DNA of 64,000 nucleotides from an uncultured Pseudomonadota bacterium (GCA_964570505.1 CAZMYL010000002.1:118608-182607); one strand, 5' to 3'; shown: positions 1 to 64,000, numbered from the stretch's first letter. Notes: generated by a model not told the origin, from the letters alone. A program made the numbers and translations.

Positions 1-1638
1 AATACAAGTTATACAGTTACTGGCTCTGGATACGATCCAAAGGGGTCAATTTTATTAAATGGACAAGTAGTTTTATATGATCATGACGATCTATCTTTTA
101 AAAGAATGTTAGAAGGTGCTTATTTACTTAATAGATCACAAATAACTTTTAGCAAAGAAGCTCAAAGATTTGTTGTAAAAGGAAATCCAAATGAAGCAGC
201 TCTTGGTATATGTGCAAAAAAAGCTGGTATTCCTGATGGTAGTTTAGAAGAAAGATTTTTACTTATTTATGAAATACCTTTTCATGCCGAAACTCAGTTT
301 CATGCATGTTTTTATAAAGATATGCAGATTAATAAATTAGTTATTTATGCAACAGGGTCATTTGAAGGTTTTTATAAACAAGAAATTAATTCAGAAAAAT
401 TTTCACAAGATCTACTTGATCAAGCTTTGGCCGAAGGAAAACGTATTATGGCGTTTGGGTATGGAGAAGTAGATATTTCTTTATTGGATAGTGTTTCGGA
501 AAAAAGCGACAATAAAAAAGATTATTTTTTAAAAATATTTAAAGATTCTGTAACGTCATTAGGTTTTTTTGAAGTAGAAGATGCTCTTAGAAAAGATATA
601 GCTCTTACTGTTAAAACTATTTCTGATGCAGGGATCCGTATTATTATGGCAACTGGTGATCACGTTATAACAGCAGAATATATAGCAGAATTTGCCGGTA
701 TTTTTAAGTCTCAAGGCATTTCAAAAGGAGCTTTTGAAATGACAGATGTTACCGATGGAGATCTTAAAGCTAATTTAAAAATTTGTTCTGTCTATGGTCG
801 TTGTTTGCCCGCAGATAAACTTAGAATTATTACTTTTTTACAAGAACAAGGGTTTCGAGTAGCAATGGTAGGTGACGGGGTTAATGATGTTCCCTCTCTG
901 GCAATGTCAGATTTAGGTGTTGCGATGGGAATTTCTGGAACTGATAGCGCAAAAGAAGCTGCAGACATTGTTTTATTGCAAGATTCTTTTGATTCCATAC
1001 CTTATGGAATAGCAGAAGGTCGTCATATTTTTTATACATTTAAACGAGTCATTTTTTATTTTCTTGCTTCAAATTTTACAGAAGTGCTCGTTATGACTGT
1101 TGCATTTATAGGATTTCCACTTCCACTTTTAGCTTCGCATGTTTTGTGGCTTAATTTAGTGACGGATGGTTTTTTAGATGCATCACTTTCGCTTGAAGAG
1201 CCAGAGAATAATTTATTAGATATTGCATTTAAAAAAAATATTAAAACTCTTATTTCTTTTACATCGATTGTACATATTGTTTTTCTTGCGGCAATAAGTG
1301 CAAGTATAACAGCAATTGTTTTTATATATTATTTAAACTCTTTTGGACTTGAGCATGCTCGTACTATGTGTATGGCAACATTAACAGGATGCCAAATGAT
1401 AAATGCTATTAATGCAAGATCTCTTCATAAATCAATTTTTAAACTTCCATTATGGGGAAATCCATGGCTTTATGCAGCTTTATTAGCAATTTTTATTATT
1501 CTTTTGTTAATTATTTATGTTCCAATGTTGCAAGTTGTTTTTAAAACAATTCCACTTTATTTAATTGATTGGATCGTTGTCTGTGCTGTTGCATTAATTT
1601 TATTTGGCATAGAAGAATTAAGAAAAAAAATATTCTAA
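1..1638 (+). CDS. P-type cation-transporting ATPase (Ca2+/Mg2+-type), 5' end cut by the window edge
   Basis: Frame 1 is open from nt 1 (NTSYTVTGSGYDPKG... precedes the listed Met at 106). P-domain motifs MATGDHVITA and VAMVGDGVNDVPSLAMSDLGVAMG (GDGxNDxP hinge) are present, followed by C-terminal TM helices and a NARS...NPWL segment typical of PacL/SERCA-like pumps. Confidence 0.9.
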   Translation, partial: NTSYTVTGSGYDPKGSILLNGQVVLYDHDDLSFKRMLEGAYLLNRSQITFSKEAQRFVVKGNPNEAALGICAKKAGIPDGSLEERFLLIYEIPFHAETQFHACFYKDMQINKLVIYATGSFEGFYKQEINSEKFSQDLLDQALAEGKRIMAFGYGEVDISLLDSVSEKSDNKKDYFLKIFKDSVTSLGFFEVEDALRKDIALTVKTISDAGIRIIMATGDHVITAEYIAEFAGIFKSQGISKGAFEMTDVTDGDLKANLKICSVYGRCLPADKLRIITFLQEQGFRVAMVGDGVNDVPSLAMSDLGVAMGISGTDSAKEAADIVLLQDSFDSIPYGIAEGRHIFYTFKRVIFYFLASNFTEVLVMTVAFIGFPLPLLASHVLWLNLVTDGFLDASLSLEEPENNLLDIAFKKNIKTLISFTSIVHIVFLAAISASITAIVFIYYLNSFGLEHARTMCMATLTGCQMINAINARSLHKSIFKLPLWGNPWLYAALLAIFIILLLIIYVPMLQVVFKTIPLYLIDWIVVCAVALILFGIEELRKKIF

Positions 1639-2082
1639 TTTTGATTTTGAATATTTTATTATAGCCGCTTCCATTCGCATGATATTTTTCTGCAGTGCTA
1701 TAGCATCACAACTTTCGTCAAATGAGGATTCTTCTTTATTGAAAAAACCGTTTAATTTTATTTTCTTGCGTTCAATGTTTATATGCATCTGATACATAAG
1801 CGCAGCTTTTTTTGCATGTCCAGGCCTGATGCTTTCAAAAAAAATTTTTTCTTTTGCCAAAAGCTCATCTCTTAATTGTCGTTTTATTAAATCGGTTGAT
1901 GGTACAGTTTTTGAGCGATATTCTGCTTTACTAGCTCTAGAAAAAAGCTTTTTTTGATGATCATTTAAGTGATTTGCAAAAAACATTCTTCCTATCCTGT
2001 CGCTTCCTATATAAATAAGATAATAATTTTTATCTTTTAAGGTTGCGCTATTTATAGTAATGGTTGAAAAAGCAAGAAGCAA
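1618..2082 (-). CDS. small periplasmic protein, member of a tandem LTXXQ-like (Spy/CpxP-like?) family; start codon uncertain
   Basis: 154-aa ORF in series with three similar-sized minus-strand ORFs. It has the motif LNDHQKKLF at the position where the paralogs have L-T/N-x-x-Q-K. There is no ATG; the track start is TTG. The in-frame upstream codons read VLKKANNYLLLLLAFS, resembling the paralog signal peptides. Confidence 0.45.
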   Translation of the reverse strand: MLLAFSTITINSATLKDKNYYLIYIGSDRIGRMFFANHLNDHQKKLFSRASKAEYRSKTVPSTDLIKRQLRDELLAKEKIFFESIRPGHAKKAALMYQMHINIERKKIKLNGFFNKEESSFDESCDAIALQKNIMRMEAAIIKYSKSKLEYFFS

Positions 2083-2092
2083 AAGTAAATAA

Positions 2093-2521
2093 TTATTGGC
2101 TTTTTTTAATACGACCGCTCTTTGAATTTCTAGGGATTAATAGATTACTTAAAAATTTTTCAAAAGTAGGCTCTAAAGATGTTTCTAATTGTTGTTTAAA
2201 TTTTTGATAATTACGATACTGCTCACTATAAATTTTTTTTGCTTGCCCTGATAAGCCCTTATAACGGCCTTCTAATATTTCTTTTCCTAAATTTAATAAA
2301 AAAATCCTATGCAATAGTGTTATGTCAAAAAAAATTTTTTGATCGTTGTTTAAACTATATTTTTCTACTGCTATTTCAATGCTTGCCCTGTCATTGGTGG
2401 TATAACATTTGACGCATCCTATTTTTGAAATTTTAAAAGATTTTTGTTTGAAGCGGTTTTTTTCTACACAAGAAATAAAATTTGTATAAAAAGAAAGTAA
2501 AAGTAATATTTTTTTTAACAT
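2093..2521 (-). CDS. small secreted protein, tandem LTXXQ-like family member
   Basis: The N-terminus MLKKILLLLSFYTNFISC is signal-peptide or lipobox-like. It carries the motif LNNDQKIFF. It is a 142-aa, helix-prone, Lys/Glu-rich protein. Confidence 0.6.
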   Translation of the reverse strand: MLKKILLLLSFYTNFISCVEKNRFKQKSFKISKIGCVKCYTTNDRASIEIAVEKYSLNNDQKIFFDITLLHRIFLLNLGKEILEGRYKGLSGQAKKIYSEQYRNYQKFKQQLETSLEPTFEKFLSNLLIPRNSKSGRIKKSQ

Positions 2522-2540
2522 AAAATGGCTTTATTTTTTT

Positions 2541-3119
2541 CTATTTCGATTGAGGAGATGTGAATGAAAGTAATGTATGTGCAGCAAGATATTCATTATT
2601 TCTAGATGTTGTGATTAGAATTCTTTTTACTGTAAAAAAAGTTTCAATAGATGATTCGGTTTGAGAAGAGCGTCTTTTTCGACTAATTAGACTTTCATTT
2701 TCACTAAGAAATAAATCTCTTAATTCTTTAAATTGTTTTTCTAATTTATCTATATATTCATCTTTTTGATGAGCTTCTATTGCAAAAACAAGTTGTTCGC
2801 GAGCATTTTTTAATGCTAAAAATGTTGGATTATTTATAAGTTTTCTTTGATAACTTTCAAAAAGCTCTTTAAGGTAAGATTTTTGAGCTTCAGCAATTTC
2901 TGGAAGGTGTTCAGCGCTTTCTGTATCTTGCTTTAACTCATTGCGAGCCATACTTAAAGATTCTATTCTCGCAATTAGTTTTTGTTGTTCAGGAGTTGGT
3001 TTTTTAATTGCATATTTAAGAACAAAGCCTGAATCTCTATAAGATAAGGAAGCTGATTGTATTGAATCATCAACAAGCGGTAAACTGTTAGAGTAGCAAA
3101 GTGAATTTGAACAAAGCAA
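2541..3119 (-). CDS. small LTXXQ-like family protein; predicted signal peptide lies upstream out of frame (ATG at 3145)
   Basis: It carries the motif PTPEQQKLIA (LTPEQ-like). The track start is TTG. An ATG TTA AAA AAA start at 3145-3134 sits 26 nt upstream, one nt out of frame. Adding one A to the A7 run would give MLKKILRLLLLCSNSLC.... Confidence 0.5.
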   Translation of the reverse strand: MLCSNSLCYSNSLPLVDDSIQSASLSYRDSGFVLKYAIKKPTPEQQKLIARIESLSMARNELKQDTESAEHLPEIAEAQKSYLKELFESYQRKLINNPTFLALKNAREQLVFAIEAHQKDEYIDKLEKQFKELRDLFLSENESLISRKRRSSQTESSIETFFTVKRILITTSRNNEYLAAHTLLSFTSPQSK

Positions 3120-3157
3120 TAATAAGCGTAATATTTTTTTAACATAAAAAGTCCTAA

Positions 3158-3616
3158 TTATTTATTAAAATTCTCAATTAATTGTTTAACGTTGTTTAAA
3201 TTAGTTTCTACTATTTTTTCGTATCGTTCTTTATTTTCTTGTAATTGTAATAATGTAGAAGGGGCCTTTTCTAACTTCTGGCTATATTGATTATATTCTT
3301 CTACTGCTCTGTCGCATAACAATTCATTCTGAAATAAAATATTTACACTTTCGCCAAGGGTAAGAGCGCTTTTTTTTATTTCTTTAAGATAATCAAAAAG
3401 TAAATATACTCTTTCTCCAATAACGCTTTGTCTTCTATAAAAAAACAGAAAAGCAATTTTTTGCTTTTCTGTTAATTTTTCTTCTGGATACATATAGGTA
3501 TTTCCATTTTTTTGTAGATAAAAAAAATTTGAACGATCCATTTGAAATAACATTATTCTTTCGTTGCAAAATAAATTTGTATAAAAAGGAAGTAATAAAA
3601 GTAATATTTTTTTCAT
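3158..3616 (-). CDS. small secreted protein, tandem LTXXQ-like family member
   Basis: The N-terminus MKKILLLLLPFYTNLFC is nearly the same leader as the 2093-2521 ORF. It has an exact LTXXQ motif (KLTEKQKIAF). 152 aa. Confidence 0.6.
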   Translation of the reverse strand: MKKILLLLLPFYTNLFCNERIMLFQMDRSNFFYLQKNGNTYMYPEEKLTEKQKIAFLFFYRRQSVIGERVYLLFDYLKEIKKSALTLGESVNILFQNELLCDRAVEEYNQYSQKLEKAPSTLLQLQENKERYEKIVETNLNNVKQLIENFNK

Positions 3617-3752
3617 AAATTCTCTTAAATAAAAATGTCTTTTATAAATAATTACAATCTAGAATATATTTATTCTGTGAAATATTATTCAAATTAATTT
3701 TTATTGCAATTTAATTTTTTTGAAACTTTATATTTTCTAAAAATCTATCTAA

Positions 3753-5485
<1,733 letters not shown>

Positions 5486-5491
5486 GTTTGT

Positions 5492-7102
5492 ATGATTAAA
5501 AAGCAAATAGGGACTATTACTCAAGGCTCTTTATCTGAAGGATTAATAATGCATATTGATCCTATGGTATCTCTTGAAACTATAAAAACAGGAAAATTTG
5601 TTTCTGTGGTAGGAGAAAGGCATACATTTTTTTCTTTAATTACCGATCTTACGCTTCAAGTAACTAATTCTGATGTATTGTTATATCCACCTAAAGAGAC
5701 CGATAATATTTTAGTAAAAAAACTTGCTCATAAAAGTATGTATGCAACAGCGGAATTGCGTCCCATGGTTACACTTGATAGTAATCATAATGTTGCTCCT
5801 GTTAAGACCGTTCCTCCCCATTTTGCAAAAGTATATGAAGCATCTGCTCAAGACGTTGCTTATATTTTTGGTAATGAAAGTCATGAGTCAAAAAAATATT
5901 TTAATATCGGATCTCCTCTTGATATGGATACGCCGGTTTGTATTGATTTAGAAAAACTTGCAGAGCGCAATACTGGTATTTTTGGGAAAACAGGTACAGG
6001 TAAAACTTTCTTAACACGCCTTGTTCTTGCGGGTCTTATTAAAAATAATAAAGCAGTTTGTCTTATTTTTGATATGCATAGTGAGTATGGACTTCAGGCT
6101 CGCAAAGAAGGTTCTGGTAATACTTTTGTTAAGGGTCTTAAAACTTTATTTTCTCATCGTGTTGCAATTTTTTCATTAGATCCTGTTTCTACTCGTAAGC
6201 GTGGAGGGTCTGCTGATGTTGAAATTATTTTGAGCTATCAAGATGTAAAAGTTGAAGATATAATTTCATTACAACAAGAACTTAATTTGCATAGTACAGC
6301 TCTTGAGGCAGCATACTTAATTCATGCACGATATAAACATGATTGGCTTCAAGTTCTACTTGATCAAACTGATATTAAAGAATTCGCAAATTCTTTAGGG
6401 GCTCATCCAGAGTCTATTGCTGCACTTTATAGAAAATTAAAACGTATTGAGCGATTACCTTTTTTTAAAAGAAGGCCTACTGGTGCAGTAAAGGTAGAAG
6501 ATTCAGTAATTGATCAAATGATGGAGTTTATAGCAAAAGACATTAGTATTTGTGTGGAATTTGGTAATCACACTTCTTCATTTTGTTATTTACTTGTTTC
6601 AAACATTATTACTCGTCGTATTCATAGTGAATATATAGAAAAAACAGAACAATTTTTAGGATCTCAAGTAACAGCTGATGAACCAACAAAATTAATGATT
6701 TGTATAGAAGAGTCCCATAAATTTTTAAATCCATCGGCAGCATCACAGACTATTTTTGGTACTATTGCAAGGGAAATGCGTAAATATTATGTATCTCTTT
6801 TGGTTGTAGACCAAAGACCATCAGGAATTGATGATGAAGTGCTTTCTCAATTAGGAACAAAAATTGTTGCACAACTTAATGATGAAAAAGATATACAAGG
6901 TGTTTTAAATGGTGTTTCTAATGCATCAACATTACGATCTGTTCTTGCAACACTTGATACAAAAAAACAAGCGCTTGTATTAGGTCATGCAGTCACAATG
7001 CCAGTTGTGGTACAAACAAGAGAATATGGAGAAGATTTTTATAGAGCAATGCAAGAGATATCAGCTGTTCATGTTGACACATTAATTAAAGAATTATTTT
7101 AG
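5492..7102 (+). CDS. HerA/DUF87-like P-loop ATPase (FtsK-HerA superfamily)
   Basis: N-terminal barrel-like region, Walker A GIFGKTGTGKTFL, Walker B-like LMICIEESHKF, and LLVVDQRPSGIDDEVLSQLGTKIVAQL, characteristic of HerA-type ATPases. It starts 6 nt after the atpC stop. Confidence 0.8.
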   Translation: MIKKQIGTITQGSLSEGLIMHIDPMVSLETIKTGKFVSVVGERHTFFSLITDLTLQVTNSDVLLYPPKETDNILVKKLAHKSMYATAELRPMVTLDSNHNVAPVKTVPPHFAKVYEASAQDVAYIFGNESHESKKYFNIGSPLDMDTPVCIDLEKLAERNTGIFGKTGTGKTFLTRLVLAGLIKNNKAVCLIFDMHSEYGLQARKEGSGNTFVKGLKTLFSHRVAIFSLDPVSTRKRGGSADVEIILSYQDVKVEDIISLQQELNLHSTALEAAYLIHARYKHDWLQVLLDQTDIKEFANSLGAHPESIAALYRKLKRIERLPFFKRRPTGAVKVEDSVIDQMMEFIAKDISICVEFGNHTSSFCYLLVSNIITRRIHSEYIEKTEQFLGSQVTADEPTKLMICIEESHKFLNPSAASQTIFGTIAREMRKYYVSLLVVDQRPSGIDDEVLSQLGTKIVAQLNDEKDIQGVLNGVSNASTLRSVLATLDTKKQALVLGHAVTMPVVVQTREYGEDFYRAMQEISAVHVDTLIKELF

Positions 7103-7173
7103 GGATATTATTAAGATAATGAGATATTGCTAAAATAGTAATGATGAGAGCTTTTTAAAAGAAAGATAAAAGT

Positions 7174-7800
7174 GTGAAGAAAATAGATAAAAAAATATAT
7201 CCAAATGATATGGAAAAAGACCTTAATATTATTTATTTACCGTCACTTAAAGTTGTTGCTACAGAGCTTGCTGATCATGACATAAAAAAAGATTTGGAGT
7301 ATAAAGCTAATCCGCCTTTAAATAATAAACTAGAAGGTTTATATGGTGTTTTAATTGATCAAGCGTATACTGCTCCTATGTTTGTAAAATGGGTTAATAA
7401 AACTGTTCAATATGGTGTTTTTGCAGATGCAGATATTAAGCGTGGCGATATGGTTTGTGAATATACGGGCATTTTATGCAGAGATGATAATGATGACGAA
7501 GAAAATGGTTATATTTGGGATTATCCAACATCTTTGTATGAACATGTTGAAGGTAAAAAGCGAAGAAAAAAAATTAAATATTGCATTGACGCTTTAAAGT
7601 CTGGAAATTTTGCACGTTTTATTAATCATACAATTAGAAAGTATCAAAATGTTGGAGTGCAGATGGTGCCCCGAAACAATTTATGGCATGTTATTTACAT
7701 TGCTAAAAAAGATATAAAAAAGGGACAGCAATTATTGACCTATTATGGAACTCAATATTGGAGAGATAGGCAAATAGTTCCTTCTTCGATTGAACCTTAA
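7174..7800 (+). CDS. SET-domain protein (putative protein lysine methyltransferase)
   Basis: GDMVCEYTGIL, IDALKSGNFARFINHT (NHSC-like block) and IKKGQQLLTYYG (GEELxxDY-like block). The start is either GTG 7174 or ATG 7210. Confidence 0.8.
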   Translation: MKKIDKKIYPNDMEKDLNIIYLPSLKVVATELADHDIKKDLEYKANPPLNNKLEGLYGVLIDQAYTAPMFVKWVNKTVQYGVFADADIKRGDMVCEYTGILCRDDNDDEENGYIWDYPTSLYEHVEGKKRRKKIKYCIDALKSGNFARFINHTIRKYQNVGVQMVPRNNLWHVIYIAKKDIKKGQQLLTYYGTQYWRDRQIVPSSIEP

Positions 7801-7847
7801 TTAATCATTGTGCCGTGATCTTATATTAAAATAATGGAGAGCATAGT

Positions 7848-8441
7848 TTGTATACACATAAAAACAATGAAGTTTTAGAAAGATGTATTGGTATAGTACT
7901 TTATCATAAAGGCAGAAATATTGTTATTTTTAATAAGCAACAGCAAAGAATATCTGCTATTGCTTATGTACAATCTTTGTCTCGTGGTTCTTTTATTTCA
8001 TATAATATAGTGCGTCATCAGACAGAAATTCTTCTTCAGAATATTGTTCTTGAATATATTCCTCTTGTTCAAGCGCAAGTTGATATATATTTTTTACATG
8101 GCCTTCTTGAAATTTGTTATTATTTTATTCCGGATGGAGGTTGTGAATTTTTTATATATCCAATCATAATAAAAATTTTAAGATCATTTGAATCCATTAA
8201 TTCTAAAAATAAAAAGAAAATGCTTTTGTGTAGAATTTTTGCACATCTTGGAATATATCCAATGCACTCTGATTCTTATCATGCTTTAGATGATTTTCTT
8301 AAAGTGCCTATTGACAACATTATAACAGGAAATTTAGATTTGGTTCATGATGATTTTTTTGATATATGGTTACTATGGTGTTTAGAAGATCATCCTCAAG
8401 GGAAAAAATGTAAAGCGCTTCCTTTTCTTTTACAAAAGTGA
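7848..8441 (+). CDS. hypothetical protein (weak RecO-like resemblance only)
   Basis: 197-aa ORF with a TTG start, sitting in a co-directional gene run. It has an N-terminal beta-rich segment and LLCRIFAHLGIYP, reminiscent of RecO. The assignment is not secure. Confidence 0.4.
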   Translation: MYTHKNNEVLERCIGIVLYHKGRNIVIFNKQQQRISAIAYVQSLSRGSFISYNIVRHQTEILLQNIVLEYIPLVQAQVDIYFLHGLLEICYYFIPDGGCEFFIYPIIIKILRSFESINSKNKKKMLLCRIFAHLGIYPMHSDSYHALDDFLKVPIDNIITGNLDLVHDDFFDIWLLWCLEDHPQGKKCKALPFLLQK

Positions 8442-8447
8442 TGTCAA

Positions 8448-11400
8448 ATGAATAAAAAAATACTACTTTTTACTACTTTTTGTTTTTTAAGTTTACATGC
8501 AGATTTTTTAGATACGTTTGGATTTGGAACGGCAACAATTGATGTTGTACTAGGGCCTCAAAAAGAAGAAGATATTCGTCAACTTAAAGCTGCAATAGAA
8601 GAGCATAATAATCAAGAATATAAAGAGCAGGAGAGTTTACGTGTTAATGCTGAAAGATTAAAGGCAAAAATAGATGAAATTGAAGCTTTTGTAGCGCAGA
8701 ACCATGTAACTGATTCCTTTATACAACAAAAATTAATCGGCCTACAAAGTAGTTATCAAGTAATCATCGCCATTAAAGGTATTAAAAAAGATTTAAATGA
8801 AACATTAAAACAACATCTATCTCTTCTTGAGTCGCAACTTAATGATGATTTAAAAGAAGCTTCAGATGTAGAAAAATTAGTATATAATTTTGAAGATTTA
8901 CAGAATCTTAATAGAAAGATAATGAGTCAAGAAGATAAATGGTCTCATTATTGTGCAGAAAAAAATGAAATAGTAATTGACCTTGAAAATTCAAAAAAGC
9001 GTGCTGATTCTGCAAAAAAAGTATATGACCAAAAAATATATCAAGAAAATGAATTAAGAAAAAAAATATATACAGATGAACATGTTTCGCAAAATCAAAT
9101 AGATCTTTTGAGTATAGAAACTCAATTAGCTGATTATGAATATCAGCAGTTCCTTGCAAAAATTGAAGAGCGTTCTGCTCGTTTAAAGTTTCTTACAGAA
9201 GCTGCTGCTATAGAAAATAAAAAATTACAAAAAATTAAAAAGAAGCGAGATTCTGTTATAGCTCGCACTCTTCGTGTTGATAAACAAGATATTGAAAGTG
9301 CTCAAAAAAAGCTTAATGAACAAAAACATCGCTATCTTGTTTTAACTGATCAATATTTACAAAAAATAGAATATTTTAATGCTCAACAAGAATTTTTAAA
9401 AAAAGATTTAAAATATCTAGAAGAGCGTTATGCAGATGCTAGTAGTGAGTCTCAAAATATCGACGAATGGACTAATTCGCCAACAACGGTTCAGGGTTAT
9501 TTATCATTTGTAGATCGCGGTGTAAAAAAGACAGAAATTACTTTGCTTGATTCTCAGATAGAATATCAAAAAGCTGAAATAGAACTTGAAAAAACAAAAT
9601 TTAAAGAATATGAGCTTAATCTTAAAATAGTAGAGTCTTGGTATAATATTAAACATCAAAAATTTGGATCAAGTGATAAATTGCTCAAAGATATTACATA
9701 TTATCAAGACATGACAGCTGAGTTTAGTCGTGAAAAAACAATGTATAGCGATAAGCGATACGCTGTTATTAATCGCTTAAATTTACTCAATCGCTCTCTT
9801 TCAAATATTAAAATTAAACTAGAAGAGTTGCTTGATAAAACATCATATATGTTTAGAAGAGATGAGCAGTCTTATAGACACTGTGTGGATCAACTTAAAC
9901 GGGCTCAAATTTTACTTGTTCGTCAAATAGAATTAATAGGGCATCTTATTGAATCTTATTCAAATATTTTTATAACACTTGATAGTTATGAAAAGCAAAT
10001 AGGAAGTACTATTGTTGAATTGCAAAAAGCTAGTTTATGGCAACGATCTGGTGGTGCAATTTCTCGTGAAGGATTACAAAATATTGTTCCTGATATATAT
10101 AGTTTTTTTGTTGATGTTTTTTCATTAGGATCTTCTTATGTAGACTCACTGAGCATTACCTTTGTTTTAGAAAAAATTACTAAAAATATTTATAGTCCAA
10201 TTACTTTGCTTTTATTTATTTTTAAAATTTTATTTTGTTTTATTGTATTTGGATTATTTCGTCGTTATGGGCTTCTTATAGCAGATTTATTTTTAGATAT
10301 TGCACCTGAGTTTCCAGGCGTTTATTTTTTTAGTCGTCTTGCTGCGGTACTTATTCAGTTTATACATAAGTATCAAACAAGTGTTTTTATATGGTTTTTA
10401 TGTTTTTATTATGTTGCCATAGAGCAATATATAGACATGTATCCGTCAGTTGTTTTTTATTTATTTTCAATACCATTTTTATTGGGACTTATTCATTTAT
10501 TTATTAATTTTGTAAGCGCCTTTAATAAACAACATGACTATCAGCTATTTCGTGAAAATTTTCAGGACAGATTTGTTTTTTCTATAGGATTTTTTTTATA
10601 TTCCAGTGTTATTCTTTTATTCTTTAGAGAAGCATTTATTGCAGTCACTTATATGAAATCAGAGCTGCCAGGTATTTTGCTTGCTTTTTACTCTATTATT
10701 GTAAGAATTTTACTGCTTTCATTAATTAGAAAAGAAGACATCCTCACGGTTATTTCTCCTAAAAATCAATTTGGTTTGTGGCTTGCACGGATTGTTAATG
10801 ATTATTATTATGCAATTCTTGGCGTGATTATTACTGTTATGGTGCTCAGTGATCCTCATATTGGAGGATATGATAATCTTATAGCATATCTTATGTGGGG
10901 AGTTACGGGCACTATTGTTATAGTGCGCGTTCTTTTTCTTCTTTATGCATTTGTTCGCAGAACGTCATCATATTTCTTTTTTTCTTTTGATGATGAGTCT
11001 ATGGATGAGCGATTTCAACATGCAAAAACATGGTATGGTGTTTTAGTTATTTGTATTTTTATTCTTTTCTTTATTATGGGAATTGTTTTGATTGCATGGT
11101 GTTGGGGTAAGACAATTCCGATGCATTCATTAAGTGATTTCTTTTCTACTCAGCGTCTTTCAATTGGCTTTAAAGATGGGCAATATCAAAAAGTTAGTAT
11201 TATAGATTTAATTAGAACATTCTTGTTTATTCCAGGAAGTTTTTTAGTTGGTTATTTAGTAGATAAATTTGTTTTACATAGAATTTATATGGTTCTTCTT
11301 GTTGACCCAGGTGTTCATAATGCAGTTTCAACAATTTCTTATTATCTTGTTGTAATTTCTATTATTACACTTGGTCTTTGCCAAGAAGGATTTGGCTTTC

Positions 11401-12026
11401 TTGTCTCTTATTACATACTGCCAATTCTTGTTGGTATGGCATGGGCGGTTCGGGATGTATTTAATGATTTTGTCGCGTATTTTGTTTTGTTGGTTCAACG
11501 GCCAGTTAAAGTTGGAGATTATATAAAAATTTCTGATGAGGTAAAAGGTGTAGTGCGTAAAATTACCCCAAGAACAGTTGTTTTAAGACGCGAGCAAAGT
11601 TACCATTTAATAATTCCAAATTCTAAATTTATGCAAGATGTTATTTTTAACTGGGATTATACACGCAGTTTTATTGCATTTCCTGATATTCATGTTGGAG
11701 TGCGTTATTCGGTGGACCCTGAACATGTTAAAAAAATATTAATGCAAGCTGTTGATAGCGTGCTTAATGTTCTTAAAATACCACCGCCAGTTATTCGCCT
11801 TGATGAGTTTAGCCCATCAGGGTATGTTTTTATGGTGCGTGGGTTTATTAGTTCAGAGATGACTCTTGAGCAATGGAATATTGCAAGTGATGTTCGGCTT
11901 TCTATTGTAAAAGCACTTCATAAGAATAATATAGAATTGGCTTATCCTGTACGTATTGTGCGAACAGTTACCAGTGGAGCAGATCAACAATATTTGCAAC
12001 CAGTTACAGAAGACACTAAACTATAA
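8448..12026 (+). CDS. large mechanosensitive channel, MscK/KefA-like (MscS family)
   Basis: Signal peptide, then a ~500-aa coiled-coil periplasmic region, about 11 TM helices, and a C-terminal MscS core (LVQRPVKVGDYIKI...GVVRKITPRTVVLR). Confidence 0.9.
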   Translation: MNKKILLFTTFCFLSLHADFLDTFGFGTATIDVVLGPQKEEDIRQLKAAIEEHNNQEYKEQESLRVNAERLKAKIDEIEAFVAQNHVTDSFIQQKLIGLQSSYQVIIAIKGIKKDLNETLKQHLSLLESQLNDDLKEASDVEKLVYNFEDLQNLNRKIMSQEDKWSHYCAEKNEIVIDLENSKKRADSAKKVYDQKIYQENELRKKIYTDEHVSQNQIDLLSIETQLADYEYQQFLAKIEERSARLKFLTEAAAIENKKLQKIKKKRDSVIARTLRVDKQDIESAQKKLNEQKHRYLVLTDQYLQKIEYFNAQQEFLKKDLKYLEERYADASSESQNIDEWTNSPTTVQGYLSFVDRGVKKTEITLLDSQIEYQKAEIELEKTKFKEYELNLKIVESWYNIKHQKFGSSDKLLKDITYYQDMTAEFSREKTMYSDKRYAVINRLNLLNRSLSNIKIKLEELLDKTSYMFRRDEQSYRHCVDQLKRAQILLVRQIELIGHLIESYSNIFITLDSYEKQIGSTIVELQKASLWQRSGGAISREGLQNIVPDIYSFFVDVFSLGSSYVDSLSITFVLEKITKNIYSPITLLLFIFKILFCFIVFGLFRRYGLLIADLFLDIAPEFPGVYFFSRLAAVLIQFIHKYQTSVFIWFLCFYYVAIEQYIDMYPSVVFYLFSIPFLLGLIHLFINFVSAFNKQHDYQLFRENFQDRFVFSIGFFLYSSVILLFFREAFIAVTYMKSELPGILLAFYSIIVRILLLSLIRKEDILTVISPKNQFGLWLARIVNDYYYAILGVIITVMVLSDPHIGGYDNLIAYLMWGVTGTIVIVRVLFLLYAFVRRTSSYFFFSFDDESMDERFQHAKTWYGVLVICIFILFFIMGIVLIAWCWGKTIPMHSLSDFFSTQRLSIGFKDGQYQKVSIIDLIRTFLFIPGSFLVGYLVDKFVLHRIYMVLLVDPGVHNAVSTISYYLVVISIITLGLCQEGFGFLVSYYILPILVGMAWAVRDVFNDFVAYFVLLVQRPVKVGDYIKISDEVKGVVRKITPRTVVLRREQSYHLIIPNSKFMQDVIFNWDYTRSFIAFPDIHVGVRYSVDPEHVKKILMQAVDSVLNVLKIPPPVIRLDEFSPSGYVFMVRGFISSEMTLEQWNIASDVRLSIVKALHKNNIELAYPVRIVRTVTSGADQQYLQPVTEDTKL

Positions 12027-12056
12027 ATATAAATATTACTTAGGCGCGTAGCAAAA

Positions 12057-12076
12057 GGGGGAACGTGAGTTCCCCC
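12057..12076 (+). terminator. GC-rich hairpin downstream of the channel gene (possible terminator)
   Basis: GGGGGAAC-GTGA-GTTCCCCC, a perfect 8-bp stem 31 nt after the stop. The T-run (TTGTTTT) is displaced by 4 nt. Confidence 0.45.
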
Positions 12077-12240
12077 GACTTGTTTTATACACATTCTTTA
12101 CGCTTTAAAATTTGTTTTTTATTTTACAGATCGTATCTAATTATATTGTTATTATAACTTGTTACACTGCTCGCGCAGAGCCAAAAGTAATCGCTGCCGC
12201 TAGGGCTTAAAGATTTATTGTTTAAATTTTTAATATTGAA

Positions 12241-12270
12241 ATAAAAAAGGAGCTCTTTCTAGAGCTCCTT
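12241..12270 (-). terminator. rho-independent terminator of typA
   Basis: AAGGAGCTCT-TTCT-AGAGCTCCTT, a perfect 10-bp stem about 30 nt after the typA stop, followed on the minus strand by a T-rich run. Confidence 0.7.
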
Positions 12271-12299
12271 TAAATTTAAGCATTTATGTTAAATGCAGA

Positions 12300-14105
12300 T
12301 TAGTTCTTTTTACGCATATTGGCTTGTAATACTTTTTTACGTAAACGTACATGATTTGGAGTAATTTCAACAAGCTCATCGTTCCCAATCCATTCCATAC
12401 ACATTTCGAGTGTCATGAGGCGTGGAGGGTTAATTTTAGCTGCTTCATCAGTTCCAGAAGAACGCATGTTGCTTAATTTTTTTTCCTTACATGGATTTAC
12501 TTCAAGGTCATTATCACGTGAATGTTCCCCAATAATCATACCTTCATATACATTTTCACGAGCACCAATAAAAAGATCTCCACGAGGCTGTAATGCGTCA
12601 AGAGCATAGGTTGTTGTTACGCCGCGCTCCATAGAAATTAAAGCACCACGTGTACGTCCTGGAATTTCACCTTTGTATGGTTCATAACCATGGAAAGATG
12701 AGTTCATAATACCAGTACCACGAGTATCAGTTAAAAACTGACCACGGAATCCAAGAAGCCCGCGAGAAGGAATAGTAAATTCTATACGAACACGTGTTGA
12801 AAATTCTTCTTGAGTAATATTTTTGATTTCTGCTTTACGCATACCAACGTGTTCAATAATCAGACCTTGATATTTGTCTTCTACGTCGATAAGTACATAT
12901 TCAATAGGCTCGCATTTTTTACCATCAATAGTTTTGTAAATTACTTCAGGAGCAGAAACTTGCATTTCAAAACCTTCGCGACGCATAGTTTCTATTAAAA
13001 TTCCAAGGTGTAATTGACCGCGTCCAGACACTTTAAATGTTTCTGGAGATTCTGTTGGCTCTACACGAAGAGCAACGTTTGTTTTTAGTTCTTTATCTAA
13101 ACGTTCTTTAATATGGCGAGAAGTTAGAAGTTTTCCATCTTGCCCATTAAAAGGTGAATTATTTACAGAAAGATAGATAGATACAGTTGGTTCATCAATT
13201 GCAACATATTCACAAGGAATAGGATTGTTTGGAGAACATAGTGTTGAACCAATTTCGATATTGTCACAACCAGTAACAGCAACAATGTCACCAAAAGAAA
13301 CTTCTTGTTGCTCAATTTTATTAAGCCCTAAAAATGTATAAAGTTTTGTTGCTTTCATAGGGCGACTAACAACATCGTTATAGCAATAAATAAATTGCTC
13401 ACCAACTTTTAAAGTTCCACTCATAACACGGCCAATAGCAATAGTTCCCAAAAAGTCTGAGTGATCAATATTAGTAATTAAGATTTGAAGTCCGTCAGCC
13501 TTTTCTTTTGGAGCAGGAATATCATTAATGATTGCTTGGAACATAGTGTCTAAAGAATCAGTAGGTTTTTTAGGATCGCGTGTTGCAAAACCCATTCTTC
13601 CTGAACCATAAAGAACAGGAAAATCAAGCTGATCATTTCTTTTTGCTAAGTCTAAAAAGAGATCATGAATAAGTTCTTCTGTTTTTTCAATATCCGCATC
13701 TTTACGGTCAATTTTGTTAACAAAAACAATCGGTTTTAAGTTAAGAGCAAGAGCCTTTTGAAGTACAAAACGAGTTCCTGGAAGAACACCTTCTGCAGCA
13801 TCAACAAGTAGTAAGAATCCTTCAACCATTTGAAGTGTTCTTTCAACCTCTCCACCAAAATCAGCGTGGCCTGGAGTATCTACAATATTAATGTGATAGT
13901 CTCCGTAATTAATACCAGTGTTTTTTGCAAGAATAGTAATACCACGTTCTCTTTCAAGATCATTAGAGTCCATAACGCGATCTGTTTGCATCTTTAAATC
14001 AAGCGTTCCAGATTGTTGTAGAAGCTTATCTACCAAGGTTGTTTTTCCATGGTCTACGTGGGCAATAATAGCAATATTACGAATTTGAGAACGTGTCTTA
14101 TTCAT
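12300..14105 (-). CDS. typA: translational GTPase TypA/BipA
   Basis: MNKTRSQIRNIAIIAHVDHGKTTLVD (G1), DTPGHADF (G3), NKIDR (G4). The start is moved to the Met at 14105; the listed upstream extension has no homology signal. Confidence 0.95.
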   Translation of the reverse strand: MNKTRSQIRNIAIIAHVDHGKTTLVDKLLQQSGTLDLKMQTDRVMDSNDLERERGITILAKNTGINYGDYHINIVDTPGHADFGGEVERTLQMVEGFLLLVDAAEGVLPGTRFVLQKALALNLKPIVFVNKIDRKDADIEKTEELIHDLFLDLAKRNDQLDFPVLYGSGRMGFATRDPKKPTDSLDTMFQAIINDIPAPKEKADGLQILITNIDHSDFLGTIAIGRVMSGTLKVGEQFIYCYNDVVSRPMKATKLYTFLGLNKIEQQEVSFGDIVAVTGCDNIEIGSTLCSPNNPIPCEYVAIDEPTVSIYLSVNNSPFNGQDGKLLTSRHIKERLDKELKTNVALRVEPTESPETFKVSGRGQLHLGILIETMRREGFEMQVSAPEVIYKTIDGKKCEPIEYVLIDVEDKYQGLIIEHVGMRKAEIKNITQEEFSTRVRIEFTIPSRGLLGFRGQFLTDTRGTGIMNSSFHGYEPYKGEIPGRTRGALISMERGVTTTYALDALQPRGDLFIGARENVYEGMIIGEHSRDNDLEVNPCKEKKLSNMRSSGTDEAAKINPPRLMTLEMCMEWIGNDELVEITPNHVRLRKKVLQANMRKKN

Positions 14106-14253
14106 TCTTAATCTACCTAACTCATCAGTAATGGATTTTTTTTTGACTAACAGACTGTTTTTAGTATGGATAAAAAATGACAATTCGTCAAAACTATGCG
14201 ATAAATACAGGAATATCCTTTTTTTTGTAATTACTAAATATCAGGAGTTTTCA

Positions 14254-15696
14254 ATGAATCTGAATATATGTGGATTTGGACTCTATTTTATTGTTGTTGG
14301 TATTGTTGCTCTATTTTCTTATATTTCAACAAAAAAAAATAATCATTCGTATAATCAAATAATGCTTGGCAATCGATCTGTTAATTATGTTTTAACGGCT
14401 CTTTCTGCGCATGCAAGTGATATGAGTGATTGGATTTTTATGGCTTTTCCTGCTTATTTATACACAAATGGGCTTATAAGTTTTTGGATAGCAATAGGTC
14501 TTATTGGAGGCATGTGGGTTACCTGGAATTTTATTGCTCCACAGCTTCGCAAGACTACAGAAAAATATGATGCATTAACGCTTTCTGGTTATTTTGAATC
14601 TAGATTTAATGATAATTCAGGATTTTTAAGAATCATTACTGCGCTTATTTGTTTTTTCTTTTTTTCAATTTATATAGCTGCTGGGCTTAAAGGATTTGGT
14701 TACTTAGGAGAATCTTTATTTGAAATTCCTTATATATACGGAATTTTTATAGGGATAACTGCTATGAGTTTTTATATTGGTTTTGGTGGATATAAAGCAC
14801 TTGCGTGGATTGACGCATTTCAGGCGCTTTTTTTACTTTTAGTGATATGTATTGTTCCTTTTATTGCATTTTTTAAAGTGGGTGGTTTGCCTGCTATTAT
14901 AAAAAGTGCCCAGCATCGCGCTATTTCTTTATCATTTTTTCCTACTTCTTATATTGAATTGATTAATGCATTGCTTTTGGCATTGAGTTGGGGAGTTGGT
15001 TACTTTGGAATGCCTCATATTTTAACTAAATTTATGGGTATTTCTGATGTAAAAAAAATTAAAAAAGCTCAATATCTAGGGCTTGCATGGCAAACAGTTG
15101 TTATGGTGGCATCGGGTGCTATTGGTGTTATTGGGATTGCTTATTTTTCTGACCTGCTTGTTAATAAAGAGTTGGTATTTCTTGAAATGGTAAAAGATCT
15201 TTTTTCTCCTTTTATAACAGGCATTATATTATCTGCAGTTGCAGGAGCTACGCTATCAGCAACTGCTGCACAAATATTGGTGGTGGTTTCTGTTATTGTA
15301 GAAGATTTATACCATAAGACATTTCGGATAAATGCGCATAATAAAGAACTTGTGTGGGTTTATAGACTTTCTGTTCTTTTGATAGGTTTTTTGAGCATAG
15401 TAGTAAGTTGTGATAAGTCTACTACTATTCAAGAACTGGTTCAGTATGCATGGATGGGCTTTGGATCTTCTTTTGGGCCGCTTGTTCTTGTTTCTTTGCA
15501 TAGTTCTTATATTAATCGCTATGGAGCAGCTGCTTCTATTGTGACGGGAGGTCTTGTTGCAGCAACATGGCACCTTGTAGGAAAAGCTTATATTTTTAGT
15601 TCTTTAGGTATTGATATTCCTCCTGTTATACCCGGTTTTATTATTGGTACAGGAGTTTTATATGGGGTGTCATTTCTTACATGTAAGTTAGAGTAA
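14254..15696 (+). CDS. sodium:solute symporter family transporter (PutP/PanF-like)
   Basis: About 13 TM helices with an SSS-type layout. ATG at 14254 is preceded by AGGAG at 14243-14247. The listed 14131 start overlaps the typA 5' region. Confidence 0.85.
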   Translation: MNLNICGFGLYFIVVGIVALFSYISTKKNNHSYNQIMLGNRSVNYVLTALSAHASDMSDWIFMAFPAYLYTNGLISFWIAIGLIGGMWVTWNFIAPQLRKTTEKYDALTLSGYFESRFNDNSGFLRIITALICFFFFSIYIAAGLKGFGYLGESLFEIPYIYGIFIGITAMSFYIGFGGYKALAWIDAFQALFLLLVICIVPFIAFFKVGGLPAIIKSAQHRAISLSFFPTSYIELINALLLALSWGVGYFGMPHILTKFMGISDVKKIKKAQYLGLAWQTVVMVASGAIGVIGIAYFSDLLVNKELVFLEMVKDLFSPFITGIILSAVAGATLSATAAQILVVVSVIVEDLYHKTFRINAHNKELVWVYRLSVLLIGFLSIVVSCDKSTTIQELVQYAWMGFGSSFGPLVLVSLHSSYINRYGAAASIVTGGLVAATWHLVGKAYIFSSLGIDIPPVIPGFIIGTGVLYGVSFLTCKLE

Positions 15697-15699
15697 GCG

Positions 15700-17620
15700 T
15701 TATTTTTTTGATGTAACAAGCTTAATTTTCTTTTTAAAATTACCTTGCGCAATGAAGTCGGCCAATGTTTCTATATTTGATGTGTCAACTTCATTTACAA
15801 AAATAGTTGTTGGATCAATATGTATTGTTTTGTTTGCTCCATGAATATAACCAACTAATTTTAATTCTCCATTAAGTTTGAAGTATTTTATCTGATCAAT
15901 TTTTTCAGAAGAATTTTGTAATTTTATAAAATTTCCTTTTTCTGTTTTTATATCAAAAAGAGGGTCAGCTGCTTTAATAGTAAAAGATCCCTTAAAATTA
16001 CCTTTTTCTATAAATGAAGTGAGTGTTTGAGAGTTTCCTTGGCTATCTACCACTATAATATTTTCAGGATCAAAATTATCAACTTCGAGTTCTTTTCCAT
16101 CTAAATAAGTATGCACACCAAATATTTGATTAAGTTTAAAATATTTTATTTGATCAAATTTAGTTTCTGATCCTAGTAATATAAGAGGTATGTTTTTTTC
16201 TGTTTTTATATCAAAGGCAGGTGGAGTTTCTCTTATAGTAAATGAACCATTAAAATTATTTTTCTCTATAAACTCTCGCAATGTTTCAGATGTTCCATTC
16301 GTGTTATTTTTGACAGTTACGTTGTCAGGATCAAAATTTTCAATAGTTATAGGTGATCCATCTTTGTAGGTGTAAGGAGTTTTAACGCCATTAACAACAA
16401 AACCTTTAATTTCATCAAAAAATTTTGATGTTCCTAATATCTTTAAAGAAACAGGGCCTTCTTTTTTAATATCAAAAAGATATGATCCAACTGTTATATA
16501 GTATTTACCGGTATAATTATTACTTTGTATAAATGCATCAAGCGATTGGGTTGTATTATTTTCACTATTTACAACGGTAATATCGGATGAATTAAAATTT
16601 TTTACTGCTATTGAATTATTATTAAGATATGGATATACAGCTCCTTCTCCATTACTTATAACATATTTAATTTCATCAAACATAATTGAGCTACTTAAAG
16701 AGCGGAGTTTTGTATTGTTTTGACTCTTTATACTAAAAATTTCTGGGTTTGATTCTATGGTATAAGGAGAAAAAAAACCTTTATCTTGAAGCAAGCGATC
16801 TATTATTTTTGATGCATTAGCATTGGTTATATCAATATTATTTTGTTCAATTAAACGTTTAAGTTCTTCTAAGAAAACATTAAAAAACTGTTTATTTTTT
16901 TTGGCATCAACAATTAAAATATTTTTTGTTATTGGATTATTTACTTCAACAGGGTTTTCATTTAAGTAGTAACTTGTTGTTAGTTCTATAGTTTGATTAT
17001 TTTTTACATAGTTAATTTTAATTTGGTTAAAATCTTCATCCATTCCAATTATTTTTAAAATATTTTTTTGCATTGAAAATATTTCAAATAAAGCTGGTTT
17101 TACTCCTATAAAGCAAGGATCGGTAAAAACTCCTTCATCAATATATTCAGATATATTTTTTGTAGTGCCGTTTCTTTGATTTATAACAACAATTTCTAAA
17201 AGATCATCAAGTTCAATTGTCACTACTTTTCCATTTAAATAAGCATCAATAGTTGGATTTTCATTGACTTTAAAATATTTAATTTCATTAAAAGGGGTAG
17301 TAGATTTTCCTGTAATAATTGGAAGATTTTTATTTGTTTTAAGCGAAAAAATAGGGGGCGCTGCAGCTATGAAAGATGTGCCATTAAAATCTTCTTTTTC
17401 AAGAAATTCTTTTAGTGTTGTAGTGGTTTTGTTTGTTACCAAAATGTTTTCGTAATCTATGTTATCAACAGTAACAGGCATTCCTGCTTTGTAGGTTGCT
17501 ATTGATAGTAATCCATCATCAGAAAAAATGGTTACTTGGTCAAAAGGGGTAGTTGACCCAAGAAGAGTTATAGAGGCATTATCTTTTGTTTTTATAGTAT
17601 ATAGCTCTTTGTTAAGTGAA
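15700..17620 (-). repeat. seven tandem coding repeats, period about 255-265 bp (one unit carries an insertion)
   Basis: Module starts fall at about aa 416, 500, 587, 704, 791, 878 and 964 of the 1048-aa product. The last three units are the most similar (FDIKTEK...FDQIKYFKLN...DNFDPENI). Confidence 0.8.
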
Positions 17621-18846
17621 AAGTAATAAGGTTCAGCATAGGTATTGTTAGGTTCTAAAGTTGTAAGAGTTTCTTTATTGTTATCTACAGTGATGTTTAT
17701 TGTTTTTGTATTAAAATGTTTTTTTATAAAATCATTAAACGATTCTTTTGCTTGAGTAGAAGAGCTTATAGAGATGTTTGAAGTGCTTAATTTTTCTACA
17801 TTAATTAAAATTGCATTTAAGTATGACTTTATAATAACAGCATCTTTTAATGTGTATAAAATGAGATTGTTGAATGGTGGCGTTTCGGTATTAATAGTCA
17901 CTGGATATTCATCTTCAGTAGTAAGTGAGCATAGATGAGCGGCTTCATAGGCTATTAATGTTTTGAAAGGGGCATCTTTTTTTATAGCGTTAACCATATC
18001 ATCTAAGTTTTTAAAACTTAATGTTGCTGCAAGTTCATTGTTACTTGTATAAAAGTTGATCATTTCTTCTGTGTTTGTTTCATTAATGCTTGTTACTCCT
18101 ATAAAAGCAGATTCGGCATTGTAAAGTTCAATATAATAATTTTGAGGGGCATTTTTTAAAAATATTTTTACTTGCATAGTGGTGGCGGTCCCCTCAGTTG
18201 AAATAACATTTAAAAATGAAGTTAAAGCTTCTATTTTTGAGTTAATAACAAAGCAGTATACAGGAGCTTCAGGGTTATCAGATGGTGTTTTTGTTATATA
18301 TTCTAAAAGATCTTCGTTTTCAGGCTGATCACAGTCAAAAATTGATTTTACATCTTCAATTAATTCTTTAATTGCAGCAGAAGAGTTGTTGATTGTATTA
18401 ATTAAATCATAATCTGCACTTGCAGATGTTGTTTTTAAAAGGTCAAGTAGATTTACTCTATCTCCAATCAGTTCTCGAGCAATTAAACTTTTTATAATTG
18501 GAACATTTCTATTTTTTATTGCTAATTCAAGCGGAGAAATATCATTATCTTGCCCAACTAAAATACCAACACCTCCTGCTGCAATTAATGCATTGGTTAT
18601 CATTAAATTATTATGGTATACGGACCAATAAAGGAGGCTAGAGTCTTTTGAATCAGTTTGGTTGATGGTTTCTGTATTTATTTTGTTTTGAAAAATAAGA
18701 GGAAATATTTCTTTAAAATTTCCAGACTGTGCTTTTTGTTGCACGGATTCAAATGTTGTAGTTGTTACATAAGGATTGGTTGCTACGGCAGCTTTATTTG
18801 TTGTATGAATTAAGCATAAAATAAATAGATTTATAATTTTTTTCAT
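15700..18846 (-). CDS. secreted ankyrin-repeat protein with C-terminal array of ~86-aa repeats
   Basis: Signal peptide MKKIINLFILCLIHTTNKAA. There are two ANK-like units (SLLYWSVYHNNLMITNALIAAGG; ISPLELAIKNRNVPIIKSLIA). Seven tandem modules are marked by F-D/S-I-K-T, FDQIKYFKLN, NFDPENI and FIEKxNFxGSFTI. Confidence 0.85.
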   Translation of the reverse strand: MKKIINLFILCLIHTTNKAAVATNPYVTTTTFESVQQKAQSGNFKEIFPLIFQNKINTETINQTDSKDSSLLYWSVYHNNLMITNALIAAGGVGILVGQDNDISPLELAIKNRNVPIIKSLIARELIGDRVNLLDLLKTTSASADYDLINTINNSSAAIKELIEDVKSIFDCDQPENEDLLEYITKTPSDNPEAPVYCFVINSKIEALTSFLNVISTEGTATTMQVKIFLKNAPQNYYIELYNAESAFIGVTSINETNTEEMINFYTSNNELAATLSFKNLDDMVNAIKKDAPFKTLIAYEAAHLCSLTTEDEYPVTINTETPPFNNLILYTLKDAVIIKSYLNAILINVEKLSTSNISISSSTQAKESFNDFIKKHFNTKTINITVDNNKETLTTLEPNNTYAEPYYFSLNKELYTIKTKDNASITLLGSTTPFDQVTIFSDDGLLSIATYKAGMPVTVDNIDYENILVTNKTTTTLKEFLEKEDFNGTSFIAAAPPIFSLKTNKNLPIITGKSTTPFNEIKYFKVNENPTIDAYLNGKVVTIELDDLLEIVVINQRNGTTKNISEYIDEGVFTDPCFIGVKPALFEIFSMQKNILKIIGMDEDFNQIKINYVKNNQTIELTTSYYLNENPVEVNNPITKNILIVDAKKNKQFFNVFLEELKRLIEQNNIDITNANASKIIDRLLQDKGFFSPYTIESNPEIFSIKSQNNTKLRSLSSSIMFDEIKYVISNGEGAVYPYLNNNSIAVKNFNSSDITVVNSENNTTQSLDAFIQSNNYTGKYYITVGSYLFDIKKEGPVSLKILGTSKFFDEIKGFVVNGVKTPYTYKDGSPITIENFDPDNVTVKNNTNGTSETLREFIEKNNFNGSFTIRETPPAFDIKTEKNIPLILLGSETKFDQIKYFKLNQIFGVHTYLDGKELEVDNFDPENIIVVDSQGNSQTLTSFIEKGNFKGSFTIKAADPLFDIKTEKGNFIKLQNSSEKIDQIKYFKLNGELKLVGYIHGANKTIHIDPTTIFVNEVDTSNIETLADFIAQGNFKKKIKLVTSKK

Positions 18847-18947
18847 AAAATTTTCTTTTTTAATATATAAATTTTTTCCAGATGTGAATCTTATTGAACT
18901 TAGATATAAAAAATCAATAAGAGCTCTTAAATAGATGACTTTTTGAT

Positions 18948-18975
18948 TTGACTTACTTGCTTAGAGAGTTAAGAT
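18948..18975 (+). promoter_or_regulatory. candidate sigma70-type promoter for the skp-like gene
   Basis: TTGACT (18948-18953), a 16-nt spacer, then TAAGAT (18970-18975), about 45 nt upstream of the ATG at 19021. Confidence 0.35.
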
Positions 18976-19020
18976 TCTTATCAATATTTTATTTGTTATA
19001 TTTTCATAGAAAGGATTTGT

Positions 19021-19590
19021 ATGAAAAAAATTATGATAATGTTTTTGTGTGTAGGCATGACATCTTATGTTCAAGCGGAAACGGCTTTAAGTAAATCAGA
19101 TCATAAGGCACATCATGGGCATCAAGATATTGTTGTTGTTAATGTCATGGAGGTATTTCAAGCACTCCTTGAGGTTCAAGATTGGATGAAAGATTTTCAA
19201 AATACTTTAATGAAGAAAGTTGAAGCAATAAAAAAAATGGAACAAGAAGTTGCTCAGCGTGAGCGTGATTTTCCAATGAAAACTAAAAATTTAACAAATG
19301 AAGCACGTGAACGTGAACGTATGGAAATCGAAAGACTTAAACATGAAATTCGTATTCAAGCACAAAGCCTTGAAGCAAAACAGCAAGAAGACCAAATGAT
19401 TATTCAACAAAAAATTGGTGATAAAATTAAGGAATTTTGCAAAACAACAGGATGGAGTATTGTTATTCCAGGTGCAATTTATGCAGATGCATCAGCAGAT
19501 AAAACAGCTATTGTTATTGATGGAATGAATAAAGAGTATACGCAACAAAAAGAAGCAAAAAAAACTGCAAAGCCTGCTTTGAAAAAATAA
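19021..19590 (+). CDS. OmpH/Skp-like periplasmic chaperone
   Basis: Signal peptide ending VQA-E, IVVVNVMEVFQ near the N-terminus, a long coiled-coil arm, and C-terminal IKEFCKTTGWSIVIPGAIYADASADKTAIVIDGMNKE, matching the Skp layout. Confidence 0.7.
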   Translation: MKKIMIMFLCVGMTSYVQAETALSKSDHKAHHGHQDIVVVNVMEVFQALLEVQDWMKDFQNTLMKKVEAIKKMEQEVAQRERDFPMKTKNLTNEARERERMEIERLKHEIRIQAQSLEAKQQEDQMIIQQKIGDKIKEFCKTTGWSIVIPGAIYADASADKTAIVIDGMNKEYTQQKEAKKTAKPALKK

Positions 19591-19613
19591 GTTAATTAGA
19601 TTTCTATAAAAAA

Positions 19614-19650
19614 GAGTTGGCAATCATTGTTTGATTGCCAACTCTTTTTT
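19614..19650 (+). terminator. rho-independent terminator after the skp-like gene
   Basis: GAGTTGGCAATCA-TTGTT-TGATTGCCAACTC, a 13-bp stem flanked by an A-run and TTTTTT. Confidence 0.8.
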
Positions 19651-19668
19651 AATAAAAAGGATAAAACT

Positions 19669-20217
19669 ATGACTGCTATAAAAACAGCATCAATAAAAGC
19701 AATTATTGGGCTTGGAAATCCTGGATCTCAGTATGTTTATACTCGTCATAACATAGGATTTCGAGTGCTTGATACGCTTGCTCAGAAGTATAATGTTCAA
19801 TGGGACCAAAAAGAAAATATGCTTATTTCAGAAATTATTTTTAATGGTCAAAAGATACTATTAATAAAGCCTCAAACATATATGAATAATTCTGGTCGAG
19901 TTATGAATTATTTGCATAAAAAAGGTATAAAAGATGAAAACACAATCGTTGTTCATGATGAACTTGAAAAGCCATTTGGCTCTTTGCTCATAAAGCAAGG
20001 AGGAAGCCATAAAGGTCATAATGGGCTTAAATCTATTATAAGTGTTGCAGGGATTAATTTTTGGAGATTAAAATTTGGCATTGGAAGGCCAGAACATAAA
20101 GAAGAAGTTCCTCATTATGTTCTCCAGAATTTTAAAGAATCTGATCTTCAAGTACAAGCTTTAATAGATAAATCAACTGAGGCGATAGAAAAATTTATTT
20201 TTGAAACAAATCAATAA
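19669..20217 (+). CDS. pth: peptidyl-tRNA hydrolase
   Basis: IIGLGNPGSQYVYTRHNIGF, plus GHNGLKSI. ATG at 19669 follows AAAGGA. The listed 19627 TTG start lies inside the terminator hairpin. Confidence 0.95.
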   Translation: MTAIKTASIKAIIGLGNPGSQYVYTRHNIGFRVLDTLAQKYNVQWDQKENMLISEIIFNGQKILLIKPQTYMNNSGRVMNYLHKKGIKDENTIVVHDELEKPFGSLLIKQGGSHKGHNGLKSIISVAGINFWRLKFGIGRPEHKEEVPHYVLQNFKESDLQVQALIDKSTEAIEKFIFETNQ

Positions 20218-20602
20218 GTTTTTTATGTACTTCTATCGGATGCAATACTATTTCAGATAATTTTTCATAAGCAATCCATTCAAGCATAAATTGATTTTCT
20301 GGTGAATTATATTGAGCTTCTTCACCTCCAAGACTTGGTATTCCTGACCATGAATCAGCTAAAAAATAGTATTCCATTCTTCCTTGGTTATGAAGTTCTA
20401 AAAAAAGATTTCCCACTATTACATCAATCCCAGTTTCTTCTTTAAGCTCACGCACTGCACACTCTTTAGGGCTTTCTGTATCTTCTAAGTGCCCACCTAA
20501 AATGCAATAATAATTTGCATTGTTTTTTATACGATGCATAAGAAGTAATCTAGTGCCGTCAGTAATAATAACTCCAGCACGAGCCCCTAAAGATCGCGTC
20601 AT
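20195..20602 (-). CDS. NUDIX hydrolase
   Basis: Nudix box GGHLEDTESPKECAVRELKEETGI (Gx5Ex7REUxEExGU). ATG at 20602 overlaps the alaS stop (ATGA). Confidence 0.85.
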   Translation of the reverse strand: MTRSLGARAGVIITDGTRLLLMHRIKNNANYYCILGGHLEDTESPKECAVRELKEETGIDVIVGNLFLELHNQGRMEYYFLADSWSGIPSLGGEEAQYNSPENQFMLEWIAYEKLSEIVLHPIEVHKKLIDLFQK

Positions 20603-23196
20603 TTTTTTAACCCTGTTTTTACTGCATTTCCAAGATTTTGTGTTATGCGAGGTCCTCCACCTTGAATTGTTCCTTTTTTTCCACCGCCACGAAGTCCAGC
20701 AGTTGTTTGAAGCCAATTATTGAGAGTTTTTAAATCAATGGCAGATTCATATTCTGGAGCAATAGATATAAAAAATATACTAGAGCTTTCACTGATATTG
20801 CTCACTATCATATAAAAGCCAGGCTTAATTTTTTGCAAAAATTCAATTGCATCTTTAAGATCTTCATTTGTTGCTCCATCCATTTGTTTATAGAAAAAAG
20901 GAATGTTATTGATTATTTCAATCTCATTTTTCCATGTTTGCACATGATACATAAGAAGTTCTTTTTTAAGATTTTTAATAGTTGATTGTGCGGAGTGTAA
21001 TTGTTCTGTTTGTTTAAGAACTGTCTGCAAAACTTCTTGAGGTTTTACTTTAAATTCTTGGCTTAATGTTTTTATAGTATTGAAATTTTCTTGCATTAAC
21101 TCAAGCGCTTTTGGACCTGTAACTGCAAAAATTCTACGATTTCCTGCAGAAAGTGCTCCAATATCAGTAATTTTAAAAGCACCAATAACTCCTGTTGAAG
21201 GAACATGTGTTCCTCCGCAAAGTTCTGCAGAAAAACCTGGCACGTCCACAACACGAACATTTTCTGGATTGTATTTTTCACCAAAAATAGCAATTACACC
21301 TTTTTCAAGAGCTTCTTTATATGATGTTTCAAATATGCTGAGTGGAATATCTGCACGAATAATTTCATTAACGCGATTTTCTATATGAGTGATTTCATCA
21401 ATAGTAAGATTTTTATGATAGGTAAAATCAAATCGCAAATAATCAGGATCGACAACAGACCCCGATTGCTTTATTTGTTTTCCATGAAGTTCAATAAGGG
21501 CGGCTTGCAATAAATGTGTTGCAGTATGATTGTTCATAGTCATTTTGCGAATAGGTTCATTTACTTGTTGAGTTACAGTTTCTCCTATAGCAATATTTAT
21601 TGGTGCTATAATTTTTACAGCAATAGCTTTACCTATTTTTTTAAGTCCATGAATTGCAACTTGTTCATCTTTTATGAAAAACCAGCCTTGGTCATCAACT
21701 TGACCGCCAGTGCTAGGAAAGAAGGGTGTTTCTTTAGTTATAAGCCAACATTCTTCGTTTTCTTGAACGCTTTCTTTAAGTTCATCATTTACAATAATTG
21801 CAATAATTGTTGATTCTTGAATTATGTGAGTATATCCAATAAATTTTGTTTCTATATTTTCTGGTAGTTGTACTGTCTGTGTATGCTCTTTCATTTTTTT
21901 TCCAGAAAGCGCTCTTTGTTCTTCCATGTAAGTATGAAAGCCTTGAATATCAACACCATATCCATGATCTTGCGCTGCAAGAATAGTAACTTCAAGAGGA
22001 AAGCCATAGGTGTCGTAGAGTTTAAATGCTTGTTGTCCGGTGATAATTTTTGTATTGGCTTGTTCTATAAGATAGTTTTCTAAAATGACTTGGCCTTTGA
22101 TGAGATTATTTGAAAATTGTTCAATTTCATTAGTTAAAAGGCTAACAATAATTGCTTCGTTTACTCCAAGTTCAGGATATATTGGACTCATATCTTTAAT
22201 AAATGCACGTGCAACTTCTGGAAAAATGTTCTTATCGGAAAGTTTTTGCGCAAAAAGAGCTGCTCTTCTAATAATTTTTCTTAGTACATAGCCACGTCCT
22301 TCATTAGAAGGAGATCCTCCATCTGCAATAATAAGAGATGCAGAGCGAGCATGATCAGCAAGCACATTACATGCAGATTTTATAGAAGGAGTAGCTGTTT
22401 TATAGGTGATGCCTGTTAATTTTTCTATAGCGACAAAAATATCACTAAAAAGATCTGTTTCGTATACGTTGTCAACATTTTGTAGTATGCAAGTGATACG
22501 CTCAAGGCCCATTCCGGTATCAACACCTGTTTGTTTTAAAGGTACAAGTGTGCCATCTGTTTGACGATCATATTGCATAAAGACAGTATTCCATACTTCA
22601 AGCAAAGACCCGTCATCAAAATCTTTTTGAGTAGGAGGAGTCATTCTTTCAGATTGAGGTCGTGTGTCTACAAAAATCTCTGTACATGGACCACATGGAC
22701 CAGTATCTCCCATTTGCCAAAAATTATCTTTTTTACCAAAACGATAAATACGTTCTTTTGGTATTTTTACTGATTTTTCCCAAATTTCAAAAGCTTCATC
22801 ATCTTCTTCATAAACAGAAACATAAAGCTCATTTTTATCTATCCCTAAATCTTGTGTTAAAAAATTCCATGCAAAAGGAATTGCTTCTTTTTTAAAATAA
22901 TCTCCAAAGGAGAAGTTTCCCATCATTTCAAAAAAAGTAAGATGGCGTTTAGTAAATCCTACATTATCAAGGTCATTATGCTTGCCACCCGCGCGTACGC
23001 ATTTTTGAATGGTGACAGCTTTATTGTAAGAACGTTTTTCTTCGCCCAAGAAGCAATCTTTAAATTGATTCATACCTGCATTGGTAAACAGCAATGTTGG
23101 GTCTTGTGCTGGAATTAAAGAAGAACTTGCCACTATTTGATGATTCAATGCACTAAAGTAGTCAAAAAATTTTTTACGAATATCGAGTGATTTCAT
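20599..23196 (-). CDS. alaS: alanine--tRNA ligase
   Basis: MKSLDIRKKFFDYF start, FTNAGMNQFK, the editing-domain HTATHLL motif, and a C-terminal GGG tail. The start is set at the Met at 23196. Confidence 0.97.
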   Translation of the reverse strand: MKSLDIRKKFFDYFSALNHQIVASSSLIPAQDPTLLFTNAGMNQFKDCFLGEEKRSYNKAVTIQKCVRAGGKHNDLDNVGFTKRHLTFFEMMGNFSFGDYFKKEAIPFAWNFLTQDLGIDKNELYVSVYEEDDEAFEIWEKSVKIPKERIYRFGKKDNFWQMGDTGPCGPCTEIFVDTRPQSERMTPPTQKDFDDGSLLEVWNTVFMQYDRQTDGTLVPLKQTGVDTGMGLERITCILQNVDNVYETDLFSDIFVAIEKLTGITYKTATPSIKSACNVLADHARSASLIIADGGSPSNEGRGYVLRKIIRRAALFAQKLSDKNIFPEVARAFIKDMSPIYPELGVNEAIIVSLLTNEIEQFSNNLIKGQVILENYLIEQANTKIITGQQAFKLYDTYGFPLEVTILAAQDHGYGVDIQGFHTYMEEQRALSGKKMKEHTQTVQLPENIETKFIGYTHIIQESTIIAIIVNDELKESVQENEECWLITKETPFFPSTGGQVDDQGWFFIKDEQVAIHGLKKIGKAIAVKIIAPINIAIGETVTQQVNEPIRKMTMNNHTATHLLQAALIELHGKQIKQSGSVVDPDYLRFDFTYHKNLTIDEITHIENRVNEIIRADIPLSIFETSYKEALEKGVIAIFGEKYNPENVRVVDVPGFSAELCGGTHVPSTGVIGAFKITDIGALSAGNRRIFAVTGPKALELMQENFNTIKTLSQEFKVKPQEVLQTVLKQTEQLHSAQSTIKNLKKELLMYHVQTWKNEIEIINNIPFFYKQMDGATNEDLKDAIEFLQKIKPGFYMIVSNISESSSIFFISIAPEYESAIDLKTLNNWLQTTAGLRGGGKKGTIQGGGPRITQNLGNAVKTGLKK

Positions 23197-23282
23197 GTTT
23201 TTCCGATCGTTTTTCATAGAAAAATAACTTAAAATACATGATATCATAAGTGATTTATATTGAAAATAAGCAACAAATATGA

Positions 23283-24125
23283 TCAATAAATATCTTCTGC
23301 TAAGTTATCGATAGTTATGCTTAAAAGAACCAAAAGAGCGCTTATTGAAGAAATTAAAAGGATGTTTACAGGGTCAATTTTTGAAATAAGAGATCGCGAT
23401 TTCTTTAAATAAGTAGAAAGAGGTTGATGAGATTCAGATAATTCTTTAAATCCATGAATATTTTTAATATTTATGATAGTTTGCTCTAGGTTGCTTATTC
23501 GGTTGTTAATTTCTGTTGTATTTGTTTTTTTTGTAGCATTAGAAAATGTGCTTGTTTTGTTAAGAGCTTGCGCAAAAGTTAATGCAACAGCTTCTTTTTT
23601 TAAAAGTAAGATTTTAGAATTTAATTGTTCATTCTTATTTTTATTGAGAGGTAATTCAATTGAAATAGTGAGCGAATTCCGTGGAAAATTTAGTGTATTG
23701 TTTCTGCCATTAAAAAAGATATTTCGTGCGTCTGTAAGGGTTGTTTCAAAGCTTTTTATATCACTTTTATTTTGCTGCACTAGCGTTGTAATACTTTGTA
23801 ATTCATGAACCATTTTTTCTGTTTTTGAAAGCATTAATTTAAAATGAGTATCATTTTTAGATTGTTCAAAAGAATTTTTTGCACTTCTTGCTTCATTAAT
23901 TGATTTTTTTAGAAAATTATGACTTGTAGTAAAGTCTCTTTTTTTTAAATTAGTGCTCACTGGATGTTCTTCTTTTACACGAGCTCTTTGTGCTGTATTA
24001 AATCTTTGAATTTGATTTTGTTCTAATGCTTGCATGTCTTGAGGTTTTTTTCTAAAAAAACGAGATCCATGACATAAATAAATTGATGCACATGTCAAAA
24101 TAATTAATATTTTATTTTTTTTCAT
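23283..24125 (-). CDS. hypothetical secreted/membrane-anchored protein
   Basis: Signal peptide MKKNKILIILTCASIYLC from ATG 24125, a helical Asn/Lys-rich body, and a C-terminal hydrophobic helix VNILLISSISALLVLLSITI. Confidence 0.55.
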   Translation of the reverse strand: MKKNKILIILTCASIYLCHGSRFFRKKPQDMQALEQNQIQRFNTAQRARVKEEHPVSTNLKKRDFTTSHNFLKKSINEARSAKNSFEQSKNDTHFKLMLSKTEKMVHELQSITTLVQQNKSDIKSFETTLTDARNIFFNGRNNTLNFPRNSLTISIELPLNKNKNEQLNSKILLLKKEAVALTFAQALNKTSTFSNATKKTNTTEINNRISNLEQTIINIKNIHGFKELSESHQPLSTYLKKSRSLISKIDPVNILLISSISALLVLLSITIDNLAEDIY

Positions 24126-24136
24126 GGATATACCTT

Positions 24137-25156
24137 TTATAATTCGTAATTTTTTATATATTCTGTTCCGCTCCATAATTGAGTAGGTTTTCCAAGGTAT
24201 TGCTCAAGCACATCTTGTTGTGTAAACCAATGGGCAGATCCGTAGACTATAATAATATTATTATAGTTTTTAATGCTGGTAAGAAGCTTGTTAAGAATGC
24301 AGCAGTCTCTGGCTATCATGCTAATAATAAAAGCATGATTCATTTGTTCTGGGGTGTAAGAAATTGATTTTTTAATAGATATATTTTTAAAGTCCTTTCC
24401 TGCATGGCGTAATGTGCGTGATGAAATAGTTGTATTTTCAGGATTATATTTTATCCCAAAAACACCAAGTATTTTTGCTGTATTTTTTCTTATTGATTGA
24501 ATGGTTTGGCTTGACCCACTATTTCCAGCTCCATATCCACTTTGAGTTGCCCATTTTGCACAAGCAATTATATCTTGCTTGGAAAGTCCTGTTGCTGTTA
24601 AATCAGCAAAATATTCTTTAATATTTTGCTCTCCATTTATTAATGGAACTTTTTTTGATTTTAATGTTTTTTCTAGAAAATATGACTCATCCAATTTGTT
24701 TTTTGGAGCAATAATTTTTTGAAGTATGGTTGTTTTTGCACCGGGTTCATAATTATTTTTGCTATTTAGGACAAGCCATCGTTGAAGGTTTAAAGTATTT
24801 CCAAGTGATGGCCATTCACCAATTGCAAGATCAAAATTATTATTTTTAATAATATGACTAAGAACTTTTATTGTTTGTTTATCATTATGATGTGAGCCTA
24901 TATATGTTACTTTTTTATCAATCCCATCGATGCTTTTAAATCGATAAATAGCAATTACAGGCCAGGATCCTGGATGTTTTTTAAAAAAAATATTTATAGA
25001 AGAGTTTATATCAGTATCAAGATATAATTTTGAAAGATCAAATTGATTATAGCGATTAATAAGTATATTTTTTGCTTCTTGCATGTTTATTTTTTGAATA
25101 TTTTTAGGAGTAGCTATAAGTGCTGTTGTTAAAAGCAATAATAGTTTTTTTTTCAT
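24137..25156 (-). CDS. secreted protein, possible TraB/GumN (TIKI-like) fold
   Basis: Signal peptide MKKKLLLLLTTALIA. YIGSHHND, AIGEWPS and IIIVYGSAHW resemble the GxxH / E / GxxH blocks of the TraB/GumN family. The assignment is tentative. Confidence 0.5.
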   Translation of the reverse strand: MKKKLLLLLTTALIATPKNIQKINMQEAKNILINRYNQFDLSKLYLDTDINSSINIFFKKHPGSWPVIAIYRFKSIDGIDKKVTYIGSHHNDKQTIKVLSHIIKNNNFDLAIGEWPSLGNTLNLQRWLVLNSKNNYEPGAKTTILQKIIAPKNKLDESYFLEKTLKSKKVPLINGEQNIKEYFADLTATGLSKQDIIACAKWATQSGYGAGNSGSSQTIQSIRKNTAKILGVFGIKYNPENTTISSRTLRHAGKDFKNISIKKSISYTPEQMNHAFIISMIARDCCILNKLLTSIKNYNNIIIVYGSAHWFTQQDVLEQYLGKPTQLWSGTEYIKNYEL

Positions 25157-25316
25157 AAGATCCTATACATTTAATTTTATTAAAATTATTTTAAAATATT
25201 CAAATAGTCAAATGCAATTAAAATTGTTTCATTTTATTTTTTATTTGACATCTATCCTTTGGTTATAATTTTTTGATATATTAATAATTATATTTTTAAA
25301 ATTAATGAGGATTTGT

Positions 25317-25865
25317 ATGAAAAGTAAAAAATGGTTTGTAGTAATTAATGGTTTGTTATTATTTTTTTATTCTAGTGCGGCTAGAATTAACCAAACACCG
25401 CCATCGATAGTACCAAGGCCAAAGCAAACACCACCATCGATAGTACCAAGGCCAAAGCAAACACCACCTCCGATAGCTCCAAAGCCAAAACCAATACCAC
25501 CTCCGATAACACCAAGGCCACAACCATCTTCGTTGTCGTCAAAATCTGAAGTTGTAAATGAAATAGGATCACTACCAATACCAACAAGACCAACGCCGTC
25601 GCCAAGAAGCATTTCTTCTTTGGAAGTAAATTTACAAAAATATCAATCTGGACTTAATCACTACCTTGAAGTTAAAAAAATATGGATGAATGATTTAAAA
25701 GTATTTGAAAACTCACCAATGTTTAAGAATGGAAAAAATAAAGAAAAAATTGATGCGAAAATGCTAGAATTTTACAATGAAGGCAAGAAAATTAATTCTG
25801 AAATAAATCAATTTAAGGATAAAATAACTAAATTAGAATCGCAAATTAAATTATTGAAGAAGTAG
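25317..25865 (+). CDS. secreted proline-rich tandem-repeat protein with C-terminal coiled coil
   Basis: GAGGA then ATG 25317. Signal peptide MKSKKWFVVINGLLLFFYSSAA. Four 11-aa units (QTPPSIVPRPK x2, QTPPPIAPKPK, PIPPPITPRPQ), then a Lys/Glu-rich helical tail. Confidence 0.75.
   Translation: MKSKKWFVVINGLLLFFYSSAARINQTPPSIVPRPKQTPPSIVPRPKQTPPPIAPKPKPIPPPITPRPQPSSLSSKSEVVNEIGSLPIPTRPTPSPRSISSLEVNLQKYQSGLNHYLEVKKIWMNDLKVFENSPMFKNGKNKEKIDAKMLEFYNEGKKINSEINQFKDKITKLESQIKLLKK
25392..25523 (+). repeat. 4 x 33-bp tandem coding repeat
   Basis: Units 25392-25424 and 25425-25457 differ at 1 of 33 nt. Units 3 and 4 are progressively diverged. Confidence 0.9.
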
Positions 25866-25982
25866 GCTTTTATTATTAAAAGCTTTAGTGCATTATTTGC
25901 AACTGCTTATCATATGGAATATGATTTCATGAAATTCTTTAAAAAAAGGTTTCTATGAAAAACAATAAGCATTTGCCTGTTT

Positions 25983-26216
25983 ATGATTTTTGCAGTTAAT
26001 GCATCAGAAAAACTAGATGAAAGCATAATGCAAGTAATTTCTTCGCGTCAAAGTTCTCAATCATTTTTTTCAAAAGTTTCTCAAAAAGAAATTGAATGCT
26101 CAAGGGCTGCATTGCGGGATTCTTTTTTACGAGGAGAAATTTCAGAAGCCTTATTTGTAATAAAACTTAAAGCTTTAGAAAATTTTAACAAAAAATTATC
26201 TAAAACAGGGAAGTAA
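25983..26216 (+). CDS. small hypothetical protein; likely signal peptide disrupted by an upstream frameshift
   Basis: 77-aa ORF. An RBS-associated ATG at 25955 is in another frame. See the finding on the A5 run. Confidence 0.4.
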   Translation: MIFAVNASEKLDESIMQVISSRQSSQSFFSKVSQKEIECSRAALRDSFLRGEISEALFVIKLKALENFNKKLSKTGK

Positions 26217-26705
26217 TTTTTTATAAAGCAGGTTAAGATCACTAGAAATAGTTTTCACTTGTCCTATTGTTGGTAAAAAATTAGTGTCTCCAATCCAGCG
26301 AGGTAAAAGGTGCCAGTGCAGGTGTGACGGAATTCCGGCTCCTGCTGCTTTTCCCATGTTAAGACCAATGTTAAGGCCTTGACATTCAAGTTCACTTTGT
26401 AAAATTTCTGTTGTTTTATTGAGAGTTTCCATTATTTCTATACGTGTTTTTTCTTCAAGCTCAGGCAATGTTTTTTTATGGGCATATGGTATTACTAAAA
26501 GATGTCCAGGATTATACGGATAGCGATTTAAAATAACATAGCAATGCTTATATCTCTTGAGAATAAATGATTGTTCATCTGTTGTTATGTCTTTTTGTAG
26601 TGAGCAAAAAACACAAATATCTTCTGTTGCGTTTTCTTGTCCTTTTTCTCCTTGAGCTGTATCTGTTGTGTAATTTTCTCGCCATGGTGCATAAAGTATG
26701 TCCAT
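26196..26705 (-). CDS. HIT-family nucleotide hydrolase/transferase
   Basis: Histidine triad HLHWHLLPR, plus NRYPYNPGHLLVIP. Confidence 0.9.
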   Translation of the reverse strand: MDILYAPWRENYTTDTAQGEKGQENATEDICVFCSLQKDITTDEQSFILKRYKHCYVILNRYPYNPGHLLVIPYAHKKTLPELEEKTRIEIMETLNKTTEILQSELECQGLNIGLNMGKAAGAGIPSHLHWHLLPRWIGDTNFLPTIGQVKTISSDLNLLYKKLLPCFR

Positions 26706-26803
26706 ATTATTCTCCGTATAATGTAAATGCTTATAATTTACTATAAAAACTAGTTTACTTTTTTTGATTTGATATTTAAACGTTTATTCTTGTCTTGCTA
26801 ACA

Positions 26804-26817
26804 ATCAGATATCTGAT
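26804..26817. promoter_or_regulatory. perfect 14-bp palindrome upstream of the glycan locus (candidate operator)
   Basis: ATCAGATATCTGAT, about 65 nt upstream of the wecB ATG and immediately downstream of a TTGCTA hexamer (26795-26800). Confidence 0.25.
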
Positions 26818-26883
26818 ATTGTATTTTCATAAAATAAAAAATAGGTAGTGTAAGAAACTCAAAAAAGCAAGGAGTTTGTGTGT

Positions 26884-28071
26884 ATGCGCCCAGTTATGGT
26901 AGTTGTAGGCACAAGGCCAGAAGGCATTAAAATGATGCCGCTTTATTTTGCACTAAAACAAGCAAATATTCCTACTATTTTATGCGCTACATCGCAACAC
27001 AGCACACTACTTTCAGACATTTTTTCTGTTTTTGGTGTTAGTCCCGATCTTGATTTAAAAATAATGAAACATAATCAAGATTTATTTCATGTAACAACTA
27101 CTGTTTTACATGAGATGCAAAATATTTATAAAAATTATCAACCTTCACTTGTCTGTGTTCAAGGAGACACTACAACAGTAATGGCTGCTGGAATGGCTGC
27201 TTTTTATAGCCGTATTCCTGTTGCTCATATAGAAGCAGGATTGCGTACTGGAGACTTTGATTCTCCTTATCCAGAAGAGTTTAATAGAACATCTCTTGGT
27301 CTTATAACTACCTATCATTTTGCACCTACAGCACAGGCTGTAGGAAATTTATTAGGTGAAGGCAAAAAAAGAGAAAATGTGTTTTATGTAGGTAATACGG
27401 TAGTTGATGCATTAAGAATTATTGAAAATAAAATTATTAATAAAGAATTAATAATTGACTGTTTAATAGAAAATTTTTTTAAAAATGCTCATGAATATGG
27501 TCATAATACATTATTATTTACTATGCATAGAAGAGAGTCTTTTGGGTATGGGCTTTATGTTATCCTTCAAGCTCTTAAAGATTTTGCTTTAACTCATCCC
27601 AATGTTGTTATTTTATACCCTTATCATCCAAATCCAGATGTACTTGAAATTATTAAAAAAATTAATCTTTCTTCTGTTGTAAATATTATTTTAGTAGAAC
27701 CTCTTTCATATAAAGATTTAGCGTATGTTTTATTAAATATTGATATTGTTGCAACAGATTCAGGCGGTATTCAAGAAGAGGCAGTAAGTCTAGGAAAGCA
27801 CGTTCTGGTTTTAAGAGAAAAGAGTGAAAGAATGGAAGGTGTATGGGAAGGCCTGGCTAGTATTATTGGATTTAATGCTGAAAAATTTACTGTAGAGCTT
27901 GAAAAAATTTTAAATAATCTTTCATTAGTTTTTGTAAGAAAAAATATTTATGGCGATGGTTTTGCTTCTGAAAAAATTGTAAAAATTATTCAAAATCGAT
28001 GTATGGATTTTCAAGAAGATTCTTCATCGTTAATGAACAATGTACGTCATGTACATGAGGAGATGCGATAA
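26884..28071 (+). CDS. wecB: UDP-N-acetylglucosamine 2-epimerase (non-hydrolysing)
   Basis: VVVGTRPEGIKM and HIEAGLRTGD. AAGGAG lies 9 nt before ATG 26884. Confidence 0.92.
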   Translation: MRPVMVVVGTRPEGIKMMPLYFALKQANIPTILCATSQHSTLLSDIFSVFGVSPDLDLKIMKHNQDLFHVTTTVLHEMQNIYKNYQPSLVCVQGDTTTVMAAGMAAFYSRIPVAHIEAGLRTGDFDSPYPEEFNRTSLGLITTYHFAPTAQAVGNLLGEGKKRENVFYVGNTVVDALRIIENKIINKELIIDCLIENFFKNAHEYGHNTLLFTMHRRESFGYGLYVILQALKDFALTHPNVVILYPYHPNPDVLEIIKKINLSSVVNIILVEPLSYKDLAYVLLNIDIVATDSGGIQEEAVSLGKHVLVLREKSERMEGVWEGLASIIGFNAEKFTVELEKILNNLSLVFVRKNIYGDGFASEKIVKIIQNRCMDFQEDSSSLMNNVRHVHEEMR

Positions 28072-29438
28072 TGAAAAAAGTATGTGTAGTAGGAATGGGG
28101 TATATAGGTCTTCCTACTGCTATTTTAGCAGCCCAATCAGGATTTATGGTTATAGGTGTTGATATTGATATAAAAAAAATTCAAAGTATTAATGCTATGA
28201 AAACACCTATAGAAGAGCCAGGAGTAGAAAAAAGATTAGCAATTGTTGTTTCAAGCGGTCATTTAAAAGCGCAAATGCAATATGAGTCGTCAGATTATTA
28301 CATTATTGCTGTACCAACTCCCTTCACCGAAGATAAGAAAGCAGATGTATCGCATGTCTTTGATGCAGCTCGTTCTATTGCAACAGTTCTTAAAAAAGGC
28401 GATACAGTTATTGTAGAATCTACTGTTCCTGTAAAAACAACAAAATTAGTAGCGGATTTTTTTGCTAAAGAAACAGGACTTCAAATAGGTACAGATTTTT
28501 TTGTAGCACATTGCCCAGAACGTGTCCTTCCTGGAAATATTTTTCATGAGCTTCAGGTTAATGATCGAGTTATTGGAGGTATTGATCGAGGCTCTGCTCA
28601 TCATGTTGCTACATTTTATAAAAATTTTGTTAGCGGTGATTTATATCTTACCACAGCAGAAGCCGCAGAGATGATAAAACTTATAGAAAATTCTTATCGA
28701 GATATTAATATTGCAATATCTCATCAAGTAGCATCTATGGCACAGGAAATAGGCCTTGACCCTTATGAAATTATTGAGCTTGCAAATAAGCATCCTAGAG
28801 TTCAATTACTTAAACCAACATGTGGTGTTGGAGGGCATTGTTTAGCTGTAGATCCTTGGTTTTTAATTGAGTCATTCCCTAAACACACTGAGCTTTTAAA
28901 AGCTGCGCGAAATGTTAATGATTCAAGGCCTTTTGAACTTGTAAGTCAGATTGAAAAAAAAGTTAAAACTTGGAAAAGTGTTCACCAAAAAGATTCATGC
29001 TCTGTTCTTGTCCTTGGTCTTACGTATAAAGCTAATGTTGATGATATTCGTGAGTCACCAGCCCTTACAATTGCAAAAGAATTAGTAAGTAAAAAAGATT
29101 TTGATCTTTTGATATGTGATCCTCATGTTGAGGCGCATCGAATTGATACTATTCTTGCAAATTGTAAGGTGTCGCTTTCTGAAGGCATTGAAAAAGCTGA
29201 CATTATAGTATCTCTTGTTGGGCATGATGAATTTAAATCAATTGATAAAAAAATTATTACTCATAAAAAAGTATTAGATTTTTCTGGAGTTTTTCATTTA
29301 AGCAGAAAGCATTCCTGCAATCAGGAACAATTTTTTTGGCCTGCTGAATCGTTAAACTCATCGTCTTTAGATGAAGAAATTACGGCTTATAAATTACAAG
29401 AATTTGGAGTATCGCGAGATAGAGGTAGACTTGAATGA
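28071..29438 (+). CDS. wecC: UDP-N-acetyl-D-mannosamine dehydrogenase (UDP-sugar 6-dehydrogenase family)
   Basis: KVCVVGMGYIGLPTA Rossmann motif and a catalytic-Cys region GVGGHCL. The start overlaps the wecB stop by 1 nt. Confidence 0.9.
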   Translation: MKKVCVVGMGYIGLPTAILAAQSGFMVIGVDIDIKKIQSINAMKTPIEEPGVEKRLAIVVSSGHLKAQMQYESSDYYIIAVPTPFTEDKKADVSHVFDAARSIATVLKKGDTVIVESTVPVKTTKLVADFFAKETGLQIGTDFFVAHCPERVLPGNIFHELQVNDRVIGGIDRGSAHHVATFYKNFVSGDLYLTTAEAAEMIKLIENSYRDINIAISHQVASMAQEIGLDPYEIIELANKHPRVQLLKPTCGVGGHCLAVDPWFLIESFPKHTELLKAARNVNDSRPFELVSQIEKKVKTWKSVHQKDSCSVLVLGLTYKANVDDIRESPALTIAKELVSKKDFDLLICDPHVEAHRIDTILANCKVSLSEGIEKADIIVSLVGHDEFKSIDKKIITHKKVLDFSGVFHLSRKHSCNQEQFFWPAESLNSSSLDEEITAYKLQEFGVSRDRGRLE

Positions 29439-31600
29439 GACAAATATTTTTAGAAAATGGATCACTGGTTGTTCATAATGTTGCTCAACCTTCTTTAGAA
29501 GAAAACTCAATTTTAGTATCTGTCCATTATTCATTTATTAGTTCTGGAACAGAAGCTGCAACAATATCAAATGCTCAACAAAGTCCTTTATTTACTAACA
29601 TTCCTCATAAAATAAAAGCCGTGTTAAAATCGCTTGCTCAAAATGGAGTAGAAGGAACTCAGGCCCTTATTAGTAGTAGATTAAAAGGAACGTTGCAGCC
29701 ATTGGGCTATTCATGCTCTGGTAAAGTAATTGCTGTTGGTAAAAAAGTTACTAAATTTAGATTGGGAGACTTTGTTGCATGCGCAGGAGCAGGATGGGCA
29801 AATCATGCTGATGTAGTATGTGTTCCAGAAAACTTGGTAGTAGCAGTTCCTGATGAATCTACAATGAAATATGCAAGCATCACAACTATTGGAGCAATTG
29901 CTTTACAAGGTGTTAGGCGAGCACAGGTTCAACTTGGCGAGATTGTTGCAGTTGTTGGGTTAGGCCTTCTTGGTCAAATAACTGTTGAGTTATTAAAAAA
30001 TGCAGGTTGCGTTGTTATAGGAATAGATTTTTTAGAAGATCGTTTGCAACTGGCAAAAGAACTTGGCGCTGACTATGTTTTTACTAGTTCTGATCAAGTT
30101 TATAAAGAGCTTGAGTTTTTAACAAAACATAAAGGTGTTGACTGTACTTTAATTACTGCTGCAACAGAAAGTAGCGAAGTTGTACAATCAGCAATGGAAT
30201 ATACTCGTCGTAAAGGTCGTGTAGTCGTAGTAGGAGATGTTGGACTTAATTTACAAAGAAATCCTTTGTATAAAAAAGAAATTGATTTTTTAATTTCGTG
30301 TTCTTACGGTCCTGGTCGTTACGATACAACATACGAAGTAGAGGGCTATGATTATCCTTATGAATACGTAAGATGGACAGAAAATAGAAATATGGAAGCT
30401 ATAGTTTCTTTGATTAAAAATAAAAAGCTTTCTGTTGAAAAAATTGCATCACAAGAATTTCATATAGAAGACGTTGCTCAAGCATATGAAAAAATAAAAT
30501 CAAAAGAAGCGCTTGGAATTATTTTAAAATATACACCAAAAAGTGATATTGCCTTTATTCCTGCAGTGAAAAATGTTTCAAAAGAAAAAATTATAAAATT
30601 TCCTAATTTTACCGAAAAGCAAAATATTAGAGTTGGATTTATAGGTGTTGGAGGTTTTGCACAAGTAAAATTATTACCTGTTGTTTCTAAAGTTAAGAAT
30701 GTTAAAATTTCAGCAATTGTTGATGCAAATATTGCTAATGCAGAAAACACAAGTCGTACTTATGGTGCTGCTTTTTCATTAGTTAATGATGCTGAGCTTT
30801 TTGAAAAAGATTTAGTGGATGCTGTTGTTATTGCATCTCCACATAGTTTTCATTGCAATCAAATTATTGAAGCATTGAAAAACGGTAAAGCTGTTTTTGT
30901 AGAAAAGCCGATGGTTACCACTTTTGAACAACATGAAAAATTGAGTGCCTTTTTAAAAAAACATCCGGATGTTCCTTTTTGTGTTGATTACAATCGATCA
31001 TTTGCTCCTTTTATACAAAAAATAAAACACGAAATAACACATAGAAAAACTCCTGTAATTATTAGATATCGTATGAATTCAGGATATATTCCTGGAAGCC
31101 ATTGGGTGCAAACCGATATGGGTGCTGGAAGATTGATAGGTGAAGCTTGTCATATTTTTGATTTATTTTGTTTTTTAACAGATTCTCAAGTTTCAAGTGT
31201 TTCTGCAGAAGCAATTAAGCCTTTAAGTGACAATCTGTTTCCGACAGATAATTTTTCTGTTCAAATTTCTTTTAAAGATGGTTCTTTGTGCTCATTGCTT
31301 TATACAGCATTAGGCCATAGTGATCTTGGTAAAGAACATATGGAAGTTTTTTATGATGGAAAATCTATAGTTATGGATGATTATAAAAAACTAGAAGGAT
31401 TTGGTGTTTCAAAAAGTTTTAATGAAATAATGACGTTTCAAGATAAAGGACATAATTTTATTATTAATAAATTTTTTAATGGATTGCGTACAGAAAATAA
31501 AACAATGCCAATTTCTATAGAACGTTTGAATACTGTTTCTGAACTTACTTTAATTATCGATAAGCTTGTATGCCAAGGTGGCGGAGAACAGCAATTTTGA
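29435..31600 (+). CDS. bi-domain oxidoreductase (MDR alcohol-dehydrogenase-like N-half + Gfo/Idh/MocA C-half)
   Basis: N-half GLGLLGQ NAD-binding motif in a zinc-ADH-like context. C-half VGFIGVGGFAQ Rossmann motif, plus EKP and a dimerisation region. There is a 4-nt overlap with wecC. Confidence 0.85.
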   Translation: MRQIFLENGSLVVHNVAQPSLEENSILVSVHYSFISSGTEAATISNAQQSPLFTNIPHKIKAVLKSLAQNGVEGTQALISSRLKGTLQPLGYSCSGKVIAVGKKVTKFRLGDFVACAGAGWANHADVVCVPENLVVAVPDESTMKYASITTIGAIALQGVRRAQVQLGEIVAVVGLGLLGQITVELLKNAGCVVIGIDFLEDRLQLAKELGADYVFTSSDQVYKELEFLTKHKGVDCTLITAATESSEVVQSAMEYTRRKGRVVVVGDVGLNLQRNPLYKKEIDFLISCSYGPGRYDTTYEVEGYDYPYEYVRWTENRNMEAIVSLIKNKKLSVEKIASQEFHIEDVAQAYEKIKSKEALGIILKYTPKSDIAFIPAVKNVSKEKIIKFPNFTEKQNIRVGFIGVGGFAQVKLLPVVSKVKNVKISAIVDANIANAENTSRTYGAAFSLVNDAELFEKDLVDAVVIASPHSFHCNQIIEALKNGKAVFVEKPMVTTFEQHEKLSAFLKKHPDVPFCVDYNRSFAPFIQKIKHEITHRKTPVIIRYRMNSGYIPGSHWVQTDMGAGRLIGEACHIFDLFCFLTDSQVSSVSAEAIKPLSDNLFPTDNFSVQISFKDGSLCSLLYTALGHSDLGKEHMEVFYDGKSIVMDDYKKLEGFGVSKSFNEIMTFQDKGHNFIINKFFNGLRTENKTMPISIERLNTVSELTLIIDKLVCQGGGEQQF

Positions 31601-31857
31601 TAGTTAGTAAAACTATGACAAAAATTTTTTTGTCAGCATTTCTTTGCTTGTGGATTATGAATATTTTTGATTTATAATTTTATTATTGCAGTTGGCATGT
31701 TGTTTTTTAACTTTTTACTATATTTATATAACTGCACATAATTTATTAGGCTCTTGCTGCGCATTTTTAGCTTCTTGCTTATTTTTATCCTGCAGAGTAT
31801 CGTTTTAGTCGGCATTTTATTGAGACTATTTCGTTGTCATAGTAAAAAAGGAAGCAT

Positions 31858-32880
31858 ATGAAAGATGTTCGAGTACATGCTGTTATTTTAGCTGATGAAA
31901 GTGGCGAGCGTCTTTGGCCGTTAAGTCGTAAAACTCATCCTAAACAAACATTACCTTTTATTCAGGATACATCGCTTCTTGAGCAAACTATTGAAAGAAT
32001 TTCTTCCCATATTCCCCAGCAGCGTCGTTGGATTGTAACTAATGTAGAATGTGAAGATTTTATTGTAGAAAAAGTAGGCAGTCTTGTTGCTGGTGTTATT
32101 GTAGAACCAGAATTTAGAGATACAGCTGCAGCTATGCTTCTTGCTACATCATTAATTCTTCAACAAGATCCTGATGCTATATTGCTTTTTTTGCCATCTG
32201 ATCATTATATACCGCAAAAAGAACTGTTTTTAGAATTTGTACATCATGCAATAGATTATGTTTCTACGCATGAAAAAATTACTTTTTTTGGGGTTAGGCC
32301 TTTGCATCCTACTGCGGATTATGGATATATAGAATATGCTTTAACAGATACATATCCATGTAAGGTTAAGAATTTTTATGAAAATCCAACAACAGAGTCT
32401 GCTTATGGGTATTTTCGTGCTGGATGTATATGGAATACTCGTATATCAGCTATGAGTGGGAAAGTTTTTGTAAATATTGTAAAAGAAATTGCAATAGAGG
32501 TTTTTGAAGCAGTTACTAATTATGTTGAAGGGTGCGGTGATTATGCAGAAGCTCCTTCACTTTCTTTTGAATCGCTTTTTATCAATAATACTGATTATAT
32601 TACTGTATTGCCATCTGATTTTATTTGGCAGGATATTGGAAATTTAGAAAAATTTTTATCTTTAAAAAATTCGCTTCATTCAGAAGAAAATCTGATACAA
32701 ATTGATGCAAAAGACAACTTAGTAGAAGCTGAAGGATCTTTGGTTGCAGTAGTTGGGGTTGATAATATTTGTGTCATAAAAAAAGATGATATTTTATTAA
32801 TAGTTCATCGTGATCAGGTTGAAAAAGTAAAACAAATTATAGATACGCTTAAAAAAGGCCATAAAGAGGAATATTTATAA
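31858..32880 (+). CDS. sugar-1-phosphate nucleotidyltransferase (mannose-1-P guanylyltransferase-like)
   Basis: AVILADESGERLWPLSRKTHPKQ (GxGxRLxPLS) and GYIEY. At 340 aa it has no PMI/cupin extension. Confidence 0.85.
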   Translation: MKDVRVHAVILADESGERLWPLSRKTHPKQTLPFIQDTSLLEQTIERISSHIPQQRRWIVTNVECEDFIVEKVGSLVAGVIVEPEFRDTAAAMLLATSLILQQDPDAILLFLPSDHYIPQKELFLEFVHHAIDYVSTHEKITFFGVRPLHPTADYGYIEYALTDTYPCKVKNFYENPTTESAYGYFRAGCIWNTRISAMSGKVFVNIVKEIAIEVFEAVTNYVEGCGDYAEAPSLSFESLFINNTDYITVLPSDFIWQDIGNLEKFLSLKNSLHSEENLIQIDAKDNLVEAEGSLVAVVGVDNICVIKKDDILLIVHRDQVEKVKQIIDTLKKGHKEEYL

Positions 32881-32881
32881 T

Positions 32882-34840
32882 ATGTGTGGATTTGCTGGTT
32901 ATATAAAAACAACATCAAAAGAATTTTTAATTGATGAGAAAATATTTGAATCTATTCATACACGTATTGCTCATAGAGGTCCTAATGCGCATAAAGTATG
33001 GTTTGATAAAGATTTAGAAATTGCACTTATTCATAGAAGATTAAGCATAGTTGATTTAACAGATGCTGGTATTCAGCCAATGTTTGATAAAGAGAAATCT
33101 GTTGTCATTTGTTTTAATGGGGAAATTTATAATTATAAATCATTGCAAAAAGAGCTTGAAAATCTTGGTTATACATTCGTATCAAAGTCTGATACAGAAG
33201 TTTTTTTATATGCATTTAAAGAATGGGGCATTGCTTGTCTTGATAAGTTAGAAGGAATGTTTTCTGGTCTTGTAGGTAATTTAAAAACAGAAGAATGGTT
33301 TTTATTTAGAGATCGTATGGGTATTAAACCGCTTTACTTTTCAGTTGAAGGTGGATATATAAGTTTTGCTTCAGAAATTAAAGCACTTACAGAACTTCCT
33401 TGGATTAAAAAAGAGCTGAATCAGCGTGGTGTTTATCATTATTTAACGTATATGGTAACACCAGCTCCTTTAACTTTTTATCAAGGTATTTATAAGCTGC
33501 CAGCTGCTCATTATATTAAAATTGATAGTCATAAAAAAGTGACATTTCATGAATGGTATTCATTTTTAAAGCCAAGCATTATTTATGATAAAAAAGATCT
33601 TAATAATGAAGAATTTTGTGTAACAACTATTCGATCTTTATTAAAAGAAGCTGTCCAAAAGCGTATGATAGCAGATGTTCCCTTTGGTGTTTTTTTATCG
33701 GGGGGTATTGATTCTAGTTTAAACGTTGCCTTAATGTCTGAATTTACCGATAAAGTTAAAACATTTAATGTTTCTTTTTCAGATGGGCCTGAATATTGCG
33801 AAGTTGAATGGGCTCGCAAAGTATCAAAAATATATAATACAGAACATCATGAAATTACTATTTCAGAAAAAGAAGCATTTGAATTTTTTGAAAAAATGGT
33901 TGATTTTCAGGATGAACCAATTGCTGATTGTGTGTGTATTCCATTGTATTATGTATCAAAATTATTAAAAGATTCAGGTGTTACAGTTGTTCAAGTTGGT
34001 GAAGGTTCAGATGAACTTTATTGTGGTTATCAAAATTATGTTAATTATGTAGATGCTTATAAGAAATATTATCAACCGGCTCGTTACATACCTCAATCAA
34101 TAAAGCAGGCAGGTGTTTGGCTTGCAGCACAAGCATTTCCTACAAAGACTTATCATAGAGCTCTTCTTGAACAATGGGCGTCAGGCCGCCATCTTTTTTG
34201 GAGTGGCGCAATGGCTTTTCAGGAGTTACAGAAAAAAACTTTATATACAAAAATTAATCAACATGATTATGACCCTATTCTTGAAAAAATTTATCCTGGA
34301 TTTGATCAATCATTTGATAGCTATGCAATTGTTGATTATCATTTAAAAAAATTGTATCAAGAAGATCCGCATGCTGATTTTTTAAAATCAATTACTTATT
34401 TAGAATTAAAACAACGTCTTCCAGAGCTTCTTTTAATGCGTGTTGATAAAATGACTATGGCAACTTCGGTTGAAGGGAGAGTTCCCTTTTTAGATCATAA
34501 ACATGTTGAATTTGCGCTTCAAATTCCTAGCCATTTAAAATATAAAAATGGTCAAGCTAAATACATTCTTAAAAAAGCATGTGAAGGTATTTTACCTCAT
34601 GACGTTATTTATCGTAAAAAGGTTGGCTTTGCTGCTCCTATTACACGATGGTTTAAGGAAGGCAATTATTTTAGGCCTTATTTTAAAGATCTTTTAATAA
34701 AAAAAATGAAAAAAAATTCATCGTTTTTAAATCAATATGAAATTGAATCTATGTTAAATAAAACAGAATGTGGAACAATTGACCACTCAGTTCACTTATG
34801 GGTAACTCAAAACCTTTTAGCTCATGAGTTGATAGGTTAA
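32882..34840 (+). CDS. asparagine synthase-like glutamine amidotransferase (WbpS/AsnB-type)
   Basis: The N-terminal MCGFAGY places the nucleophile Cys at position 2. PP-loop SGGIDSS. Confidence 0.92.
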   Translation: MCGFAGYIKTTSKEFLIDEKIFESIHTRIAHRGPNAHKVWFDKDLEIALIHRRLSIVDLTDAGIQPMFDKEKSVVICFNGEIYNYKSLQKELENLGYTFVSKSDTEVFLYAFKEWGIACLDKLEGMFSGLVGNLKTEEWFLFRDRMGIKPLYFSVEGGYISFASEIKALTELPWIKKELNQRGVYHYLTYMVTPAPLTFYQGIYKLPAAHYIKIDSHKKVTFHEWYSFLKPSIIYDKKDLNNEEFCVTTIRSLLKEAVQKRMIADVPFGVFLSGGIDSSLNVALMSEFTDKVKTFNVSFSDGPEYCEVEWARKVSKIYNTEHHEITISEKEAFEFFEKMVDFQDEPIADCVCIPLYYVSKLLKDSGVTVVQVGEGSDELYCGYQNYVNYVDAYKKYYQPARYIPQSIKQAGVWLAAQAFPTKTYHRALLEQWASGRHLFWSGAMAFQELQKKTLYTKINQHDYDPILEKIYPGFDQSFDSYAIVDYHLKKLYQEDPHADFLKSITYLELKQRLPELLLMRVDKMTMATSVEGRVPFLDHKHVEFALQIPSHLKYKNGQAKYILKKACEGILPHDVIYRKKVGFAAPITRWFKEGNYFRPYFKDLLIKKMKKNSSFLNQYEIESMLNKTECGTIDHSVHLWVTQNLLAHELIG

Positions 34841-34842
34841 TT

Positions 34843-35514
34843 ATGAACCAAAAATTGATACTATATCTTCGCACAGATATATGCGATCAAGAGCTTTTGG
34901 CAGGTGGTTCTGTTGCTCATACAGTAGGAGTAATTACAGGATTTGCTTCGCTTGGGTATTCAATTTTTTGCGCTTCATCATCTATGCATAAAATTCTTAA
35001 AAAATTACCTCTTTTTCAGTTTGTAAAACTTTCAAATCCACAAATATTTTATTTTTTTCGATGGAAAGTAAATTGTTTTTTGTCTTCATATTTTTTCTTT
35101 GTAATTATTATTTTTAAGCTTAAAAATAAAGACCTTGAGTTTATTTACCAACGATATAGTCTCTTGAACATGACTGGCGTATTACTTGCTTGGTGGTATA
35201 AAAAAAAATTAATTCTTGAGTATAACGGGTCAGAAGTTTGGATTGTAAATAATTGGTCTAAAAAGAAACGATGGATAAAGTTTGAGTGGTTAATGAAGCG
35301 TGTAGAGTTTATAAACCTGCACAAAGCAGATGCGATTGTAGTGGTATCTCAAGTTCTTAAAGAAGAACTTATTCAGTTTGGTGTAGAAGAAAAAAAGATT
35401 CTAGTAAATCCTAACGGCGTTAATACTGATCTTTTTAGACCATCTCATTATGAGGCAAAAGAATATGCAAATAATTATTACATCAAAAAAGAGTTGGAAA
35501 AACATAATCTCTGA
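34843..35514 (+). pseudogene. glycosyltransferase fragment: N-terminal half of a GT4-like paralog of 39066-40355
   Basis: LILYLRTDICDQELLAGGSVAHTVGVITGF and ILVNPNGV align with the 429-aa paralog. Similarity stops at about nt 35440, and the last ~25 codons run out of frame into wzm. The whole C-terminal nucleotide-sugar domain is absent. Confidence 0.6.
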
Positions 35515-36277
35515 ATTGTGGGACTATAGAGAAGTTTTTATTTTTCTTGGTTGGCGTGATATTTTAGTGCAATATAAACAGACTTCTTTGGGTGTAGCAT
35601 GGGTTATTTTACGACCGCTTCTGACCGTTACTATTTTTACTGTAATTTTTAGTCGTATTGCTGGTATAGATTCTCAAGGAGCTCCCTATCCATTAATGGT
35701 ATTTTCTGGAATGCTTGTATGGCAATTTTTTGCAGATATGTTGACCTTTGGGAGTAATTGTTTTTTGGCAAATCAACAACTTATTTCAAAAGTTTATTTT
35801 CCTCGATTATTACTTCCTGCAAGTCGTGTATTGTGTAGTTTAGTTGATTTTTGTATAGCATTTACATTTTATATCCTTTTATCTGTTATTAGATATCATG
35901 TTATTCCTCCAATTAATTTTTTTTTGCTTCCTATTTTTTTATTATGGCTAGTTGTTTTTGCTTTTAGTATTAGTCTTTTTTCTGCATCACTTATTGTATG
36001 TTATCGTGATTTTCGTCATGTTATTCCATTTGCAACACAACTTGGAGTCTATATAACTCCTGTTGGATTTAGCCTATCAATGGCACCACGGTATGTTCAG
36101 TATATTTTGGCATGTAATCCTTTAACAGGCATTATTAATGGATTTCGTTATGCACTTTTTGGAGAGCTTCTTGTTCCAGAGGTAATAGGCATTTCATTAT
36201 TAATGACTCTTGTTTGTGCAGTTTTTAGCATAGTTTATTTTAAATCAGTAGAAGGCGCTTTTGCTGATAAAATTTGA
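35465..36277 (+). CDS. wzm: ABC-2 type polysaccharide export permease
   Basis: ELWDYREVFIFLGWRDILVQYKQTSLG N-terminal signature and 6 TM helices. The start is set at ATG 35465. Confidence 0.85.
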   Translation: MQIIITSKKSWKNIISELWDYREVFIFLGWRDILVQYKQTSLGVAWVILRPLLTVTIFTVIFSRIAGIDSQGAPYPLMVFSGMLVWQFFADMLTFGSNCFLANQQLISKVYFPRLLLPASRVLCSLVDFCIAFTFYILLSVIRYHVIPPINFFLLPIFLLWLVVFAFSISLFSASLIVCYRDFRHVIPFATQLGVYITPVGFSLSMAPRYVQYILACNPLTGIINGFRYALFGELLVPEVIGISLLMTLVCAVFSIVYFKSVEGAFADKI

Positions 36278-36286
36278 GAAAAATAT

Positions 36287-37549
36287 ATGAATGCAATAAA
36301 GGTTGAAAACCTTACAAAAATATATAATGTAGCTGATTCTCAAGAAGGAACAATAGGATTTAGAGAGCTTATATCTCAGCAATTTTTATCTTTATTTTCT
36401 AAACAAGAAAAAACAAATTCTTTTTACGCTTTAAATGATGTTTCATTTGAAGTTAAGCCTGGAGAAGTACTTGGTATTATTGGAAAAAATGGTTCAGGCA
36501 AAAGTACATTGCTTAAAATTTTAAGCCGTATTACGGCTCCTACAAGTGGTAAAGTAACTATCAATGGTCGAGTTGCGAGTTTACTGGAAGTAGGAACTGG
36601 CTTTCATGAAGATCTTACTGGTCGTGAAAATATTTTTATGAGTGGAATTATTCTTGGTATGAAGCGCTGGGAAGTATATAAATATTTTGACGAAATTGTT
36701 GCATTTGCAGGGGTTGAAAAATTTATTGACACTCCTGTTAAAAAATATTCTTCAGGAATGCGCTTAAGATTAGCATTTTCTGTTGCCGCGCATCTTCAAC
36801 CAGAAATACTGTTGATAGACGAAGTTCTTGCAGTTGGAGATTATGAGTTTGAAAAAAAATGTATAGGACTTATGGAATCAGTTGCTAGCACTGGTAGAAC
36901 AATTTTATTTGTTTCTCATAATTTTGCTGTTGTTCGAAGATTATGTAAAAAGGCTATTTTGTTATCTCAAGGTAAGTTACTGTTTAGTGGGCTTACTAAT
37001 GATGCAATTTCAAAGTACATGATTGGACATAAAAAAGAAAAAGGTTCTATTGTATGGGATCAAGCAAATCTTCCCGGAGATGAATATATAACTATTAACT
37101 CAGTAAAAACATTTTGCACGAAGGGTCAATTACAAGAAATTTTTATGTCTGATGAAGAGATTTTAATAAGTGTCGATTATAGTGTTTTAAAAGAGCAAGA
37201 GCCTTTTTCTATTATGTTTTGGTTCTATAATGATGAAGGTGTTTTAATATTTTCATCTCTTGATACAGTAAATCCTGATTGGCATGATAGAAAACGAAAT
37301 GTTGGATCTTATGTAAGTACATGTAAAATTCCAAAATTTTTATTCAATCCAGGAAATATCTTTGTATCACTTTATATTGCAACTCCAACAAAAGGTTGGA
37401 GGTTTGTGATTCATGAAGTTATTAGTTTTTTGGTAGTTCAACCATTTGAAAATAAAAAAATTGTTGGAGATTGGAGATGGGCATGGCCAAATGTTGTAAT
37501 CCAACCTTGTATAGAATGGGATGTTCTTTATAAAAGGGATAATGTTTAA
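36287..37549 (+). CDS. wzt: polysaccharide ABC transporter ATP-binding protein with C-terminal glycan-binding-type extension
   Basis: Walker A GKNGSGKST, signature YSSGMRLRLAF, Walker B LLIDEVLAVGD, then a ~170-aa beta-rich C-terminal domain as in Wzt proteins. Confidence 0.92.
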   Translation: MNAIKVENLTKIYNVADSQEGTIGFRELISQQFLSLFSKQEKTNSFYALNDVSFEVKPGEVLGIIGKNGSGKSTLLKILSRITAPTSGKVTINGRVASLLEVGTGFHEDLTGRENIFMSGIILGMKRWEVYKYFDEIVAFAGVEKFIDTPVKKYSSGMRLRLAFSVAAHLQPEILLIDEVLAVGDYEFEKKCIGLMESVASTGRTILFVSHNFAVVRRLCKKAILLSQGKLLFSGLTNDAISKYMIGHKKEKGSIVWDQANLPGDEYITINSVKTFCTKGQLQEIFMSDEEILISVDYSVLKEQEPFSIMFWFYNDEGVLIFSSLDTVNPDWHDRKRNVGSYVSTCKIPKFLFNPGNIFVSLYIATPTKGWRFVIHEVISFLVVQPFENKKIVGDWRWAWPNVVIQPCIEWDVLYKRDNV

Positions 37550-38316
37550 TGGAAAAAAATAAAAATACATCGAATAAAATGTTTTTTGATTTATATCATG
37601 AAACGCGTACTCAGTTTCTTGATATATCTGATAAAGATAAGCTTGATTGGTTTTCTTTTTATTATAAAGAAGTTTATGAATCGTATATTTCTCATAAATC
37701 TAAAAATTCTTCTATTTTAGATTTAGGTTGTAATAAAGGATATTTGTTAAAAACGCTTAAGGATGAAGGTTTTACAAATTTAACTGGTGTTGATTTATCA
37801 GTTCAAGATATAAAAATTGCTGAAAAAATTATTCCAGAAGCGCATCTTGTTGTAGATGATATTTACCATTTTTTAAAAACAACAGAACAATATTTTGATA
37901 TTATTTTTTTAAAGGCAGTCATTGAGCATTTAGAAAAAAACAGAGTAGTTGAATTATTGCAATTAATTTCTCAAAGACTTTCTCCAAAGGGTTTTGTTAT
38001 TATTGATGTGTATAATGCTGATTGGCTTTTTTCTAATCATGATCGCTATATGGACTTTACTCATGAAACAGGTTTTACAAAAGATAGCTTAAGGCAGGTT
38101 ATGTTATTTGCTTTTAAAATTGTAGAAGTTTCGACTATTGCCAGCCCTATTAATTTTAAAGCTTATAATGCTTCCAGATTATCTTCTTTCAAAGAATCAA
38201 TACGTTATTTAATTATGAGAAAAATTATAAAATTTTGTATTGAATCTATTGAGCCAGAAATGAAAGAAATTCCTTTTATGGATAGATTGTTGTTGGGTGT
38301 TGGAAAAAATGAATAA
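37549..38316 (+). CDS. class I SAM-dependent methyltransferase
   Basis: Motif I ILDLGCNKGY. ATG shares one nt with the wzt TAA. Confidence 0.8.
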   Translation: MEKNKNTSNKMFFDLYHETRTQFLDISDKDKLDWFSFYYKEVYESYISHKSKNSSILDLGCNKGYLLKTLKDEGFTNLTGVDLSVQDIKIAEKIIPEAHLVVDDIYHFLKTTEQYFDIIFLKAVIEHLEKNRVVELLQLISQRLSPKGFVIIDVYNADWLFSNHDRYMDFTHETGFTKDSLRQVMLFAFKIVEVSTIASPINFKAYNASRLSSFKESIRYLIMRKIIKFCIESIEPEMKEIPFMDRLLLGVGKNE

Positions 38317-38332
38317 TTAAGTCTGGTAATTT

Positions 38333-39085
38333 ATGGTTATACAAACAATATATGGTTCTTTGACTCGTTATGAGTGGATAAAAAATTTTCTTAATAAAAA
38401 TCAAATAATAATAGATCTTGGTTGTGGAACAGGAGCAATGATTACTCTTCCTTTATTAAAAGAAGGATATAATGTTTTTGGAATTGATTTATGCTCTAAA
38501 AGTATTGAATACGGAAAAGAGCTTTTTGTAAAAGAACAAATTTCTTCGGAGCGATTGATTTGTTCGGATCTTAAAGATGTTAATTTGCTTCCAGATGTAA
38601 TAATTCTTTCAGAGGTTTTGGAACATTTAAATGATAACCAATTTGATTCTTTAATGAAATTGTGTTTTCAAAAAATATCAAAAGATGGATTAATTTTAAT
38701 TACTGTACCAAATGGATGGGGTTTTTTTGAATTAGATAGTTATATTTGGTTTAAATTAAAACTAGGTAAATTTTTGTCTTGGTCTAAAATTGAAAATTTT
38801 TTGATTATTGCAAAAAATAAAATTTTAAAAAAAAATACAATTATTTCTATTCCTTCATCTCTTGACACTTCTCCTCATATTCAGCGTTTTACATATACTA
38901 AATTGCCTGAAAAGATAAAAAAATATGGGTTTAAAATTGTAGAAAAAAGGGGTGGCAGTTTAATAAGTGGGCCTTTATCTAATCTTTTATTTACAGGTTT
39001 TTCTACAATAATGAGCATTAATATGTTTTTAGGTAAAAAATTGCCGTATATAGCAGCAGACTTTTATGTTGCACTACAAAAATAA
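38333..39085 (+). CDS. class I SAM-dependent methyltransferase
   Basis: Motif I IIDLGCGTGAM, and an acidic loop FGIDL. Confidence 0.8.
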   Translation: MVIQTIYGSLTRYEWIKNFLNKNQIIIDLGCGTGAMITLPLLKEGYNVFGIDLCSKSIEYGKELFVKEQISSERLICSDLKDVNLLPDVIILSEVLEHLNDNQFDSLMKLCFQKISKDGLILITVPNGWGFFELDSYIWFKLKLGKFLSWSKIENFLIIAKNKILKKNTIISIPSSLDTSPHIQRFTYTKLPEKIKKYGFKIVEKRGGSLISGPLSNLLFTGFSTIMSINMFLGKKLPYIAADFYVALQK

Positions 39086-40355
39086 TTTTATTTTATATCT
39101 TAGAACTGATATTTGTGGAGACCAAATTAATACAGGAGGCTCTGTAAGTCATACGATAGGAGTTATTGATGGCTTTCAAGCAAAAAAATATAATGGTATA
39201 ATTTTTTCATCACAAATGAGAGAGGTTTTATCTCAAAAAAAAGATATTATTTATTACAATCTTTGTGCTGTTTCATTTTTATTTTTGCGCTGGAAATTTA
39301 ATTATTTACGTTGGCGTCTTGAATCTTTTTTTTCAACATTTTTTTTCTTTTTTAAAATTCTTTATTTTTCTAAAAATATTAAATTTTCTTATATTTATCA
39401 TCGTTATAGCATTTTAAATTTTACAGGATTGTTATTGAGTTGGTATAAAAAAATTCCATTAATACTGGAATATAATGGCTCTGAAGCATATTGGTTTGAT
39501 GTTCCATCTAATGATGTATGGTACCGTAGATGGTTTGCTTTTAGAAAACTTTCTTATGTAGTAGAAAATTTAAATATTAAATATGCACAAAGTATAGTTG
39601 TTGTTTCTAAAGCGCTTAAAGATGATCTTATTGCAAGAGGAATTAATCATAATAAAATTTTGGTTAATCCTAATGGGGTTGATCAACTTTATTTTGAAAG
39701 TAATCGTGTTATGGAAAAAAGAAATAGTATTCGCAGTAGGTATAATTTTGAAAAATCATTTGTTTTTGGGTTTGTTGGTACATTTGGTCATTGGCATGGT
39801 ATAGAAGTTTTAGAGCATATAATTCCTATTGTATGTAATAAAAAGCCTGAAGCACGGTTTTTGCTTATTGGGGATGGTCTTTTAAAAGAAAAAGCGCAAG
39901 AAGCTCTAAAGGAATATATTATAGAAGGTAAGGTGATATTTACAGGAAAAACTGCTCAAGAAGAAGCACCAAATTACCTTTCGGCATGCGATGCTTTTTT
40001 ATGTCCTACACAGCCAAATGTAGACGGAACTCGTTTTTTTGGTTCTCCAACTAAGCTTTTTGAATATATGAGCATGGCAAAACCTGTTTTTGCTTCTGAT
40101 TTAGAACAATTAAGTGAAGTAATTTTTCCAGCAATAAAAACTTTTGAAAACGAAAATTGTAATGTTATAGATGAAGTTGGATTTTCGATAGATCCACTTG
40201 ATTGGGATGCGTGGGTAAAAGCATGTTGTATGTGCATTGAAATGAATTCAAAACAGAGAGCATTATTGGGCAGCAATGCTCGTGCTAAGGTTCTGAATAA
40301 CTATACATGGCAAAAGCATGTAGAAAATATTATTAATCATATAAAAAGGGTGTGA
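39066..40355 (+). CDS. GT4-type (GT-B) glycosyltransferase, full length
   Basis: N-half shared with the 34843 fragment. C-half has GFVGTFGHWHG and FGSPTKLFEYMSMAKPVFASD (E-x7-E region). Confidence 0.85.
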   Translation: MLHYKNNFILYLRTDICGDQINTGGSVSHTIGVIDGFQAKKYNGIIFSSQMREVLSQKKDIIYYNLCAVSFLFLRWKFNYLRWRLESFFSTFFFFFKILYFSKNIKFSYIYHRYSILNFTGLLLSWYKKIPLILEYNGSEAYWFDVPSNDVWYRRWFAFRKLSYVVENLNIKYAQSIVVVSKALKDDLIARGINHNKILVNPNGVDQLYFESNRVMEKRNSIRSRYNFEKSFVFGFVGTFGHWHGIEVLEHIIPIVCNKKPEARFLLIGDGLLKEKAQEALKEYIIEGKVIFTGKTAQEEAPNYLSACDAFLCPTQPNVDGTRFFGSPTKLFEYMSMAKPVFASDLEQLSEVIFPAIKTFENENCNVIDEVGFSIDPLDWDAWVKACCMCIEMNSKQRALLGSNARAKVLNNYTWQKHVENIINHIKRV

Positions 40356-41185
40356 GTGTGAATAATCAAAAAATTAAAAATATATCAAAGCAATTATGGG
40401 GTAGCGATCCTGCAGGAATGGTATTTGGTAAAGAATTTGAAAAAGGAAGCAAAAATTTTTTTGAGAGAGTACTTGAAAAAAGATTTTTATATGAGTGTCA
40501 GTGGCTTAATGAAATTGTTGATTTTAGTCGATTTAATAAAAAAAATATTTTAGAAATAGGTTGTGGTGCCGGTTATGATGCATATCAATTTTGTAAAAAT
40601 GGTGCATTTTATACCGGAATTGATCTGACTCCTGAAAATATACTTCTTGCTAAAAAGCATCTTTTTTATTATGGATTTATGCCTACTATTTTAGAATTAG
40701 ATGTGGAGAAAATGAATTTCGATTCTTTATTTGATTTTATATTTAGTTTTGGGGTGTTGCATCATACTCCATCTATAATAGAAGCATTAAAAGGGATACA
40801 TAGGGCATTAAAAATGGGAGGAGAAGCTCAAATTATTGTGTATCATAAAAATTCAATTTTTTATCGAATTCATTTGTTTTTATTTGATTGGATTTTACGT
40901 GGTAAATTTTTAAAAATGTCTTTTAAAAAAAGATTGTCTCAAATAGAGTTTACAACTTTAGATGTAGAGCCATTAGTAAATGTTTATAGTAAAAAAGAGC
41001 TTATTTTGCTTATGGAGTCGACGGGGTTCAAGGTCATAAAAATTGATATTAGAAAATTAAATAGAGAAGATTTGCCGCTAATTCCATTTGTTGAAAAATT
41101 GTATAAATATATTCCTGATTCATTGCTTTATTTTTTTAGTAAAAAATGGGGATGGTATCTTTCTGTGCGTGCAATAAAACAATAA
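40352..41185 (+). CDS. class I SAM-dependent methyltransferase
   Basis: Motif I ILEIGCGAGYDA. The GTG start overlaps the GT4 stop by 4 nt. Confidence 0.8.
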   Translation: MSVNNQKIKNISKQLWGSDPAGMVFGKEFEKGSKNFFERVLEKRFLYECQWLNEIVDFSRFNKKNILEIGCGAGYDAYQFCKNGAFYTGIDLTPENILLAKKHLFYYGFMPTILELDVEKMNFDSLFDFIFSFGVLHHTPSIIEALKGIHRALKMGGEAQIIVYHKNSIFYRIHLFLFDWILRGKFLKMSFKKRLSQIEFTTLDVEPLVNVYSKKELILLMESTGFKVIKIDIRKLNREDLPLIPFVEKLYKYIPDSLLYFFSKKWGWYLSVRAIKQ

Positions 41186-41199
41186 TCTATAGTAAAATA

Positions 41200-42144
41200 A
41201 TGAATACAAATAAATTATATTACTTGTTTTTAACAGGGTTTCTTGTTTTCTTTATATTTATTAATATTTTTGGAATACATATTCTTAGAAAATACAATTA
41301 TTTTTTTAGAGCTATTCCTGTTTCTGATATGTCGTCATTAGAATATTCATTTCCTTGTCAAACGCCTTCTCAGATTCAACAATTATGTGGTAGTACACAT
41401 CAAGAAACGCTTAAAAATGTTATGAATTTTGTTTCCTGTAAAAATAAATCAATAGTGCCTTTAAGTGATAATGTTCAAAGTTTTTTTGAATGTGCTAAAA
41501 ATGAAGGTGTTTTAACATGTAATGGAATGGCAGAATTATATCTTCATGCGCTTAGGCTTCAAGGTGTTAAAGCGCGCAAATTATTTGTAGTTAAAAATTT
41601 TGGAGATCCTTATCAATCACATACTACGGTAGAAATTTTTATTGATGGCAAATGGCGTATTTTTGACCCAACGTTTCATGTCAGTTTTAAAAAAAATGAC
41701 CAATTATTAGGAGCTCAAGACATTGCAGAATCTATTATAGATGGATCATTTTCAAAAATTGAACCAGTTTTTTATGGTGAAGTAAATTATTCTTGCCGGC
41801 TTGATTCTTATTATATGCATTGGTTGTCATTGTATAATAATATTTTGCTTTTTAAGTATCCTCAACCTGTATCTTCAGTTGTGCAAAAATTAATGCAACA
41901 ACTTACGCGTTACTGGAATGGGCCAGTTTTATACTATTTTTCTCAAGATGGCCTGGTCAATAGGTATTTTGAAATACTGAATAGAGTATATTTTTTAATT
42001 ATTTGTATACTTCCGCTTATGATAATTTTAATTGTTTTTTTATTGCTCCTGATTATTCTTATCGAGATATATAAAAAAAGAATATGCATATTAAAAAAAG
42101 GTGAGCATGTTATATCAAAATGTATTTCAAAAAAAATTACTTAA
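41200..42144 (+). CDS. membrane-anchored transglutaminase-like (Cys-His-Asp) domain protein
   Basis: N-terminal TM LYYLFLTGFLVFFIFINIFGI. Putative triad context LTCNGMAELYLHALRLQGVKARKLFV ... HTTVEIFIDGKWRIFDPT. C-terminal TM. Confidence 0.7.
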   Translation: MNTNKLYYLFLTGFLVFFIFINIFGIHILRKYNYFFRAIPVSDMSSLEYSFPCQTPSQIQQLCGSTHQETLKNVMNFVSCKNKSIVPLSDNVQSFFECAKNEGVLTCNGMAELYLHALRLQGVKARKLFVVKNFGDPYQSHTTVEIFIDGKWRIFDPTFHVSFKKNDQLLGAQDIAESIIDGSFSKIEPVFYGEVNYSCRLDSYYMHWLSLYNNILLFKYPQPVSSVVQKLMQQLTRYWNGPVLYYFSQDGLVNRYFEILNRVYFLIICILPLMIILIVFLLLLIILIEIYKKRICILKKGEHVISKCISKKIT

Positions 42145-42186
42145 AAAAATTAAAGAATGCTGCTGTTGAAAAATTAAGGATTAGTT

Positions 42187-43356
42187 ATGCTGAAAAGTAG
42201 AATATTTAACCTTTTAAATACTTTTTATGCTTATAAAAAGTATGGTCAATTATTGTTATTTTCTAACCAAAACATTGTTTCTAAATTATCTTGTTGCGAT
42301 GATTTAGGTCTTTTTATGTATGTTCCATTTTTTAGTTCATTATTTGGTTTGGACCCTATTGTAGGGTCAAAATTCTTTTTTTTAGGATTATTAAGTATTT
42401 TTTTTCTAATAATTGGAGTTTGTTTTTTTTCGCTTGTTAAAAATATAGGTGCTGCTTTAGCTGTTAGTTTTGGATTATATCGATTAATACATCCATTTTA
42501 TGAACTTTCTGATGTTTATTTAGGATATGTATTGCCCTTTGTAGCAATCCCATTGCTTCTTGTATCGCTTGAAAAAAATAATAAAAAACTGTTTTTAACT
42601 AGTTTTTTTGTTGCTGGTCTGGTTGGAAGTTTTTCTGATATTTTACGCATTCTTTCATCAACTCCTGTTATAGTATTTTTTTTAATTATTTTGCTTTTTA
42701 ATACTTTATATACACGGTACAAAAAAATAATACCTTTGTTGTTTTTGCTTGCAGGATATTCTATTCCTTATGTTCATTTTAACTATGTTTTGCATCAACG
42801 AGATTTGTTTTTAAAAAATAATCATTATCAGCAACAGGATGTTCCTATACAACATGTTTTTTGGCATAATATGTATATAGGTTTTGGATTTTTGAAAAAT
42901 AATCATGATATTACCTGGGAAGATTCATGCGGAGAGCGTCATGCAAGAGAAATAGTTCCTGGGGTAGAAGTTGGTTCGCCTGTTTATGAAAAAACTATAA
43001 GAAATTTAATTTTTAATTTAATTAAAAATGATCGTTATTTTGTAGCCAACACCTTATTTGCAAAATTTGGAATTTTAATTTTTTTCTTTTGTTTATATTT
43101 TGGATTTTTAGGCCTTTTGGCTTCTTATTTTGTTCCTAAAGCGTGGTATGTAGAACTTGCATTTTTATGTTGCGCTGGCGTAAGTGCTTTACCAGGTCTT
43201 TTAACAATTCCCGTTACGGCATATTTAATTGGATTTATTACGTGTACCATTTTTTATTCCATATATAGTCTTATGTATTTTTTTAATAACAATGGATTGA
43301 CGGAGATTGAAAAAAGCTTTAAAAAATTTTTGCTTATCATAAAAAATACTCGGTAA
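42187..43356 (+). CDS. uncharacterised polytopic membrane protein, paralog A
   Basis: About 10 hydrophobic helices. Shares FWHNMYIGFGF and SALPGLLTIP blocks with the 44301-45494 ORF. Confidence 0.7.
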   Translation: MLKSRIFNLLNTFYAYKKYGQLLLFSNQNIVSKLSCCDDLGLFMYVPFFSSLFGLDPIVGSKFFFLGLLSIFFLIIGVCFFSLVKNIGAALAVSFGLYRLIHPFYELSDVYLGYVLPFVAIPLLLVSLEKNNKKLFLTSFFVAGLVGSFSDILRILSSTPVIVFFLIILLFNTLYTRYKKIIPLLFLLAGYSIPYVHFNYVLHQRDLFLKNNHYQQQDVPIQHVFWHNMYIGFGFLKNNHDITWEDSCGERHAREIVPGVEVGSPVYEKTIRNLIFNLIKNDRYFVANTLFAKFGILIFFFCLYFGFLGLLASYFVPKAWYVELAFLCCAGVSALPGLLTIPVTAYLIGFITCTIFYSIYSLMYFFNNNGLTEIEKSFKKFLLIIKNTR

Positions 43357-43360
43357 TGTT

Positions 43361-44383
43361 ATGAAAAAAATAATATCAATTGTTGTACCTGTTTTTAATG
43401 AAGAGGTAAATCTTTTTAACTTATATGCAGCGCTTCAAGAAGTTTTTATTTTTTTAGAGCCTTTGTATAATTATGAAGTTATTTTGATAGATGATGGCAG
43501 TAAAGATGCGTCATGGTCATTAATGCAGAAGCTTGCAGATAAAGATTTTCATATAAAAATTATTTCTTTTTCTCGTAATTTTGGTCATCAAATGGCATTA
43601 ACAGCAGGGTATGACATTGCTTGTGGTGATGCTATTGTTACCATAGACGCTGATTTGCAAGATCCTCCATCGGTCATTATTTCTATGATACAAGAATGGG
43701 AAAAAGGGTATTATATTGTCTATGCACGTCGATTAACTCGAAAAGATAGTTTTTTTAAAAAAATTGTAGCAGCAGTTTATTATTATATTTTACATCTTAT
43801 TGCTGATGTTTCTATACCACGAAACGTAGGAGATTTTAGGCTTATTGATAGAAAAGTTTTAGATAGTATTAAAAGTATTAGAGAGACAACATGTTATTGG
43901 AGAGGTATGGTTGCATGGACAGGCTTTCCGCATACTTTTGTTGATTTTAAAAGAGAAGAAAGAGCTGGTGGAACTCCAGGATATACATGGAAAAAAAGCT
44001 TTAAGCTAGGTATTGATGGTATTACTGGTTTTTCTTCGTTTCCTTTAGAAATAGCAGCATATATAGGTTTTTTTGTTGTTATTACAGGTAGCCTGATGCT
44101 TTCTTATATTACATATGATGCAATTGTTAATACTATTCGATATCCACTTTTTAAGTGGCTTACTACGATAGTGTATATTTTTATGGGTGTTCAATTTTTG
44201 CTTATGTGGTTAGTTGGTGAATATATTGGACGTATTTATATGCATCAAAAAAGTAGGCCTCTTTATTTAATTAAAGAACAAAATTTAGGAAAATCTGTAT
44301 ATGAAAATAATGCCTATACGGCTAGAAGTTCTAAATCAAGCATATCAAGCAGTTCAAGAAACAGGACAAATGCTCATTCGTAA
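43361..44383 (+). CDS. GT2 polyprenyl-phosphate glycosyltransferase (GtrB/ArnC/DPM1-like), copy A
   Basis: SIVVPVFNEE, DDGSKD and [10 protein letters not shown], plus two C-terminal TM helices. Confidence 0.9.
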   Translation: MKKIISIVVPVFNEEVNLFNLYAALQEVFIFLEPLYNYEVILIDDGSKDASWSLMQKLADKDFHIKIISFSRNFGHQMALTAGYDIACGDAIVTIDADLQDPPSVIISMIQEWEKGYYIVYARRLTRKDSFFKKIVAAVYYYILHLIADVSIPRNVGDFRLIDRKVLDSIKSIRETTCYWRGMVAWTGFPHTFVDFKREERAGGTPGYTWKKSFKLGIDGITGFSSFPLEIAAYIGFFVVITGSLMLSYITYDAIVNTIRYPLFKWLTTIVYIFMGVQFLLMWLVGEYIGRIYMHQKSRPLYLIKEQNLGKSVYENNAYTARSSKSSISSSSRNRTNAHS

Positions 44384-45494
44384 GCTTTCAAGTGGTATAT
44401 TAATTCCTGCAGAATATCAATTTGGTGGTGATATTGGATGTACGTATGCAATAACATTTATATCAAAAATATTTAATTTAGAACTATCAGATTCAATCTT
44501 CGTTTTTTATGCATTTTTTATAACAATAAGTTTGATTGTTGCATCAGTTGGAATGTGTTGCTTTACAAAATCATATAAAACTCGATTTTTTTCTTTTATG
44601 AGTATTTTGTTGTTAGCATATGTTTCTTGGTCTATTGGTGATGAATATACTATTAGTTTTTGCGCAGCAGCCTATGTACCTTTAATACTTTATATATTTG
44701 AAAAAAAAGATAAAAATATGACTGCAAGTATTTGTTTTTTAGTAGGCATTCTTGTAGTTATATTTAATTTTTTTAGAATTCATACAGGTACATTACTTGC
44801 GCTTGTTGTATGTGCTTGCATTGGGATGTCTGCTTATAACAAAAAAGTAAAAATTCTTTTATTAAGTTTGTTTTGCTTTGGATATTTTGGAATGCAATAT
44901 TTTATTAAGTCTCTTTTTATACAAAGAAATGAATATTTAAAAGCTCATGGTTATTATGCATCTTCTCAAGGTCATAAACATACTTTTTGGCATAATGTTT
45001 ATCCTGGGTTTGGTTTTATAGAAAATGATAAAAATCTTTATTTCTCAGATAACTGTTCTGCCTATAAGGTAAAAACTATAAATCCATCAACTGTATATTT
45101 ATCTAAGGATTATGACCATATTTTAAAGCATGAAGTTTTTAAACTTATTCTTTATAGTCCACATTTTGTACTGAGAGTTGTTTTTGCAAAATTAGGGGTT
45201 CTTTTTTATTATTTTATTCTTTGTTTATTACCTGCCTTTTGGGCTTTGTTTTTGCCCTATATGCCACTTAGGATTCATATACCTTATTGGATAGCTATGT
45301 TGTGGGGAGCGCTTCCTGGGTTATTAACTATTCCTAATGTTTTATATCTACTTGGATTTATTGCAACTGCATGGTTATATGGATTGCATCTTATAATATA
45401 TGCATTGAATATGAACAACTTTTATTTTTATATGCGCACTACCAAGCTTTTTTTTGTGCAATTATTCCATAAAGTCCGCCTAATGGAGCTTTAG
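44301..45494 (+). CDS. uncharacterised polytopic membrane protein, paralog B
   Basis: FWHNVYPGFGF and GALPGLLTIP blocks. N-terminal similarity to paralog A (N..Y....GQ(L/M)L ... D-(L/I)-G) supports the early start, which overlaps the GT2 tail by 83 nt. Confidence 0.7.
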   Translation: MKIMPIRLEVLNQAYQAVQETGQMLIRKLSSGILIPAEYQFGGDIGCTYAITFISKIFNLELSDSIFVFYAFFITISLIVASVGMCCFTKSYKTRFFSFMSILLLAYVSWSIGDEYTISFCAAAYVPLILYIFEKKDKNMTASICFLVGILVVIFNFFRIHTGTLLALVVCACIGMSAYNKKVKILLLSLFCFGYFGMQYFIKSLFIQRNEYLKAHGYYASSQGHKHTFWHNVYPGFGFIENDKNLYFSDNCSAYKVKTINPSTVYLSKDYDHILKHEVFKLILYSPHFVLRVVFAKLGVLFYYFILCLLPAFWALFLPYMPLRIHIPYWIAMLWGALPGLLTIPNVLYLLGFIATAWLYGLHLIIYALNMNNFYFYMRTTKLFFVQLFHKVRLMEL

Positions 45495-46155
45495 TAAGAT
45501 ATTTTTCTAAAGGTCGCAGAATCCGTAAAATATTAGGAAAAAAACAATAAAATATAAGTTCTTTGTAGTAAGGATAAAAGAGTTTTTTTGCATACCAAGG
45601 AGTGAGCATTGTTGCATTTTGATCAATTGGATTGCGATTAAAAATGTAACGAGTTCCTGGATTTATTGGGTTTAATTCAAAAACAATCAAAAACCCTTGT
45701 GGTTTAAGAACACGCATACATTCTTTTTTATAATGATGATGCATTTCAAAAGGAATATGATGAAATACTCCAGCTGCATAGATAACATCAAAAGTATTGT
45801 CTTCAAAAGGAATTTTTTCGTGTGAAATTGAAAATGAAATATTTACGTAGTTTTTATGAGCAACTTCTATGCTTTCAGGAGATGGGTCAACACCAAAGCA
45901 TGTAGAATTTGGAAACAAATTTTTAACTGCAGCAGTCATTGCTCCATCTCCGCAACCAAAGTCCAATATAGTAGATGGATTTTGAATATTGTATCGAGAG
46001 AGCCATTCTTTAAGTTTATGAGCTTTTAAAGTAATAAAATAATCAAAGCTTTCTCCTGTTGGTGCGCAGTGTACATTAAGATTTTCTCTATAGTTATCAA
46101 TATAATTATCAAATTCTGTAAGTGTTGGTTTTTTATTTTTGTGCAATTGTTCCAT
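45439..46155 (-). CDS. class I SAM-dependent methyltransferase (tandem paralog 1)
   Basis: ILDFGCGDG, GVFHHIPFE, MLTPWYAKK, IFYCFFP. Confidence 0.85.
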   Translation of the reverse strand: MEQLHKNKKPTLTEFDNYIDNYRENLNVHCAPTGESFDYFITLKAHKLKEWLSRYNIQNPSTILDFGCGDGAMTAAVKNLFPNSTCFGVDPSPESIEVAHKNYVNISFSISHEKIPFEDNTFDVIYAAGVFHHIPFEMHHHYKKECMRVLKPQGFLIVFELNPINPGTRYIFNRNPIDQNATMLTPWYAKKLFYPYYKELIFYCFFPNILRILRPLEKYLTKAPLGGLYGIIAQKKAW

Positions 46156-46813
46156 AAAGTCCTCCGAAAGGTATTTTTGTTAACCATTTTTCAATTAGTC
46201 GTAATTTTTTTAAAAATTTAGGAAAGAAACAATAAAAAATTGTTTCTTTGTAAAAATCATTTGTTATTTTTTTTGCATACCAAGGAGTGAGCATTTTTGC
46301 ATTTTTTTCCATAGGATGACCATTAAAAATATATTGAGTTCCTGGATTAAGAGGATTGAGTTCAAATAATATAAGAATTCCTCCAGGTTTTAAAATGCGA
46401 TATAATTCTTTGATGCAATTATTATGTTTTTCAAAAGGTATGTGATGAAAAACTCCAGCACAATAAATAATATCAAACATATTCATTTTAAATAATTCTA
46501 AAGACTCTCCTAATTCATAAAATGTACAATCAGGAGCATTTTCTTTTGCAAGATGTATACTTTCAATTGATGGATCAACTCCAATAATGTGTGATAATGG
46601 AAAGAGTTTTTTAACTTCATAGCTCATAATTCCATCGCCACATCCAAAATCAAGAATATATGCTGGGTTATGTAATTTATAATTGGTTGCCCACATTTTT
46701 AATTTTTCTGCTTTTAGCTTTGCAAAATAATGGCTGTTTTCTCCGGTAGGTGATAAATATTTTGTTTGTTCTTGACGATACTGTGTAGCAAATTGGTCAA
46801 ATTCATGATTCAT
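46133..46813 (-). CDS. class I SAM-dependent methyltransferase (tandem paralog 2)
   Basis: Same blocks as 45439-46155. There is a 23-nt overlap with its paralog. Confidence 0.85.
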   Translation of the reverse strand: MNHEFDQFATQYRQEQTKYLSPTGENSHYFAKLKAEKLKMWATNYKLHNPAYILDFGCGDGIMSYEVKKLFPLSHIIGVDPSIESIHLAKENAPDCTFYELGESLELFKMNMFDIIYCAGVFHHIPFEKHNNCIKELYRILKPGGILILFELNPLNPGTQYIFNGHPMEKNAKMLTPWYAKKITNDFYKETIFYCFFPKFLKKLRLIEKWLTKIPFGGLYGTIAQK

Positions 46814-46925
46814 TTTGTATGCTCCTTTTTTATTTGTATCAATTACTATCAGATGCTAATGTTTTTTGGTCAAGAAAAAAATATAATGCATACTTATGAA
46901 AGTTTAGTTTAAAGAGCGTAGATAT

Positions 46926-47924
46926 ATGAAAAAAATATCAATTATTATTCCGGTATATAATGAAGCATCTAATATTACTGTTTTGTATGATCGACTTGTT
47001 GCAATAGCACAAAAATTACCATCATATATTTTTGAATTTATATGTGTTAATGATGGGAGTTTTGACAACTCTTGGCAATTAATTGAAAATCTTTCGCTTC
47101 AAGATTCTAGAGTTAAAGGTATTTCTTTTTCTCGTAATTTTGGTTATCAAATGGCTCTTACGGCAGGGCATGATCATGCAACAGGAGATGCAATTATAAC
47201 GATAGATGCAGATTTGCAAGATCCACCAGAATTAATTATAGCTATGGTAAAAAAATGGGAAGAAGGTTTTTTTATTGTTTATGCACGTCGTTTAAGTAGA
47301 AATGATGGGTTTTTAAAAGATATTACTGCTAGTTTGTATTATAAATTATTAACTGCAGTATCAGATGTTCCTATTCCTGAAAATGTAGGAGATTTTCGTC
47401 TTATTGATCGTGAAGTTCTGAAACAAATAAATAACTGTAGAGAGCGTTTTAGATATTGGAGAGGTATGGTAGCCTGGACAGGCTTTACTCATACATTTGT
47501 CTACTTTACACGCCCAGAAAGGGTATCTGGGCAAACAGGATATACCTGGTTAAAGCTTTTAAAATTAGCATTTGATGGCATTACAAGTTTTTCTATGTTT
47601 CCTTTAAAAATTGCTGCCTATATTGGTTTTTTTGTAATTATTACTGGAAGTTGCATGTTTTTTTATATTAGCTGTGATGTATTTTTATGGGGAGCTCGTT
47701 ATCCACTTTTTAAATGGCTTGTAACTATTATCTATATTTTTATGGGAATACAATTTTTGTTAATGTGGTTGCTTGGTGAATATATAGGCCGTATGCATGA
47801 TCAACAAAAACAACGGCCTTTATATATTGTGCAAAAAAGTTGTGGATATAGTTTTAAGACGCCTCAATTAATAGTTAATAATAGTGTAAATAATTCGGTT
47901 TCTTCGCCTCACAAAGTATTGTAA
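46926..47924 (+). CDS. GT2 polyprenyl-phosphate glycosyltransferase (GtrB/ArnC/DPM1-like), copy B
   Basis: [15 protein letters not shown] and [10 protein letters not shown], plus two C-terminal TM helices. Collinear with copy A along its whole length. Confidence 0.9.
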
Positions 47925-49153
47925 ATAGGAAATCTTTTACACATTGAGCGTACAGATTCTTTTATAGTCAAAATCACTTCATTATTGTTTCTATTATTTA
48001 ATACTTCATCAATAAGAGCTGCTAATGCTCGTGCGTCATTTTCTTTGCATCCGCGTGTGGTAATTGCTGGGGTACCAATTCGTATACCGCTTGTTATCAT
48101 TGGTTTTTCTGGATCAAATGGAATGCAATTTCTATTAAGTGTAATACCGACACTTTCAAGTAATTCTTCAGCTTCTTTTCCAGTAATATTTTTCGAGCGC
48201 AAGTCTAAGACCATCAGATGGTTTTTAGTTGATCCGGAAACAATTCGATACCCACGTTGTATAAATTCATCAGCCATTGCTTGAGCATTAGAAACAATTT
48301 GTTTTTGATAGATTTTAAAATCGCTGTGAAGTGCTAATTTAAACCCAACAGCTTTTGCTGCAATATGATGCATTAAAGGACCTCCTTGAATGCCGGGTAT
48401 AATTGCTTTATCGATTAATGTTGCATACTTTTGCTTGCACATAATAAGTCCCCCTCGAGGGCCGCGTAATGTTTTATGTGTTGTGCTTGTTACAAAATCT
48501 GCATAAGGAAATGGATTAGGATGTATTTTTGCGGCTATAAGGCCTGCGATATGTGCAATATCTGCCATAAGATACGCTCCTACAGATTGTGCTATTTTTG
48601 CAAAACGCTCAAAATCTATAATTTGAGAATAAGCAGATGCGCCGCAAACAATTATTTTTGGTTTGTGCTCTTCTGCAAGCTTTTGAATTTCATCATAATC
48701 AAGTTTTTCTGTTTCTTTATTAACCCCGTAATTAACAGTTTTGTAAAAAGCTCCAGAAAAATTAATAGGATAACCATGCGTTAAATGTCCGCCTGCTGCA
48801 AGATTCATTCCTAAAATAGTATCACCAGGTTTGAGTACTGCAAAATACACCCCCATATTTGCTTGAGATCCTGAATGGGGTTGTACATTAACATGTTCGG
48901 CATCAAAAAGTTCTTTACATCTATCTCGTGCTATATTTTCTACTTCGTCTACAAAAGAACATCCGCCATAATAACGTCTATTAGGGTACCCTTCTGCATA
49001 TTTGTTAGTCATTATTGATCCCGTTGCTTCCATAACAGCAGGCCACGTATAATTTTCCGATGCAATAAGATCGAGCGTGTTTTCAAGTCTTAATTTTTCA
49101 TTTTCTATAGCGCTATTAATAGCAGGATCGATTTCAAAAAGAGTAGTACGCAT
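47909..49153 (-). CDS. glyA: serine hydroxymethyltransferase
   Basis: LIASENY, and [14 protein letters not shown] (PLP-Lys block). Confidence 0.97.
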
Positions 49154-49235
49154 AAAAAGCTCCTTGTTTTTATAAATGATGCAATTATTACAACCTACTT
49201 AAAATAAGTGATTTGTGAAGTAAAAAAGGCTTAAT

Positions 49236-49263
49236 TTGCTTTTTGCTTATAGGTATTTATAAT
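49236..49263 (+). promoter_or_regulatory. candidate sigma70-type promoter for efp-nusB
   Basis: TTGCTT (49236-49241), a 16-nt spacer, then a perfect TATAAT (49258-49263), about 50 nt upstream of the efp ATG. Confidence 0.4.
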
Positions 49264-49315
49264 GATTACATCGATGTTTTCCTATTAAAGTCTTTATGTT
49301 TTTTGAGGAATTTCT

Positions 49316-49876
49316 ATGATCTCAGCCACAGACCTTCGTAAAGGTACTAAAATTTTGTTTAGAGAAGAGCCACACATGGTGCTTGATTATCATCATATTA
49401 AAATGGGGCGTGGTGGGGCTATTGTTCGAATTAAAGTAAAGAATCTTATTACAGGATCTTCATTTGAAGAAACTTTTCGTTCAGCTGAAAAATTTGAAAA
49501 TCCAAATCTAGAGCGTAAAGATATGCAATATTTGTATGCAGATGGGGATTTATATAACTTTATGGATCAAGAGTCTTTTGAACAAATTTCTCTTGATAAA
49601 GGTAATCTAGAAGATGTTTTAGATTATCTTAAAGAACAAGAAGTTTACAGCGTTCTTTATTTTAAAGAGCGTCCAATTGGGGTAACTCCTCCGTTGTTTA
49701 TGACCATGACTATTACAGAAACAACCCCGGGTGTTCGTGGTGACACAGCTCAAGGTAGTTGCACTAAACTTGCAACAGTTGATACAGGTCTCAAGCTTCA
49801 AGTCCCTTTATTTGTTAATGAAGGTGACAAAATTAAAGTTGATACTCGTACTGGTATTTATATTGAGCGTATTTAA
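49316..49876 (+). CDS. efp: elongation factor P (Arg32 type)
   Basis: MISATDLRKGTKI... with loop HIKMGRGGAIVRIKVKNLITG and three-domain length (186 aa). Codon 32 is CGT (49409-49411). Confidence 0.95.
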   Translation: MISATDLRKGTKILFREEPHMVLDYHHIKMGRGGAIVRIKVKNLITGSSFEETFRSAEKFENPNLERKDMQYLYADGDLYNFMDQESFEQISLDKGNLEDVLDYLKEQEVYSVLYFKERPIGVTPPLFMTMTITETTPGVRGDTAQGSCTKLATVDTGLKLQVPLFVNEGDKIKVDTRTGIYIERI

Positions 49877-49898
49877 TTAGCAATAAGGTTTATATTGT

Positions 49899-50321
49899 AT
49901 GACAGTTGCTCCTACTATTTCTCGTCGTGATTTTAGATCGTTAATATTTCATTTGTTGTATGCCATGGATTCGTATGATTATACAATGCCACTTGAACAA
50001 ATTATTACAATATACAATCAAGAATTTGGATTAGATATTCCGCTTGATGGGGAAATTTTTAAAGTAGTGAGCGCTGTTGTCAATTTGCGTGAAGAATTAG
50101 ATAAAAAAATTATTCCACTTTTAGATAATTGGCGTCTTGAACGTTTAGGAACATGTACATTACTTGTTTTGAGACTTTCAATTTGGGAATTTTTATATAC
50201 TGATATTGCTTCTACTATTATTATTAACGAAGGAATTGAGCTCGCTAAGTGCTTTTCAGAGCGTGATGCTTATAAATTTGTTAATGGTATTTTAGATGAA
50301 GGAGCTAAAAAGCTTAGATAG
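49899..50321 (+). CDS. nusB: transcription antitermination factor NusB
   Basis: RDFRSLIFHLLYAMD, ERLGTCTLLVLRLSIWEF, AYKFVNGILD. Confidence 0.9.
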   Translation: MTVAPTISRRDFRSLIFHLLYAMDSYDYTMPLEQIITIYNQEFGLDIPLDGEIFKVVSAVVNLREELDKKIIPLLDNWRLERLGTCTLLVLRLSIWEFLYTDIASTIIINEGIELAKCFSERDAYKFVNGILDEGAKKLR

Positions 50322-50350
50322 TTATTATTTGATTTGCATTAGGGGTTCGT

Positions 50351-50596
50351 ATGAAAAGAACAGCATTTTTAGTATTATTCTTTTTTGTAGTTGATTCTAT
50401 GTGTAGTAGGTTAGAAGTCGGTGGGGCACCTGCAAAAAGAAGTATTTCTTCATTAGGTTTTTCTATTCCGGCTCACTCTGTATTTTTAGCTTCTAATGGT
50501 ACAATTATAAGTAATGCAGCGTTGAATGATCCTCGTCGAGGACTACATACAAAAGAAAAATTAAAAAAAAAGCTTGAAGAAAGAAAAAATAAATAA
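50351..50596 (+). CDS. small hypothetical secreted protein or lipoprotein
   Basis: 81 aa. Hydrophobic leader MKRTAFLVLFFFVVDSMC. No recognisable domain. Confidence 0.35.
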   Translation: MKRTAFLVLFFFVVDSMCSRLEVGGAPAKRSISSLGFSIPAHSVFLASNGTIISNAALNDPRRGLHTKEKLKKKLEERKNK

Positions 50597-50612
50597 TAAT
50601 AAATAATTTGTT

Positions 50613-51440
50613 TTAAAGATATGGTCTTTCAAGTTGATAAAACGATAATGAAAGGCCATTTTTTTTAGACATATATTTTGAAATAAGTGGTTTGATTTTT
50701 TCTATGTCTCCACTTACAACGTAATTAATTATTTGATTTTTTATAGGTGCTATATTTTTTTTTGTTTTAATCAAGTGCTGTATTGCGGATGAAGCGCTTA
50801 TAAGTTTAATTTTTGGCAGATATTGTGCAATATATGAACTAATAAATGGATAATGAGTGCAGCCTAAAATGAGCGTATCAGCTTTCAGTTCTATAATTTT
50901 TTTTGTATAACATAACACAGCTTCTTCTATTTCTTTTTCTGATCCATTGTTTTCTATGAGAGGGACAAACAATGGGCATGCCTGCTGAATAACAGTAACG
51001 TTTAAATTTCTTTTAAGAATTAACTTTTTGTGTATTTGTGTGTTGATAGTTCTTTCTGTTGCCATTACGGCAATACGATTGTTCTTAGTTAATTTAACAG
51101 CATTATCTGTTGTCATAGAAAGTGGATCTATAAATGAAACTTCAGGAAATTCTTTTTTAAGAGCATCAATTGATGTTGTTGCAGATGTATGACATGCAAT
51201 AACTATTGTATTTATCCCTAAGCTTTTGAAGTATAAAGTTATTTTTTTTGCTCGCTCTATAAGAAATTCTGTTGTTTTTTCTCCATACGGTAAGTATGCA
51301 GTATCTGCAACATACACAAATTTTTTAATTGGAAGTGCCATTAGTTCATTTAGAATTGATATTCCGCCAATCCCCGAATCGAAGAGCCCAATTTCTTGCG
51401 GACAATTTTGAAAAAGAAGCGAGTTTATTTTTGTAGTCAT
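50613..51440 (-). CDS. murI: glutamate racemase
   Basis: GLFDSGIGGISI, VIACHTSA and LGCTHYP. The start is set at the Met at 51440; the listed longer start has no support. Confidence 0.9.
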   Translation of the reverse strand: MTTKINSLLFQNCPQEIGLFDSGIGGISILNELMALPIKKFVYVADTAYLPYGEKTTEFLIERAKKITLYFKSLGINTIVIACHTSATTSIDALKKEFPEVSFIDPLSMTTDNAVKLTKNNRIAVMATERTINTQIHKKLILKRNLNVTVIQQACPLFVPLIENNGSEKEIEEAVLCYTKKIIELKADTLILGCTHYPFISSYIAQYLPKIKLISASSAIQHLIKTKKNIAPIKNQIINYVVSGDIEKIKPLISKYMSKKNGLSLSFYQLERPYL

Positions 51441-52233
51441 ATCTATTTTCTGCAATATAGCTAAACATGTGTTGAGTGAAATTGAAGTCTGTTTCAAGAT
51501 CTTTTTTTCGATCAAAATCAAGTGTAACAATTGGTTGTTTTTTATCAAAAAAATGTATAACAAGATCGTTTTTTTTATGTAGAACAAGTTCTTTCATATG
51601 TGGGATGTAAGCTGCAATAAAAGGGTTTCTCATTTCCATATGACTTGGGCATATTTGATTATATTTCACTTGAATGTTGTAAATATTTTCATGATCAGGA
51701 AATGTACGTTTAAAAATTTGCATTACTGGTTGAATACGATCTCCATATGAAAAAAGATTATAAATTTTTTTAATTCGATTCATATTAGGCAAGTATGAAT
51801 ACATGCACACAGGAGTTGCTAATGTTGTAAGTGAATCTATAAAAATAGAGCTATTTTCTTTTGCGAGTTCTTCTGCTGCAATAATTGCAACATTGCCGCC
51901 ATGACTATGACCAATAATATGTAAACAACCATTAGGGGGCATAATATTTTTGATATAATCTTTGCACAAAATTCCTGCTTCTGCTCTTGCTTGGTAAGAG
52001 TTTTTACCAGACCATAAGAAACGATGCACTTCTGCATTATGATTGAGATGTTTTTTTAGTGTTGTAATAAAAGTATTATTTGGTTTATGCCAAGATGCAT
52101 ATTGAGCAAATGTTCCATGAATTATAATCCAAACTTGTTTTGATTGATGAGCTTGGATCATAGAAAAATTAATTAAAATAAATAAAAAATAAAAAGGAAT
52201 ACGATACATATAAAAAATACTTTTTGTATGCAT
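51346..52233 (-). CDS. alpha/beta-hydrolase (lipase/esterase-like), N-terminal signal or anchor
   Basis: Oxyanion-type IIIHGTF and nucleophile elbow IIGHSHGGN (GxSxG). Confidence 0.7.
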   Translation of the reverse strand: MHTKSIFYMYRIPFYFLFILINFSMIQAHQSKQVWIIIHGTFAQYASWHKPNNTFITTLKKHLNHNAEVHRFLWSGKNSYQARAEAGILCKDYIKNIMPPNGCLHIIGHSHGGNVAIIAAEELAKENSSIFIDSLTTLATPVCMYSYLPNMNRIKKIYNLFSYGDRIQPVMQIFKRTFPDHENIYNIQVKYNQICPSHMEMRNPFIAAYIPHMKELVLHKKNDLVIHFFDKKQPIVTLDFDRKKDLETDFNFTQHMFSYIAENRYDYKNKLASFSKLSARNWALRFGDWRNINSK

Positions 52234-52267
52234 ACGTATTCCTTTTTATTTTAATACTTTAAATCAA

Positions 52268-52672
52268 TTATAGATTTGGAAAAAAATAAGTGATTTCTCG
52301 AGCTGCGCTTGCTTCTGAATCAGATCCATGAGATGCATTGTTGCCTTTTGATGTTCCAAAAAGCTTACGAATGGTTCCTTCATCTGCAAGCATAGGATCT
52401 GTTGCTCCCATAAGATCGCGCCATGCTTTAATAGCGCCATCTTTTTCAAGAACCATAACAACAACGTTTCCAGAAATCATAAAATCAACAAGTTCTCCAA
52501 AAAAACCACGACCATTGTGCTCAGCATAAAAGCCTTCTGCTTCTTTGCGAGTTAATTTTGTTTCCATCATTTTAACAATAGAAAACCCATGATCTTTTAT
52601 TTTTTGAATAATTGCTTGTGTATGTCCAGCTGCAAAAGCATCTGGTTTTATAATTGCAAGAGTTCTTTCCAT
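52268..52672 (-). CDS. ndk: nucleoside diphosphate kinase
   Basis: ERTLAIIKPDA, and NASHGSDS containing the active-site His. Confidence 0.96.
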   Translation of the reverse strand: MERTLAIIKPDAFAAGHTQAIIQKIKDHGFSIVKMMETKLTRKEAEGFYAEHNGRGFFGELVDFMISGNVVVMVLEKDGAIKAWRDLMGATDPMLADEGTIRKLFGTSKGNNASHGSDSEASAAREITYFFPNL

Positions 52673-52681
52673 AATTTCCCT

Positions 52682-54481
52682 TTATTTAGAATTATCTGAT
52701 TTGTGAGCAGCTGCTGCTTTTTCCAACTCTAATTGAAGTTGAGATTTTGGCTTTACTGTATGCTCAGCAACATAATTTGATTCTTCTTTTGCATGATGTT
52801 GTTTAGCTGCTCTTTTTTCTTCTCGAGGAGCTTCAGCTGTTAGTTTTGTGCTAAGACCAAGTTTATGTTCATCTTTACTTACTTTGATAACTCTAAATTG
52901 ATGTTTTTCACCAACTTTGTATAAGTCTTCTATTTTCTTTTCATCTTTCTTTAAGTCGCCAAGTTCAGAAATATGTACAAGGCCTTCAATTCCGCCAGAA
53001 AGTTTTACAAAAATACCAAAGTTAGTAATACGAGAAATTTCACCTTCAATAACATCGTTTACTTTGTAAATAGATTCAATTCCTTCCCATGGATTTTCAG
53101 TAAGTTGCTTAATACCAAGAGAAATCTTTTTGTTTTCAACATCTAAACCAAGAACAACAGCTTCTAAAGCTTCGCCTTTTTTGTAAACATCACCTGGGTG
53201 TTCAATATGTTCTGTCCAAGAAAGATCAGAAACGTGAACAAGGCCATCAATGCCAGGTTTAAGAAGTATAAACATTCCAAAGTCTGTAATATTACTAATA
53301 GTACCTTTTACTTTTTGACCAGGTTTAAACTCTTCTGCTACAGATTCCCAAGGGTTTTTTTCTAAGTGCTTTACACTTAAAGACATACGGCGATTTTCTT
53401 TATCCAAAGAAATAACAAGAGCTTCTACTTCATCACCAATCTTAAAGTGTTTTTTTAAATCGGTAATGCGATCGGTCCAAGAAATTTCTGAAATATGAAT
53501 AAGACCTTCAACTCCTTTTTGAACTTCAACAAAAAGGCCATAGTCTGTAATGCTAGAAACTTTACCCTTAATACGAGAACCATCATGAATATTTGCTGCA
53601 ATAGCTTCCCATGGATTTTCGTTAAGTTGCTTCATGCCAAGAGAGATTTTTTCATTATCTTTGTCAAATGAAAGAACTTTCACTGTAACATTGTCGCCAA
53701 TTCTTACAATTTCACTTGGATGAGAAATTCTTCCCCATGTCATATCAGTAATATGAAGAAGGCCATCAACGCCACCAATATCGATAAATACACCATAATT
53801 GGTAATGTTTTTTACTTGTCCTTGAATAATTTGATTTTCTTCTAAGGTATCAAGTACTCGTTTACGAACTTCTGCACGAGCATCGGTTAAATGTTTACGA
53901 CGAGAAATAATAACGTTTCCACGTTTTTTATTTACTTTAATAATATTTGCAGTAACCATTTGGCCAACATATTGGTCAAAATTTGTTACACGTTGTACAT
54001 CAACTTGTGATCCTGGCAAGAATGCTGGAATACCGATGTCAACAGAAAGACCACCTTTAACTTTATGAGTGACCATACCTTCAACAGGCTTTTCTTCTTC
54101 AAAAAGTTTAATAATGCTATCCCAAGCTTTTAATGCTTTTGCTTTTTCATAAGATAGAACAAGTGATCCATCAGAGCTTTCAAGCTCATCAAGAATAACT
54201 TCTAAAGTATCGCCGATAGCAAGTTTTTTGATTTCATAATTAGAAAATTCAAAGCGTGGAATTAAGCCTTCTGCTTTATATCCAATATCAACAAGAACAC
54301 CGTCATTATTGATGTTTACAATTTTACTTTGAACAATTTTACCTGGACGACATGCAGAAAAAAAACCTTCATATAAGCTAGAAAGTTCTGCAAGTTGTTC
54401 GCTGTTAAGTTCGATATCAGTTTCTACCTCGTTAATATTAACTTTGGCAAACTGACTTGGCTTTATCAGCTCTTTTGACAT
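52682..54481 (-). CDS. rpsA: 30S ribosomal protein S1
   Basis: Six S1 (OB) repeats, each with G.V..I...G.F(V/I).. patterns. AGGAG lies before the ATG. Confidence 0.96.
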   Translation of the reverse strand: MSKELIKPSQFAKVNINEVETDIELNSEQLAELSSLYEGFFSACRPGKIVQSKIVNINNDGVLVDIGYKAEGLIPRFEFSNYEIKKLAIGDTLEVILDELESSDGSLVLSYEKAKALKAWDSIIKLFEEEKPVEGMVTHKVKGGLSVDIGIPAFLPGSQVDVQRVTNFDQYVGQMVTANIIKVNKKRGNVIISRRKHLTDARAEVRKRVLDTLEENQIIQGQVKNITNYGVFIDIGGVDGLLHITDMTWGRISHPSEIVRIGDNVTVKVLSFDKDNEKISLGMKQLNENPWEAIAANIHDGSRIKGKVSSITDYGLFVEVQKGVEGLIHISEISWTDRITDLKKHFKIGDEVEALVISLDKENRRMSLSVKHLEKNPWESVAEEFKPGQKVKGTISNITDFGMFILLKPGIDGLVHVSDLSWTEHIEHPGDVYKKGEALEAVVLGLDVENKKISLGIKQLTENPWEGIESIYKVNDVIEGEISRITNFGIFVKLSGGIEGLVHISELGDLKKDEKKIEDLYKVGEKHQFRVIKVSKDEHKLGLSTKLTAEAPREEKRAAKQHHAKEESNYVAEHTVKPKSQLQLELEKAAAAHKSDNSK

Positions 54482-54610
54482 ATATGCTCCTGGAGTGTTG
54501 CCTGAGCTTACAAGAACGTAAACTACAGGGTTACATAGGGTTAAAAAATAATTACAACAGGTTATAAGGTATCATGTTTTTCAATTTTTACAATTATAAA
54601 AAAAGGTTTT

Positions 54611-54642
54611 AAATAGAAAAACCCCGGTTTTAACGGGGTTTT
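54611..54642 (-). terminator. rho-independent terminator after the MutS-like gene
   Basis: AAAACCCCG-GTTTTAA-CGGGGTTTT, a 9-bp stem about 25 nt after the stop, flanked by A/T runs. Confidence 0.6.
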
Positions 54643-54666
54643 AGTTGTTTTTGTATTTTTATAAAA

Positions 54667-56730
54667 TTATGTTGTTATACGTGCAACAGTCTCTAATTCA
54701 TTTAACCTCTTATTAAGATCAAGACTTGCTGATTCTACATCTGGATCTGAGTTATCGATAAAAATTGCTTGCATTCCAGATTTGTTTTGAGGGTTAGAGC
54801 ATTCTTGAACGATGTTTTCTACCTGTTCTTCTATTAAATTCTTTTTATGTAAAGTGTTTATAAGTGCTTGAATTGTTGTAAAAGGTGTTATTTTCATACC
54901 TCCTGATGCAGGAGCTATGCCTAATGTATTTGCTAAAACAAGCGCCGTGGCTACAACGCTCAGCTCTTTGGTGTTGTTAACTTTTAAAACATTGTCTTTG
55001 TTGAGACTTATTTTTTTAATAGTCATATGAGAATCTTGATCTAAAATACTCCAAACATCGTTGATGATAATGTTTGGTTTGTTTTTTTCTTCTTCAAAAT
55101 TTACAAACACTAATTTGTGAGGAGTATTTTGATATTCTTCATAGAGTTGAGCGCATGAACAGTACGCGTCAATTTCTCCAATTGCTTTAAAAATATTCAG
55201 CCATTCTATTTTGGTATTTTTCATCAATAAGTAAGCGGCAATAATTCTTCCTTGGTTTGAAAACCATGAAGGAGACCCAGTAAAGGTATTAGTTAATAAA
55301 AGTTCAATTAAATAGCGTAAATCGCTCGAAACTTCAGGTGATGTTTTGTCAAAAATACCTTCTATGTATTTGCCATAGGTTAAATTTTTTAAAAATGAAG
55401 GTTTTTCTAAAAGAAGCGTATGTATGTTTTTAATTTGTCGAGCAATATGTCCCATATTAATAAGTTGTGAATGCATGTAATTAAGAAGAGTTGCATTTGA
55501 TTCTTCTCTGTTCAATATATTCAGTGGAATATTAGCAAGATTATTTATGCCTCTTTGTACGCTATTTCCGATTGTTTCAACAACATCGTCAGCTGCTTGC
55601 ATTGCTGCACCTGCGAGTTGAAATTTATCAAAAGTACTTAGTTTATTAAATCCATTAGAAATATCGCTGGAAAGACTATCTATCGTTGCTCCAGGTTGTT
55701 TATTGCTAAAGCTTGATCTATTATCCGGCATTTGTTGTAGAGTTTGAAAAAATAGAGGAGATTTTGACATTCTTTCAATGTAATTACTTGCATTGTCAAG
55801 CTCTTCAGGAGTAGCCTCTTTTTCATTTTTTTTGAATGCTTCTTTTTTATAATCATCAAAGAGTTCTTTTTTTTCTTGGGCGTTTAGTTGTTGTACGGAA
55901 AGTCCTGCTAAAAGAGCTAACCCTAGAGATTGTTTGTCGAGAGCTTCAAGTGGGTTTGCTACGGCTCCTGCAATTTGATTTGCAAGTAAGTATGCAGTTC
56001 CTGCAGCAGCTCCTGCGTAGCCTGCTGTCCGCAATCTGCCGCCAGTTTGATAGATATTTTGCATTAAAGGACTAGAATTAAAATAACTGAGCCCTAACCA
56101 GTCACCCCAGCTGCCTTTATTGTAATAATATTTTTTATGAATTTCTTTTTCATAATCTTGATTAGGATTAAAGAAATTAAAATAGTTGTTTTCATATTGT
56201 TTTATAACATGCAAATAATTGCGTAATTCATTGGCCTTGTTTTTATTGTCTTTTAAAAAATTAATAATCTTTTTTTGTTTGTTGAGTGTTTTTATTGGCT
56301 TTATTGTTAAAAGCCATTGAGTTAATAAGGCTGTTCCAAATGGAGTAATGGTTCTATCTATTACATCCAATACAGAGCTTTTATCTGTTTGGTGAAGTAG
56401 TTGAAGATTTAAAAAGGTATAAGGAGAAATAAGGCCAATAACTTCTGGCGAAGCCTTTGTTGTAGAAAGAAAATAATTAAGAATTAAGTTGTTTTTTTTG
56501 TTAAATGGTATTGGGTCAATAGGTAAATCTGTAGTAATGCTTGTAGCGTTATAAGCTGAAGCAATAGCAGGGTTGTTGTAATAAGCATCTCTATATGCAT
56601 TTATGAGCCCATTATATTGTTGAGGAAAAATAGATTGTTCTTCTGTAGTTGGTTCTTCTGCTGTAAAAAGTAATGAGCTGCCCATTAAAAAAAAGCTTAA
56701 AAATGTAATTAAACCTATATTTTTTTTCAT
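54667..56730 (-). CDS. MutS-related protein with signal peptide and degenerate ATPase motifs
   Basis: Leader MKKNIGLITFLSFFLMGSSLLFTA. MutS core block NLQLL...SVLDVIDRTITPFGTALLTQWL. The C-terminal stretch LKVNNTKELSVVATALVLANTLGIAPASG aligns to the GPNMGGKST...AQ.G.fVPA region but lacks the P-loop. Confidence 0.7.
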   Translation of the reverse strand: MKKNIGLITFLSFFLMGSSLLFTAEEPTTEEQSIFPQQYNGLINAYRDAYYNNPAIASAYNATSITTDLPIDPIPFNKKNNLILNYFLSTTKASPEVIGLISPYTFLNLQLLHQTDKSSVLDVIDRTITPFGTALLTQWLLTIKPIKTLNKQKKIINFLKDNKNKANELRNYLHVIKQYENNYFNFFNPNQDYEKEIHKKYYYNKGSWGDWLGLSYFNSSPLMQNIYQTGGRLRTAGYAGAAAGTAYLLANQIAGAVANPLEALDKQSLGLALLAGLSVQQLNAQEKKELFDDYKKEAFKKNEKEATPEELDNASNYIERMSKSPLFFQTLQQMPDNRSSFSNKQPGATIDSLSSDISNGFNKLSTFDKFQLAGAAMQAADDVVETIGNSVQRGINNLANIPLNILNREESNATLLNYMHSQLINMGHIARQIKNIHTLLLEKPSFLKNLTYGKYIEGIFDKTSPEVSSDLRYLIELLLTNTFTGSPSWFSNQGRIIAAYLLMKNTKIEWLNIFKAIGEIDAYCSCAQLYEEYQNTPHKLVFVNFEEEKNKPNIIINDVWSILDQDSHMTIKKISLNKDNVLKVNNTKELSVVATALVLANTLGIAPASGGMKITPFTTIQALINTLHKKNLIEEQVENIVQECSNPQNKSGMQAIFIDNSDPDVESASLDLNKRLNELETVARITT

Positions 56731-56824
56731 GACTGTGCCTTTATAAAAACAATTATATTTATTTCTAATAGTAATTCTTTATAAAGTGCATAATCAAGAG
56801 TTTTTTAATATACAGTAAAGTTTT

Positions 56825-57532
56825 TTATATTTCACAAGAAGTGTTTTTGATGGTCATTTTTTTTAAAAGACGAGCTACTAAAAAATAGTGTAAAAAAGTA
56901 AGAAGCGGCGGAAGTGTTGAAATGATAGGGTAAAGCCATAAAATTATTTGACGTAAATCTGTTAAAAAAAGCTTAAATTTGCCAGGAACAAAGGGTAAAA
57001 AAACTATAGCGCCACGGGCTCTAAATGCATTGGTTACAACCTCTCTTTTGTTTGCTGCTGTTTTTATAACGTTTATGTCTGGCCAAATTGTTGTTTGAAA
57101 GTAGCTAATTTTTTGCATAATTCCAAAATATGAAAATAGTCCTAGTATGGCTAATGCAATAAATGCATATGCTGTAATATGAAAGTTTACAGAAAAACCT
57201 AAAATACTCATGCGTTGCCAGAATTTTTTTCCATCTCCTTTATATGTATTGATCCAATAGCAGGTATAGATTCCTATGCATGATACAGCAATTGTTATTG
57301 CTACAATAAGCCAAGCCCAAGTATTGTAAAAGGCAATGTCTTTATCCATTTCTGTTAATAGTTGTTTAAATTGGTATTCAACGAGCTGATGACCAAGAAT
57401 GAGCATGCTAAAAATAATAATGCTTGAAAGGTGAATAAGTGGAGATAGAAAAATAAAAAAGTATGATTTTCTTCTTGAAATTCGTTCGTTTTTTAATTCT
57501 TCTGTAAGTTTATTCATATCCCATAAAAACAT
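56825..57532 (-). CDS. hypothetical multi-pass membrane protein
   Basis: 235 aa with 5-6 hydrophobic helices. No recognisable motif. Confidence 0.6.
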   Translation of the reverse strand: MFLWDMNKLTEELKNERISRRKSYFFIFLSPLIHLSSIIIFSMLILGHQLVEYQFKQLLTEMDKDIAFYNTWAWLIVAITIAVSCIGIYTCYWINTYKGDGKKFWQRMSILGFSVNFHITAYAFIALAILGLFSYFGIMQKISYFQTTIWPDINVIKTAANKREVVTNAFRARGAIVFLPFVPGKFKLFLTDLRQIILWLYPIISTLPPLLTFLHYFLVARLLKKMTIKNTSCEI

Positions 57533-57547
57533 TATGGCTCCTTTGAT

Positions 57548-58168
57548 TTAATTGTTTTTTAGCACATTAAAAATCATTTGACTCCATGTTTCCATAGTAT
57601 CATAGTAGGATTTACATTCTTCTAGCGTAAGCAGTTGTCCATTTTTTAGCTCAGATTTAATACTAATTTTTTCAGAATCACCTTTAAGTAGTATTACAAA
57701 ACCAATATGAACCTTACCAACATCAGTTGAATCATCGTTTAAGATGCCAAGAGGAATCTCTTCTAATTTTCCAGAATAATTAACTTCTTCGTAAAATTCG
57801 CGCAACGCCCAATCTAAAAGTGAATTTCCTTTGATATCTTCTTTGCGTATATGGCCTCCAATACCAAAAGAGTATTTTGAAGCAAGTCGTTGTTCCGATG
57901 CTGTTGCCCTGCGTTGCATTAAAAAATATTTATTATTATGAGTAAATATTAGATAAGGAATAATTTGCTTATATCGTGTATCTGTTTCTGCTTCTGGTCT
58001 AAACATAAAAATTGCTTTGTCTTTAACAGTAGCAATTTCTTGTGAGAGGTCGCTTTTTTTAAATCCGGTCCATAGCTCTTCTGAGCAAATATCATTACGT
58101 TTAAGTACTAAAATAGTTTCTTTAGTAGGTTCTACAATTTGAGATTTTTCTTTTATTAAGTTTGTCAT
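57548..58168 (-). CDS. Nudix-like hydrolase (divergent Nudix box)
   Basis: GIGGHIRKEDI...LDWALREFYEEVNY resembles Gx5Ex7REUxEExGU but with a lengthened spacer. Confidence 0.55.
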   Translation of the reverse strand: MTNLIKEKSQIVEPTKETILVLKRNDICSEELWTGFKKSDLSQEIATVKDKAIFMFRPEAETDTRYKQIIPYLIFTHNNKYFLMQRRATASEQRLASKYSFGIGGHIRKEDIKGNSLLDWALREFYEEVNYSGKLEEIPLGILNDDSTDVGKVHIGFVILLKGDSEKISIKSELKNGQLLTLEECKSYYDTMETWSQMIFNVLKNN

Positions 58169-58224
58169 CTGCTTTCCTTTGATAATAGAGAATAAAAGGC
58201 ATTAAGGTTTACTATAAATCATTT

Positions 58225-58252
58225 TTGACTAACAAGCACTAGAGAGTAAACT
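58225..58252 (+). promoter_or_regulatory. candidate promoter for leuS
   Basis: TTGACT (58225-58230), a 16-nt spacer, then TAAACT (58247-58252). Confidence 0.3.
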
Positions 58253-58297
58253 ATTTTTATTGGAAGAGCGTTTTTTGTGCATATAAGGATCATAATT

Positions 58298-60739
58298 ATG
58301 GCGTATAATATAACTGAAGTGGAAAAGAAGTGGCAAAAGCATTGGGAAAGTGATCCTGATGCACGTGTTATTCGTTCACAAAATGGTAAAAAATATTATT
58401 GCCTAGATATGTTTCCATATCCATCAGGGTCAGGCTTGCATGTTGGTCACTGGCGTGGATATGTCCTTTCTGATGTGTATGCTCGTATAAAATGGCTTGA
58501 AGGTTATAATGTACTTCATCCTATGGGGTGGGATGCTTTTGGTCTTCCTGCAGAAAATGATGCAATCAAAAAAGGCATTCATCCCGAAATTTCTACTGCT
58601 AAAAATATTGCAACTTTCAAAGAACAACTTAAAGCCGTAGGCGCTCTTTATGATTGGGATAAAGAAATAAATACTACTGATCCTGATTATTATAAATGGA
58701 CCCAGTGGATTTTTTTACAAATGTATAAAGCTGGTCTTGCTTATAAATCTGACATGCCAATTAATTGGTGTCCTTCATGTAAAACAGGTTTAGCAAATGA
58801 AGAAGTAATTAATGACTGTTGTGAACGTTGTGGCGCTACAGTTGAACAGCGTAATATTCCTCAATGGGTTCTTCGTATTACAGATTATGCGGAAGATCTT
58901 CTTTCTGGTCTTGATAAATTAAACTGGGAAGACAAAGTAAAAACTATGCAACGCAACTGGATTGGTAAGACTGAAGGTTTAGAATTACTTTTTCCTATTG
59001 AAGGTCGAATTGGCAAATCAATTGCTGTATATACAACCAGACCAGAAACAGTCTATGGAGTTACATTTGTAGCTATTGCTCCAGATCATCAAATGGTTGA
59101 TTTTTTATGTACAGTAGATTTTTATGATCGCGTGCAAATGTATAAACAGAATATTAAAAATCAAACTGACATAACCAAAAAGATTATAGAAAAAACAAAA
59201 ACAGGTGTGTTTACAGGTACTTATGTTATTAATCCTTTTAATAATCAAAAAGTACCTCTTTTTGTAGCTGATTATGTTCTTGCAAATACTGGAACTGGAG
59301 CTGTTATGGGCGTTCCTGGGCATGATGAACGTGATTTTGAATTTGCTCAAAAAAATGGCCTTGGAATGATTCAAGTTATTGATTCTCCACAAGCTAAAAT
59401 ATCTAAAGAAACAGGTCGGCTGACCTCTGCATATACTGGTGACGGAGTATTAATTAACAGTGATTTTTTAAATGGTCTCAGTTCTGTTAACCAAGGTATA
59501 AATGCTGCAATTACCTATGCTCAAGAAAATGGATTTGGTAAAAAATCTGTTAATTATAAATTAAGAGATTGGATTTTTTCTCGTCAGCGATATTGGGGAG
59601 AGCCAATACCTTTAATTCATTGTAAAAATTGTGGAACGCTTCCTGTGCCAGAAGATCACTTGCCTATTACATTGCCTCATGTTGATCGTTATGAGCCAAC
59701 AGGAACAGGGGAATCTCCACTTGCAGGAATAGAAGAATGGGTAAACACAACATGTTTTACATGTTCTGGTCCTGCAAAACGAGAAACTAATACAATGCCT
59801 CAATGGGCAGGCTCATGCTGGTATTTTTTACGTTATCCAAATCCTCATTTGAAAAATGCTCCATTTACTCAAGAGGATATGCAACATTGGTTGCCAGTTG
59901 ATTTGTATGTAGGTGGTATAGAACATGCGATTTTGCATTTATTATATTCTCGTTTTTATGTAAAATTTTTACATAAGGCAGGATTTTTATCTTTTGATGA
60001 GCCATTTACTCAGCTTTTTAATCAGGGAATGGTTTGTAAATTTTCAGAAAAAAGTGGTCTTGTAGAAAAAATGTCAAAATCAAAAGGCAATGTTGTTAAT
60101 CCTGATGAGATAGTTCAAAAATATGGCTCTGATGTTCTTCGTATGTATGTTTTATTTATGGGTCCTCCAGAGCTTGATTGCGAATGGCAAGATACTGGCC
60201 TTGAAGGAATACGTAGGTTTGCTGCACGTGTAATTTCTTATTTTTCAGATATTACTTTTGTAGATGACCAAGAAGAATCAGATGATATAAAACGACTTGT
60301 TCATACTTTTTTAAAAGAATATCAAACAAGACTTGCGCATTTTAAACCAAATACAGCACTTTCTTCAGCTATGGAGCTTTTTAACGAACTTATAGGTTTG
60401 CAAAAAAATGTTCTTACTAAAAAACAAGCAGAAGCAATTATAACATCGCTTTCTGTAATGGCACCGCATATGGCAGCTGAACTTTTAGAAAAATTATTTA
60501 ATAAACAACTTCGTGATTGTGTATGGCCTGTTTATGATGAAACGTATACACAAAAAGATTTTGTTGTTATTGCAGTGCAGGTTAATGGAAAACTTCGCGC
60601 GCAAGTTCAAGTTTCTGTAAATGCAATAAAAGAAGATGTTGTTGCGCAAGCTCGTATTGCTGTTGATAAATGGATAGATAATAAAGAAATTAAAAAGACT
60701 GTTTTTGTTTCTGGTCGTTTAGTTTCTTTTGTTATTTAA
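58298..60739 (+). CDS. leuS: leucine--tRNA ligase
   Basis: [16 protein letters not shown] start, HVGH (LHVGHWRGY), [13 protein letters not shown] lies before ATG 58298. Confidence 0.97.
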
Positions 60740-60741
60740 TT

Positions 60742-60798
60742 TTTAGAAATATTATAAAGCGCCTGTTTAAAAAAGAGGCTTTTTATAATATTTCTAAA
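60742..60798. terminator. long AT-rich inverted repeat between convergent genes (possible bidirectional terminator)
   Basis: TTTAGAAATATTATAAAGC ... GCTTTTTATAATATTTCTAAA: 17-19 bp arms with a 2-nt bulge, around a ~20-nt spacer. Confidence 0.45.
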
Positions 60799-60804
60799 AT
60801 AGTA

Positions 60805-61218
60805 TTAAGATTTGTGTGACAATTTTATTTGTTTTTCATATATATCTTTTAACATTTCAAAATAGTAATCAGCAGGTCTTAAAGACAATGTAATTATAGA
60901 GTCGCAAGGGGTTTTTATGTCGCGACCGGCATTATAAGTTTTTTCTTTATGAAAATAATAGACATTAATACAGTTTTGATCGCTTAGAAGACCTTCATAT
61001 GTACTATAATTATCATTTTCGCGATGCCAAACTTTTTGAATATCAGATGGTTTAATATCGGTAAGTTTTTTATGGTATGCATCAGTAATTGGTATTCCAC
61101 TTGCTTTAAGAGCTAGAAATTCGGTTATTTGTAATGTTTTAATAAATGCTTTTTCTGATTCTGAGCCTTTAACCGTAAGCTGTTTGATTAACAGTATTAT
61201 TAAAACTATTTTTTTCAT
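60805..61218 (-). CDS. small hypothetical secreted protein
   Basis: 137 aa with leader MKKIVLIILLIKQLTVKG. No domain recognised. Confidence 0.5.
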   Translation of the reverse strand: MKKIVLIILLIKQLTVKGSESEKAFIKTLQITEFLALKASGIPITDAYHKKLTDIKPSDIQKVWHRENDNYSTYEGLLSDQNCINVYYFHKEKTYNAGRDIKTPCDSIITLSLRPADYYFEMLKDIYEKQIKLSHKS

Positions 61219-61284
61219 AAAAGCCTTTTTTTTATATAGGTAAAAAATATCTATAATATTGAAAAATAGTTAAAGTAAATTTAA

Positions 61285-62697
61285 TTAAAATCCAAAACCA
61301 AATTTAAAATGCGTTCCCCATATCATCATTGCTTTTACTTTATGATGAGGTGATTCTGCAAAAAAGCCTCCACCAAATAAAAAGTCATGATCATGTGCAC
61401 GATGTGTGTAACCAACAGTTCCATATGCTTTAAAAACCATTACTGGTGGCATAGCTCCTGAAGATATATTTAAATCGCTAATAATAATAGGAACAAATTC
61501 TGCATCATCAGGTCCAATAACAGCGATGGTACTAGTGCTTGCAGTTGTTAAAGGCATGCTACCTGCAATTCCATAAATATTTTGCCATGGTTCTGTAAAT
61601 CTTATTTTATCTCCCGCATGTGCCCAAATTCCAAATCCTACTTCTCCTTCAAGGCCTTTTGACTGTACGCGAACTCCAAAGTCAAAATCTGTAGTATGAT
61701 GTGGGGCAACCATTACTTTTTGTGTTAAAATATTAACACCTGGAATGGTAACATTAAAAGGTTCATATATTGATCGTAGTTGTAAGAAACGGCTCCAATC
61801 TTTTTCTTTTAAATCAAATGTTCTATAGCGATGATCTTTCATAAGATAGGTGTTTTCAAGATCTATATGAAGGTTTACTTGATATGAATCAGATGCTCTA
61901 TTCATAGGCAATTGCAAGCTAAATCCCCACATAACGCCAAGGTGAGCGTCGTTTCCAACTTGAGTTTGAAAAAGAAATTCATTACTTGGTTTTTTGGTAG
62001 TTGGAATTGAAAGAGCTGAGTAAGTAACGGCATATGCACGTCCATTAGAAAAGATAGTGGTTCCATATGCTATACGAACTTCAGCAAATGTTTTTTTTGG
62101 AGGAACGTATGCCATTTTATCAAAGAGCCATGTTTGGTTATTGAATGCTGTTAAAATATCGTAAACAGGATCTGCTGTGCTTCCTTGATTTTGAACATTA
62201 CTTTGTGAAAGATTGATGTTTTGTTTATTAATGGTAAAAGGTGTTGAAATTGCAACCCATGAATTTGATAAAAAAGGAATATCAAAAAGATCGCCAACCA
62301 TACGTCGAGCTTCAATTCTAAATCCAGAAGATTGGTAACTTGGTGATATGGTTAAATATCCAGAAAAATCTGATGGAAGGCCTATCCAAAAAGGATTGAC
62401 GTCTCTGTTTAATGAAGATCCATCAACATAAAGTTGTGTTCTATATTGTGGTAAGAAAAATTGTTTTATGTGATCAGTAAAAAAACCTTTTTGATAAAAT
62501 CCTGTTATCTGAAATGCAAATTTATGGTCTTTATTAAAAAGAGCCGTATGCCACAAACTTTTGTCCATAGCTATGTTTTGAAAAATGGGATGAACATACA
62601 TAGATGTTCTACTTGCGATAGGAGGTTGTGGATAGGGGTCAACTTGTGAATATAAATAAACGGTTGTTGCAAATAACAAAAGGGTGATTCTTTTCAT
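61285..62697 (-). CDS. outer-membrane beta-barrel protein (porin-like)
   Basis: Signal peptide MKRITLLLFATTVYLYSQ. Alternating-hydrophobicity strands rich in Gly/aromatics. The C-terminus ...THFKFGFGF ends in Phe, as OMP sorting signals do. Confidence 0.65.
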   Translation of the reverse strand: MKRITLLLFATTVYLYSQVDPYPQPPIASRTSMYVHPIFQNIAMDKSLWHTALFNKDHKFAFQITGFYQKGFFTDHIKQFFLPQYRTQLYVDGSSLNRDVNPFWIGLPSDFSGYLTISPSYQSSGFRIEARRMVGDLFDIPFLSNSWVAISTPFTINKQNINLSQSNVQNQGSTADPVYDILTAFNNQTWLFDKMAYVPPKKTFAEVRIAYGTTIFSNGRAYAVTYSALSIPTTKKPSNEFLFQTQVGNDAHLGVMWGFSLQLPMNRASDSYQVNLHIDLENTYLMKDHRYRTFDLKEKDWSRFLQLRSIYEPFNVTIPGVNILTQKVMVAPHHTTDFDFGVRVQSKGLEGEVGFGIWAHAGDKIRFTEPWQNIYGIAGSMPLTTASTSTIAVIGPDDAEFVPIIISDLNISSGAMPPVMVFKAYGTVGYTHRAHDHDFLFGGGFFAESPHHKVKAMMIWGTHFKFGFGF

Positions 62698-62764
62698 GTA
62701 CTAAGTCCTTTTTTAAGTAGTGCATTAGTTATAGCATTATTGATTCTAGCTAAAAAACAAATTC

Positions 62765-64000
62765 TTACCATATTTTATCATGCATCACGAGGATCTCTGC
62801 AATTTTTTGAAAAAGAGGAGCTGTTACTGTTGCAGCAAGCAGATTTTCTTTTCGTGATTCTTTTATATAACAAGCAATAATTCGTTTGTATTCATTTTTT
62901 TCTATACTACCAACAAAACAAAAAAGATTTTTATGAGAATTATATTTTCCTTGTTCAATAAGATTTGCTGTTCCTGTTTTGCCAAAAGTTGTATAACCTT
63001 CAATTGCTCCATAAACAGGTGATCCTTTTAATGATTTTTTTTCTAAAATCATTCTCATTTGATTAATTGATTCTGAGGAATATATCTTCTCCCCTTTTAT
63101 TATTTTTTGATCTTTTAGAATACGTGGAGTTACAAGATGACCATCGTTAGAAAAAAGAGCAAAGGCTCGCGCAAGTTGTAAAAGTGATGATGTAATTTCA
63201 TATCCATATGACAAAGAAATAATAGATTGCTTTGACCATTTTTTTGGCGGCATTACAAAACCAGATTGCTCTGATTGAAATGTTATTCCTGTTTTTTCTC
63301 CAAAGCCTAATTTTTTATAGTGATCATATAATTTTGGCCCAATTTTTTTTGCAACTTTTGCTATTCCAATATTGTTTGATTTTTTAATAATTTCTTTAAA
63401 AGGGGCCACTCCAAGAACGCTTTGTGGCACTGTATTGATAGTTCGTCCTTCTAGTATTGTTGTTTTTACTCCTAGGCAATCAATTTCTTCATCTGGTGTA
63501 ACTATGTTTTCTTCTAATGCTGCAAGTGCAGAAAATGTTTTCATAACAGATCCAAATTCATACACTTCAGTAATGGGTCGGCAGCGCGTATTATTAATTA
63601 TTAATTCATGAGTATTATTAGGGTTGAAAGTTGGATAACTACATAATGCAAGCAAGTCTCCATTAACAGGATCCATAACTACAACACCTCCTTCACTTGA
63701 ATGATAATGTGCAATTGTTTCTTCTAATGCTTCTTGGATAAGAAATTGTAGATTTCCATCAATGGTTAGTGTTATTGGGCAACCAACAGATCCTTCTTTT
63801 TGAATTTTTTTTGAAAAGTAAAATTTTCCTGATCGAGCATCTTTTTCAAGAAGTGTTGTAGAAGGAGACCCTATAAGTTGTTGATCACAAAGAAGTTCAA
63901 TACCAAAAAGTCCTTTATTGTCTATGTTGGTAATACCAATAATAGTTCCAGCTTCTGGTAAAGGATAAAAGCGATTTGGTTCTGAAATAAGATGAATATC
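62765..64000 (-). CDS. ftsI: penicillin-binding protein, FtsI/PBP2-type transpeptidase; 5' end beyond the window
   Basis: The frame stays open from 63676 to nt 64000 (DIHLISEPNRFYPLPEAG...). SxxK (GSVMK), SxN (KSNN) and KTG (GKTGTA) are present. Confidence 0.9.
   Translation of the reverse strand, partial: DIHLISEPNRFYPLPEAGTIIGITNIDNKGLFGIELLCDQQLIGSPSTTLLEKDARSGKFYFSKKIQKEGSVGCPITLTIDGNLQFLIQEALEETIAHYHSSEGGVVVMDPVNGDLLALCSYPTFNPNNTHELIINNTRCRPITEVYEFGSVMKTFSALAALEENIVTPDEEIDCLGVKTTILEGRTINTVPQSVLGVAPFKEIIKKSNNIGIAKVAKKIGPKLYDHYKKLGFGEKTGITFQSEQSGFVMPPKKWSKQSIISLSYGYEITSSLLQLARAFALFSNDGHLVTPRILKDQKIIKGEKIYSSESINQMRMILEKKSLKGSPVYGAIEGYTTFGKTGTANLIEQGKYNSHKNLFCFVGSIEKNEYKRIIACYIKESRKENLLAATVTAPLFQKIAEILVMHDKIW

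Follow-up and report, generated by a model that had tools for sequence, protein, structure and literature searches.

A compact GT-C-like membrane protein family linked to GtrB-type glycosyltransferases and predicted to decorate an ABC-exported glycan

Results

Two membrane proteins and two GT2 enzymes in a polysaccharide cluster

The window, by which we mean the whole 64-kb stretch of DNA analyzed here, comes from a Babeliales-like bacterium and encodes two GT2 enzymes and two membrane proteins that had been recognized in an initial annotation, and we located all four ORFs at the same coordinates. M1 (positions 42187–43356, plus strand, 389 amino acids) is a polytopic membrane protein of an unnamed, GT-C-like family. 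It is followed after a 4-nt gap by GT2a (43361–44383, plus strand, 340 amino acids; PF00535, E = 8.5e-30), a GtrB/ArnC-type polyprenyl-phosphate glycosyltransferase, whose non-conserved tail is overlapped by 83 nt by the start of the M1 paralog M2 (44301–45494, plus strand, 397 amino acids). The long M2 start retains a conserved N-terminal helix and an arginine residue, and an overlap of this type recurs in a related locus (L003). A second GtrB/ArnC-type enzyme, GT2b (46926–47924, plus strand, 332 amino acids; PF00535, 1.5e-31), is located 1.4 kb beyond this block, past two genes on the opposite strand coding for the class I SAM methyltransferase MT4 (45439–46155, minus strand, 238 amino acids; PF08241, 1.4e-21) and its tandem paralog MT5 (46133–46813, minus strand, 226 amino acids; PF08241, 1.6e-18). 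The genes had been described as two GT2/membrane protein pairs; their linkage holds, but M1-GT2a-M2 form a single tight block and two tidy pairs cannot be drawn.

M1 and M2 are paralogs, as proposed (27% identity over 373 residues, E = 2e-32), and GT2a and GT2b share 61% identity (E = 8e-139). The sequence motifs reported for them are all present in our translations: FWHN(M/V)Y.GFGF reads VFWHNMYIGFGF in M1 and TFWHNVYPGFGF in M2, (S/G)ALPGLLTIP reads SALPGLLTIP and GALPGLLTIP, the N-terminal D-(L/I)-G block corresponds to CCDDLGL and GGDIGC, and the DADLQDPP block is found as IDADLQDPP in GT2a and GT2b alike. The duplication is old: the M1, M2, GT2a, and GT2b lineages are each kept as separate orthologs in related genomes (L003–L006).

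The cluster begins with sugar-precursor genes (26878–35514, plus strand) for a WecB epimerase, a UDP-ManNAc dehydrogenase, a fused oxidoreductase, ManC, an AsnB-type amidotransferase, and the N-terminal half of a GT4 enzyme. These are followed by a Wzm permease (35450–36277, plus strand; ABC2_membrane) and a Wzt ATPase (36287–37549, plus strand; ABC_tran) with a Wzt_C-like C-terminal domain (29.8 bits compared with a Wzt_C cut-off of 30.4). The two, which also have NCBIfam matches of the Wzm/Wzt/TagH type, constitute an ABC transporter that exports a lipid-linked glycan. Pfam assigns the next plus-strand genes to SAM methyltransferases (37549–38316, 38333–39085, and 40352–41185), a GT4 glycosyltransferase (39066–40355), and, with hydropathy, a transglutaminase-like protein with two transmembrane helices (41146–42144). 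Gene order from 37549 to 42144 is the same in a locus from a Babeliales MAG (L001/L003). We find no GtrA-like, Wzx-like, or SMR-like gene within the 64-kb window, in agreement with the reported lack of a GtrA-like flippase; no ORF of 70–260 amino acids with at least three hydrophobic segments maps near the cluster, and none in the window is GtrA-like.

GT2a and GT2b are GtrB-class enzymes

Both GT2 enzymes have the DPM1/GtrB/ArnC architecture ascribed to them, with a PF00535 domain, a DAD motif, and two C-terminal hydrophobic helices, and they are co-linear with a solved GtrB. Residues 5–306 of GT2a and 3–310 of GT2b align with Synechocystis GtrB (5EKP; E = 2.5e-71 and 2e-77, respectively) over the full length, including the transmembrane helices. 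ArnC structures are matched at 1e-36 to 1e-45. The best NCBIfam match of both enzymes is PgfS (2e-69 for GT2a, which also matches ArnC at 3e-45). Scores for GT2a and GT2b are 234 and 225 bits against PgfS (equivalog cut-off 500 bits) and 155 and 178 bits against ArnC (cut-off 529 bits), and therefore the transferred sugar cannot be assigned.

M1 and M2 belong to a large family without a name

Neither M1 nor M2 matches a Pfam or NCBIfam model, with Pfam searched down to E ≤ 1, which places them outside any named family, as had been suspected. An exhaustive HMM search returned 1,478 representative clusters (counted at 50% identity) at E ≤ 1e-3, with 597 remaining when the threshold is tightened to E ≤ 1e-30. 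The family is spread over many phyla, and nearly all clusters match over the full length; M1 scores 389.6 bits against the family profile. Among 120–134 members, Arg-154, Trp-226, Asp-246, and Pro-342 are invariant and ∼20 further positions are at least 90% conserved. M1 retains every invariant residue. Asp-38 and Asp-39 are kept in 111 and 114 of 120 members, respectively, and DDxG, HxFWHxxYxGFGF, and ALPGxLTxP are the signature motifs of the family.

The proteins had been described as polytopic, ∼390 residues long, and with ∼10 helices. Length and polytopic character stand, but models and hydropathy give 9 transmembrane helices, preceded at the N terminus by an amphipathic helix and a hairpin. 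In M1, a predicted external mini-domain at the N terminus carries the DD motif (residues 38 and 39). Lys/Arg residues are dense in loops A-B, C-D, and E-F and in the C-terminal tail but sparse in loops B-C and H-I; among the roughly 130 members listed, 21 have an N-terminal extension in which a signal peptide-like hydrophobic segment precedes the DD segment. The conserved polar residues therefore probably face the outside of the membrane. The first transmembrane helix (TM1) of canonical GT-C enzymes is missing from M1, M2, and most other members, and thus an N-terminal tail of ∼55 residues with several Lys/Arg would need to be translocated with no signal sequence to guide it. In the neighboring family X, which has a classical TM1 and a large first loop, the DD motif aligns within this first outer loop. 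The M domain also occurs fused to cytoplasmic GT4 enzymes, which is no known GT-C arrangement and could indicate another role.

The M family is remotely related to GT-C enzymes

AlphaFold2 models of M1 (pLDDT 91.2, pTM 0.89) and of a 374-amino acid form of M2 (pLDDT 94.4, pTM 0.90) were compared with the PDB using Foldseek. The best match of M1 is ArnT (5ezm; probability 1.00, E = 9.8e-3), followed by AglB (0.92), Pmt2 (0.69), and then Pmt1, STT3, ALG9, and PglB. ArnT also ranks first for M2 (probability 0.84, best E = 0.1), ahead of Pmt1 (0.63), AftB (0.57), PglB, Pmt4, and ALG3. Every match above noise is thus a GT-C enzyme, and the remaining entries are GPCR or transporter noise (probability ≤0.12). 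The scores are weak, however, with TM-scores of 0.3–0.46 and no match of M1 or M2 at E ≤ 1e-3.

A bridge at the sequence level is provided by P0186, a protein from a 1.9-kb contig that passes the Pfam PMT_2 model (PF13231; 46.4 bits compared with a cut-off of 26.1), and by the small family X. The M-family profile matches P0186 at E = 7.8e-8, and hhalign gives probabilities of 95.6–96.2% for the M family with P0186, 97.6% for family X with P0186, and 91.9% for family X with the M family. Negative controls (family Y, a Wzy_C protein, and two Wzx proteins) remain at or below 1.3%. With Escherichia coli ArnT by itself, the M family gives no significant hhalign probability (2.3%), PDB sequence searches with M-family profiles returned no match, and PF13231 is not matched by M1 or M2 at E ≤ 1 and is absent from the results listed for 120 members at E ≤ 10. 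GT-C enzymes are polytopic with roughly 7–13 transmembrane helices, of which 9 are predicted here, and carry conserved acidic residues in the first extracytoplasmic loop, the likely position of the M-family DD motif. Taken together, the models and profile comparisons largely support the M family as a remote branch within the GT-C superfamily. The initial annotation had considered M1 and M2 as candidates for a new family; they are unnamed, but they would not stand apart from GT-C.

M genes are linked to GT2 and methyltransferase genes

We examined 26 loci from Babeliales, Chlamydiae, Acidobacteria, Verrucomicrobia, Chlorobi, Pseudomonadota, and other lineages, two of which end at a contig edge. 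A GT2 gene is found beside or near an M gene in 22 of the 24 informative loci, from at least seven phylum-level lineages, and is missing in just 2; the expected co-occurrence with GT2 genes is thus borne out. Eighteen of these loci carry a GtrB-like GT2, in most cases no more than ∼1 kb away from an M gene, and the other 4, all from Chlorobi, carry a short, soluble GT2. Polysaccharide genes (Wzm/Wzt, GT4, AsnB, Wzz, Wzy_C, Wzx) surround the M genes of the window and of most loci. Loci contain two to four M paralogs tightly linked to GtrB-like genes, and in several of them M genes outnumber GT2 genes, which would fit linkage-specific transferases sharing one donor.

SAM methyltransferases are recurrent members of the module that had been overlooked before. 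They often form part of M loci and in one case are fused to the GT2. MT4 orthologs lie between GT2 and M genes in other phyla, with the gene order GT2-MT4-M in L011, L012, L022, L024, and L027, and an MT5-like gene adjoins an M gene in L014 and L015.

Discussion

We propose that M1 and M2 are probably extracytoplasmic GT-C transferases, which use the polyprenyl-phosphate sugar made by the neighboring GT2 to decorate the ABC-exported glycan. That the proteins are candidate transferases of this kind had been suggested before and is largely supported by fold, sequence bridge, and gene linkage, whereas the sugar, the acceptor, and the activity itself are what we infer.

M1 and M2 may instead be GT-C transferases that act on proteins, like PMT, PgfM, and AglS, or, as ArnT does, on a lipid, for example lipid A. 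The closest relatives that we could detect are indeed PMT_2 and ArnT-like, and the best GT2 match, PgfS, is the synthase of a protein glycosylation system in streptococci (PMC12041528). In the Chlorobi loci L016, L018, L025, and L028, we find only GT2, methyltransferase, and M genes, with no further polysaccharide genes among the few neighbors examined. We consider such an acceptor unlikely, given that the M genes are embedded in polysaccharide genes in the window and most other loci, and that the GT4 fusions link the family to glycan assembly enzymes.

It is very improbable that M1 and M2 are polymerases or ligases of the Wzy/WaaL type, which would act on polyprenyl-diphosphate-linked glycans, for example by joining the polymer to lipid A-core, and leave the GT2 monosaccharide carrier unused. 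In favor of this reading, ABC-exported O-polysaccharides require a ligase, for which the cluster has no annotated gene. M1 and M2 are ∼390 residues long, and several conserved Arg and His residues (Arg-154, Arg-205, His-223, and His-227) lie in a large outer loop, reminiscent of the catalytic loops of WaaL and Wzy. Lone sub-threshold matches were seen to EpsG in the fusion protein P0068 (E = 2e-3) and, for one member out of 120, to Wzy_C (E = 3.6e-3). None of the members scanned reaches the thresholds for Wzy_C (PF04932), EpsG (PF14897), or O-antigen polymerase, however, and our search for this alternative gave no confident match: hhalign to the true Wzy_C protein of L017 yields 0.2%, and WaaL, Wzy, and RodA appear in neither Foldseek list. 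Two to four paralogs per locus with tight linkage to GtrB-like genes would be unexpected for a ligase, and L017 has its own, separate Wzy_C gene between two M genes.

A non-catalytic function as flippase or scaffold for the GT2 product, replacing GtrA and leaving transfer to another protein, would accommodate the missing GtrA-, Wzx-, and SMR-like genes of the window, the translational coupling of M genes to the GT2 gene, and GT4 fusions suggestive of a membrane partner of cytoplasmic enzymes, but is equally hard to credit given the homology to GT-C enzymes and none to transporter families (hhalign to Wzx proteins, 0.1%), the position of the invariant polar residues, which group in outer loops at one face and do not line a path through the membrane, the separate Wzx-type gene in several related loci (L009, L024), and the excess of M over GT2 genes, which fits acceptor specificity better than transport.

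The predicted transferases can be compared with the GtrA-GtrB-GtrC systems for O-antigen glucosylation of Shigella and Salmonella phages and with the related three-component systems that act in the periplasm on ABC-exported O antigens (reviewed in PMC11127046). As in these systems, a GtrB-type GT2 adjoins a polytopic outer-face transferase with a GT-C-like fold (predicted here), the membrane enzyme occurs as multiple, serotype-style paralogs, and Wzm/Wzt are encoded in the same polysaccharide cluster. Unlike there, our window lacks a GtrA gene, no GtrC-type Pfam model is matched by M1 or M2, the M proteins are shorter (∼390 residues) and mostly lack TM1, and SAM methyltransferases recur as additional partners. 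Citrobacter youngae GT136 belongs to a pentofuranose three-component system with a PRPP-dependent synthase, a MATE flippase, and a GT-C enzyme carrying a carbohydrate-binding module (PMC11127046). It likewise represents a recently recognized, formerly unclassified GT-C family, and modifies an ABC-exported O polysaccharide from a lipid-linked monosaccharide in the periplasm, the role we predict here; our synthase is of the GtrB type, however, no flippase is seen in the window, and the predicted GT-C enzyme is minimal.

The ArnC-ArnT pair, which serves the transfer of aminoarabinose to lipid A, is similar in that both GT2s match ArnC structures, ArnT is the best, if weak, structural match of both M models, and a genuine PMT_2 member, P0186, bridges to the M family. 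M1 and M2 differ from ArnT in having no PF13231 match, no significant alignment with the E. coli enzyme, and no large C-terminal periplasmic domain, and in their own signature motifs; no ArnA, ArnB, ArnD, ArnE, or ArnF homologs are found among the cluster genes scanned. The Gram-positive two-step systems CsbB-YfhO, GtlA-GtlB, GacI-GacL, and PgfS-PgfM1/M2 (PMC8035078, PMC12041528) also combine a GtrB-like synthase with a GT-C-fold decorator of an exported polymer or protein, and PgfS tops the NCBIfam matches of both GT2s. Their scores are far below the PgfS cut-off, M1 and M2 match neither YfhO nor any other Pfam model, and the hosts of the M family are diderm lineages.

In the pathway that we envisage, the glycan of the Wzm/Wzt-linked cluster would be assembled in the cytoplasm, attached to a polyprenyl carrier, and then exported. 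GT2a and GT2b would each transfer a sugar from its nucleotide donor to polyprenyl phosphate at the inner membrane face, the loaded sugar may be methylated by the adjacent SAM methyltransferases, and the lipid-linked sugar would then be flipped across the membrane. At the outer face, M1 and M2 would transfer it to different positions on the exported glycan. The near-invariant acidic pair Asp-38/Asp-39 is a putative base or metal site, and the basic, aromatic, and other conserved outer-loop residues (Arg-154, Arg-205, His-223, Trp-226, His-227, Asn-238, and Asp-246) may bind the phosphate and the acceptor. The M family would thus represent a compact, very divergent, and mostly TM1-less branch of GT-C, whose nearest kin, as our comparisons largely support, are found in the PMT_2/ArnT-like group.

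Results

The membrane proteins M1 (42187–43356; 389 aa) and M2 (44301–45494; 397 aa) and the GtrB/ArnC-type glycosyltransferases GT2a (43361–44383; 340 aa) and GT2b (46926–47924; 332 aa) lie where the initial annotation had placed the four ORFs, and all motifs it quoted are found in the translations. M1 and M2 share 27% sequence identity over 373 residues (E = 2e-32), and their proposed paralogy is clear at the sequence level, but old; GT2a and GT2b are 61% identical. The two-pair layout of the suggested duplicated module has to be corrected: M1, GT2a and M2 form a single tight block (a gap of 4 nt between M1 and GT2a, an overlap of 83 nt between GT2a and M2), with GT2b located 1.4 kb beyond it, past two SAM methyltransferase genes encoded on the opposite, minus strand (45439–46155 and 46133–46813). 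The publicly deposited M2 (P0013, 374 aa) is called from 44370 and lacks the conserved N-terminal helix; the 397-aa ORF overlaps the non-conserved tail of GT2a. The true start is probably 44301, because the long form retains the N-terminal helix and a near-invariant Arg common to M1 and other homologs, and because the 83-nt overlap is also found in a related genome (locus L003).

Neither M1 nor M2 had a match in Pfam or NCBIfam; the initial annotation had recognized them as no named GT-C, Wzy or ligase family. Word-indexed homolog searches yielded 12, 19, and 23 matches (the sets of 12 and 19 being all unnamed or hypothetical), a strong underestimate that was corrected by an exhaustive HMM search. 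Using a 22-sequence profile, this search located 1,478 representative clusters at an E-value cut-off of 1e-3, of which 597 also pass E ≤ 1e-30; almost all matches are full-length (370–480 aa). At the 50% identity that defines the clusters, the M family thus comprises ∼1,500 of them, from Babeliales, Chlamydiae, Acidobacteria, Verrucomicrobia, Chlorobi, Pseudomonadota, and other hosts, and neither Pfam nor NCBIfam has a model for it. A Pfam scan of 120 members at E ≤ 10 revealed no consistent family and only scattered noise, as which we also count DUF6057 (6 of 120 members, best E = 1.4e-3). A tblastn search of plasmids and phages gave no match, and a literature search returned no paper on the family or on Dependentiae surface glycans. 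Among 120–134 diverse members, R154, W226, D246, and P342 (M1 numbering) are invariant, and conservation reaches at least 90% for R5, D38, D39, G41, D109, Y111, H223, H227, Y230, G232, G234, N238, K293, Y346, and others. Both M1 and M2 retain these residues, M2 differing only at positions 38 (Gly) and 309 (Ala).

A broader M-family profile search identified a single distant match, P0186 (E = 7.8e-8), which is a genuine PMT_2 protein (46.4 bits, cut-off 26.1). In hhalign, two M-family alignments (A3 and A4) match P0186 with probabilities of 96.2 and 95.6%, respectively, each over about 200 columns that cover the central TM helices and a large outer loop. Family X, unannotated polytopic proteins of 460–495 aa that adjoin M genes in loci L005 and L006, aligns with P0186 (97.6%, 336 columns), which makes it PMT_2-like, and with the M family (91.9%, E = 7e-7). 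It begins as classical GT-C enzymes do, with TM1 and then a ∼90-residue loop, and its alignment with the M family places the M-family DD motif inside the first outer loop of X and R154 on a conserved Arg. As negative controls, a true Wzy_C protein and family Y (unannotated polytopic proteins of 461–466 aa) both scored 0.2% against the M family, and two Wzx flippases scored 0.1% each; across all control comparisons, including those with X or P0186 as query, the maximum is 1.3%. The M family aligned with Escherichia coli ArnT alone at 2.3%, without significance, and PDB sequence searches with two M-family profiles and with P0186 returned no match. In L005 (2067–9998) and L006 (926–13874), the M and GT2 genes lie in among those of families X and Y, neither of which is present in the window; we detected no relatives of family Y among the comparisons made. 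The P0186 and family X links, together with the low controls, place the M family within the GT-C superfamily on profile evidence, as a distant branch of its PMT_2/ArnT-like part. The candidate new transferase family of the initial annotation thus lies within no named family, but it falls inside a known superfamily.

AlphaFold models built from family alignments are of high confidence, with pLDDT and pTM values of 91.2 and 0.89 for M1, and of 94.4 and 0.90 for M2. When the models were compared with the PDB in Foldseek, ArnT was the best match for both (probability 1.00 for M1 and 0.84 for M2), and the remaining matches above noise are all GT-C enzymes (AglB, PglB, Pmt1/Pmt2, Pmt4, STT3, AftB, ALG3, and ALG9), with no WaaL, Wzy, or SEDS protein among the PDB matches. 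The comparison with GT-C enzymes proposed earlier therefore points in the expected direction, but the match scores are weak (best E values 9.8e-3 and 0.1, TM-scores 0.3–0.46), and taken alone the Foldseek matches to these predicted models are only suggestive of a GT-C fold.

Across the family, K/R density is high in loops A–B, C–D, and E–F and in the C-terminal tail, and very low in loops B–C and H–I. This distribution argues for an N-out, C-in topology with nine predicted TM helices; the polytopic character noted initially is borne out, with nine helices in place of ∼10. D38–D39, D109/Y111, R154, R205, H223, W226, H227, N238, D246, and the ALPGxLTxP turn would then all be located outside. An external location is supported by a signal-peptide-like hydrophobic segment in an N-terminal extension, ahead of the DD-bearing segment, in 21 of the ∼130 members listed. 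TM1, whose loss is unusual among GT-C enzymes, is absent from most members including M1 and M2, and their N-terminal tail of ∼55 residues, predicted to be external, would have to cross the membrane without it.

GT2a and GT2b each contain a PF00535 domain and two C-terminal hydrophobic helices and align over their full length with the solved Synechocystis GtrB structure (PDB ID 5EKP; E = 2.5e-71 and 2e-77), in agreement with their assigned GtrB/ArnC architecture. Three ArnC structures also align (1e-36 to 1e-45), and both proteins score far under the NCBIfam PgfS and ArnC equivalog cut-offs. By these alignments, their class as polyprenyl-phosphate glycosyltransferases is secure. A window-wide ORF check found no GtrA-like small membrane ORF, as had been noted initially.

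From a genome-wide scan we examined 26 loci, which span Babeliales, Chlamydiae, Acidobacteria, Verrucomicrobia, Chlorobi, Pseudomonadota, Nitrospinaceae, and Flavobacteriales. The expected co-occurrence with GT2 genes is apparent: 18 loci encode a GtrB-like GT2, usually within ∼1 kb of an M gene and in 15 cases with two C-terminal TM helices (the locus ends truncate both GT2 copies in L027, and the GT2 gene is split in L019). In four Chlorobi loci, a short soluble GT2 and a methyltransferase lie directly upstream of M, two loci are cut by contig ends, and two lack a GT2. M genes outnumber GT2 genes in several loci. The L005 contig (JBLICC010000004.1), deposited as an Alteromonas naphthalenivorans MAG, is probably mis-binned, given its G+C content of 31% and its Babeliales-like gene content and order.

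As in the window, a small SAM methyltransferase gene sits ∼300 bp or less from an M gene in 13 of the 26 loci (among them L011, L012, L014, L015, L016, L018, L022, L024, L025, L027, and L028), frequently in the order GT2–methyltransferase–M with overlapping genes. Two different subfamilies occupy this slot, which suggests a functional link rather than mere inheritance. In an Acidobacteria MAG (L020), a GtrB-like GT2 with both TM helices carries a fused SAM methyltransferase at its C terminus (7893–9935), and the next gene (10004–12466) encodes an M domain fused to a C-terminal GT4, a fusion found again in P0043 and P0068 (∼1,000 aa each). Wzx-type genes occur in some related loci. Recurrent neighbors of 460–500 aa were considered as a shared flippase and rejected; they are a mix of Wzx, Wzy_C, Wzz, GT2, and unrelated enzymes with the two unannotated families of L005 and L006.

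The closest match to the window is a Candidatus Babeliales (Dependentiae) MAG, whose M1 counterpart is 67% identical and whose synteny reaches through the flanking housekeeping genes. The surface-glycan cluster of the window starts at ∼26.9 kb with WecB, a UDP-ManNAc dehydrogenase, an oxidoreductase, ManC, and AsnB, followed by Wzm and by Wzt (36287–37549, plus strand), which has a Wzt_C-like tail (29.8 bits, just under the Wzt_C cut-off of 30.4). The wzm start is overlapped by a 223-aa GT4 consisting of the N-terminal half only (34843–35514, plus strand); the related Babeliales MAG has it in equally short form, so that a recent pseudogene is improbable. Next come three methyltransferases, a GT4, and a transglutaminase-like membrane protein, which lead to the M/GT2 block; the total for the cluster is five SAM methyltransferases. 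Two methyltransferase genes are located directly 3′ of Wzt (37549–39085, plus strand); this arrangement resembles O-polysaccharide systems whose exporter recognizes a methylated chain end. The transglutaminase-core protein (41146–42144, plus strand), with a single TM helix at each terminus, directly precedes M1 and is conserved beside M genes in the Babeliales-type loci L003–L006.

Discussion

Building on the class, homology, topology, and linkage established here, we infer donor, acceptor, and catalysis in a four-step pathway, which is the best-supported reading. A polyprenyl-linked glycan would be built by the cluster and exported via Wzm/Wzt. At the inner face, GT2a and GT2b would load sugars onto polyprenyl phosphate, and the neighboring methyltransferases may methylate these sugars. 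The loaded carrier would be flipped across the membrane, and M1 and M2 would move the sugar to distinct glycan positions at the outer face, with D38–D39 as a putative catalytic or metal site and R154 and the HxFWH loop as putative phosphate- and acceptor-binding elements.

It is possible that the acceptor of these GT-C-type enzymes is instead a protein or lipid A. We give low weight to M1 and M2 acting as a flippase or scaffold, since the M family is homologous to enzymes and has its conserved residues on a single face. Likewise, a Wzy/WaaL-type role has low weight, being without profile or fold support and leaving the GT2 linkage unexplained.

Within the transferase pathway, one could envision the conserved unit as a new type of three-part glycosylation system, although we consider it rather unlikely. 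A GtrB-type synthase and a minimal GT-C enzyme lacking TM1 would work with a dedicated SAM methyltransferase, which in the acidobacterial locus L020 is fused to the synthase. Here, the sugar would be methylated at the inner face while still on its polyprenyl-phosphate carrier, the M enzymes would add O-methylated side-branch or capping sugars to the exported glycan, and a GtrA-type flippase would be dispensable.

Functionally, the M/GT2 system would resemble GtrB–GtrC, ArnC–ArnT, CsbB–YfhO, GacI–GacL, PgfS–PgfM, and the recently described GT136 system (PMC11127046). It differs in that its membrane enzyme is outside any named family and minimal, mostly without TM1, in that the module has no flippase gene, and in having a methyltransferase as recurrent third partner.

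GT-C enzymes set much of the diversity of bacterial surface glycans, and they are hard to spot by sequence, so that many are still labeled hypothetical. Naming the M family would fill a recurring annotation gap in polysaccharide clusters. At ∼380 aa and mostly without TM1, its members would rank among the smallest GT-C-type enzymes and make a useful case for the minimal requirements of the GT-C catalytic core. The repeated methyltransferase link hints at how methylated sugar decorations could arise, by a route that can be tested. Since the Babeliales-like host keeps a pair of synthases and a pair of transferases for decorating glycans despite its reduced genome, our analysis suggests that the surface glycan is important to its lifestyle.
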